A stretch of DNA of 64,000 bases from positions 30,256,001 to 30,320,000 of the forward strand of contig NC_083287.1 in assembly GCF_963506605.1 (NCBI RefSeq). Reading direction: 5' to 3'. The notes under the pieces are model-generated. The model was not told the origin of the DNA. It saw only the letters and a list, made by a program, of their open reading frames with translations, and made no database searches. This stretch comes from Zootoca vivipara (Eukaryota). The translations under genes were made by a program, and so were the position numbers. Shown in pieces: positions 1 to 64,000 of the stretch; position 1 is the first letter of the stretch; each line of letters starts with the position of its first letter.

Positions 1-581
1 ATTTCTATTACAACAAGGATGAGGACTTCTGCAGGAAAGGGGTTTTTCATCATTTCGGATCATTGGTCAAAGTAGTTCTTTTGTTGAAATATCTGGTTTA
101 TATCTGGGAAAGTGGGGGTGTACCCCACTGAATGTGTCTGCGTTTTAAATAACTGTCAAAACATGAGTTATTGCATGAACTGTGGCATCTAGAGAGGTTA
201 ATCTGAGAGGTGAGAAATCATAAATTTCCAGACTGAATTCCAGAATGTGAGGGATGAGAGGTGCAATTGGAAGATCATCTAGTTTAGGTGCTCCCCATAA
301 AATTATTTTATCTATGCCTCAGTCTCTAGGGCCTATGCCAGGTCTGTTAGCTGATCCCTTATGGTCTACTCTGACTGGCAGCTGCTGCCTAGAGTTTCAA
401 GCAAAGGTCTATCCTGTTCCTTTTAACTGGAACTTCTAGAGATTGAACCTGGGCATGCACAGCGGAGCTATAGTTCCTTCCCTACTGGTAGATCTGAATG
501 GGCATTCCTTAAGTATCTTCCTCTGTCCTTACTTGTTTTTTTTCTGATTTCTTTCTGCTTTGGTACTCCTGCTTCTCCCAG

Positions 582-854
582 CAGCATCAATGGACCCGCT
601 TGCAAATTCTTTGGAGGCTGAGGCTACTGATAAGGATGATATGGTATTACTGAATGAGATTCTCAATGCGTCTTCTTTGGATGACGGTGAATTCAGCAGA
701 GAGTGGACAGCTGTGTTTGGAGAGGACCCACTTGCTGACATGCCCACAAGCTCTTCTGCAGGAGAAACGGAGAACAATCAGTCATCAGCGTCAGGCTTCC
801 TTCCTTCTCAGCTTTTAGACCAAAACATGAATGACTTGCAGTCCTCCCTTCAAG
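582..854 (+). CDS. ICA1: Islet cell autoantigen 1 (ICA69), internal coding exon (gene begins upstream of window)
   Basis: Translates ASMDPLANSLEAEATDKDDMVLLNEILNASSLDDGEFSREWTAVFG...SGFLPSQLLDQNMNDLQSSLQ, matching recalled human ICA1 (DKDDLLLLSEIFNASSLEEGEFSKEWAAVFG...GFLPSQLLDQNMKDLQASLQ). Polypyrimidine tract plus CAGCAG acceptor (579-584; start could be 582 or 585); donor G|GTAGGT at 855. Phase 1 at both ends. Confidence 0.95.
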
Positions 855-990
855 GTAGGTTTATTTTAGGCTGATTAGCAAACGGATGAGCTCAGTCCAC
901 CAACCTAATGCCAAGCGCTGTGCCATGCATGAATGCATGTGAACAAAGACACAAACTTAACTTGGGAGGGTATAGCCATAACCACGAAAC

Positions 991-1196
991 AAGAGCTTTC
1001 CAAACTTTTTATGTTGGTGACACACTTTTTAAACATGCATCATTTTGCGAAATAGTAATTCAGTTTTACTAGCAAACCGGGGGTTAAATTTACTTATTTC
1101 CAGCCTCAGGAGGAGCGTGGGGAGCGACTGCATGACACACCTGCACACTGCAGCCAACATACTAACATGTCGCAACACACAGTTTGAAAAGCTCTG
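991..1196. mobile_element. Non-autonomous hAT-type element
   Basis: TIRs AAGAGCTTTCCAAACT / AGTTTGAAAAGCTCTG (14/16); 8-bp TSD CACGAAAC/CACTAAAC. Confidence 0.75.
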
Positions 1197-4100
1197 CACT
1201 AAACCATAGGATAGTGTTATATGCATGAACCTTGGGCTTAAGTGCTCTCTCTCTCTCTCTCCCCTCCCCCTTTACAACCATGAGGAGACAACTTACTACT
1301 ATTATTTAATTTTGTGTACTACTACCTTATACTTGATCAAATAACTGGTCCATTGATCTCAGTATTGTCTATAGTACTGACTTACAGTAGTTTCAGGGGT
1401 TTCTCCCAGCTCTACCGACAGATGCCAGGGATTGAACCAGGGGCAAGTTGCATGCAAAGCGTGCAATTTCAACCTAACCAGTTGGATGTTTTGTCCAAAT
1501 TGGGACAAACTATGGTTAGGATAAACAGTGATTCGTCTGAAAAAGCCAGGATCAAGCCATGGCTTCTGATCCTGGCTTCTTTGGATAAGCATAGGGAAAC
1601 TTACCAGTAACTGTAGTTCCCAGTTCAGACAAAACAACAAATTGCAGTTAGTTTAAAAAGGAAATGAATGCTTACAATCTCCATGCAGACAGAAGGGAGG
1701 TAGGTTTGTTCACATAAAGCTGAACTAGGCCTTAGCCAACATTACATCTGAATCAGGTCTCTTCTCTCAGTCACACTCACATCTCCCGTGAGGTTTGTAG
1801 GTGTGCCTTCCAGGTAATAGCTCCTTCCCTTGGGTTACTCACACTAAGCTCATTTATGCATTTTCCTCTCCCTATTTTTACCCTCCCTTAAGTATCAGTT
1901 GGCTACTCTGGTGCTGTAAAATAGATGCATCTGCACAACAGGCTCAGAATTAAAGTGCTTTGTTAGTTTGCAGCTCTTGTTGCTTCAGTGCTCCATGCAC
2001 AGCAGACCAACCTCCTTGCTGCCAATATTCTATGTTAATCTCTCCGCTGTTTCTTGGGCAGATGGTGGTTGTGGGAGGGAGGCGTAGAGGGTGAAAGGAA
2101 AAAATTGTCTCATTATTTTTAGAGTGAAGGGATGACGTGTGTGAAGGGTTCTTAACTCCTCCAGGGTGTTAACGTGGGCTGGTTTGCTTGTCATTTGTTG
2201 ATGGGAAAATTATTCCTCTGACATTCCTCAGGTAGAAGAAAATAGTAGAGCCTGGAGTAGCAATAAAAAAAGCTGTTGTTAAAGGGACCTTGTCAAGACT
2301 GGCATGCCTAAAATAGGAGCGTGTCATCAGTGAGGCTTCAGTGGCTTCAATCCAAGCACTTTGGCTTAATAGGCCTGTGGACAGAGGCATATCTGGCCTC
2401 TTTGTCTAGCGTAGTGCAGATGCTTAATGGAATCGAAGTACTCAGATTTTAAAGGTGATATGGTGTAGGAAAGTCACTAAGAGGCAAACCAGACACAGTG
2501 GGGCAGATCTGTGAACAGGATCTCCTATGATTGTAGTAGCTGCTTTTTTAATTCAATCAATCAATCAATCTTTATTATGGTCCAGAGACCCAACAAACTG
2601 ATACAAAGCAATACACAATTCAGACAGCCTACCTCCAGGTTAAGCAAGCATTTTGTTCAAACTTAAAGATAGGGACCACCGATAAAAACTTCACCACTGC
2701 CAATGTTCTAGCATTTGACTGGTCTTCCAATAGGAACCTGACATAGTGAACCTCTGCTTTTTTATTTACAAACTATCACCAAGGGTAGGGAGGGCAATTA
2801 AATTTAAAAGCAGCCAGTGAGTGGGAGAGATGTGTGATACCTGCACATTGTTGCGGCAAATAGCTGCTTTTGGATGAGTTTGATTTAAATCGGGAAATTG
2901 CACAGATGGAGAATGTTTAGACCTTTCTCCCCCAGCACTGTGGCCCCAGTGTAGATCAGCTACTTTTAAATGAAAACTATCATTCACAAATCTTCAGCAT
3001 AGCATACGGTTTGGTGCTAAAAGACTGAATAGTAAGCCAGGAGGTCTCTAGTTTGAATCTAGCTTTTGCCCTGAATAGAAGGCTGCTGTATCCCACCCAC
3101 CCCCCACCCAGTTTGGACTACAGGCCTGTTCTCTTCCCAACTCTTTCGAACATGCAGTCTTGTACATTTGTTGTTACACAGTTCAGGCTGCAACACAGTC
3201 ACAGATCACTTAAAGGAACGGCTGGTGGGGGGGAATGTATTATTTACAACGTTTGCAGGACACTTTCTTTTTTGCCAAATGCAATTATGTCATTCCTTTT
3301 CTAAGAAACCCATAGTGCAGGCTGGGACCCCAGGCTGAAAGAGCACAACTTCCCTAAGGCCAATGAGAGAGATCAGGGCGGAGCAAGGGTTGGGGTTCAT
3401 GTCTCCTTGGTTCAGTGCCAACATACTTCCCTTCAGAAAGAACACAACTCTTTGCAATGCTATGGGTTATCTATGACATCCACCACAATATGGAGAGAGG
3501 TTGTTTTCCTTCTAAGTTAACCAGTAAAAGCTATGCCCTGTTAAATAATTGAAGGTGTATTATAAATGCAAGTAACCTCTCATTTTGCATGGCTGAGGAG
3601 CCAACCGTGGCAATTTTTCAGAATTTCCATTCCTAATAATGTAAGTGGTTTTCTTACAAAGTACACAGGCTTTGCTTGTAAATTGAAAATGTCTTTTTGC
3701 TAGGATTATTTTTCAGAGATCTGTTTAGCGTATGACTGGCAGAAAACAAGTCATCTTCAACTGCAAATTACTATCTTATTTCACAATGCCTGTTAAGTAA
3801 ACTAGAGAACTTACTGTTGTGTGATCAAAGCAGTTATGTACAGGTTGCTAGCTTTGTGTCTCAGTTTCCCATCTAGCTATTAATTATCTTTGATGGCATC
3901 ATATGTTAATAGAGAAGATGTTTTAGCTTGTATAAGGTTCCAGGTCAAATCCCAAGCATTTACAAATAATAAAATACGTTGGAGCAAACAATGCTAGACA
4001 AAAGAATCCTGGGAGACTGGAAAAACCTTCTGCTAAGTCAGGTTCCTAACTGTGTTCACGTAGTTAGTTATTGCTGATCAATTAAATTGATTATCTGTGG

Positions 4101-5569
4101 GGGTGTTTTTTAAAATAAAAAAATGGAGGTGCCCTAAGAGCTGTTAGACTTCTTCCATCTCATTTACTTTAGTGGGATTAAATCCTCTTAAAGCTGGTTT
4201 CAGATGTAATAAAAAACTACAGTTATGCTAACACACTGTTGAAGATCCCATGGTTCAGTGTTACATCTGAACCAGATCAATTTGTGGGGAAGCTCAAGTT
4301 CAAACATTGAACCACACCATGGTTTACCCAAGTACTCTGTGGTTTTGTGTTGCCTCTGAATTCAGCCTGTGCATAACATTTCAGCAATTAATCAACTAAG
4401 CATGCTTGTTTAATCCCCATTGACCAGCAAGGAGGCAGGCATCATACAGGCATGGGTTAAGAATATATAGAACACTTTACAGCCTCCGGAAATTGTCGTA
4501 ATTATATTTTCCTGTCCCCTTAATCTTTTATCCAGTAAATACAGCCTTTGTCTTTTAGTCTGTTTTGTCTGCCTTTAAAACTGTATTGTTACTGCACCCA
4601 TTTATTCCCAGTCTTCACTTGGTCCTACTGCAAGAAACTGTTATTGTTGAAGGGCTGCCTATGAAGGTGAAAGAAGGCTAAACTTCACAGCAAAAAGAGC
4701 AAATGATCCGAGTGTGTTTCAGTTGGTCCACTGATTATGTTTCTGCCTCCTCTGGCTAATTGCAAAGACTGCTTTAACAAAAAGGCAATCCCTTTCTTCA
4801 CTCCTACCTGTATTTCATTTTGCTAATAATAATTATAGGAATCATTTTTAATTCATGTGTATGGGAGCTTCGTTCTGTGGCTGAACAATCTAGCTGCAGC
4901 TTCCATTTTTAAATATAATTGAGGCCAAGAGAATGACTGCTTGCTTGCTTCACCTTTTCCACATTTGTACGGTTGCTGGCAGAAGAGTAGGAGGTTTGGT
5001 TTCCTTAATGTCTCACTGATAATCTTGCGTCTAGTCATATCATGAGCTGCTCTTTGAGCGGCCAGCTAGCAAGCACCAATATTTTTCCCCCAAAGGCTAA
5101 TTTCTCCTGTTTAACTTTGCTTGTATTAGCAATGGAAATAGAACACAGAGAGCTGTGTTCTATTTGTAACTTTGTAACACTATTCAAAAGTTTTTCCTAA
5201 CCTTCCTTTTGGACCAAACCCACAGACCCGTAGGGCACATGTCAGGCACCCGAACTGCTAGTAGTAATACTAGCAGATCTCTTATAGAAGGGCTGGAGCC
5301 TGTTTGTTGTGGGAGCCTTTTCCAGACGGTAGGCTGGATTGACTCCTGCTTGCTATTTGAAACAGCACTCTGAAGGTCCCCACTCCCAGTCAGCAGATAC
5401 ATCTGCACATGAGCTCTGCTAACAACTTCAAAAATATCAATTGTCAAAACAAGTTGTACTGTTAGTTTCAGTAGATGAATGGATTTGATGGAGCAAGCAA
5501 GACAGTTAAAGTGAGGGCAAAAAAGCAAAACAAAAAAGCAGACTCAAATACAACCCTATTGCAATAACC

Positions 5570-5705
5570 CAGGCATCCCCAAACTGCGGCCCTCCAGATG
5601 TTTTGGCCTACAACTCCCATTATCCCTAGCTAACAGGACCAGTGGTTGGGGAAGATGGGAATTGTAGTCCAAAACATCTGGAGGGACGAAGTTTGGGGAT
5701 GCCTG
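5570..5705. mobile_element. 136-bp hAT MITE
   Basis: TIR CAGGCATCCCCAAACT at both ends, palindromic body; TSD CAATAACC/CAGTAACC. Confidence 0.9.
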
Positions 5706-5790
5706 CAGTAACCTGTAAGGAAATGAGAATTGTTTAATTTCTATCCCAAAGTACACAACAAGAATTTACAACAGGGTTAAAGTAACATAA

Positions 5791-6144
5791 GGACCCAGGT
5801 GGCGCTGTGGTTAAACCACTGAGCCTAGGGCTTGCTGATCAGAAGGTCGGCGGTTCGAATCCCTGTGACGGGGTGAGCTCCCGTTGCTTGGTCCCAGCTC
5901 CTGCCAACCTAGCAGTTCGAAAGCACGTCAAAGTGCAAGTAGATAAATAGGAACCGCTACAGCGGGAAGGTAAACGGTGTTTCCGTGTGCTGCTCTGGTT
6001 TGCCAGAAGCGGCTTTGTCATGCTGGCCACATGACCTGGAAGCTATACACCGGCTCCCTAGGCCAATAATGTGAGATGAGCGCGCAACCCCAGAGTCGGT
6101 CACGACTGGACCTAATGGTCAGGGGTCCCTTTACCTTTACCTTT
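5791..6144 (+). mobile_element. Sauria SINE (tRNA-derived, Bov-B-type tail), full length
   Basis: GGACCCAGGTGGCGCTGTGG A box, GGTTCGAATCC B box, (ACCTTT)n tail; TSD AAAGTAACATAA at 5779-5790 and 6145-6156. Confidence 0.93.
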
Positions 6145-6350
6145 AAAGTAACATAATACAAAGTACAAAATGTAAAGACCTACATAAAGCAATGAAGCCA
6201 GAGCTGTAAAGCAACAGATCAGGACAGGATTTTTAGAAATTGTTTTTAACAGAAGAGTTCAAGCTTCAATTATTACTGTCGTGAGCAGTGTGAGCTCGTT
6301 AAGTAATTATAGTTGATTGACAGAAATGCAACTCTGCTATTGAATTTTAG

Positions 6351-6446
6351 GTTGGGCAGCCAGGACCATTAGCCCTACGCCTGCCCCACAGACCGCCCAG
6401 AAAGCCAACAGCCTGAACACGACCATCAACAAGACACCTATGAAAG
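6351..6446 (+). CDS. ICA1: Probable ICA1 cassette exon (96 nt, 32 codons, phase 1-1)
   Basis: Acceptor TTTTAG at 6345-6350, donor AAG|GTGACA at 6447. Open in the ICA1 frame (GWAARTISPTPAPQTAQKANSLNTTINKTPMK) and joins 854 to 7609 without frameshift. Confidence 0.7.
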
Positions 6447-6502
6447 GTGACAAACACGTTACTCTTTGATTGTGTGTGCACCAACACAGTAATACTGTAC
6501 AA

Positions 6503-6506
<4 letters not shown>

Positions 6507-6552
<46 letters not shown>
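6507..6552 (+). repeat. (TG)23 microsatellite
   Basis: Direct reading. Confidence 0.98.
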
Positions 6553-6555
<3 letters not shown>

Positions 6556-7559
6556 TCTCACAACTATTTACATAGACTGGCTTCCTTTCAGGAATTATCC
6601 TCTAATTATGCTCTAATTGGCATGTTATTTAAGTAATCGGCACTTGAATATCAATGCTTGCTTGTTAGTTGACGTTATAGTGTTGCCAAGACTTGGGTGG
6701 AGATGTCCTGTTTCAGCAACGAAAACTCCACTGGGTCATCACTTGGTCACACTCCGTGTTGACAAAATTACTCCTGGCTGCAGGCAGAATGGCCCCTTAG
6801 GGCCCTGCCAGTGTTGGGGCTTTGGTGATCTCCCTTTCCATTTTTGCACAACCTCCAAAAGGCTCATCCAAGTGAAGATGAATTCATTAAAATACTATGA
6901 AGTGGTTGGGAATGGAGAAACCATGAGCCAATCCACCAGTTGAGGACATCTCCTGATGTCCTTGCGCTTAGTAGCCAGGGAAGTGGCTAATTGCTAAAAA
7001 GGCCTTCTCTGTGATGGCACCTAAATTATCAAACTTCCTCTTCAAATGTGTTTTCTGAGCAACATCATTGTTATCTTTCAGGAAAAACCCATCCCGATCA
7101 ATTGTGTTCTTAATGACTTTTTAATGGCAGTTGAGATCCTCTTAATTTCTTTTTACTGCTGTTATGATATCTTTGTTTTTACCTGCCAGTTATGCTGCTT
7201 TAGTTTCCATTATATTTTACTGCAATATATTGGGGTTTTTCCTATCATAGTCAACTTTAAGGGCAGTGTGTGTTACAAGTTACCATATACTGTATAAATA
7301 ATATAGAACTGTAAACCGCTTTGAGATTTTTCTTAAAAATATAAGAAAAATATAGAAATAATAGAAATGAAATAATAATAATAACTGCAGAATATTTAAA
7401 TTTTCTATCCAAAGCAATACATGAATATGGGTTCTATCATGTATATATTACATATTTTTTCAGTAGTGCATTCCAAGTCCATACCATGTTTGTTTGTTTT
7501 ATGTCAGCATTAGTATATATATATATTTTAAAAAAAAAAACCTCAAAGAAAAATCTTAA

Positions 7560-7730
<171 letters not shown>

Positions 7731-8062
7731 GTTGTCTGCCTGTGGTAACTCTCACTTCACCATTCAAAAATGCATTTCTTGGGGCTTTAGAAGAGTTTAA
7801 AAACAGATCAGTTTACTGTTGTACGACTTACTTCTCACTTCTGTGCCATTCTAATAAAATCAAGGGATTGACCTAACCCCTTTCTATAGGTAACAGTTAT
7901 TTGCTCTTGTTTTGTACAAAGAGTTTGAGACTTCTTTTTTTGTATGTGAATGTACCAAACGAAGTTTTGATTTAGAGGAGACTACTGAATAGATTAGTGT
8001 ACTTGCTGTAACTTGGCTCTTGGCAGGCAGAGTGCCACTGCTAACTCGAGTGAAATATAAAT

Positions 8063-8068
8063 AATAAA
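8063..8068 (+). terminator. Candidate ICA1 polyadenylation signal (other AATAAA at 7853-7858 and 10306-10311)
   Basis: AATAAA followed by U-rich/GU-rich sequence (TATTTTTTATATCTTTTTCTTTGTGT), ~330 nt after the stop. Confidence 0.5.
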
Positions 8069-8614
8069 CCTATTTTTTATATCTTTTTCTTTGTGTAAAT
8101 CAAAACAAAATCATGTAACTGGAGACTGCATGACCCAGTGGTATATTCGATACTACCATTTGGAAAGTAGTATATAACATACTGCTGTGATGTTAATTTA
8201 TAATTTCTTTTGTTAGTATCCATAGTGAAAAATCTATACTCTGGGGCTAATTATTAGAGAATTATATTTGAGTATCTATGAATCTACTGTGCTCATTCTC
8301 TAATTTTAAATTATTAGGCAAATGGCATTGTATAAATCCAAGCCGACTGCCCAAACTACATCCTCCAGGCATGTTCAGTTGTACCAGCAGTTTCGGCAAT
8401 TGGAGACCAAGTGGTATTGACTTTGCCAACATGTGTATTTACAGTAATCATGGTTTCCATACAAAGCACTTTTCATCAAAGCTGGTTTCATACACACATG
8501 TTCTGTCGCAACACTCACCTTTAATAAAGATGGTTTTGACAAAAAGAAAAAGTGTAGCTGAACCTTTGTCATGGGGAATGGGAGCAATTCAATGGAAGTA
8601 ATCATGATTTAATA

Positions 8615-8925
8615 ATAAATTATTGTTATTGTTATTTATATTCTACCCATCTGACTGGGTTGCCTCAACCACTCTGGGTAGTTCCCCCCAAAACAATAAA
8701 AACACAATAAAACCTCAAATGTTAAAAACTTACCAGTATAGGGCTGCCTTCAGATGTCTTCTAAAAAGTCACATAGTTGCTTATCTGTTTGAAATATGAT
8801 GAGAGGGCCTTCCACAGGGCGGATGTGACTATCGAGAAGGCCCTCTGCCTGGTTCCCTGTAACTTATTGCAGTGAATGAACTGCCAGAAGGCCCTTGGAG
8901 CTGGACCCCAGTATCCAGGCTGATC
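8615..8925 (-). mobile_element. L2-type LINE 3' fragment
   Basis: Reverse complement of the same 3' end seen at 56361-56500, plus an RAFSIVTSALWKAL remnant. Confidence 0.7.
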
Positions 8926-10496
8926 ATTCACTGCCTTAAAAAAAACAGGTGAGAATTCTGAGGTCATAGAGCAGACCAACATATCACAGGTAGAAATAAC
9001 CTTTTTGAATGCTCCCCTTCTTTAATATAGATATAGATTCCTGTTAAGTCTTCTCCCAACTTTTCTATATTAGCTACAGTATTTTAGTTTCCATCCAGTA
9101 AAGTTTTCATATAGGGAAGACCTCAGAAACATGATTACTAGCTGAAATGTTACAGTCCATTCTGCCACCTCATTCTGCTTCATGTGCAGATCCAATCTTC
9201 TTAAGAAAAGCACATTTCTTTTGCCAGCCAGACATTTACTTTGACACTGTTTTCATGCAAGCTTAAATTCATGATGCAGGATTTCTGAATTTGAAACTGA
9301 TAGAAACCTTCCTTCAGGTACCTGGATATTCAGAGTGCCCTAAAACAGCATAAAAGGCTGAGAAGAACACACACACACCTGGCTTATGATAGGCTTTCCT
9401 GGATTAGGGTAATGCAACAAAGGTAGAAGTTTTGCACTTACCTGTGAAGTTTGAACCTTGGCCTCCTGAAGTAGATTCATCACATGTCCAAGGCTCATAA
9501 GAACACACATTATTTTGGGTGTACTTGTTTAAAGTGTAATTTGTGGAATGGTCCTTTGTCAACATCACTTTAACTAAATCTGATGTCTAAAATGCTTCTG
9601 ACAATCGCCTCTTAATACTCTTCATGTTGTTTGTCCTTATTGGGATGGAGGAGGGGGAAAGAAAAATCCCAGTGCACACTAGCATCTCACAACGCTTGAA
9701 TTACTCTCTATATTTCATATTGTTGAAGCCCTGTAAGACAGTGACTCAGAGTCCCATAATTATATGTTTAAAGGCAAAGCTAAATTTTGCTGGAGGCAGC
9801 TGGTGGTCTTATCAACAATGGATTGTGCATTCCAAAATATATTGAGGATTCTTCTGCATTTCCACGTACTGTTTACAGTGCACTAAAAATCTCTGGAGCT
9901 GTTATTTTGGCCCCAATCTGTTAGATCTACAGCCAAATAAACGAACTTTAGCTGTAACTTTGCCAGCTTATAGAGGTAGAATGTTTTTTCAGGGGGGGGG
10001 GGTTTCTAATAATGTGAATAGATTGCAGTGGCTTTCAAGCAAGCTAATACGCTACTGTGTCAGACTTAATTAGAGCTGTTTTTAGGTCACAGATCATAGA
10101 CATCTGAGCTGCAAATGGCTCCCACTCAATCGGGGTATTGTGCAGAGAGTACTCCACAAGTGTAACAAAGGTCCGCGTTGCCACCAATTCACATCACACT
10201 TCAGATACAATAGCTGAACTGACACATGATTTAAGACAGAAAAGCCGGAACTGTATTTGCAGCAGTTCAACCTCCCTTCAGATATATGTGTTATGACTGA
10301 CAACCAATAAAAACCTGTGTTGTTAATGCAAAGAGTGCATTGTCCTTTAGTGTTGCATTATGAGCAATGTATATATTTTTGTATTTTGCTTTAAACAATG
10401 GAAGTTATAGTAATGAGAGTCTAGAAATGGAACTTGGCAACCAGACTCTTATCTTTGAGTTCCCAGACACATATAATTCATAGTATCTTGTAATTA

Positions 10497-10856
10497 GGGA
10501 CCCAGGTGGCTCTGTGGGTTAAACCACTGAGCCTAGGGCTTGCTGATCAGAAGGTCGGCAGTTCAAATCCCTGTGACGGGGTGAGCTCCCGTTGCTTGGT
10601 CCCAGCTCCTGCCAACCTAGCAGTTCGAAAGCACGTCAAAATGCAAGTAGATAAATAGGAACCGCTACAGCGGGAAGGTAAACGGCGTTTCCATGTGCTG
10701 CTCTGGTTTGCCAGAAGCGGGTTTGTCATGCTGGCCACATGACCTGGAAGCTATACGCCGGCTCCCTCGGCCAATAATGTGAGATGAGCGCACAACCCCA
10801 GAGTCGGTCACGACTGGACGTAATGGTCAGGGGTCCCTTTACCCTTTACCTTTACC
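10497..10856 (+). mobile_element. Sauria SINE, full length, second copy
   Basis: Near-identical to 5791-6144; 13-bp TSD TATCTTGTAATTA at 10484-10496 and 10857-10869. Confidence 0.93.
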
Positions 10857-11384
10857 TATCTTGTAATTAAATATATATATATTACATGGAACTAAAAGTC
10901 ATGGTATGTAGAATACTTTTTATAAGATTTTGCTATGCTGGCCATATGCACAGTCTCCATTATATAACAGAGCAAAGCTCTTAATCATTCTGTTAACAAT
11001 TATAAGTCCGTTATCGCACCAGCTTAAGGATTCCTTTTGATTTGCAGATACTGCCCCATAGTTGCATATTTTGTTATTTTAAGTAGCATACTTTTAAATG
11101 ATGCAGAAAGTTTATGATGGGGTGGGAGGTGAAGCAGCGATGATTGGTTTGCTGTCCTCAGAACGTTTATTTTTTAAAAAAACCTAATGATTTCAGCTAG
11201 CATGAATTTCTGCTAAGTTAAGAGAGGCTGCCTCTGGGGACCTCGGATGGAGTCGTTGAGAGAACAGATTGAGTAATTTTTATGGACTCTTATCTAAATC
11301 TGCCTAAATAATCCTCTAAGCATAACAGGAGCAGAAACATTATGGGCCAGTCAGTGGCTTTCCAAAGAGTGTGTAAAGCAAGTA

Positions 11385-11795
11385 CGAAGTGACATGACAG
11401 AATTTTTTAAAAGTTATGCATGGCATGAAGAAAATGGATAGAGGAAAAGCTTATATTGGAAGTTTCAGGGCAGATAAAAGAAGGTGCTTCTTCATGCAGT
11501 GCATAGTTTAACTATGGAACTCAGTCCCACAGGAGGCAGTGATGGCCACCAACTTAGATGGATTTAAAAGAGGATTGGACAAATTCATGGCGGATAAGGC
11601 TATCTATCAATGGTTACTAGCCATCATAGTTATGCTCTGTCTCCACAGTCCAAGGCAATATGCTTCTGAATATCAGTTGCTAGAAACCCCAGGTGAGGAG
11701 AGTGCTGTTGTGCCCGAGTCCTGCTTGTGAGTTTTCCACAAGTATCTGAGTGGCTGGATTAGATGGGCAGGAGTCTTCTTATGTTTTTATGTTAA
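11385..11795 (+). mobile_element. CR1 LINE 3' fragment
   Basis: ORF2 C-terminal remnant (VMATNLDGFKRGLDKFM) and a CTTATGTT-type tail. Confidence 0.8.
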
Positions 11796-14289
11796 AACCT
11801 AAGTGCAGGCCCCAAAGTAAGCTCCTACCAGGATTTATTCTACCTTGCCTTTCAACTTGGGGTCAGTTTCAGCCCCGCTCAGCATCTCCAGTTAAAACGA
11901 CTCAGGTAACAGGTGTGGGGGAAAGTCTCTTCCTGAGACCCTAGAAAGTGCTTGCCCATCAGAGTCCTGAACTAGAACAGACCAAGAGGAAATGCTGTTC
12001 AGTTCCAAATGCAGCTTACAACGAAGCAGTAAAATAATTAACTAACTGATTTTTAAAATGCAATCAAACATCACTAGCAGCAAATGGGTTTTACTAAAAT
12101 TCTGGCAAGCATTTGTAAGTGTCAGCAAGTATCTCTGCAGGGAGAAGGAGGGCTGGGGATTTGTGTGTTGCTGCAGACTTTCAGTTGATCTTGGGAAATA
12201 CATGTATGAACCAACCCTCGGAGAGGTTCTTGGTCTGTTCTAGTTCAGGACTCTGATGGGCAAGCACTTTCAGTCGGTATTTTGTTTGCATACAGCACAA
12301 TAACTTGCGCATGTACACGTACGTACATCCTGGAAGTCTACAGTGGCATAAATCCTCTTCTGTCAGAAATTGTGTGCTTGCCATCCAGTGAAATCACAGC
12401 CAATGTGAATTTTTCACTAAGGGCTCCCTGGCTCCAGTTTGTTTTCTTCACCACTAAGCTCTTTTGCAGCTGCCACTATTTTGGAAATGGCTGCAGGCAG
12501 TGTGTAACCCATTTGACACAGACGCAATTCTATACGCAAGGGGGCTCGTGTGTTCCTGCTTTTAAAAGGGGACTAGTCTGAAAGCCAACTTGAGAGCAAA
12601 AAATATTGTGCTTAAGTATGCAGGAATTGATGAGGCAGGTGGGACTGGAAGGAACTAGCAGTCCTGCCATAGGATCTTAATGACAGATCATGGCTACCAG
12701 TTCCGGGAATCAAAGATGTTTTGAGGACAGTGCAACCTTATCAAAATGATATTTTATTCTCTGCAGTGGAATCAGGTTGGCAAGAATGTATTTTAAGTCC
12801 TGGCCAACCTGAGATCAGGGAGCCTGTGCATTGATGAAGGTGGTTTCAGCTTCTACAGTGCCACAAAGAAATCTGGTATTCCAAAATGTTGAGTCACATT
12901 CTAGAACACTTGATGTTTAAGAGTCTATTATTCCAAATCCCTGACGCTTCTGCTGCTTGATTTGCAGCGGTGTTTGACACCAGTGCCAGGTGCCCTGCCT
13001 CAACAGCTGTTCTTCACAGTTCAAGATTTGCCCTGTTTCTTGATTTATGCTTTTAAAGATACATTGCTCCTGCAAAATAAAGCACATTGGAGCTGTTTTG
13101 GTGCCCAACTGACGGCTTTGTTCTCCAATCAGCTGATATCCATGTACACTTACAATTGTTAAGTAGGTGGTTTGGATTATGTTAGCCAGCTCCTGCATCT
13201 CCATCCCTTCTAGTGATGAAGACTGGGACTAGAGAGGCTCACTAGAGAGCCGATACCGCCATTTTCGTAGGCACCAGTTCAGTACTGCCCGAGCTGTCTG
13301 GTGACACAAAAGACCCAACATTCCTGGTTCACAATCTCCATCTAGAAGGGGAGTATATCAGCTTTTGAAAAAGTCTTACCTGAAACCTTGATCAATTCAC
13401 TATTCCTTCATATGAAACAAGCATGCCTAACAATAGCTCAAGTGCGATGATCTCCAACTGCAAGGCTTTTTAGATTCTCTTCTTTGGTGATAATCCCCTT
13501 CCCTTATGCAGACAGGAATATCCTGAACTAAGCAGCATCTACCTCAATTCTGAGCATAGGAACGGAGCTGAAAATAGGGAGCAATTTGCCTTATTTGTTA
13601 TGGAAACACATCTTGAGACCAATCAGTGCTGTCTGAATATTCTGCACTCCCTGTTCCACAGTGCATTGGCGAGTCAAGACGTCATTCTAGGTAATGCTAC
13701 AGAAACATTCATTGCAACCTCGCAAGTGCCACCATGGTTACTAAACCTTAGTGTACACCCTAGTCCTGATGCAAGTTCTATCAAGAACACTCCGTACTAA
13801 TGATTACGAGAGCTGTACCCACATCTCAAGTCAACTGGGCATATGGAGATACGTAGAAATGCTTCTGCACAGAGAGTTGGGTACCAGGAAACCCCGTAAA
13901 GAGCCAGTCTCCTGGCCTGCACAGGAAGGTTAATGTGAAGAACTGAGAATGGCCTCTGAAGGATAACAGGCTATATATAATGACTCTGCAAAATAAAATT
14001 CTGGAGGAGCTTAGGCAGTTTCTGTTGTTTGCAGCCTCTTCTGGAGGTGTAAACACACAGCCAAGGAAAATGCAACACAGAAGCCTGGAGTTTAATGTAG
14101 GTAAGGCGAGTATTTCTCCCCTTTCTCTTCAAACAAAAGAATTTCCTCTGGCATGAAAATCTATTTCCTGAATTACTTGTTCTATTGATATTCTTCCTTC
14201 ATGAGTTGCTTTTTTAAAAAAGGAAAAAAAGAATTACATTTAGAATTCCAGTATTATGTTGGCCACTGGAAATGTGTTCAAAAGCATTA

Positions 14290-14600
14290 TTATAGAGGTA
14301 TGGAGTCATGTTTCCTCCGGTATACTAGAATTCAGGGTCATTCAGTGAAGCTGAATGTTGGAAGATTCAGGAAAGACAAAAGAACATACTTCTTCACAAA
14401 GGACCAAGTCAACTGGTTTGCTCCCACACGATGTAGTGATGACCACCAAGTTGAAGGCCTTTTTAAAAAAAATTAGACTCATTCATAGCAGGTAAGGCTA
14501 AGTTGTAATTCCAATGTGAGCCAATTTCTGGGAACTACGGGTGAGGAGAGGGCACTTGCACTCAGGCTGGTTGGCACCATGAGAACAAGAGGGGTGGTGC
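14290..14600 (+). mobile_element. CR1 LINE 3' fragment
   Basis: Remnant TRIQGHSVKLNVGRFRKDKRTYFFT. Confidence 0.75.
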
Positions 14601-15368
14601 CCAACTAAGACATTCTCCAAATCAGATACATGGAATCCATGTATACATTTAAGATAATCTTGGTTAACGCAAGTCCATATATTTCAATGGGACTGATCAG
14701 AGTATGACTTGGGTCACATCCACACCATTTAGAGCCCCATTATACCACTTTATCATAACTCCCTTCCAGAGAATAGTGGGAACTGAAGGGTGCCAATAGG
14801 CTGGAGCTGATGGAAAAGCCACAGCTGGTTTACACAAAGATAAAAACGGATTGTAGCTTACCTTACCTGAGGTTTGCTTGGCTCCATCCCTTGCCATCTT
14901 CTGTGGTTTGGTGAAGACTGTTTCTGGTGCCTTGCTAGGCAGATGTTTTCTGTGTTAAAACTTTTTATCACAGCTCATTTCTTTGACATTGTGACAGAGT
15001 CCATTCTTTATTTAGAGAGTTACTTTAACTGCTGTAAGCTGCCATGAGGTATGCATAGGTGTTAAATTCTCAAATGAAGAGATTGCTCTCTTGGATGAGC
15101 CAAACTTAACTGCTTAACTCAGCTGCTCAGTTTCCAGGACAATTTTTTTGGGGGGGGGATTTTGATGGGACACTAGGACAGATGATGGGATAAGTGGCCT
15201 TAGTGTGCTGCAAGCTTTTCGTTCAGATATCTCACCATTGTCTCCCTGCAACGATTTCCCCTCTTCTATCACTTTTAAGAGCCAGTTCAGGGTGAAGTTT
15301 CAAATCACTCGATTTATTATTTATGCTCTGCTCAGAACGGCTCAACATGGGCATACACTAAACAAAGG

Positions 15369-15431
<63 letters not shown>
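15369..15431 (+). repeat. Compound (GT)n(AT)n microsatellite
   Basis: Direct reading. Confidence 0.98.
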
Positions 15432-15432
<1 letters not shown>

Positions 15433-15564
15433 CACAGGTTAAAACAGCCATTTAAAAAATGAGAGCAGTCACCCAAAAGGCAGCATGAATGAAAGGCAAC
15501 AGTAAAAATTAGGGTGTAATTTACGGTGAAAGGAGAGGCTGATAGGGTGTTTCTTCTACTACAG

Positions 15565-15700
15565 CAGTGGTCCTCAACCTCGGGCCTCCAGATGTTTTTG
15601 GCCTACAACTCCCATGATCCCTAGCTAGCAGGACCAGTGGTCAGGGATGATGGGAACTGTAGTCTCAAAACATCTGGAGGCCCAAGGTTGAGGACCACTG
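15565..15700. mobile_element. 136-bp hAT MITE (same core as 5570, different TIR)
   Basis: TIR CAGTGGTCCTCAACCT; perfect TSD TACTACAG at 15557-15564 and 15701-15708. Confidence 0.92.
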
Positions 15701-15958
15701 TACTACAGTACTGTACTCCAAAGGCATGAGACCACCACTAAGAAATCTTACGCTCTCAGGGTCACTATTTAACAGGTGAAGAGGATGGTAGAGAGCATCT
15801 CCAAAGTTGATCTTAAAACTTGGACTGGCCAATATGGAACAATTCCTAATGATGTCCGATACCAGTGGCTTCATAACCCTTTTTCTCTATGGACCACTTG
15901 AACATTGCCAAGAGTCTTGACAAAACACCTAATAGTTTTTCTGCTGGTTGTGCTAGAT

Positions 15959-16071
15959 CAGGCATCCCCAAACTTCGGCCCTCCAGATGTTTTGGACTAC
16001 AATCCCCATCATCCCTGACCACTGGTCCTGTTAGCTAGGGATCATGGGAGTTGTAGGCCAAAACATCTGGA
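15959..16071. mobile_element. hAT MITE (CAGGCATCCCCAAACT family), right end lost at an insertion
   Basis: Matches the 5570 family up to AAAACATCTGGA, then switches to an unrelated CpG-rich element. It sits inside an older hAT-like fragment starting ~15863. Confidence 0.85.
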
Positions 16072-17680
16072 CTTCCGGTCTGGCGCTAATGGAAGCTGGC
16101 GGGGAATTCTCGATGTCCGAGGTTCCCGGCACCTCAGAGGAGGGGTAGAGCCGCTTGGGCGAAGCGGCCACCCGGAGAACCCCCGAATTGTGCTTTTCGG
16201 GGACGTGGCTACCCAGCAGTGCTCCTTTGAGCCCCGTTCGCCGCCCGTTAACCCCTTTTTTAGGGGTGACGTGCGCAGGCAGAGCGGGACGGAGCCTTGG
16301 GACATTCACTAGCTCTGAGGTGCAAAGCTCCATGCCGGCGACACCGCGCGCTAGATACCTCCAAAAGAAACGATCTGGATTTACAAGAAATTTTAACAAT
16401 TTAGAAAAGAATTTGGACTTGGGAGGGGAATTTAAAAGATAACAGAGGTCGTTCCCCCCCCTCACTGAGAAACCAACACGCAATTGCCGAGCCTGCAGCC
16501 ATTGTGCTGGAACGGGACTCTGAACTTTGCTAAAAACAAAAATTGAATCCCTCCCTGGGGTAGTGGAACCAAGGGGAGGTGAAGGATTTATTGTTTGCAT
16601 TTCTGCAATATTTGGAACTGACTACTAACGAGCCCTCCGGTGGCCCAGTGACGGGAACCTGGAGGCACGGGTCAGCTCAGCTTGGATTCCATCTCTGACA
16701 CAACAGCCTATTCGCCATATTGTAATCTGAGAAGACAAAGGATATAGATAGACAAAACAACTCGACATGATGTGTGAGAATGAGATACAAAGTGTCTGGG
16801 AAAAAGTTCAAGAAGTTTGGATGGGTGTAAAGGAATACCAGAGACTTACAAAGTTACTGATTGAACCCCAGCACCAACTCTATCCAACTGACAGCTTCGA
16901 GACACAGCATGAAACTCTAAAGGACCAAAACTTAAACATACTAGAAGAGGAGCAACAGGAGCTCTTTATCTTGAACGAAGTGCAACCGGTGGGAGAGGTT
17001 GCACGGGACCTGTGTCATAAAAAAAGAGCCGCATTGGACTTAGATCTCCAGGAGCCGCTTCTCTCAGTGAGAGAGGGAGAGCGGGCTCCTGGCAATAACA
17101 ACCACGCTGTGTCAATGAATAAAGAGGTGGCCTGGATCCGAACCTCCTTAGTGAGAGAAGGGAGGCAAGATCCAGGCGAAGGTCTTGTTAAATGGGGAGC
17201 AAAGAAAAAGGAAAAATTAGAGGGGGTTGGCAGAGGGGGTGCTGGTTGGAAGAAGTTGGGCTGGAGTGGGTGAGAGATGGAGTGGGTTGAGACGTAGTGC
17301 AAATAAGGGATTGATAAAACGGTTTGGAATTGGACTGTATACAGGAGTTGGTTTGGGAATTCCAGGGGCTGGTCACCGGGCGGAGATGGGGGGATTTTAG
17401 AGAGTGATTAAGTGAGATGTTAGAATGTTCATTGTATAAGTTAGAATAATGTTAGTGAATAATTAAGAGGCTAAAGGGAATAATTAGAGAAATAAGAAAT
17501 TTGTTATGTGATATAAGTAATTTTCATATAAGGTATTATTATAAGAATTAAAAGAAGATGTTTGTAATTGGTTAATTATGAAAAATTGCCAAATAGAGGT
17601 TATAATTAGACTCGGAAAGGGAGTAGCGAGGAAGCCAAAGTTATGACAGAGTTATGAATATTAGATTGGTTTGTAGCCTA
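16070..17680 (+). mobile_element. Putative L1-derived non-autonomous (half-L1-like) retroelement
   Basis: Starts GACTTCCGG...GCGCTAATGG, followed by a ~700-nt CpG-rich leader, one ORF and an A/T-rich 3' region with a GGAAAGGGAG...GGAAG motif resembling squamate L1 3'UTRs. No poly-A or right TSD seen. Confidence 0.55.
16767..17273 (+). CDS. 168-aa ORF inside the L1-like element (possible ORF1-derived coiled-coil protein)
   Basis: ATG-initiated and uninterrupted, E/Q/K/L-rich with a heptad-like N-terminus (VWEKVQEVWMGVKEYQRLTKLL); purine-rich coding strand as in L1. Confidence 0.35.
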   Translation: MMCENEIQSVWEKVQEVWMGVKEYQRLTKLLIEPQHQLYPTDSFETQHETLKDQNLNILEEEQQELFILNEVQPVGEVARDLCHKKRAALDLDLQEPLLSVREGERAPGNNNHAVSMNKEVAWIRTSLVREGRQDPGEGLVKWGAKKKEKLEGVGRGGAGWKKLGWSG

Positions 17681-17699
17681 ATGCACAAAGGTAAAATTT

Positions 17700-17875
17700 C
17701 ATAGAACCATAGTAGGAAGGGATCAGAGGGTCAACTAGTCCAAACCCCTGCAATGCAGGAATCTCAACTAGACCAACACATGACAGATGGCCATCCAATC
17801 TGCTTAGAAACCTCCAATGAAGGAGTCACCACCTTGAGGGAGCCTGTTCCACCGGCAAACAGCTCTTACCATCAG
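17700..17875 (-). mobile_element. CR1 LINE 3' end (reverse)
   Basis: CATAGAACCATAG...GGAAGGGA...CTAGTCCAAACCCCTGC is the reverse complement of a CR1 3' terminus. Confidence 0.7.
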
Positions 17876-19619
17876 GGAACACGGGTTGCTCCACCCACTT
17901 TCGCCACTGGCTCCACCCACCACTGGCATGCAACCGTCGTGGGCTAAAATAAGTTCCCCCATGCCCAATTTAGTTTCAAAAGGCGAAACCAGCACCTTAA
18001 ACTACATAGAGACAGGCAGCCAACTAAGTTGAGAAAGACAGATGATACATGCTGATCAGAGCACACAACAAGTCAAGCCTGGCTGCTGTAATTCTCTCCT
18101 ATGGATGCACTGAGTGCTATTGGGCTGCCTTCCAACTACTGCAAGGGAGGTCTCACATTGAAAGCTCACAATGGTCCTTTCCTGCCTTCTGTTCCACGTT
18201 CCGTCCTACCCTATCTTAAGGCCCCCTTTGGGGAAGGGACAGTAGGTTTCCACCCTCTTCATTTTCCAGATGTGAAGGTGATGGTCCTTCCCTAATAATT
18301 TATTTTTTTCTCAGCTTCTCTAGGATCCTTAGGTTGGGGTGGGGAATGGTTTGTGCCCGGCCTTCTGTCAAACCAAAGGGCTGCCTTGGCTAGGCAAGTC
18401 CTACTCTGCTACCAGAATAGGATCTTTCCTATTAAAACAAGCCTGAAAGCAGAGAAGATTGGCTACATCTATAGCGTGAGAATGCACCCTTCACCTGCCT
18501 TATTTGCTACTGTACACACATCATTGCTCTCAGGTACATGCAGGGAAGATGGGAGGTCACGGACCATCCCGTTAACTAGGTCACATGCCTTTCCCCACCC
18601 CTTATTTATTGCAGTCACATTCACAAGTTCAACCCCACAGCTGCTGAGATGAAGCAGGTAATGAAAAGCAAGCAAACTATGATGAGATACAAATTGCACC
18701 CAGAATTGCACCAAAGAACAAAATACAATGAAGACAGAGCCATGGATTAATCAAAATGATTATATTGCCATTGCAGCATGTTACTGGAATATTTATATAG
18801 TAGGCAAGTTAGAGAACTATCCACTTCAAATGCAAACTAAAATGCACTCATAGTAGGAACACAAGAAAATGTTACCGATTTGTTTTCTCAGATTTATGGT
18901 GTTTGGGCCACTAAGTGAAGTGTTGTGTTCAAATGAGCCAATACTAAAAGCTTACTGGAAAACATGTCACAATGTTAACCAGAGTTTTAAAGGGTGCTGA
19001 AGCGCATGACGACACTTTCCCACGTATATAAAAGCTGTTGCACTGGGGGAAATGTGCTTTGTGAAAAATGATAACCAAACTAGGTTATGTTCTGTAGCTT
19101 CTCCTAAAGAGTGGAGGTTTTTGGAATCTTTAACATGTTAGAAGACATAGTCCATTTTGATATGCTATTCCAGTCCTGAGACTGAAGAGAACAAGTTGCT
19201 AAAAAAAACAGTGAGCCAGTTCCATGCTATTTGTTAAAAGTCATGAGAAATGAGAACAAATCATCAGAACAAGATGAATGGCCTATGAATAAGTGAATGT
19301 TTTCTAAATTATTTAGTCCACTATGTTACAGTGGAATGCAGTTTTTGCACCGTGTTACAGTGGAAATAAATGATTGAGTGCAACATAGCAATAGTTCAGC
19401 TACAAAAAGCTACCATTTCAATTTAATGATTGATTAATATTGGATTTTACAACCACCTTTTCTGCAGATATATACAAGCAGAGAATCCCGCCTCTCAACT
19501 AGTTTCTCTTCTCCCTGCTGCAGTTTCCTTACGGAAACCCTTTTTCTGAATGTTCAAGTTCAGCTCCAAACAGCTTTCAAAAGACAGACAACACACTACA
19601 TTTTACAGGTTGTAGGGTG

Positions 19620-22240
19620 TGTTTTTTTCTAATAATTTTATTTAAATAAGACACAGGGACGTCTATACTGAAAAAATACAAAACAAAAGCCACACATTTC
19701 TTTGTAAAGCAATATTGTGTGGTAATTCAAATACTGTTCAGCACAGTGGCTAGAAATAACAGTACAACTATGTACAAAACTCTTGAAACAATATTTGACA
19801 AATTTCTACAGCTGAATGTAGGATATATTGGAGATCAACTGCTGGAAAATTTACATAGCAAAGCATTGTTTTAACACATTTGATTCAGAACCTTCCAATA
19901 TGCCAAGGGCAAATGTGTGTGACAATTAATATTTAGTTTCTCGTGAGATAACAGAAGTAGTATCACTGTAAATATTGTTCACCAGAGTTAATTCTTGATC
20001 TAAAAAGTCACCTGATAGTTTCTCATAAAACCCTATAACATCAAGAACCATGACAATGCATTTATATTTGGAAAAAAAGAGAGATGGTGAGAAGGTAGAT
20101 GTACTGTCATATTCAACTTTAATGTAAAACTTCAAAGAACACACATTTAGGTCACAAGAAACTGGATGCTTTTTTCCCTTACCCTTTAACAACATACAAA
20201 CTATATAGTGCTTCCACCAAGGCCTGAGATTAGCAAGATTAAAGATGCCTGTTGCTGTATTAAAAAAAAATACTGTGAAAACAAAAGACAAACAGATCTT
20301 TTAAGCTTTCCACTCTCCGCCTGCTCCTACAGTCACACAGCGACTGAAAAAGAGACTGTCGGTCTAACTTCCTAACAGGTTATTACCAAACTCTTTGGTG
20401 ATGATAGGAAGGAAAGAAACTGGGCATCATCTTGCAACAATATACATGTGCTGTATATTTCATTGCTTTTCTTAGGTACTTTTCACTGAGGCCTTTTTTT
20501 TTATTATTTCCCCAATTTCTTCCTCAAAAGAAGTAGCGGAGAGAGCATAAATGCTGCAGCAGCAGCAGCAGCAGCAGCTGCAGTGTTAATCTTTTCAGTT
20601 CTTGAAGAGGGGCAAGTAGGCTTTCTTAGGAACAGGCTTGCATAAAGGTACTTCCACTGAACTGAAAGCACAGAGCCAAGAATGAGTGGGTCTCTTGCCT
20701 TTGGGGTTGCCTTTGTATTGCAGGTTCATTCTCTCTGAAAGCAGCACTCGCATAGTTCCAGGGCTACTCTAATGTAACACTACTGGAGGATTCTAAGTTA
20801 TGCAGCATCTGGAAAGACAAGCGACTGCACTGCCTGCCCACCTTCAAACTGCGATAAATTTACCTGCCAGTGGGCCTAAACCAAAGGGTACTAAGAAAGG
20901 CTTCAATTAGATACATGACTTAAAAACTATTGCTTCTTTCTTTTTTTCTTTTCTTTCTCTTTTTTTTTTCTACAAAACCTCATAGCCACGTAAGATTTTT
21001 TTTTTTAAGTTCAGGTGCAAAATACCCACTGTACAAATAAAACAAAGTTCACCGATCACTGCTTGTCAAAAACCCGAGATAATTTTTTGTTTTTGTTTTT
21101 TGCAACCAGCATGTGAATGGAACATTTCCTCCAAAAGAGAAACTAAACATTAATTAAGACTCCTAAAATGGTAACAGTAGCATTTCACGTCCTTATAACT
21201 TGCGAGAGGAAATTCCCACCACCCCCTCTGAAACCTGGGGGGGAGGGGGGAATGAATTTGCCGAAATTAAACGAAAACATTCTTGCCTTAGAGCCTCTCT
21301 CTCACACACACGTCATGGAATGTTTCTTATGTGCAGCCTAAAACTGAACACTTTATTCACAACAGCTTAACAGTCATTAATGGGCAAACACCTGAAACTT
21401 TAAAATGCCACAATTTACACGCTGAAACGATGGCAAATGCAACAGTTTAGTTTTTTGTTTGACTTGTAACCACACGACAATGGGATGCAGCACACCACAG
21501 ATTTGCTGGTTCTCCTCATGTTCACCCATGCCCAGGGTTCGTATCCCCCTAGATCTGAATGCACTTTTTCCAAGAAAGTGGAATGTAATGAGGAAATATT
21601 AATGCATAAAATAAGGAAAGGCAGAAGAGTGATGAACCCTCTTTAGCTTTTTAGCTGTAAAGTATTTTATATCCCAATATGATATACATTCCAAGTTACC
21701 TGAGTTTAGACTTCGAGAGAAGTACCTGAAGCTAGGCCATATAGGGTGGGGGACACTGTGCAACTGTTGTGGCCATTTTTTTTCATATTTTTTTGCATTG
21801 TATGTATTACAGAAGTTCAAAACATAAATACCTGGATAAATTGTAAACATAATCCTGAAGTACAGTATTTTCCATAGAATACAACACAGCAAGACATTTT
21901 CTATTTAGACAGGCAACCTTTGTTTGATATAGAGCTTATTTATACTGTAGAATTTGAAACAGAACACAGGACAAAGTACTAATCTGGTCAAACATTCTAT
22001 GAAATGCATAGTCTCCACTTAAAATGCTTAATGATACGTACACAGATTCTGCAAGCATTCTGCTCCCCCCCCCCCCGGCCAACTCACTCACACACACACA
22101 CACAAAATGCTGAATGCATTTTTGTCCCTGCCAAGAACAGCGCTGAAATGCAGAAAGATGCTGATAAGTAGCTTTGTTTTGTTCCAGAAAAGTGCCACTC
22201 ATGCAGTTGAGTTTTAGACCGTCCCTCTGCCTTTGCTCAT
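19620..22240 (-). other. GLCCI1: GLCCI1 3'UTR (~2.6 kb)
   Basis: AU-rich sequence with no obvious TE, running from the stop codon to AATAAA at 19637-19642 (- strand). Confidence 0.7.
19637..19642 (-). terminator. Polyadenylation signal of GLCCI1
   Basis: AATAAA on - strand with a downstream GU-rich element (GTAGTGTGTTGTCTGTCTTTT) and upstream UGUA elements. Confidence 0.7.
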
Positions 22241-22618
<378 letters not shown>

Positions 22619-23606
22619 TTAAAGTTACATACTTGAACATTTGCAGGTAACTTAGCACAGGTTGGCAGTTTTGTATGTTGCTAGAATGTGAGTGACAAGA
22701 AATGGGATTATTTGACAAATGGGCAAACATCTTCCATATTGCTAGTCAGCTGACTGATCCACAGCAATAAATATACATGCAAACAGCAACCAGAGAGGTA
22801 AGACTTTTCCACAATTCCCTTCCCTAAAGGATTCAGATGCACAAACCATATTGGAAATCCATCAATGTGCCGTTTATCAATAGAAAACTCACTGTAGCAA
22901 ACACACATGAAATAGCACAATGTCCCTCTTTCTTTATCTCTATTTTGTCCAGCAAAACGTCTGCATTCACTTTAGAATACTCTATTAATGATCCAGAAGC
23001 ATTTTTACCAGGATCTGGCTTCAGCTATTTTCCCAAGCAATATGTCTATGCTGTCCTAGTCTAAATTAGTCCCATGCTATTTCCTTGTACAGCAAAACAG
23101 GAGAGAAAACTGGCCAAACTTTAAGATATTCCCGCATGTATGTACTTACATATTGTGTTCTCTCCCCCACTCCCCAAAATACATAGATCAATTAAAAAAA
23201 CCAAAACTCAAATGCTACCACGGCTGTTATTCAGAGCTTCAAAGGCTAAACAAATAAAGCTGAACTGGTATCATTATAAAGACAGCTTTACTCATGCTGG
23301 AAAATAATTTTTAAAACACTAAAGAAACCATAGCTCTGCTTGCATTTCCTCCTCAGTTGTGCTTTTATACATCTGGGTCATGTGGTCAAGAACAAATAGG
23401 TTGCATTCCCCCCCCCCCAAAGCTGACAGGAACACTTCCAACTTCTTGCCTGTGCAAAATTGGCAAGAGTGGTTTGCTCCTGAAAGAAGAAGGAGGGGGG
23501 AAAAAAACCTCATCAGCTGGAGTAGTTTATTCATCTGCAGTTGAAAAGGTCCAGTAAAAAGGTTTCCTGCATTTGCAGATCCAGCTGATATAAAAGGCAT
23601 TACTTA

Positions 23607-23750
<144 letters not shown>

Positions 23751-26700
23751 TTACTAGGGATTGAGAGTGCTTTTTAATTAAATTTGATTTCCAAACACGA
23801 TGGCTTTTGCACAACTTCACTGCTAATGCCAGTTTGTTTCAAGTCACAAAGCTTCTTTTATTGCAGGCTATATCCAACACTCTGGTAGAGCACATTTCTC
23901 CTGAATAAAAGCTTTAGAGGAGCAGTAATCTACCATACAGCAGCACATAATGGGAGGATATTTTTATCCAGAATGTTACAGACTGAATAAAGCAGAGCTG
24001 TAATCCTGGAAACAAATAAGTTCTTTATTATGCATTTCAAAAATGTAAATGATCAGGGCAACATGTACAGCATATGCAAAGAAGGGCAAGTGGTTAATGA
24101 TAACGTAAAGTTCCGTTGTGTCTTGTCAACGCATAAACACAATAATTGGAAAGTGCTCGTAAGCAGCTTTTGAAATATGAAGCCATTAGAAATATTGTCC
24201 ACAGTAATGTCACCCACAGAAAGAGACCAAAAAGGAAACAAAACCAAGGGCATATATAATGCAGATGCTGATCTTCAATCTGCTGTGTATGTGAGCTTTG
24301 GAACACAGGAAAGGGCTATTCCTTCTCTGCATCCCTGCATTTCATGGCTGACATATTGGTACAGCTGTTTCTGGTAACCCTTCTTTCACCTTGGAATACC
24401 ATTTATCACAACACCAGAAACCTACAAAGAGCTCAGGCGCCATTCTACCTCCGAAAATTCACCACTGGACTTACATGAGACAAGCTGAAAAACACCCCTA
24501 CATTCCTAACTGCCCTGCATACTGTATGTTTCTTCTTCAGACAATGGCCTAAAACATTTATACTTTTTAAGATCAAAAGGCTGAAACAGGCACCTCTCAG
24601 AGCCTTTTTACTTTTCCCCCCATATCTGGTGGTTATCAGTCCTTAACTCACCACAAGTTCAAATTTGTTCATACACTGTAGTAATGGAATGGGGCTTTTT
24701 TATTATTATTATAAAAAGGAGTTGCGAAAGAGTAAGCAACACTTAGCCTACTATTATATATAAATTATTATATATAAAATTATTATAAAGCTGAGGACTC
24801 ATAATTTATTATTTAAAACACATTCTGTCACCCACTCTTTAAGCCAACAAAGCTCTCAGAGAGGCTTGCAACAATTCATAGTTAAGACAGTCCCTGCCCT
24901 AAGGCTTACAATCTAAAGAGACACACAAGGCAAGCGGTATATAAAATTTCTTAGATAAGTAATAGTTGGGATGGGGAATTTCCAGGTATCCTGATGGAAT
25001 GGCGGCTGCTAGGTGAGAAAGGGCCATAGAGATTGATCTCTTTCTCATCCTAGGATACATGGCCACGTAAACAGCATCAACACTATCTAGGGCGATACTG
25101 CATTCCCTCTATGGAAGTATGACTAAGTATTCCAAAACAAGTAGGAGTGTGAGGAACTGCCAACAACAATTTTCTAAAGTTCTCTGAAAGCTAGTAGTAA
25201 AAGCCATAAAAGGATAAACACTAGTTCTAACCGTTGTTGTTTTTAAAAGTTGGGTGTCATTTCTTTTGCTGTTTTCCTTCCCCCCCTTAAATGTCTTCCT
25301 CTGTGGTTTCGAAATCAAAGTTTGCTCTGAGTAGACCCACAAAAATATCAGAATTGGATGGTTCACTGGAATTTGCTGGTAATAACTTTCTACCTATACA
25401 GCTCAATTAAATCATTCTAACATAATCCAGCAACCAATTACACTGGGTAAAGACTATGAAATGTCTACAGGCTCATTTCTATATCCTTCAGTTCCCTAAC
25501 CATATATAGCACACAACCTCCTTCCTTTCTTCCCTGTGTGTATTCAACCCTGTATGTTCCCTGAGCCCCCCCTTGAAGTATTCAAATTTTATTTTTTCAC
25601 ATGAAGCTAGTCCTAAAAAAAATTAACCCTGGAGGAACCACAGAGCAGTGTGCAAAGTCTTCACTAACTTGAGAGGAGCTGTGCTGAACAGATGGCTAAA
25701 AAACAGTGTCAAGGGCTGGTTGTTGTTCAATTTTTACTTATCAGGAGTGAAATTTAATTTAAAAATTCAGAAACTAAAGGCTGAAAACCAGTATCTTTCT
25801 TTGTGGAGCAAGGTCTCAAAACTGAACCCTCCAGCCGTAAATAGCACATGGGGTCACCAAACTGAATTCTAATCACTGGCACCCTGTGGAGCTGGCCCTT
25901 CTAATGCAATAAAACTGCTTCTAATCACGGCGGGGCGGGCCCTTCCTCACCTCCCCTTCTCCACACACACAACAGGTGCCATTAACATTTTCTCCGCCCC
26001 CTGCTGTGCAAGATCACTCTCCCATCCCAAAGCAGACCATGGGTCCCCCTTTGCAGACTTTATGTTCATTTTCTTTTGAAAATTTCAACCTATTTAAGCA
26101 GCTCTTTATAGAAATGTAAAGTAAACAGCTGATCTGATCCAAAGAGCGGCAGTGGAGCCTGTGGTCAAAGCGCAGACTTAGGCAGAAAAGAAAAGATGCT
26201 TTAGAAATGTAAAGCAGGTCTGTGTCTGGCCGGCAGGTTAGCTCTCTCCCCATGCTTGATCAATTATTAACTTCCATTTTTTATTCAGAAACACAGTCAG
26301 GTCCAGCTTAAAGCTGATTCACGACTGAAAAGTATCATGGAAATTTAGCTGGAGAAGAAAACAAGCCCCTACGACAGGGAACAACAGAGCACAGAACCTT
26401 TGGGCATTATTTTAAGTGCCTTTTTAGCACAAGACATTCAAACTTGAAATGGTCTCCTTCCACAACACTGATACAGTACATTAATCAACTGCTTAGGTTG
26501 AACCATCACAGAAGAGGTGGCAGATGGCTTGAACAGAGATTAAACCACCAAAGGTGGGATTCACACCAAAAGTTTGGGAACTTCAACTCTAGAACGCGAA
26601 GTGCGGGAAATATTCAACAATAAAAGGAATTGCCAGCTCTGTTATGCAAACAAGTTGTGAACTACCACTAAATGTGGTACCAAATATGCTTTTCCAGTAC

Positions 26701-26804
26701 AGTAAGACAGGATCAAATTATAATCACTAGCAATGATTAGTCTGGCTTTTTTCCTAATAAAAAAATTATGTAAAACATGCATTTCTGATTATCAATATTA
26801 TAAT

Positions 26805-26992
26805 AAAAAAAATCCTTCAGTAGCACCTTAAAGACCAACTAAGTTTTTATTTTGGTATGAGCTTTCGTGTGCATGCACACGAAAGCTCATACCAAAATAA
26901 AAACTTAGTTGGTCTTTAAGGTGCTACTGAAGGATTTTTTTATTTATTTTATTTTACTTCGATCCAGACCAACACGGCTACCTACCTGTAAC
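26805..26992. mobile_element. Penelope-like element terminal (pLTR) fragment forming a perfect palindrome
   Basis: PLE-type motifs GCACCTTAAAGACCAAC, TGAGCTTTCGTG and CAGACCAACACGGCTACC; 12-bp TSD CAATATTATAAT at 26793-26804 and 26993-27004. Confidence 0.8.
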
Positions 26993-28019
26993 CAATATTA
27001 TAATGTGATTGTACACATTTCTGCAGCATCCTAACAGACAGTACAATGCCATCCTAGATCAATCTACATTAGTAATTTCCCCATGTTTCTATGAAGTTGC
27101 TAATTCTGCATATGTGGTACAAATACCCACGACTGAATAAACATACTTGGCAGCTGGAAACTGTTTTCAACAACTGAAAGATTGCCAGTGTTGGTGGCCT
27201 GATAGAATAGGTTGGGTAGGAAAGGTGTAACCATTGACATCCTCCCACCACCTTAATTAAAACAGAGTCAGTGATTTTCAACAGTTAAAACAAAGCAGAA
27301 AGTATAGTAGGCCATACTTCTTTAACAATTGTTCAGATGTTTAAGAACACTTTATCCAGAAATCTTCCTGGAGCTAGCGCATAATACTGTCTGGGTTGAT
27401 ACCAACAAACTTTCTTTTCTGAAAAAATAGGTTATCTGTTTAAGTTAGCTGGAAAACGTAGTGTTCTGCAGTACCTTGTCTACATTTAGCAATAGCACAA
27501 TGCATTGGGGGAAAATTGCACATGGTCTAGCATACAAACCAAAATGATTATTTTATTCAATGCTCTGTTATTTTTCTGTACTTAATTAAGCACACAACAC
27601 AGTTGATGGGGCAAATGTACTTTTTAAGGGACCACTGAACTAGTGAGCAATCTGCACAGCCTTTTATCAAATTGTGCCTTGTTCCAGAGGTACCTACTAA
27701 CAATAATTATCAGATTCATCCTAAGGTAGCATGTACAGCAATTAAAGTTGTAACCACATCAGAGACTGGCTAACCAAAAAATACAGATCCCCAAGGATCT
27801 AAACTGGGAACAGTGCAAATCATCTGGAGTGAGAGGTGAGGAAGGATGTAGCTCAGTTAGTGGGCAACAACCAAAGGTGGGGAGAACAAAAGAGGGGTGC
27901 TGAAAGCTAAAAAATGAACTCTCCAAACTGGCTGATTGGGCATAAAAATGGTGAATGGAGTTCAATGTTAGTGTAAAATGAAGCACATCCGGACAAAACA
28001 TCCTAATTTCACATACATC

Positions 28020-28081
28020 CTGGTGCAGTTTGAGCTGGTGGTGACCGGCCAGGAAAAAGATCTTGAGCTCATGGTGTGTTG

Positions 28082-28131
<50 letters not shown>

Positions 28132-28585
28132 TACACAATTCTGGTTGTCACACTTCAGAAAGGATATTGGAGAGAGAGGGAAAGGGTAACCAAAATTGTC
28201 AAGAGTCAGTTCTATACGAGGAAATGTTACAGTTTTTCCGTTATCAGGACAAAGAGAAGTACTTTTTCACATAACACAGTTGAACCATGGAATTTGCTAC
28301 TGTAAGATGTGGAGATTGCTACCAACATGCAGCTTTAAAAGGAGGTGAGACCAATGCATGGAGGGTAAGGTGATGGCCACTAGTTATGATGACTATATGC
28401 TACCTCCAAGAACAGAAACACCATGCCTCTGAATACCAGTTGCTATGGAACAAACAGGAGTGTGCTATTTTGTTAATGTGGTGTTTGTGGGCTACCCATA
28501 GGTATCTGGTAGGCTGCTGTAGCAAACAGCAGACTGGACTAGACAGGCTTCTGTTCTGATCCAACACTGCTCTTTTTATGTTTTT
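28020..28585 (+). mobile_element. CR1 LINE 3' fragment, deleted and interrupted by (TTA)n
   Basis: GGACAAAGAGAAGTACTTTTTCACA...GGACTAGACAGGC...TGATCCAAC...CTTTTTATGTT tail. Confidence 0.7.
28083..28130 (+). repeat. (TTA)16 microsatellite
   Basis: Direct reading. Confidence 0.97.
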
Positions 28586-28683
28586 AAAACTGTTGATGCA
28601 ATCAGCCATTATTAGACAACCCAAGATAATGATAATTGTGGTAGCTCTGCCTACCCAAAAGAGAGCTTTGTGGATCCTTCAAG

Positions 28684-28686
<3 letters not shown>

Positions 28687-28760
<74 letters not shown>
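28687..28760 (+). repeat. (TC)37 microsatellite
   Basis: Direct reading. Confidence 0.97.
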
Positions 28761-28765
<5 letters not shown>

Positions 28766-30674
28766 GGAAGAGTAGATGTGAATGCTAATTTTCAAGTATT
28801 CGGCTCTATAGCATTCCCAAAGCAGGATCTGTGCAGGTGTAGATACCATGAAGAACTGTGACCATCAATCGAATGTACTTATCACATCAACTCCAAAAGA
28901 ACTCTTATCTGTGTTCACCATTTCAGACGTCATTAAGTAAGAGAAGCCCTCTCTGTAAAACCAAATGCTGACATTGCTGAAACATATCTTTATGGCTACA
29001 GGCAAAATGCACAGACATGGACTTAACAAAGTTCTGCAGAATATTTTTCCTCCCAGCTAACAAATGTTAATCATTCAACAAGCATTTGAATGAGGTCTAT
29101 GAGCATGAAACTAAGGAAACCTAGCAGAATTTTCTAGAGGTGATTTAGCCTAGTACCTCTGGGTTTGGTGGGCTTAATACTTGAGTTTTAGCTATACAAA
29201 GGGCAACATTGAATTTGGAAAAAGGGCTGGGGTGTGCAAGATCTGTGGTGGCAAAGAGCTAATATTGTGGTAGCCAGCATGGTGCCCTCCACATTACTTT
29301 TTATTACAATTGCCATCATCCCTGATCATTGGCCATGCTGGCTGAGGCTGATGGGAGCTTCAGTCCAAAACGTAGAGAGGATACCTCATTGGCTAACCCA
29401 ATTTCTAGTATGTGAAAGTGACAGTAATGGACTTTACTTTTTGTTGCTATGTATTAGTACTGCTGTGCCTTTCTTCTTCTTTTTCTTCATTAATAATAAT
29501 GTATTGTGAACTGCAGAATCATATAATTACATTTATTTTATCATCATAATTAGAATGCTTTCCCTTCTAAGGTTTTTTTGTTTGTTTGTTTGCCTTTCAA
29601 TACCAGTTGAAAGGATGGTTGACCATCCAAAAATTTACTGGTTGTTGGTGTCTAGACTGGGTATTTAGATGTAGATAGCTATATATTAAAGGTAAAGGGT
29701 AATAGACTGTTTATCTATTGATTTGTCTTTTATCTTCCCCTGTTTTGTTGTGTATTTATGAATGTCTGGTAGTTTTACATTATTTTATTGCACCTAGCAT
29801 TGATTGCTCATGATGAAGGGTGGAATAGAATGAATTTTAATTAAAATAAAATAAAAATAAAGTGAGATCATGATCTTTACTTAGTTTATCATGAAGCATA
29901 TATCCAAAAGGCAGGCCAGGCTATAAATCTCTCCTTCAGGTGCTTTTGGACTACAACTCCCATCAGTTCCAACAGTCAATGGTCATGGATAATGGGAATT
30001 GTAGTCCCAACATCTGGGGGATACCTTGTGTAAATCACAATCCCTAGGCTTTTTTTTGCATTTCAAGAATGTCTTGCCTCTTCATGGAAAAATATTGTGT
30101 GTCTGGGTCCAACTGAGTAAAGAAACTAGAGCCAAGACAGCAAAATCACATGTGGGGGTTGAGGAAGTGTCCATGCATTGTAATCCTCATGAAAGAGAGA
30201 AAATAGATGGGGAGATTATCAGGCAGGGAAAGTAAGTAAAAGAAAAAAAACATGAGCCATGTGAAGAAATGCTTTCATTATAAATGATGTGCACGAATAT
30301 GAAAAAGTAAAGGCAGGATGTGGCCATTTATAATAAAAAAACAGAAATTAGCATGGAAGATGAAAAACAAAAGAGGAAAGAGCTGGAGCACTCTAAAAAT
30401 AATTGGGGAAAAGATGGAAGATACGAGCCATTTTTTGTTTTTTGTGAAGGAACAATTAAAATACTTAAATGGAGAAGTCCCGTTTTTAAAATCTGTATAC
30501 CGGGAAACTTCATTATTTTATTCTTAATTTAAAACAGCTCACATTGACCAGGAGGCCTACAACTAGTGTTAAAAACACATGCACGTATTCAATCCTACAA
30601 CCTACATTCATTCCACAAACCAAGCAAAATAATGATCCCAAGGCATGGTCTGAAAGCACATGGTACATCAACTT

Positions 30675-30785
30675 TGCTGAGACTAAGCAGCCAGGAGCCT
30701 GGTCAGTGTGCAGATGGAAAACCAGCTGGAAATGTCCCATGTGTCCTTCAGCTCCATGGAGGAAAGGGGGTATATAAGATAAACA
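30675..30785 (+). mobile_element. 5S rRNA-derived SINE-like fragment, older copy
   Basis: CTAAGCAG..GGAGCCTGGTCAGTG..AGATGGAAAACCAGCTGGAAAT plus the same tail (CCATGGAGGAAAGGGG..TATAA). Confidence 0.5.
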
Positions 30786-31643
30786 GACACATGTATTTGC
30801 AGATTGTGCATAATTTACTCTACTCCCAATAGTTATAAACTGAACCAAGAAGCTTTGCAGAAAACTGAAACCTCTCCCCACTCCTTGTGGCTTCTGCACT
30901 GTCACTAAGCATTAGCCATACGCTTCTAAGCTTCTGTTTGCAGCCATTAAAGGCTAAAACTGTAGATCTAAAAAAAGGAGAACGAAAACCAAGAATCTAA
31001 TCATGCTGAATTCTGGGTTCACCACCAACCCTTACGCTCGAGTAGAATTGCGAAATTCAAAAAAACATTGACTTTGCCAAAAACTGAGAACACTGCCAGA
31101 TTTTTAAGACTGCAAAATCCTATATTCCCTTTTCTAGGAATCAATTCCTATTGGACTCAGCAGGGCTTACTTTGAATTGACATGCATAGGATTACTCTGT
31201 TAAATACATACAATGAAACATGACCAGCATTGATTTCATTTTGTTGCCATAGTATTTTGTACACTGGACTCAAATAATATTATTGTCTTCCTAACCTACC
31301 CTTTAAACAAACAATAAAAGTGGTAATGCAACCACAAACTCTGGATTCACTTATTTCACCAATAATTCACACACTATTTTATAAAATATTCACTTCATGC
31401 TTTTCCTTAACTTTTCATACTATAGCTTTCATAAAGAGTTACGCCCATTTGCTGTGTCCTTCTGACATTTATGGAAGATGTTTGTGAAACTGCACAAACA
31501 AAAGGGAAAACAAATGTAAACAAGCAAAAACAATTATGAGCAGTCTTCGGTTCACACCGACAGGACAAAATAAAATGAAATAAAAAATCTGATTTAAGCA
31601 CAATGACAGTACAGCAGAACAAAAGCAAGCCATGAAACAATTA

Positions 31644-32012
<369 letters not shown>

Positions 32013-33379
32013 TTACAAAAGGAGGCAAGTGACACAATGGCATGCTGTTCATCAACTCATTTGGTGCAAGAGACTGCATGAAAATTCTAGTCACTTGAAT
32101 GTGCAGCTATATCCTTAAATAAACATCAAGGCTAGATACACTTCAGCCATTAGGCCACATGCTGATATTTATGCTTACTAAACAAATGGCCTGGCATTAT
32201 TTAATAGTAACTATATTAAAGGAAACAAGAACAAGACATTTTGCAATTACAAAAGAGACAGGAAATGTCACACAGCTTAGGACTGTCCCTATTACAATGA
32301 AAGACAATTAAAATCCCCCCCCCACAATATCAAGAGAGGGAAAAAACCCACAAACACTAATTTTAAACCACAGTCCCCTGGGATCTTGTCACAAAGGGCA
32401 GGCAACAGTAATTTAAGGGGTCAACTGAGACTTCATTTTTTCCATGAACTAGTTTCTCTTTTCTTAAGGGGAGTTTATTATTGCTTTCAGGGTAGAAAGT
32501 GTTGAAAGAAAGCAGTGAAGCTCTTTCATGTTTCCTACAAAACAGTTATGCAGTCTTTCCACCCCTTATAACTTACATTTTCACTAGGAATCTTTATAAA
32601 AAGAAATATCAAACTTTATGATGGTCTCACCATAGACATGCCAATCATTAGAAGTGAATTACTGACAACCTATTCATACCACGCTTCACCTACCATATCA
32701 GCCTTGATTAACATAGCAAGTAATTCTTTCAAACACAGTAAATAAGTTGTTAAAAAAGAAGTACACAGATTAAATTGTGATTTGCAAAGTTAGAGGCATC
32801 ACACTTCAAAGAAAATACTGACAAAAGAGAAGAGTGATGCAAAAATACTGAGTCTGCCTTAAGAAGATCACAGCAATTTTTTGCTTTCCTGGAAAGCTAT
32901 AATGAAGAAAATTCTAATATACTGATGTACACTCCCTTTGAGAGAAACACAAAAGGCTTAAGTTCCAGAAAGTAAGATTTAGCTTAGGTAATGCCTTCTT
33001 GTTCAACATCCTGTAAGTGTTTGAGAAATTACTCTAGCATTACAGAACACTATTTTCACTTCATTTTTTATCTGGGCTTTCCAATTCTTCAAGGCATTTC
33101 ATTTTCGGCCAATTTAGAAATAAAGACTGACGTTTTTCCACTAAGTACTTTTCCCTCAAAAGCTTTTAAATGGCATCAACAAATGTATAAAAATAGCTTT
33201 GTCTTCCTGTCAAATAAGCAATGTTTCAAGAAGGCTTCCCATTTGTAACACTTAAAAGCCTGGTCCTCTGAGCGCACATGAACTGCAGCGGTAGACATGC
33301 CAGAAGGGGCTCTGCAGGGTGGTAGCAACATTTGCTTTAGGAGTCTTTCGGATCGAATGGTTCTAAAAGGTGCTTTTAG

Positions 33380-33715
33380 AACCATGCGCCTCCTCTATAA
33401 GAGGTTTGGAGGGTAGCAACACAAGAACGGGCCTTTTCTGCAGTGGCTCCTGCTTATGGAATGCTCTCCTCAGGGAGGTTTGCCTGGCGCCTTCATTATA
33501 CACCTGTAGGTGCCAGGCGAAAAAGTTCCTCTTCAATGAGGCCTTTGACTTACCGTATTAACAGTCTATGTCCTTTTAAATGTGTTTTTTGGGTGGGGCA
33601 ATGGTTTGGTTTGTTGTTGTTTTTATTATGTATTTTGTGTCTTATCTTACATTTTTATGCTGTGAACCACCCTGCAATCTACTGATGAAGGACGGTGTAC
33701 AAATTTAATAATTAT
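33380..33715 (+). mobile_element. L2-type LINE 3' fragment
   Basis: RAF..VAP.LWNAL-like remnant and TGTGAACCACCCTG...GGACGGTGTACAAAT tail. Confidence 0.65.
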
Positions 33716-34993
33716 TTTTTAAAAAATATTTACAAACTCAAACATAAAGGAGCTGTAGCAGCTCTCTCATTTTCATTCCCTCCATCAGCACCAGCTGTCA
33801 CCAGTGTGCTGTACCAGGGAAAGTTTCATACACCCCAGAGAGGTAGTGTTGATGTCTTCTGCCAAGCTGGCAAACTGACACAAAGCCAAGCCACCTAGGA
33901 GGGCATGCTAGAAGAAAAGGTCTGAGTTAACTAATGTTATGGTTTGCTGTGTTTGTGTCTCTATCAGACATTTATGTATTGGTACATATATGCCTATCTT
34001 TGTCTCAATCATAATGTATAACAAAAGCAACAGAACCAAAATTTTAAAAGTCATAAGCCTATGAAACTAACTACTTTGCAGTTCCGTGGCTTGCTGTCCT
34101 ACTTAAAATATAAGTTATTTCATAACCTCCTTTCAAATCCCAGAAACTTATATAAAACCCCTCTGCCGTTTAGCATTTTCTGCAAGACTTTTCTGCATTC
34201 TGCTGGATGCTTACTAACGGAATAACAATTATTCCTGTGAAGAGAGCCTACTGTGATGTCAGCAATAGCTAATGATCTCTCAGGAACTCTCATGAGAGCA
34301 CGGCACACGAAGCTTTGAGCTTATTTAAGCCTATGACCTAAAATGAGGCATGAATTGCTGTTATTGGGCAGATCAAATTATACTAAGTGCCAATTATTCA
34401 GCAGGCATATTTTCAAGTGTCTAAAAAGCATATTATGCAATGTAGTAGTTGATGAAGAAATATAAGGCAATATAGTACATGCAAGCCCTGTCTTGGCAGT
34501 AGCCTTCATCCAACAGGGAATCTTAAAGCTTTGAGGAGTCCTAATGAAATCAACTTAGTTCCTCCTCATTGTACTGCTTGATCAGAGCATAAGGGCTCAG
34601 GAGCTCAGAGACCTAACCTTGAACAGCCAGCCATAAATTGTTAAGAGGACAAGTATGTCCACTTTATTGTTCACTTTAATTTTGGGAGGTATTATTGCCA
34701 CAGTGACAATGACACTGTAATATAAATTGTGGGGGAAAGGTGCAAAAAGCAGTACTTAGGAGATTTCAGCCTAGTTAAAACTGTAACCACTCTGAGTGTT
34801 TTAAAATCAGCACTTGCACTGTTTATTCGAATTACTACTGACCTCTAGAAATACCGATCACTCAAGATGCCTGGATTACTTTACCACCACCATCACCGTA
34901 GTTAAATGCAGTAGTATATCTTCAGTGTCTTTTTGCCACCTTACACTACCAGGTTCTTTGTAAAACTGAAACTAACTATATTAGTTGCTTATA

Positions 34994-35330
34994 CAGTGGT
35001 ACCTCGGTTTATGAACACAATTGGTTCCGGAAGTCTGTTCATAAACTGAAGCGTTCATAAACTGAAGCGAACTTTCCTACTGAAAGTAATGGAAAGTGGA
35101 TTAATCCGTTCCAGACGGGTCCGCGGAGTACTCAACCTGAAGTGTACTTAACCCGAAGCATGGGTGTAATTGGTTCCATAAGTCTGTTCATAAACTGAAG
35201 CGTTCATAAACTGAAGCGAACTTTCCCATTGAAAGTAATGGAAAGTGAATTAATCCGTTCCAGATGGGTCCGCGGCGTTCGTAAACCGAAAATTCATAAA
35301 CCGAGGTGTTCGTGAACTGAGGTTCCACTG
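34994..35330. mobile_element. Tc1/mariner (Tigger/pogo-type) MITE with internal tandem duplication
   Basis: TA|CAGTGGTACCTCGG ... TGAGGTTCCACTG|TA; a ~110-bp block is repeated with 150-bp period (35018-35125 and 35168-35275). Confidence 0.88.
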
Positions 35331-35450
35331 TAGGAATACATGCAGAGTATCTATGCTCCCTGAGATTAGTTCAGTCATTTTGCACAGATTCACACATTTC
35401 AACATTCATTTCCTATATTATGCAGTTTAAAGTAACCATGCTTAGCATCA

Positions 35451-35690
<240 letters not shown>

Positions 35691-36066
35691 TCATCTGAAG
35701 GTAGAGGAAGTATTAAACCGAAGAGCTATGCATCTTAGATTTCTGATGAAAAGGAAGAAAAGATTAAGTCCCTACTCTTATAGAGCTCTACCAACTCATC
35801 ACTATGCTTATCAAAGCAATCAGTGTACTGGATCAAGAAAAAGGACATCAAACTTGCAAGGAGCATTGTGGCATCCATGACATCAGAAAACCAAACACAT
35901 TAAACAAATCCACCAGTATATGCTAACAGCCAAATGTGCAGCTACCGCACCAAAGATATGGGTGTGTATGGTAGTAATGGGTATTTTTCGCCCCACAATC
36001 AAAAGGGCTGAATAAACACAGACATCTAACGAGTTACATGGTACTTATCAGGAGTCTTTGTTAGAG

Positions 36067-36357
36067 CAGAGGTTCTCAAACTGTGGTTCATTGATTATTG
36101 GTGGTCTGTGAGCTCCATTCAGGTGGTCTGCAGAACAGTTGTGCACCAGTCAATAATATCTGTACTTGACCCTGCAGTTAATTATCCCCCCCAAACAATG
36201 GAAAATAAGGGCATTTTGACCAGCACCAGATTACTGAACTGGTTAACAAGGCCCTATCCTAGGGCCTGTGCTGAATAGAAATATTGAAGTGGACTGCTGA
36301 GACCCCCCAGCAATTTTCAAGTGGTCCATGGGGGAGGGGGATGTTTGTGAATCACTG
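36067..36357. mobile_element. Old hAT-like element
   Basis: CAGAGGTTCTCAAAC ... GTTTGTGAATCACTG degenerate TIRs, GTGGTC motifs. Confidence 0.5.
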
Positions 36358-36992
36358 CACAGGTGGTTTTATATCCTGTTCTAAAAATGATTGCAGATAA
36401 ATGTGAATAATGAGTACTGAAAAGGGGTATAACTGGTTAAAAATATTGCTGAATCTTTAATGCTGTATATAGTCATTTGTTGTGCAAACACTTTTTAAAT
36501 CCTTAAAGCAAGGGTGTCTAGCAAGGTGGCTGTGACTAATAAGATGGTTCAAGTATCCTGCTTCAGTGGGAGTAAAATGACAAAGATAAACAGGACTTCC
36601 TTGGTCAGCAGGACTGAATAACCAGGTGGTGATATATTAGCATTTTAAAAACATCTCAAGTCCACAGGAGGACAGCAAGGTCAAATAACTGTGACTATAA
36701 ATAATATAGTTGTTGTTGCTGAGAAAATGGCACTTCTTTACTGCCTTTAGCGAGTAATTTGGATATCGGGATTCAAACCTAACCCTTGTTTCTGATCAAC
36801 TCAATGCTGCAAATTTATTATTTTTAAACAGGCGATTTCTCCCCAACTTTTCCAGGCTTGTTAAACAACCTGTCACTAATTTTTCCTGCATGAATTAAAA
36901 CTGGAATAAAATCATCCTTATAATTTATAACTATGGAATCCATTTTAAACTGTAGACAGAAATTCAAAAGTGGAAAAGGATGGTCACTTTTA

Positions 36993-37157
<165 letters not shown>

Positions 37158-38664
37158 CTAGCAAGAAGAGGAGACAAAATCAAATAAAAGAAGGCGTGTA
37201 ACTGACAATGCGCACATCTTGAGTCTAGCTGAAAGGGGGAGGAAAAGCACCTGCCAAACAAATAATACTAACTGCAAAACTACAATATCACACTTCAGAG
37301 ATGAACATGGGTTACAATTACTGCTTCTTGCATAGAATTTATTGTCCTGATATGAATGCTCTCTTCCAAATACTAACCATTAGCTTAACATGAAGAGTTG
37401 CTTTCTGTGATTGTTCTGAGAAGATAAAGAGGTATATTTGAGAAACAACCATATCTAAATGTTCATAATAACATAATGTTGTAATTCACACATCTGCCTT
37501 GGACCTGTTTACAGAGCTCTGAACATGCCTTCTAAGACAGAATGATGTACTGTACTTACAACAGTGGATTTTAATAGAGCCTATTGATGAATTCCCAAAT
37601 ACAACTGAGGGCTGTCCTCCAATGCAAAAGCCTATTAATGATGGGATTGATTAGAATGCAACCTTTCCCAGAAAAAAAATTGCTGGCTGCTACTCTTTTG
37701 CATATGTACCAGTAAATTAAAATAGCTTTCTAAAGTTACTCTTAAAACAAACAGCCAGGTGGCAATGTTAGCTAATCAGAATAAATCAACCAGGCTTTGA
37801 TGCCACCAAAAGGCATCGTATATATTTTTTTAAAATTTTATTTCACCATGAAATTATTTTATTTCACTATGTAGAGTAAAGAATGTGTGACATTGTATCT
37901 AGGAAGATCTTGCTCCTATAAGCAATAGCCACACTTTTAGCACCTTTTGAATATATTTTCAGTTGGAACCTTAAACCCATCAATAATGTTAGCATTGTTC
38001 CCAGTGCATAGGTGTTTAATACCATCCTATTCTTGCTCTTCACTGTGTTCATTTTGTTTGTTTTACTCCTCTTAACCTATTTCAGCAGAGACTTGCGGGT
38101 GGAGGGGGGTCCAATTGAGCGAGCTGGAATACTTGCACTGACGAGGCATTTACTTAGTGCTGCATTGGATACAAGCAACAATATCTACAATAATATGCAG
38201 TATGCCATTTCTATGGTATCAACTGAGCATATAAGAATTACTGGTACAGACAGTATATGATTATTTCTATTTTAACATATAGTACCCAAATGTATTAATT
38301 GGCTTTCATGTTAATTGCGGCCAAATAATTACAAGAATATGTGACTCATGGATACTAAGTTATACTTCAAACATCAATACCGGGACATTTTTTTGAAATC
38401 TGGGACAGATTTGATTCTTATCACGCATCATTCTACCTTTGGAACAATGCACACAATAACGTAAGACAGTGGAGTGCAGCCTTATGTCAACTTATCACAG
38501 AGAACTCTGCTGACTCCCCAGTGCATTCTGTCCATTCACTCACATTAGAGAAACCCTTAAATCAGGAGTTTGTAAAAGGGAGAAGAGCATGAATGTGCTC
38601 CCATGGACAAACTGCATTCAGTGAACCTGTGAGACTTGAGGGCCTCCTGTTTGTCAAACTGTTA

Positions 38665-38760
<96 letters not shown>

Positions 38761-38890
38761 CTAAACGAACGAAAACCAACAAGTATGATATGGCACCATT
38801 ACTTGCTCTTGTTTTAATCTTATAATGTTAGAACACCATTTAACAGTTATATTGCATATATGTATATTTCACATATGTATCTTCCTAGAG

Positions 38891-39302
38891 CAGGGTTGCC
38901 AATATGGCACCCATGAGCGCAATGGTGCCCTTGAGGTCTGCCCCTGGCACACCCAAAGCCTCTGAGCTCTGCCCCCCCCACTGCCCCCTTCAACAACAGG
39001 TGGTGAGGGTGATTAGCTTTTTCTACCCTGAACAGTAGACAGAACTGAAGAACGATGCTGGAAGAGTAATGCTCTTTCCCACATCCTCTTTCAAGTCTAT
39101 GTGCTTTTTAAGGCTCAGATTAAGGCTACTGGATCCGGTTTGTACTCAGGATCCCTTGGAAAAGTGAAGTCTGTGTGCATGCACTTTATATTTTTCTCAC
39201 TCTCAGAGGTGGGGGTGAGAAGTGACCAGAGTGGGTGGTGCCCCACAATCCTTGCTCAAAAATCCAAATGTGCTCATAGGGGTAAAAGATTGGGGACCTC
39301 TG
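38891..39302. mobile_element. Old hAT-like element
   Basis: CAGGGTTGCCAAT ... ATTGGGGACCTCTG degenerate TIRs; weak TSD TCCTAGAG/CCTTAGAT. Confidence 0.45.
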
Positions 39303-42189
39303 CCTTAGATCAGCCCTAAAATAGGATTAATACTCTTTATTACTGAGGATGCTGTTACTGGGGGGAAAGGGGTTTAGTTTGCAAAGTGAGTTTGTGGCAG
39401 AGGTAACATTTGAACCAGAAGACTTCCTGGTTCACAGCTCAGACAACTAGTCATTTCTAGGCATGACAATAGCTCTCTACAAACAACATGCAAGAGAATT
39501 TCCTTCATATGTTGCTAATAACATTTTCACCACGGAGCACTGTTTTAGATAAATGCACATTTCATTTCTGCATACTGGAGTCACAAATGCATGCTTAGAA
39601 CATAGACTAAATTAAAAACTTACAACCAGCAATAACACAGACCATGTAATATTGGCAGCTTGCAAGCTGTGCTCCTGCCACATCCCCCACTCTCTCTACA
39701 CTGCATCTGCTATATTGAAAATGTGGCTTGCAAAGGCAAGTTGAACCACATGAACAGAAGCAGATGTGAAAAGCTTCAAAACAAAGGAGGCACTTGTTTA
39801 GAAGTGCACAAGTGAAGTGCTTTAGTGCAACTGCAAAATACAGATTCCCAGACAAATAATTAAAGAAAATAAATATTTAGCTCAAGAAAAAGGACAAAAG
39901 GAGTAGATATTGTAGTAAAACTTGCCAAAACGTCAGCCTGTGGGAATGAGAGAAGTCAGATTTGCAGAATAGAGAAGTTGAAGTAAGATACCGTATCTTA
40001 TTCAGAGCTATCCCTAAAGCAAAACCTATTCACTCAGTACCATTCATCAGATTACACTGAGCTTTTTGGTATCAAACACACACCTGATTATCTATACTAT
40101 AAAACTATGGGTTACACCACTTGTCATTTGTGTTAAATGGTAAATGGGTAATATATTTTAAAATGTTAATCATGCATAAGAATTAGAGACATTTCTAAAC
40201 AAACATACAAGAGATTCTAACATTTCAGTGGTTTCACAGACCCAACAATGGACTAGCATGTTCATTGCATGCACAGTAATTCCTTTTACAGCAGAATGGC
40301 TTCTCTCATCCTTACTTGTATTTAATATTCAGAAAGCGCTTGGAAATGCTTGACTATGCACAGAGCAAGTTTGTAATAAATAAAACACTTGCCCTGATTG
40401 AAAATGGGGCATTAAAGTTGCTTCCGGGCAACGTTCTTATCACCACCTTCTCTGAGCTTCCTCTTTTCTTCTGACAGATGCACATTCACAGACCTCAGCT
40501 GTGGTTGTGGTGCATATGAGAGAGACTCCACCCAGACTGGCAGTAGTAGAAGGAAACACAGCAGCAGCATGGCCACTGCAGTATCTTGCTTCCTTCAGAC
40601 AGGGAAAGAAACACCTAGACAAAGGCAACTCAGCCCAGAGGCAGCCATAACAATGCTGTTGCCCCAGCTGGCCAAACAGGCAATATGTTGCATGAGTTTG
40701 CTTACTCACTCTCCTGTGAAAGGGAGCTCACATTCCACAGCACTATCTGACCTTTTTAGCTGGTGATGATAGGGACTGAACATGCAAAGGACGTGCTTTT
40801 TCACTGAGCTATAGTGTCTTCCCATTTAAGTGTCAGAGGATGAAAAGTACAGTACTGCCAATAACGCCCCTTAAAAGCAACCATGTCAAAAGGACCATAA
40901 CCCAAAATTGCTTTAACAAGCAGGTGGAAAACTTGAATTTTCAGATTTAGGAATGCCATAGCTCAAGTTGCTAGCTGGATTTTCAATGAACACAGTGATG
41001 AACTAGAAAAAAAATTGCACCAACTCATTTGATTTTAGCAAATTATGACTGCGTTATAGTAAGATTGAAACTTGAGAGCTTTGAATATCTCCGTCCCCAC
41101 CTCAAGTATTACCTCAGTCTTCTACTCATTTGCCCTATAAATAACTCCAAATTCTATTTTCTCAACACCTATTATGAGGAGGAAAAATGCTACCCACATA
41201 CTTTACTTTTAAAGCTACATTTGAAAGAAACACACAACTATTAAAATGAGCACCAGCAGCTGTTTGGGTACAGTGTACAGCCCTCACTATCTCATGACTG
41301 TTCACTGGGCTTCTCTGATTTTTAAAGCGATAACTGTGCACCTTTAAAAGGCAGCACAACTGCCAGAAAGCCCTTCTATGCCATCCCTTTAATCAGTTTG
41401 GACTTTTGTTCAAGCAGCAACCTGTACTATGGGCGCAGATCTGTTCCATCACTCCAAACATCTAGCCCCACACTTTTTACACAGTCCAGAAAACAGTGAA
41501 ATATAGCTGATGACTGTGCATGAGCCCACATAAGAGAAAATGGAAAAGTTGTGAAGTGTTTCATGGATAGCAACTTGTGCATAGCAGATTGCAGGTACAT
41601 GCACATAACCCTGCAACTATTTGCTAGGGAATAACTAGTACTTCAGCCCTTCTCCATGTGAAAGTCTACCCTGCACTAAGCCACAGTTTAGTGTAACATG
41701 TGAAAAGCAGGTTTTTTTTTTACAAAATATTAATAGCTAATTTATGCATGATGTCCTCTTTATCTTCTACTACAATTTCTCATGTTCTACTGTGCACAAT
41801 AATTGAGTGCTGGTCATGAAATGTAGCTTTTTAAACATTCTCTCTTATAAAATAAGGTGCAAATGAGCTGAAAACTTTTTTAAAAGAAATCCACTTTTTT
41901 TTGTTAAGAACCAAAATTACAACTATAACTAAGATGCTGGTCCTGCAATATATTCATATTGACTGCTACCTGGTGCATGTGTCAAGGCTACAGAATTTTG
42001 AAGATTTTGATCTCCAAAGTAGGAAAAAAACCTGCAACTGTAGACGAATTGTAACATTCTTAAAAACGCTGTAACATGTGCATATGGACAAACTTTAAAA
42101 GCCCATGTCTTTACTTGCACCACTTGAAAAGAAACTGTACACATGGAAGGTTTGAATGACATGTTATGAAGACGCATAATGAAACCAGA

Positions 42190-42300
42190 CTGCTGAAGCT
42201 AAGCAGGCCTGGATCTGAAAAGTGCCTGGATGGAAGGCTGCCTGGGAATCCCAGATGCACCACCTTGAGTTCCATGATAGAGGAAACGGACAATATAAAC
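42190..42300 (+). mobile_element. 5S rRNA-derived SINE-like fragment
   Basis: GAAGCTAAGCAGG..CTG....GTGCCTGGATGGAAGGCTGCCTGGGAATCC aligns by eye to the 5S internal control region, followed by a non-5S L2-like tail. Confidence 0.6.
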
Positions 42301-43579
42301 AGTACTGAATAAATGTCCACGTTCCGTTTTCTTAGAAGCTACTTCAGCCACTCACCTGTGGAGTACTAAATGTTGCCTCTAGGTGAATAATGAAGCTTGA
42401 AAAGTTTTGTCCACTCAAAAGGGAGATGGCTTTCCCAACACATTCATAATGCTATTTGTGCCATAAAGTATTAAAACACAGATATGACATCAGATGGAAC
42501 CATTTTTTAAAAAGGGCTAATTATCTCTTGCAAGACTGCCAGTCGGACTTCCAAAGGTGAGACATGCATGTTGTCACACCGTACAACCTGATCAGCAGGG
42601 CAACCAAAATCTGTACTCAAGAAGCATTTGTGGATTTGCTCCTTTCTAATGTTTTTAATTTAATTGGCTGGCTTTTTTTACTTTATGAACCCTTATTTGA
42701 TTTTATATTGTTTTATTGTTTATGATTATTATAGGGATTAGTTATCTATTGTGATTTTATTGTTATGCACCGTACATTTATGTAACAATAGAATAATAAC
42801 TAAATAAACAGTCTCATTAAAAAACTGATGTCACTTAGCAGTATAGACTTGGGCAATATGTAGTCACTGAGCAATGAAAATGCACCTAAAAAGCACTTTT
42901 TTAAGTAGTAAAAAAGCACACAGAAAAGCAAAAAAAAAGTCATACTGCACCTAAAATACCAACTTATTTATTTTGGCATATGCTTTATTATGACAGCAAT
43001 CAAAATTTTAAGTATTATATTTTCCCAATGCTTCTCCAAGCAGTTAGTGGTAAGATATAATTACATCCAAAACTCAACATGAAGCAATGAAATCTCACCT
43101 GCATACAACTTTTGGAAATAAATGTTCTTTTCCCTGCAAGTGACTCTGTAGGCAATATTTTTAGTACACCTTAATTAAAATTTGTGACAACCTTCAGGCG
43201 CTAGATAAGATCATGCTGCAAGTCATATCTGGGTTGCAGGTTACCATCTGGATATCAAGTCTGAAGAATGAAAAGCACTTTATTTGCTTTCAAAATAAGA
43301 AACTGCTAAAAGGTGCCAAATTCTACACTTTGGATTTGGTCATTTGAGAACAAAATTATTTAACTGCTTTGAAAACAGGCAATTTTGAACTGCAGCTTAA
43401 TTTTCCTAAGTCTTGTGAGCCTATTTTATCCATTAAAACAGATTAAATACCACAGCAGTTAGTTTTAATTTGGTCTCTGTCATGTTATTTTAGTGCTGTA
43501 GTACTAAAGTGATGTCCATAATCGTGGTAAAAACATCAGATTGGTAGTTTTATGTCCTTGCTCAAAGTTTATCAAACAG

Positions 43580-43813
43580 TTACAGACGCTTCAGGTTGCG
43601 CGTTTTCAGGTTACGCACCGCACTGAACCCGGTAGTACCGGAACGGGTTACTTCTGGGTTTCGGCGCTCGCACACAACCACTAAATCGCGCTTTGCGCAT
43701 AAGTGCCTAATTGTGACCCGCGCATGCACAGATGCGTCACTGCGGGTTGCAAATGCTGCAGGTTGCAAATGTGCCTCCTGCACAGGTCACGTTCACAACC
43801 CGAGCGTCCACAG
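43580..43813. mobile_element. Tigger/pogo-type MITE lacking its left TIR
   Basis: Right end AACCCGAGCGTCCACAG|TA, CpG-rich body with GGTTGC repeats; the left end is replaced by a 43-bp copy of sequence also found at 46984. Confidence 0.7.
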
Positions 43814-46628
43814 TATTCTGTGTATTTTCAACACATGGATTAGCTGGGACTAGCCATTAACTAGGTGGTTGGAAGGCACAAGACCAATCATGATCATTTT
43901 GAAGAGTGGATGGGTTTCTTACATACAGAATTCTGGTCTTGAGATAAACTGATTTTGGTCTAATACAGTTTATCCATCCCTAACAAAAGTGTTGAGAAGC
44001 AGCTGGGCCCAACACATTTTACCACCAGAAATGAAGGACAAGACAGGCAGGGGAAGAATATACAGAAATCAACTGAACTAGCCATTTAATCTCACTTAAA
44101 CACTGATGAGAGGACAGTGTCCTCCACTGCCCTTAAGGCAGCAGGCTAGTAAACTGTGTTACACAGTTGTTTTCCAACAGAGGAATATCCCTGGGAGGCT
44201 GCCACTCTGTGCCCCACATGGACTAGCATGTGGCCCCCTGAGGCAGCAGCCAATACTCTTTTGCTTACTGCTAGGATAGTTCCTGGTTGAGAATCCAAAA
44301 TTTGAGAATCCAATTTTTAGAGAATCTAAATGAGAATCTAAAAATCGTGAATCACAAACAGAATACAAGAGCCCATGAAGATTTTTGTGTGCAATTTAAA
44401 CAAGTGCCAAGACTAAGACCTTAAAGGGTTCCATGCCCATTATTTTTAAAAAATGAAAATTATTCAGCTACATAGGAAGCTGCCCATGGATGGGTGCTGT
44501 TCCTGCTGCTGCCTTTTATTAATGGTATGGGGGTCTGTGACTACTGGTTTTGTTCTAAAAAGCCACCTTAAGAGGATTTTATTTTATTTTTACCTTACAG
44601 GCAGCTTGCAAACTTTTTAAGAATAAAAATTAATAAAAACCAGGACAGACCGTTTGCCCATCTATCCCAGATTTGTCTACTCTGATTCACAGCAACCCTC
44701 TGGAACAGATGTATGTAGCTAATGTGACGCTTACCAGATGTTGCTGGACTACAATTCCCATCAACCCTAACCACTGGACATGCTTGCTGGGAGTGATTGC
44801 ATTGTGAGTCAAACAATGTCTGGAGGGCACCATGCTCTAGCTCTAGGATACAGGTAGCCAATATAGTGGTCTCATGATATGGACCAACTCCCATTAGCCT
44901 CAGCCAACACAGCCAATGTTTAATGATGAGAGCTGCAGTCCAACATCATCTGGAAGGTGCCACATTGGTCATTCCTGCTCTAGGGACTCTGGCAAAGGTT
45001 TTTCTATCTTTTTCTACTCAATCCTTTTAACTGGAGATGTCAATAGACTAAACCTAGAACTTTTTGCATTCAGAGCACGTGCTCCACTTCTTGGGATATG
45101 GCCTTCCTCCATACTCTGAATTGACACTCAGAACTGAACTAGTTCACTATGTTTTTCAGTAGTAATGCAGTAATTATAACCCAGATATACTATTAAACGG
45201 AGCTAACCATTAGTTAATGGAAAACATTATTTCACCCCAAGTTGGTAATAATTGATTGTATTCCTCTTACATAATAGTGCCTAAAACCATATATCTAGCA
45301 AGTCTAACCATTCCATTATTGCAGAATGGCTCTCAGTATTTCCAATACTCCCAGCTACTATTATGTCAATCAATAGCCAGATCTTGATGTAGAGTCAGAC
45401 CAATGCATTAATAAGGACGGCATGAAAGACTCCAACAAATTGAAAAATAGGTCAAAGTGACCATGTTCCCTAAAGCTCCAAGTTAAATCAATAGAATTTG
45501 AGGTAATCCAACTGTACATGTTGAGGTCTTGCTAGGCCATTTAACAGACAAAGAACGACAGTACCACCAGTTTGCAAAACAGATACAATGCAATTACAAT
45601 ATTAGAATTACTATGACAATTCACCAGTGACAGAACTTAAGCTGAAAATTTAAATATCAACTCCAAAAATCATTTCACATCTTTCCTCAAATCTGTTCTA
45701 TGCAATCCAAAGGAGGGCATCTGTTCCACTGAATAATTTGGAATAATCACAGAGATAAAAAAATTATTCACCTTCTACAAACTACCACTACTGTTCACCT
45801 GGAGTATCACACTCAGCAAGGTATTTTTATTATTATCATTCGTTCATTGTGTGGTACCCAATGCACTCTTTCTGTAAGCGCAAGATATAAGTTTGCACAG
45901 TTCAAGTTCCCCACCCCATGTCAACTTTGAAGAGTTGAGGGAACTCCCAAAACAGATTTAGGGGGCAGGGCACCTGAGAGTGGGAGAGGAAGTTTAGCAC
46001 AGCTAAAAGTCCTTGCACTGATGGAACAATTGAGTTGAATACCACTCACTATTTTTATATTCCATCTTTCCTCCAATCAGGAGCACAAAGCAGCTAACAC
46101 TAAAAATTAAACCATACAGTGATAAAATAATCAAAACCATAAAATCTCAATACAAAACAGTAAACTCTGCAGCAAGGGGACCACACCTAATCATCTGAAT
46201 GACTGGACAAATAAAAATATATTCAGCGACAATTTCTACTCTAATGGCAGATTGAACATCCCCTGGGAGGGAGTTTAATAGCTTGGGTGTCTCATTATCC
46301 TAGTTAGCACACTAAAGCTGCAGTTATTTAACCACCATGTGCTGCCAAATATATGTGTTTAACATGGGGATTCAAGAACCCAACACCAGCTTAGAAGATC
46401 AGGCTGCCTTTAACTTTCCTGTATTTAAGGGGAAATTCCAGCTTTCCAGCAAGGCATTGAGCAGCGTAGTAAAAAGAGCTTACCAACTTCCCATCTTAGT
46501 TAAGTTATTATAACCCTGTACTCTGTTTTCCCATTCATAACACACAGGAAAAGTACAGAAGAATCATATACACTGCTATAGGGTATGGAAAGCTGACTAC
46601 AGATCTGAGGGGAGAGAAAAAGGCATTA

Positions 46629-46894
46629 CAGTGGTGCCTCACTTAACGAATGCCCTGCTTAAAGAAATTTTCGCTTAACGAAAGGTTTTTTCTAGCGGAG
46701 GTTGCCTCGCTAGACGAATTCGTTTTCGTCTAGCGAATCGCGGTTTCCCATAGGAATGCATTGAAATTCAATTAATGCGTTCCTATGGGCAAAAAAAAAA
46801 GCAATGCATTCCTATGGGATTCGCTAGACGAATTTTTTTCGTTATAAGAAAAGACCCGTGGAACGAATTAAATTCGTCTAGCGAGGCACCACTG
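46629..46894. mobile_element. Tigger/pogo-type MITE
   Basis: TA|CAGTGGTGCCTC ... GAGGCACCACTG|TA, with internal inverted CGTCTAGCG/CGCTAGACG repeats. Confidence 0.9.
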
Positions 46895-48519
46895 TATCTT
46901 AATTGTTTTATATTCAGAAGAACCTTAAAGCAAAGTACAAGACAGAATAAGATAGCATTATACTTTCAAAAATCAACAGGGACCAGATTGGTAGTTTTAT
47001 GTCCTTGCTCAAAGGTTTATCAAACAGGCCAAGCATATCCTTCTGGGAATGCCTGTTGGGGAAAAAATGTCATTAAAAGGCACTGAAATGCCAAGATAGC
47101 CAGTGCCTGTCTAATATCCACTGGAAGGGAATTCCTACAACAGTGGGAGTGGTACACTAATTAATTACCTAATTAATTATGTATGTAGGAAGTATGTAGG
47201 AAGGTAAGACACTCTCTCAAGTACCCTGATCCCAAGTTCTTTTAAAGAACAATATGAAAACCTTAAATCTGACCCAGTAGCATGTTGGCAGTCAGTGCAG
47301 ATCCCAGTGCAGAGTAGGTGTTACGTGCTGCTGACAAGTCACCAGTTTGTAGTGTAGATGCACTACTTTATTTATTTATGAACAACTGTGGCCCTAGCTG
47401 GAAAAAGGCACTCTTGGCTACTGATAACATCTGGGCCTCTGGTGAAAAGGATGGATCCAGGAGTATTCTGATTACAGAGCTCCTCCTTCTAAATGTGTGC
47501 AACACTATCTAGATCAGGAAACTAACCTGAACATGGGAACTTCTCACCTACAGTGCCTCCATCTTGTCAAATTGATAACCTGCAGCTGTTCTTTTCCCTG
47601 GGACTTACTTGGTCCAGGATTTTGTCTTCAATTAAACACTCCAGCTCAAAGCCACACTAAAAGAGCCAGCCTGTCCAGATATTAGACTCAACATCTGAAG
47701 CAAGGAAGAGTCACTGCTAGAGAACAAAACTCGTTTCCTGAAAGAGCAGGCTGAAGCACCTATCTTGTCCCAGTGCCGATTTCTAGAGGTACTGCAAGCC
47801 CATAAAAAGCAGCATAAGAACAAAAAGAAAAGAAAAATCAAACTGGAACAGAAGACAGGAAATGTACTGGTGGGCCTCTAGAATGGATGCACATTAGTGA
47901 CAGCTGCTTTTTGGACTTTCACGTTTCCATAGTATTTGAAAAGAAGACTAAATATAAGGTTCTGAATCCCTCCTGTATACCTAACCTACTCATGACTCAA
48001 ATTTAAAAAGCTTCATTAATAAAGCTGTCCTGCTCCAAGCAACCTACAATTATTTCAGAAGCCTCAGCCCCTTGCAAATAACATGCAGATGGTATTCTGT
48101 ATATCAGAGCTCACCAGTGATTTATAAGCTAAAGAGGCCAAATGCCCTAGCTCTGCTGCAGTAGAGGGGAAATACCATCTTGCACATGGCTGTTCAGAAC
48201 CTTATGACCTTTCCAAATGGACCCTAAAATAAAAGACAGATCGCTGCCCTGAGGAACTCCCAACCTAAGCCTGGACTGTTGGGTAATAAGGAAAAAGAGA
48301 AGTTGAACATGGCAGGGGTCTGTGAAGTGGAGGCAAGGGTGAACTAGAGAGATGTTTCTATTACGGAATATTACAATATGAAGCAGAGTATGTTCCCTCA
48401 GCTTCTATTTTGCTTCTTCTCTTACCTATCCCTCAACCAACTCATCCACAGTGTTTTTAGGTACCAGAACTGGCTATGTATTGCACATATTATTTGAAAT
48501 GAATGACACACAACAGTTA

Positions 48520-48720
<201 letters not shown>

Positions 48721-49477
48721 TTATATGCAACATAGTTAATGTGGTGTTTTTAGCTATTCACATCTATTTTTAGTGTGGCAACTTGCACAAAAGGCCTTTT
48801 AAAACTGAAAATATTTGCCTTAAGAACAAAAAAACCAAGCCTCTCAACAGTTGAGGTACATGTGACCAATGCCAAGTGTTCTGTAACTAGAGGTAATATG
48901 CACAACTGTTACAACCAGACTACACTGAAGGTAAACTCAGGAAAGAGCATTTGTGAGATTTTCTCTCACTTACTCTTCCATCTTTCGATCCCACCATGTA
49001 TAAATCCAAGGCTTGATATTCTGCATTTTGAAAACTGATGGCAATCTACATTTTCTTGGGGGGGACACCAGAAGGCCACATGCTACCTTTAAGACCAATA
49101 TTTATTATGATAGGTAAGGCTGAAAACCTAATTTCACCTTCTTGGAAGTTAAGCCCCACTGAATAGGACTTCTGAGCAGACATGGTTAGGGCTGCACTGT
49201 AAGAGTTTATTTCATTGTATGTGCAGACACAGAGTGCTAGACAAAAAGCTATTATATTAAGAAAATACAACTAACGTTAGAGCTGTGGAAGCTACTGTAC
49301 ACTATTCCAGTTAGATCACTTCTCATTGTTTTACCTTGCATTTTCTTAACAGATTCTGAGCCTCATGTGACAATGACAACTTGAATATAACATCTGATTA
49401 TGGGGACAATGTATCCCATGAAGTCCCATCTCCATGTCCTGAACTCTCAAATAGCAGAAAGGGAGGGGAAGCTAGAT

Positions 49478-49722
49478 CATCATTTCTCAACCGCTGTTCC
49501 GCGGCGACGAGAAGGGCAATTTGCATTGTCACGTGCCTGGCGGCCGCCAATGCACAACACTAACCCATCAGAAAGCAATATTTGGCAAGTGTTTCTTACA
49601 GTCATAATTATAATATAGGGCGGCACAGAGTTAATTTTTTAAACTTTTTAAATGGTGGTGTGCCTCGTGATTTTTTTCACGGAACAAGTGTGCCGTGTCC
49701 CAAAAAAGGTTGAGAAACACTG
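49478..49722. mobile_element. hAT non-autonomous element (245 bp)
   Basis: Perfect 8-bp TSD AGCTAGAT; TIRs CATCATTTCTCAACC / GGTTGAGAAACACTG. Confidence 0.88.
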
Positions 49723-50039
49723 AGCTAGATCATTTGGAGAACCTGCAACTTTCTACCTTCAAAGTTGTTATTAATCATTCATTTCTACACTGCAAATTCA
49801 TAAAAAGATATCCAAGTAGTATACAGAATCTCAATTAAAACCAATCAATAATATCAACATATATAAAAGAATCTGAAATATAAAAATAGATGTTCTAACA
49901 AGATAATGAAAACAATAAATTATTTCCCTAAGGCTTGCTAAAATAACAAAGTCTTTAAGTTGGCACTTGGAGCTCATTACAGAAAATGCCAACTTGCTCT
50001 CATTAGGTACAGAATTCCTTAACTCACACATAATGCACA

Positions 50040-51840
50040 AGTTATTGCCGAGGACAGTCTAGCACTGCCAGGCACCGTCAGACATGCCTCTGTGGCAAAT
50101 TACAAAGATCAGGCAGGGGTGTAAGGAATAAGGCCATATTTTAAACACAATGCCAAAGATTGCTTAGAGGTGTATATAATAATGGGATGCTGAAAATAAC
50201 TTGGCTGCCAGTGCAGCTCCCACATAAGTGCAGGGTAGCATGCCCAGTAACAACCCGGCTGCAGAATTCTGTGTCAGCTACTGCTTCCAAACCTGCTCCA
50301 AGGGCAGCCCCACATAGAGTGTATTATAGTAGTCTGTTCTTGGTTATCAATGCTTGAACCACCATAACCAAGCTATCCTGATTCAGGAACAGCCACAGCT
50401 AATGCACATGCTGAAGCTGGCGAAAGGCATTCCTAGCTACTGAGGCAACCTGAGTCTCAAGGGACAAAGCTGGGTCCAGGAGTACCTCCAGACTGCATGC
50501 CTGCTCAGAGGGAGTGCAAGAACAGGCAAATGGTCTCGTATCTCAGACACAGAAACCACTCATCAGCCATGCTTCCACCTTGCCAGGATTTCAACTCAAT
50601 TTACTGGCCCTCATCTAGCCCACCACAGCATTCAGGTACCAGTCCATGCTTTGCACAACCTCACCTGACTCAGATGTTATAGAGAAACACGAGATGGTTG
50701 GTTTTGGCATATAGGTGACATCCTGCTCCCAACCTCTTAACAACTACTCCCAACAGCTTCGTATGTTTAATAGCATCGGGGATAATATAGCGCCCTGTGG
50801 CACCCTATAAAACAAGTGCCAGAGAGCCAAAATGCACTCCCCTTATGCTATCCTTCGTAACCAACCTTGTAGGCAAGATTGGAACCACTGTAAAACAATG
50901 GCCCCCAATATCCTTTCCTTGGAGGCAGTCCAGAAGGACATCTAGTTGATGCCATCAGAAGCTGCTGAGAGATCAAAAAGTAGTAACAGGGTTGCACTCC
51001 TCTATCCCAAGAAAGGTACAGTAATCCACTAGGGCAGGGGTTTCCAACAAAATTTTCTCGAGGACCCCTCATTGAGCCGCTATTGTGACAAGGACCCCCA
51101 TTAATTCCTAATCCTAAAATTAAAAAGTGAGAGCCAAATTAAGAGTCTTTTTACATTTTATATTTTTAACCAACGGTCCATTTTTAACTACGCGAACTGT
51201 AGCTTCCGCGAAAAACAACGCTTTATTTACAAACACTACTGTTTTGCAAAGAGGCAGCGCTCACCAGGGAGGAGGGAGGGGAATGGAGAAGACAGGGTAC
51301 CTGCGCAGTAGCGCACAAATGAAGCCGACGCGCGCAAAGCATCTTGGGGAGGTGAGCGTTAGTAGAATGCGTGCGCTGCCTCTTTGCAAAACAGTAGTGT
51401 TTGTAAAGCGCCACCTAACAGCATACAGCAGAACTACTGCCTCTATCTAATTCTAGTTTTGCGCTAGACTCTGCTCATGCAGGAAGCGGCCAAAACAAAA
51501 AATCTGTTATCATACGTAATATATTAAATATATTTTTTATTCTAATAGCATCTTGCGGACCCCTCTGGCATAGCTCGCGGACCCCTGGGGGTCCGTGGAC
51601 CACCTGTTGGGAACCACTGCACTAGGGCATCCAAGGTCAAACTCAATTCTGTTCCAAAACTGGGCCTAGATAATCAGTCTCTTCCAAGAGTACCTGCACT
51701 TGTGCCAACACCTTCTCTCAACTCCTTTGCCCTAGAGAGGGTATTTGTGACTACATGATAATCATTAAAAGCCAATGGGTCCAGCATGGGTTTCTTTAGG
51801 AGAGGACACTTTCAGCCAGGCAAATAAACTGCACCCAATC
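50040..51840 (-). mobile_element. L2 LINE ORF2 remnant (split by the 51035 hAT)
   Basis: Reverse strand at ~50301-50335 encodes DYYNTLYVGLP (L2 DYCN motif), followed by LQNSA-like remnants. Confidence 0.7.
51035..51619. mobile_element. hAT non-autonomous element (585 bp) inserted in an L2 fragment
   Basis: Perfect TSD CACTAGGG; TIRs CAGGGGTTTCCAACA / TGTTGGGAACCACTG; subterminal GGACCCC repeats. Confidence 0.9.
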
Positions 51841-52608
51841 ACTCATACCTCCTCTACTAGCTTTTATGAACCAAGGTGGACAAGAATTAATAGGGTGATT
51901 TCAATGATATTTTTTTCAAAATGAAAGAGCATAATAGCCTTTCTTAAGTATTTTTTAAAAGTTACGTTAGTCAAATATACTACAGCAGGATTTCTAAACT
52001 CAAGGTTCAAAAGTAATAATGTTAGCAGTGGTAGCATTGTTACTAGATTACTAAGTAAGGTATTCAAGCTACACTATTATGATTCAATGTCGGTAAAACC
52101 GCTTTCAGAAGTTACGGAATATACAACCACTTTATTGTATTTGGATCAAATAGTTAGTGTGACACATATTGCTCCTGCAATGAGGTTGCAAGGCTTTTAG
52201 ACAAGCAAACAAAATACCTCCTGCTTGTCTCTTGCCACAGATCCCTTCATTCTCTGCATCAAGTGAAAACTGATGAATGTTTAAAGACAATACAAACTAA
52301 TATGAATGTTTGAATGGCCACTGGAAAGAAAGGCTTTTCAAAGGGGGCAATAAAACTGTGAAATTCAAACTGTTTCCCCATTTCCCCATAGGTGCCAGTT
52401 AATGCCTATTCTGCTGCCATGGTTTCAAGTGTCGTCTGTAATGCTATTATGAAGCTAAAACAAAAGTTCAAAATGAGAAGCTATGGTTCTTTCAGGCATC
52501 AATTCCAATAACATTACTATTTTTGAATATATATTATTTACTGATATGGAACAGGACATAAATAAATATGGTTCAATATAAACAATTTCCTGGTTTTTTA
52601 TAATTTTA

Positions 52609-53198
52609 CTAGCTGGCCCTGCCACGTGTTGCTGTGGCTCAGTCTGTTAAATGGAGACTCAGAGTCCCCCTTCAGACTCCCCTCACCTTCAGAGTCCCCC
52701 TGTTTTATGCGTGTTCTGTTTACGCAGGCGCATCCCTATGACTCCCCCCACCCTGTGCTGATCCATGATGTATCCCGCCCCCTCCTCCCCCCACCCCCGG
52801 CTCATCCCTGTGACTGGTCCCAACGTGTCCTGACCTATCCCGTCCCCTCCTCCCCCCAACCCCCACCCAGGTGAGTCAGTACCTCCATCCGGCCTAGTCT
52901 GTAAAGGCTTCGGCCTAGTATGTAAACTGGAGCAGAGGTGGTGTTGAGAGGGATGGTTTTATAGGTGCAATACCAGTGTAGCCACCGCTAGAGGGCACTG
53001 GTTTGCAACCTGGTTCTTTTCCCAGCATGCCCGGCAGTTTCTGCTGGGGTGTCATCTGTGCACGCAAATGGTATGTGGACACTCGGTTATTCGCATGTGA
53101 CGCTGTGTCCAAATTTCATTGGCATTGGTCAAGCGGTTTTGGTGAGAGGTGGAGACCAAACAACATGCCCCTTTTACATTTTTATATATACTGTATAG
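52609..53198 (-). mobile_element. Non-autonomous Helitron (590 bp)
   Basis: On - strand: A|TC 5' end (TCTATACAGTATATATAAAA), 3' hairpin GCCACAGCAACACGTGGC ~8 nt before terminal CTAG|T; no TSD. Confidence 0.85.
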
Positions 53199-53762
53199 AT
53201 GTTGTATGCTGCTTTAGATTTTTACTATAAAGTGGCACATAAATAAAAAGCTAAGTTTACTGCCCTAGATTGAACATCACAGAAAGGCAAACTATGGTTT
53301 GAGCCCCTCGATAAGACAGATATGCCATGATGAGTAAAATACAGTATATGTTGAGCTTTCAGGAGGGAGGAAAGAAGCAAAGCACACCTCCCTTTTCCAC
53401 TAGTCTTTTCCCTCCCTCTACTCTGCACCCCTTATTAGTGTGCATGCACACACAATGTCCTTTAGTGCCATATAATACAGCCAGCAAAGGTTTCAGGAGG
53501 CTTGGAGGCTGCTCCTGAAATCTCCCTTATGAACTCTGTTCTAGGATAGATGAAACCTGAACAGCAGTGCTCTTTTAAGAAGTCATGGATACACTGCAAC
53601 ATTTTGTTGCAGATCCCCAGTTGTGATATATGTAACATCCAAATGTATTACTGCTCCTTCATTTACATTCTGGCAGAATTTATTTCCCAAGCTCAAAAAG
53701 ACAAGTTTCTTCAAAGTCTACATATAATTTTAAGACCAAATAATAAAACCTTCCTTTGTATA

Positions 53763-54908
53763 CCGTGTTTCTCACATTTTAAGACGTGCCTATAAAATAA
53801 GCCATGGCACGATTTTCTGGAGGCAATAAAATATAAGGCATCCCCCAAAAATAAGACATGCTGGGGTACCGTATTGTTAGTGGTGGGAGCAGGTCTGCAT
53901 GGCGCTTCTGCAGCGCGCGCCTCGTCGAGCGCTGCTATCTCTCCCGGGTCCCGCTCAGTCGGGACTCAGTGCGGTGCGTGCTGCTGTCTTTGCCAGGTCT
54001 AGCGGGAGGCCCCACCATCCCCACGCGGCGCGGCGTCCCTGCGGGTGCTGCCTCAGGAGCAGCGAAGCCATGGCGACCCTCCCGCCCCGCAGGCACCCCG
54101 ACGCTCCCAGCGCAGCCATGGCGCGGCGACCCGGAACTGGTCCCGCAAGCGCTTCCGGGTCGCAGCGCCTCGGGTTTCTAAGGAAACACAATCCGGAAGC
54201 GGAGTTTGACCAATCCGCTCTAGGCTCCGATGGGGCAGCAGCCTCTATACTTGTGCCATAGAGAGCGCGCCGGCTTGAAGCTCTGGTGCTGGTTTGTTGG
54301 CTCTGCTTTTGAGTCCACCCGCACCCAGCACTGCGGAGCTTGGTTTGCGTGCAAAAAGCAACAGCGCCGAAGGAGATGCGAAGGTGGGAGCCTGGGAGGG
54401 GGAGAAAGCCACCCCGAGATAGGCACCCCGTTCTGGTTTAGCAAGATTTATTGCAATGACAGCTCAAGGCAGCACAAACGCTGCCCTGTGAGTTTTAAGA
54501 GTAGTGGCTGGGCAAAGCCCCTCCAGCTGCTGCTGTTTTTAATGTCTTGAGTGGGTTTTTGAGTGCGCCTCCTGGGGCGAAGTCAAACTGCTGGGGTAGC
54601 AGAACAGTCAGGACCTCCAAGGTGCAAGCCTGGGCCGCATGTATGGAGATCCCGGGCTGCCCAGGTGACAGTACCACCCTCGCGGCCTCTCTGATGTCAC
54701 AGCGCCGAGTCCCGACCCAGCGGGAGCCGGCAAGGGCAGAAGCGTGTGCTGCACCGACCCCGACCCAGCAAAACTCTCTGAAAGCTTAATACCGGTAAAA
54801 AATTAAAAAGCTTAACAAAAAAATAAGACATCCCTGAAAATAAGCCGTGGTGTGTTTTTTTGGAGGAAAAATAAATATAAGACATGTCTTAAAATGTGAG
54901 AAACACGG
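53763..54908. mobile_element. 1146-bp pogo/Tigger-type non-autonomous TIR element with GC-rich cargo
   Basis: Perfect 23-bp TIR CCGTGTTTCTCACATTTTAAGAC, TA TSDs (53761-62, 54909-10), subterminal AAAATAAGMC repeats, no transposase. Confidence 0.9.
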
Positions 54909-56210
54909 TACCACAATGTTGAATTTTCTTTTTAAAATTCTTCCTCCTCCTCCACCCCCACAATATTTTCCCAAAGGGCAAGAACAAATGCATGTTCGAG
55001 ATCTTTAGATGCAAGCTTGCAGCTTTATCTCTAATACTATTTTTAACTGATTTCCATTTAATTTTTTTGTACTTTTTTGTATGTTTATGTACTAAGCTAT
55101 AAGCGATATTCACAGAACATTGTCATGACTCTTGAAACCAGAATTCCCATATACAGCTAAAGTACTGAACACATGAGCTTTCCAGACTTTACTGGGGTCA
55201 TGTAGCTGGCACTCTTGCCTTTAAAAAAAAAAGAGCAAACAAAACTAGGAAAGATTTCGACTACTGAGCAACTATTGGTGAAGATAAGATTACATGACCC
55301 CATGACTGCTAATGAATGCTTGGATTACAGCCCAAACCAGATCATATTCAAGAACATTACACTTTTTTGTAGAATACACAATTAAGCTCAACTTTTATTG
55401 AATGTATTTTCTCTCTGGAGCTAAAATAGACTTCAGTACCTTAATAGCTTAACACCACTCAAATGAAGTTAAAAAAGAAAAGTAAGCTTCATCTCAGTTA
55501 TAGGAGGAACTTAGTAAACTGTACTAGTCTGGGTTCCTGACAGTATTTTACAGTTGTACGCAGATATGTAACAACTTTAAAGTTTTAAACTTCAAAAATC
55601 AAAGTTAAATTACTTGCAAAACTGAGTTATGACTAAACTTGCCTGTCATTTCAAGAAGATGGAAAGTATTTTGTACAATCTGCTAAGCAACTACATATCA
55701 CTGTTACTTATGAAATAAAAAAATCATATAGGTATTTATCCAGATAAATTACAAATAAAGATTTAAGCTGATGCACCCTAAGTAGCATTCCCACATTTTA
55801 TTTTATTTTGCACACTGGCAAATCAGAATACCAGTTGAAGACCTTCAATTAATTACAGGGATGGAATAAGCAACTGGGAAATTCCACCACAGCAGTAACA
55901 GCACAAGATTTATAAACCCTGGTACTTTATGGTAGCTTCTTGTTCACTGAAGCTGAACCTCAGCTGTTTAGCAATTGTCCTGAGGAGGGGGAAGTGCTTA
56001 GAAAACTGCCTTGAGAACTCTGATAAAAGGAAATAGTAATAATTGAACTTTAACTGCTAATCTATCCCTGAACATGAGCTATATAGCATAGATAGAATGT
56101 TTGCATCTCCCTGCCTTAACATATACAGTAGTGTCTGGGTGTGGGAAGATTTGGCCTCAAGGATAGGAACCTCATGGCACACTGAATAATTGGAGAGAAC
56201 ACCCTTAAGT

Positions 56211-56596
56211 CATGGGTAAGTAAACTAAGGCCCGGGGGCCGGATTCGGCCCAATCGCCTTCTAATCTGGCCCGCGGAGGGTCCAGGAATCAGCGTGTTTT
56301 TGCATGAGTAGAATGTGTCCTTTTACTTAAAATGCATCTCTGGGTTATTTGAGGGACATAGGAAGGCAGCCCTGTTTAGGGAGGCTTTTAATGCTTAATA
56401 GATTATTTTATTTCACTTTTCTGTTGGAAGCCGCCCAGAGTGGCTGGGGAAACCCAGCCAGATGGGCGAGGTATAAATAATAAATTATTATTATTATTAT
56501 TTGTTCATTCCCCCCCCTCCAAAATATAGTCCGCCCCTCCCAAAGGCCTGAGGGAAAATGGACCGGCCCCCTGCTGAAAAAGTTTGCTGACCCCTG
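56211..56596. mobile_element. hAT MITE carrying a nested L2-type 3' end (~56361-56500)
   Basis: TSD CCTTAAGT/CCTTAAGC, GGCCCG subterminal motifs; internal GCCGCCCAGAGTGGCTGGGG...(ATT)n tail. Confidence 0.8.
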
Positions 56597-59500
56597 CCTT
56601 AAGCACTTGTGGAGTGAGGCAGGGTGGGGAGGAAAGAGAAGGGGACACAAATTATGAGCGCTTAAGCTTTTTGGTCTGAGTAGGTCCCAGTTTCTCATCT
56701 CCTTGATGCTTCTTGTATTCAACACCTCCCAGAGAACATCGAATATGTGCAGCATACTTTGTGTCCTCTTTAGGGTTTTCAGTTTAGTATTAATTCAGAC
56801 ATATGCTTTTAAAAGTTTTTATCCAAGATACTCTTAGCATAAAGTTAAAAAAGTTAAAGGACGTCTGGACAATTACGTCCAGTCAAATTCGACTACGAGG
56901 TGTGGCGGTAATCTCCGCTTTCATACACACCCAACAACATGACCAAAATAATTCAGAAAGGTTGCTCTACAGAAAGAAGATACAGCTTAAATGAACGATG
57001 ACAACTCTAAGTAAGATGTTGAAAAGGACATCTTTTAGCCACAGATAAAATGCTTATTTGTAGAAGCATTTATGTGACAAGTGGAGTGTTCATTTGCATA
57101 AATCAACATGTTGTCTATCTGATGTCAGAACAGGCACAAATTCTACATGTAAAGGCATTGACATGAAGCATGCAACATATGCTGGTGGATGCATGGAACC
57201 GTCACAAAATACTTTACTCATAGCCACCATAATGTCTGTTTTGGTTCCACACTTTCACAGAAGCCAGGATTCTGAGAGCTACAATCTGCTAAGCAACTAC
57301 ATACCATTATTACTTACGAAATACAAACAATATCATTCAGAAAGAAGATGATAAACGAGCACATTATCCACAACAGTAGTGTAAACACAAGAATAAAATG
57401 TCTTCCTAAATAATGTTTTTCAATATCTGTCTAAAACAGGAAGCTTGTTGAACTTTTGAGAAAGTGTCCTGTAACTGCAGTGCCACCATCAAGAAGGTCC
57501 TGACTCTGTAATTTCCACTAAAGACGAGCCAGAGAGCAAATGTTTTGGGGGGACATGCGTAAAGTTGGGCCAGAAGCAACCTGTTTCAAACCAAACCATT
57601 CTGAACATGTGAGATCTTATTCTCAATATTAGTTTAGTGCGCCATCACAATGCAGTCATAAAAAGTTAGCTTTTCAGCTAAGTGTCCAGGGCATCACCAA
57701 AGGGAGTTATTGAGAGCAGTGAGATCTCATATATGAGGTTTTTCTACACACTATGGAAGAAAAACACAACTTGATATGTGATGGTGCAAGGCACAAGTAC
57801 ACTGAGCATGCCAACAGAAGCACCTGATGCATTAGTACTCTTATTTGAAACAAATGTATGTGTATAACCAGTAAATAAATCAAACCAAACATGAAAGCCA
57901 TGAACTTAAGCTATCAGTTTTCACAATGTTTTATGACATAGGTCAACTGCCCTTCACCTTTAAGAAAACAGGTCTAGTTAACTTTATCTTGTATTTATGC
58001 CAATGTAGCCCAAGATAATTTATTCCCAGCAGTAGGAGGAGGAAGGAGCAAGCTCTAGGCCTCAGAATATAGTCAAAGGCTACTTGAACTTGTTAACAAA
58101 AGCATTTAAAGATTAAATTCACTGTCCATAACACTTTGAGGCTTGTAAGAAAACATCTGCATCCATTTTAAATTACAGACAATGGCCAGGCCTCATCCAA
58201 ATAATTTGCCAGAGATTATACATTTTAAATTATAATTTAAACTATGCTTAATTTATTGTATATTTATCTTGATTTTGTAATAGGAAACCTCCAGGAGTAA
58301 ATTTAGAAATCATGCATTCACAGAAGGACAGTTTAAATATTTTTTTAAACAAGTGAATTCACATTTACTGTATATTAGTTTTAAAAGGGCCCTATTAGAA
58401 TGTAAAATGTGGATTATGTAATTGAAATGCATTAGTTTTATTACAGAGCAGCAAGCATTTCTCCCAAATAAAACACTATGACTGTTTTATTTGGTTAGCT
58501 AATATTTTAACACAGTGGCATTCAAGTAACCAAATGCTGTTCAGTCACCACTATTTTCCAGTACAACTTTTTGCACTGGGTTAATTCACATACGTATTAT
58601 TCATTTTTCATATAACCATGGCTTTCAGTAAAACAAATGCTTGCTTATTTAGCGTATTTATAAACCACCCTTCATACAAATATATCCCAAGATGGTTGTA
58701 AGACATCTGTTTTTATCTCCAAAAATGCAACAAGGAAACAGTTTTTTAAAATATAATGGAAAGGGGGGGGGACTGCAAAACGTCAGTTTTAGTAAAACAT
58801 CAGATGCTGTAGTACTCCAAATAAATATGCACAAAACCCAAAGCATGCAATGACTATTACGTTTTAAAATGTAGGTGGCTGAAGATCATAAATATGTGGA
58901 AAGAAAGAAAATGCATTTTTGTAGAAAAACAACAACCCTGTTCTACAAATTTAAGCTCTAAAGATTGGCCTGGCTTGATTCTATTTTAAACCAGAATTAA
59001 CGTTATGTTTTTTAAAACCAACATTTTAGATCATCCTTAAGCTGCAAAAGGGGGAAGGATGATGGAAGGGGAAAAAACCCAGAGGAAGCTGTTTTCATTC
59101 ATGCAGTAGTGATGTCAGCGTCTGCAGTGGCAGCTGCCTGACCTGTACAAGCTTCCAACCCAGAGCACTTTTGCAGATTTCTTTTAAGAACCTCTGGGAG
59201 CTCATTTTTACTAAAGAACTTAAATCTGAGCAATGTCCTTTAAACATCTACACTGTAAGAAAGTGAAAGACATACCTTTGTATACAAATATATATACATA
59301 TCCTAGAATTGCTCCAGTACAAACTGAATAATGCAACTCATTTGCAAAGCCAGAGCCATGCATTGCAGTATAAACACTAATGCACAGAGAAAACAAGATA
59401 CGTTTAGGTGTGACATAAAACAATCTGAAGTATGGTATCTATGAAACATATTTATTATTCTTTCATGCTCTTTGCAAATTGCTAAAATAAATAACTGAAT

Positions 59501-59769
59501 AATTAGATTAATTAATGATTGAAGCTAGATTAATTGATTCTGCTACAAAGGAGTTTTCCACAAAGCAACCAAGTTCTCTGAAGTTATTCCATAATGCAGG
59601 CTGCCATGCTAATTATAGGTACTACATGGGCCAGAGTCACAACAACTGGTGAAACTAGTCCACGGGGCAGATTCTGCAGGCTAAGAATTTGAAAGTAAAA
59701 CTAAATATTTTATTTATTAGCTTGCAGAATTAAATAAGGCTTGTTCTGCTATCTAAGATGAGTGATGCC

Positions 59770-59985
59770 ATAGACCCTAAAAGGCATCGAAACCTAGTGG
59801 AACTTTAATGGCTAAGAAATTGATTATGGCATAAATCTTTTGTGGACCACTGTCTGTTACATCAGATACAAATGTGGATTGTGGTCCATAAAACTTACGT
59901 CATAGTAAAGTTAGATGCCTCAATACCTTGGTTTTTTGTTTGTTTTTTGCTGCAACAGGCTAACATAGCTTTCCTTCTAGAAATT
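59770..59985. mobile_element. Old degenerate Penelope-like inverted terminal fragment
   Basis: Decayed version of the same architecture (GCATAAATCTTTTGTGGACC...CATCAGAT...GGTCCATAAAACTTA...CAGGCTAACATAGCT). Confidence 0.55.
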
Positions 59986-62099
59986 TAAAAATTATGAAAT
60001 GAATTAATTCAAATATTCAGTATGTGGGCATATTTTCGTTTGTTCGGGATTTACTGGAGGGTGCCTGCTTTGAAATGCTAGCTCAACTAATGAGGATTTC
60101 CTTATGGTACATGCAGGTTAACAGTTCACTGCGGTCAATCCAGTTATATATTGCACTCTCACAACTCTATTAAGCAGTGGGTGCTGCTATGATGGCTTAA
60201 GGCAGGCTCAAACAAGTTTAATGAAGTCATTCAGTTGTAACTTAAGAGGACTGAATCATTGAAAGTAAGGCAGCAACATAATTCATCTATTTAAAGAGAT
60301 TATATTATTTTAAAATACTTTAAGATAAAAGAATAAGCTGTTTAGTATTTGTTCACAAACATAGCACATTTAAATGCAGATTCAAACATGCAGTATTTGT
60401 TATCAGTTTTCCATTTTTGTTTTATATTAGCAAGCAAACAGAAATGTTTGAATTTGCTTAATTAGAATTGTATGCACTTGTCTTGTCCCCATAAAAGGAG
60501 AAGGCTTACATTTTCTAGACCCAATAACATGGATTAAACTCCATTTTTACAAAAGACTTGGTTTAGAAACACTTAATTCCATAAGGGTTTCCATAAGGAT
60601 GAATCAAGATCATAGGCCTGTTGCATAACATACGTATAATTTGAAATGCATGGGGGGAATTAAATTTCATCTAGATGTACACGTTTTTAAGGCTGATATA
60701 ATATAAGCAACATTTTGGAGGAGTTACAATCCAAATAACCATAACTGCACAACTAAGTGCAAGGATTCATGGCAATAATGCATCCAACTTGCTGCATTCA
60801 ATACTATATCAAGAGTGGTATTTAATTTGCTGCTGAAACCAAACTCAGTCTTGGCATAATTAAAGAAGTGCTTAAAGATACAGGTTTCTCTATAGAAGGA
60901 TAAGCAGTGTATTTCATATGATTCATTCAACTGCTTAAGGGGAGTGGACACAGCCACTTTTTAAAGAAACTTTTTCAAATATGCTTGGAGGGAACTTTTC
61001 CTATTACATTATATTCTTTAACAAGAATATCATAGAATGTGCATTCTACCTGCCGCCAGGGTTCAATAAGGTTTAATTTTAGCTCTACAAAGGGTTGTAT
61101 TTGAGGGAGAGGGTTTTTTGAAGGCTTTTTGAGTAGACTGCAGGCAAAATCCTAGAGATGGTTTGTGCATTATATATCTTGGAAATATTGCAGAAGTGGC
61201 ACGGGTGTTGAATTCTATTTAGAACCTGCAGTTTTGCTAGCATGTGCTTGCTTAAGTCAGATGTTTTTTATCTCTTCCTGGTAAAAGGGTACAGGAATAC
61301 TTTTACAAACACTGCTGTTTTGCAAATCTTATGGTCTTGGTGGAGAGTGCTAGTATCTCTGTGCTTCGGCTTCCCTGAAGGCAGACATCTCAGAACTTAT
61401 GCTTCAATAACCTATTGAAGCATTTAAATGTAAGTTGGCCAATATGGAACCATCCTTTAGCTCAGCCTTTAGGCACTAAACCAGATGAAAATTTCCATAC
61501 AAGGCATGGATACAGCATGCTGCAACGCAAGCATTGAAAAACACTCTTCTAACCCCATTTAAAAAGGTGGTTAAAATAAACTTCATTAAACAGAATTCTG
61601 CTTCAGGGCACAAGCCAGTCTAGCATTCTATTCACACATATAAAATGCAGTTTAGGTTTCTCGTTTAGTAGCTCTGCATTAATAGAGCTTGGGAGTTCCA
61701 CTCTCTCCTTTAAGGATATGGAAGAAGGCTCACTTTACCAAGGATTGCAAGGTAGAATTTTATAGCCCTTCAGCAGCCTAAACCGCCAGGAGTAGGCTAT
61801 TGCAGAGTAGATGCAGGGTGTTAAAAGGGGTCACTAACCAAGACTGCCCCGTTTCAAGCTCGAGTTGAATTAAGACCTTGAGTCTTAACATTTAGGGTGG
61901 TGTGTTGTTGGGGTTTTTATTATTATTTTTTTAGGGCTGAGTCACTTCGCCTTCTTTCAGGGTCGGCGATCGTATTCACACTTACCTGGGGATGAGGCCC
62001 GCACTGAAAAGACGGGAAGATACTTCCGAGCATACCCTTGACAGAAATGTGCTGCTAGATCGGGGAGGTGTTGCCATAATCCGAAACATTAACATTTAA

Positions 62100-63430
<1,331 letters not shown>

Positions 63431-64000
63431 GGAAAGTGGAAGTTATCCTTTTGGGATGGGTGGCCCTCTGTCCAAAGACCAAGCTGATATTTCCAGGAAC
63501 ACGTGACAATGGATTGCTCCGATACCTGTTTGGGCTTTGCTTTCTCTCTCTCTTTGATTTGCATCCGCTTTCATTCGGAACTGGCAGATTGCAAGCAGAT
63601 AACAGTGCCAATCCCAGGCAGCGTGATCTTAAGAGGGGCACATACTTGACCCGAGTACAGGAGATGCCTCAGTCATGAACACAATTTCTCTTTATTTATA
63701 TCAGCCCATCACTGATGCTTAAAATTGGAGCAGTCCAGATGTTTAGTACTGTATCCAACACTTATCATAGTCTGAGTTGACCCATTTAAATTAATGGACG
63801 TGACTCATTTAGGCATGTTAATTTCAATCGATCTACTCCCAAGTAGAAATTAGCTGGATCCAACGTTTAAGCTAGAATACTGTGCCGCATAATAGCCAGA
63901 GAATTAAACGGACTGATCTTTCTTGCTAAGTATATCCCAGTTTGCCTAACTTGGCTGCACAGAAGCCAATCACCCAACTCACACAGACTCTCACTATAGG

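Follow-up and report, generated by a model that had tools for sequence, protein, structure and literature searches.

Gene Capture by Transposons

In animals, the capture of genes by cut-and-paste transposons had been regarded as rare and mostly single-copy. In the accessible part of the survey by Tan et al. (2021), 370 Pack-TIRs are reported in 100 animal genomes, four of them multicopy, with three copies in the multicopy example described and none in the one lizard covered, the anole (PMC8277862). There, host DNA lies between TIR arms, the parent is on another chromosome and the target sites are distinct; in parallel, junctions show short overlaps, the cargo is GC-rich in the multicopy cases, and the repetitive arms are proposed to trigger template switching (FoSTeST). 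The family described here resembles these elements in these respects, with short overlaps at some of its junctions, but differs from them, as far as the accessible text goes, in at least five gene-start captures at 8-34 copies, a two-gene chimera, and open-frame transposases in the same genome (PMC8277862). Bat Helitrons, in the accessible part of Thomas et al. 2014, share with it a bias towards promoters, 5' UTRs, first exons and introns, as well as sequential capture and amplification; they are rolling-circle elements devoid of TIRs and TA duplications and reach thousands of copies, whereas the present family is a cut-and-paste pogo one (PMC4224331). Rice Pack-MULEs are also similar, according to the sections available, in their GC-rich, broadly expressed and lowly methylated parents in open chromatin, in unlinked insertion, and in the methylation of unexpressed copies; they are Mutator elements of plants, whose TIRs are long and whose duplications measure 8-11 bp, whereas here 23-bp TIRs, TA duplications and vertebrate CpG islands are involved (PMC5861414). 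Finally, Passer elements of the pogo type are given in partly accessible sources as 1.6-4 kb long and present in reptiles (PMC7386202, PMC9976928).

The locus considered here lies in a stretch of 64,000 nucleotides, the window (G000:C12:30256001-30320000), within a 1.44-Gb genome that was searched as a whole. A first-pass annotation of the window had proposed that a young pogo-type element carries the captured promoter and gene start of a host gene. The best explanation, which we regard as highly probable, is that a non-autonomous pogo-type cut-and-paste transposon, into which the promoter and gene start of MRPS22 had been copied at the DNA level, inserted here after the split from a related species (organism B), and that this copy is likely carried along methylated and silent, without serving as an alternative promoter. 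By the features tested, the family is a serial, multicopy Pack-TIR: transposon arms with TIRs stand on both sides of the interior; between them lies host DNA of non-TE origin, whose parent can be identified and is unlinked to the TIR element; several copies occupy distinct target sites with the parent distant; and the orthologous site in organism B is empty, holding no cargo-free element. The single window copy is probably inert, and it is the family that constitutes the finding, a lineage with Pack-MULE-like serial capture and amplification in a vertebrate. Such a scale of gene-start capture is apparently unreported for this transposon class in vertebrates; a literature search outside most subscription papers and the repeat databases returned no serially capturing cut-and-paste family in squamates and no Passer cargo, and the family may be present in Repbase or Dfam without its captures noted. 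Since donors, empty backbones, deletion series, chimeras and open-frame transposases are found in one genome, the capture mechanism becomes directly testable.

Structure of the Element and Its Host Gene

The element spans 53763-54908 and consists of the following parts, listed together with its host gene:

53761..53762, no strand: left TA target-site duplication (the empty site in organism B joins 53760 to 54909, minus 1148 bases)
53763..53785, plus: left 23-bp TIR (end match to the right TIR 23/23)
53786..54005, plus: left arm, AT-rich subterminal repeats followed by GC-rich backbone repeat units (common to empty copies of 459-617 bp and to the 5' region of the autonomous element L226)
54006..54697, minus: captured MRPS22 DNA comprising promoter, 5' UTR and part of exon 1 (donor G000:C5:33747778-33748393)
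54007..54119, minus: first 38 codons of MRPS22, without the native splice donor (alignment to donor)
53955..54119, minus: chimeric 54-aa frame running from the MRPS22 N-terminus into the transposon arm, where it stops (translation)
54131..54214, no strand: ETS-type cores at 54131, 54153 and 54193 and CCAAT at 54210 of the MRPS22 promoter (motif positions)
54561..54690, no strand: fragment of an old interspersed repeat captured along with the MRPS22 upstream DNA (17 scored places, 76-81% identity over query 539/557-685; also present at the donor)
54698..54885, plus: right arm, inverted GC-rich repeat units followed by AT-rich subterminal repeats (last 92 bases 93.5% identical to autonomous L226)
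54886..54908, minus: right 23-bp TIR (end match to the left TIR 23/23)
54909..54910, no strand: right TA target-site duplication (sequence; empty site in organism B)
22244..62800, minus: host FAM117-family gene (element in intron 1, cargo in the host's sense)

Most of what had been annotated from the letters of this stretch was borne out. The TIRs are identical at 23 of 23 bases, with the first mismatch at base 24, and TA is present on both sides; CCGGAA at 54131 and 54193, TTCCGG at 54153 and CCAAT at 54210 are in place; and the minus-strand frame from the ATG at 54119 yields the peptide proposed, which is 54 aa long and ends at a stop codon at 53955-53957. The interior, said to be about 900 bp of CpG-rich DNA, is indeed CpG-rich (53880-54780: GC 0.63 and CpG o/e 0.74, vs 0.42/0.28 and 0.38/0.31 in the flanks), but the host cargo accounts for only about 690 bp. 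The GC-rich remainder, together with the degenerate inverted repeat that had also been noticed (53930-53976 / 54698-54744, 74% identity), is made of the transposon's own GC-rich repeat units, which empty copies also have, as do autonomous elements in their 5' region.

The placement in intron 1, in the host's sense, likewise stands. Five Pfam FAM117 exon matches lie on the minus strand between 22244 and 48720, and a GT donor near 62250 closes the first coding exon, which places the element in intron 1 of a FAM117-family gene, putatively GLCCI1 as named in the first-pass annotation. Weak sub-cut-off Pfam matches in the flanks (HRG, Dimerisation, GASA, Synaptobrevin, VitD-bind, Atrophin, PRC2_EED_ins) were set aside as chance.

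MRPS22 as the Donor of the Cargo

A genome search with the whole element returned full-length copies and one match over the interior only. When the interior alone was used, 23 long matches were obtained (40 of 983 candidates scored), while the other scored candidates matched only the 130-bp old repeat, the promoter part being absent from all of them. Among the long matches, 22 have both TIRs and one, at C5:33747778-33748393 and thus on another chromosome than the window, has no TIR within 30 kb. All 22 copies have distinct flanks at different TA sites and none lies on C5, the contig of the donor. The first-pass annotation had named this pattern, a single TIR-free match at the 5' end of a gene accompanied by multicopy TIR-flanked matches, as evidence of the capture of a host promoter and gene start, and it had anticipated a nuclear gene for a mitochondrial protein. 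The gene is MRPS22: the donor frame runs on to a GTGAGT splice donor, and further exons match Pfam MRP-S22 (E 2.7e-13 to 2.6e-22). In the RNA run X21, 22 reads diverge from the window at 54006 and continue into the remaining donor exon 1 and exon 2; this joining of exons indicates that the donor is an expressed, spliced MRPS22 gene.

The cargo contains about 500 bp of upstream DNA, followed by the start region, where read depth runs out near 54160, and by 38 codons; the capture ends 19-20 nt short of the native MRPS22 splice donor. By their position and composition (6 R/K and 1 D/E in 44 donor residues), the captured codons are likely part of the mitochondrial presequence; a Pfam search of this region gave no match. 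The present donor allele is without four short segments kept in the copies (16, 4, 26 and 16 bp), and 54185-54200, which holds the third ETS core, is missing from it. A single-copy contig of organism B spans 54172-54313 gap-free and includes the first two of these segments, which were thus deleted later in the donor; the other two were presumably lost in the same way. The Pack copies therefore keep an older state of the MRPS22 promoter than the allele of today (L023:1680-2110, G000:C5:33.748 Mb).

Insertion and Age

The check for an empty site, suggested along with the original annotation, found one. In organism B, one contig joins 53199-53760 to 54909-55800, minus the element and one TA (depth 11.4), with 55 of 1454 flank bases different from the window. 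Depth over the cargo is at flank level, as for single-copy DNA, and depth over the left arm is zero. Together, the empty site, the single-copy cargo and the missing left arm place both insertion and amplification after that split. In a DNA run of organism A, which may be the source of the assembly, both flanks lead into the TIR, and the joins listed include none for an empty site.

The description of the element as young holds in a relative sense only. Substitutions relative to the donor affect 25 of 611 aligned bases of the window copy (4.1%); it arose early and does not belong to the youngest members of the family. A 14-copy clade is much younger.

The TIR Family and Its Sister Captures

The exact TIR end of the subfamily to which the window element belongs occurs 154 times in the genome and that of the wider family 3585 times, the latter mostly as a 235-bp AT-rich MITE (11 of 12 sampled). 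TA is present on both sides in 78 of 83 distinct elements examined, a sample that is enriched for MRPS22 copies (seven loci gave no TIR pair); the set includes empty backbones of 459-617 bp. Five captures account for 92 elements, with MRPS22 in 22, TRIM24 in 28, RAB7A in 8, and MYB and/or SRRD/HPS4 in 34; in the searches for the cargos other than MRPS22 all candidates were scored. Each of these four sister cargos has one TIR-free donor in a CpG island with no family TIR in 30 kb, and the MYB donor has one unrelated TIR-like end 12 kb off.

The TRIM24 cargo comprises the promoter and the whole exon 1 with its splice donor, and the 17 copies fetched have both TIRs; its donor encodes RING, B-box, PHD and bromodomain and is closest to TIF1-alpha, at 80 bits vs 60 for TRIM33. 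The RAB7A cargo consists of the non-coding exon 1 and the start of the intron. The MYB cargo, assigned to MYB rather than MYBL1 from a PDB match, is the intron-1 island and is present in 31 copies, and the SRRD cargo is exon 1 at the head-to-head SRRD/HPS4 promoter, in 33 copies. The last two occur together in 30 elements, a MYB+SRRD chimera.

Several further observations were made on members of the family and on the neighbourhood of the donors. Type-E elements (L050, L052, L087, L099, L255-L284) have a minisatellite and an AT-rich interior, in at least 40 copies; no TIR-free donor was found among 40 of 72 candidates scored, all 40 having element arms, and this interior may be transposon-internal. 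A sister subfamily (L234-L254, 21 exact ends) has a 41-bp GC tandem backbone with two interiors, one GC-rich and one AT-rich. At L108 (G000:C9:50.567-50.574 Mb), a MYB+SRRD Pack element contains a nested LTR retrotransposon whose gag/pol-like frames are long. Approximately 10 kb from the RAB7A island, a Ribophorin I-like exon (L153:3893-4426, sub-cut-off) is arranged head-to-head with it. In L160:1981-2069 (G000:C19:46786980-46787068), RAB7A exon 1, ending near its splice donor, is joined to an unrelated element; the frame that follows looks similar to a LINE ORF1, and this is probably a second, splice-based capture of the same exon.

Overlap of Donors with CpG Islands

Six of the seven located donors overlap CpG island windows, vs 17 of 527 background windows (3%) drawn from gene-near loci and the window. 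The binomial P for 6/7 is below 1e-5 even at a background of 10%, and with three unplaced interiors counted as misses (6/10) it is 1.5e-4 at the same background; these statistics are based on small numbers, and captures need not be independent. The one remaining located capture is ordinary DNA (GC 0.45, o/e 0.22; donor C1:77.618 Mb), and three internal segments, two of them AT-rich, have no placed donor, so that the island bias is no rule.

The bias might also arise from amplification rather than from acquisition, captures being random and promoter-like cargo staying accessible and hence transposing more. We consider this possible but rather unlikely: elements with the AT-rich type-E interior are no fewer (every one of the 40 candidates scored, out of 72, has element arms), most of the wider family (11 of 12 sampled) consists of the 235-bp AT-rich MITE, and the decay of CpGs in the copies, described below, implies that they did not stay open. 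In its favour, amplified captures are the only ones seen, one non-island capture exists, and bat Helitrons with promoter cargo reach higher copy numbers in the accessible text (PMC4224331).

Activity of the Window Copy

Private CpG transitions in the copies amount to 126/6692, vs 73/18595 at other C/G positions, an excess of 4.8-fold when pooled that is significant per cargo (3.1-8.6). An excess of CpG transitions is a signature of germline methylation. Differences between donor and copy majority number 8/538 at CpG vs 16/1544 at other C/G, and the polarised CpG loss is 5.8 per MRPS22 copy vs 1.1 in the opposite direction. Unlike a functional CpG-island promoter, the copies show no protection from CpG decay, methylation being read here from the sequence, and of the 44 CpGs in the donor, 7 are gone from the window copy, which has no gains; such decay records germline history averaged over copies rather than the present state of the window copy in each tissue. 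The family thereby provides a natural experiment, with five housekeeping/developmental islands placed at 8-33 new sites each, on whether island sequence alone blocks methylation, and the observed decay says that island sequence flanked by transposon arms mostly does not protect itself.

RNA was drawn from two runs of one study, of which about 6% was read, with donor depths of 22 and 3-4 reads and hence low sensitivity. The window copy carries A at 54014 and T at 54071. None of 25 reads has its letter at the first position (22/22 and 3/3 with the other letter) and none of 24 at the second (20/20 and 4/4); most other copies carry the letters seen in RNA, and the loose ends at 54006 identify the X21 reads as donor mRNA. 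In the part read, neither run shows transcripts crossing from cargo to arm, the left-arm depth being 0.02-0.04 and that over 53191-53578 being 0. A few X22 reads further upstream in the cargo, at a depth under 1, are of ambiguous copy origin. Over 54840-54936, many RNA reads across the right TIR continue into varied other flanks, which indicates that family members lie inside transcripts elsewhere.

The first-pass annotation had suggested that the capture could give GLCCI1 an alternative first exon. This proposal is unsupported, because the native donor was not captured, the chimeric frame stops in the arm, CpGs have decayed, and the reads over the cargo are spliced MRPS22 mRNA. In particular, the stop at 53955 would turn the frame into an upstream ORF. 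The cargo does lie in the host's sense, with all three ETS cores, the CCAAT and the Kozak ATG retained, two 7-of-9 donor-like sites follow downstream (53775 and 53666), and chimeric Pack-TIR transcripts are reported for other species in the accessible part of the survey (PMC8277862). Nevertheless, retained motifs are expected at the age of this copy even without selection, and with 7/44 CpGs lost and 0/25 and 0/24 reads carrying its letters we hold a working intronic promoter or first exon to be very unlikely. Among the copies, the chimeric frame varies from 34 to more than 100 aa and two have frameshifts, as expected in the absence of selection. The window copy is likely methylated and silent.

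Mechanism and Direction of Capture

DNA-level capture, distant donors, repeated transposition, a deletion series and a chimera are all observed. The cargos contain upstream promoter DNA and introns, and capture was therefore from DNA. Among the junctions that could be read, overlaps of only 2-4 nt are found at five cargo ends and one internal truncation, with none or short filler elsewhere; these are raw lengths, some of them read by eye from the alignment. A route through RNA, by splicing or retroposition into the element, exists in this genome, as a different element holds RAB7A exon 1 cut at its donor, but is hardly credible for the present cargos. They include about 500 bp upstream of the MRPS22 start as well as intron sequence from RAB7A, TRIM24 and MYB, and their breakpoints do not coincide with splice sites; this refutes an RNA route, barring upstream starts and intron retention that are unannotated in the donors. 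The reverse direction, in which the interior would be transposon sequence adopted by MRPS22 as a promoter, can be dismissed as next to impossible despite the four short segments missing from the donor allele and a cargo tree that gives no supported root placing the donor outside the copies (2/20 inner branches supported, and not used for direction or order). A conserved gene has its spliced first exon encoded in this interior, and the 30 kb around the donor are free of TIRs. In organism B, moreover, the sequence is present at single-copy depth, including the segments that were checked, while the left arm is absent; the same pattern recurs at four other conserved genes.

Capture from DNA may be envisaged as follows. 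The GC-rich backbone units, direct and inverted, would form hairpins that lead to breaks or stalled replication; repair would then switch template to an accessible CpG island, copy 0.2-1.1 kb and return to the other arm over an overlap of 0-4 nt. A Passer-type transposase acting in trans would multiply the product, later deletions and joins between Pack elements would generate sub-lineages and the MYB+SRRD chimera, and the host would methylate the dispersed islands, which would then decay. As far as the available texts show, this scheme matches the FoSTeST model for multicopy Pack-TIRs (PMC8277862), and the switch to accessible islands matches the open-chromatin acquisition of Pack-MULEs (PMC5861414).

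Partner Transposases

A DDE_1 search gave 96 matches, of which 45 loci were examined. A group of these loci has open frames of 431-527 aa and TIRs of the window family, and the annotation as pogo-type is thereby upheld, DD35D transposases with matching ends being present in the genome. L226 shares 85% and 93% identity with the window element over its ends, and the GC-rich repeat units recur in its 5' region, which accounts for both the backbone of the window element and its degenerate inverted repeat. The exact subfamily TIR was found on no autonomous element among the 45 of 96 matches examined, L226 being the nearest. Two further elements, L219 and L220, are 99.97% identical over 3465 bp.

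The partner proteins have DDE_1 and HTH_Tnp_Tc5 domains and DD35D, with a 35-residue spacing in L220, and the elements have a TA duplication and a TIR under 30 bp, as Passer does in the accessible parts of its descriptions (PMC7386202, PMC9976928). By domains and DD35D, a motif that Fot also has, they would thus follow the Passer-type pattern. No host cargo is described for Passer elements in those parts, unlike in the window family (PMC7386202, PMC9976928), and the Brk DNA-binding motif is absent from the Pfam matches of L220 and L226 at E 0.001.

L219 and L220, the youngest autonomous pair, carry two captured host pieces 5' of the transposase. In L220, a 186-bp piece of a CCP1-like gene's island (96.8%) is joined to 487 bp of ordinary C1 DNA (98.2%). 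In this pair, a G-to-T change makes CAG|GT, a putative splice donor, in the CCP1-like piece; it is absent from the donor and from the older L287/L288. A broader picture can be drawn from these data, namely a still-mobile lineage that routinely samples CpG-island promoters, spreads dozens of them through the genome and also adds captured DNA to its own transposase gene (the CCP1-like piece with a new GT upstream of the transposase), some of the 92 elements being active or acting in trans on MRPS22, TRIM24, RAB7A, MYB and SRRD/HPS4; we consider it speculative and, taken as a whole, unlikely.

The captured pieces lie at L220:821-1494 (G000:C3:42.028 Mb) and in L219, with donors at L290 (C11:7573250-7573426) and L289 (C1:77618366-77618838). 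Many other DDE_1 loci (L189-L218) have long open frames without the family TIR and are possibly domesticated pogo genes or members of other families.
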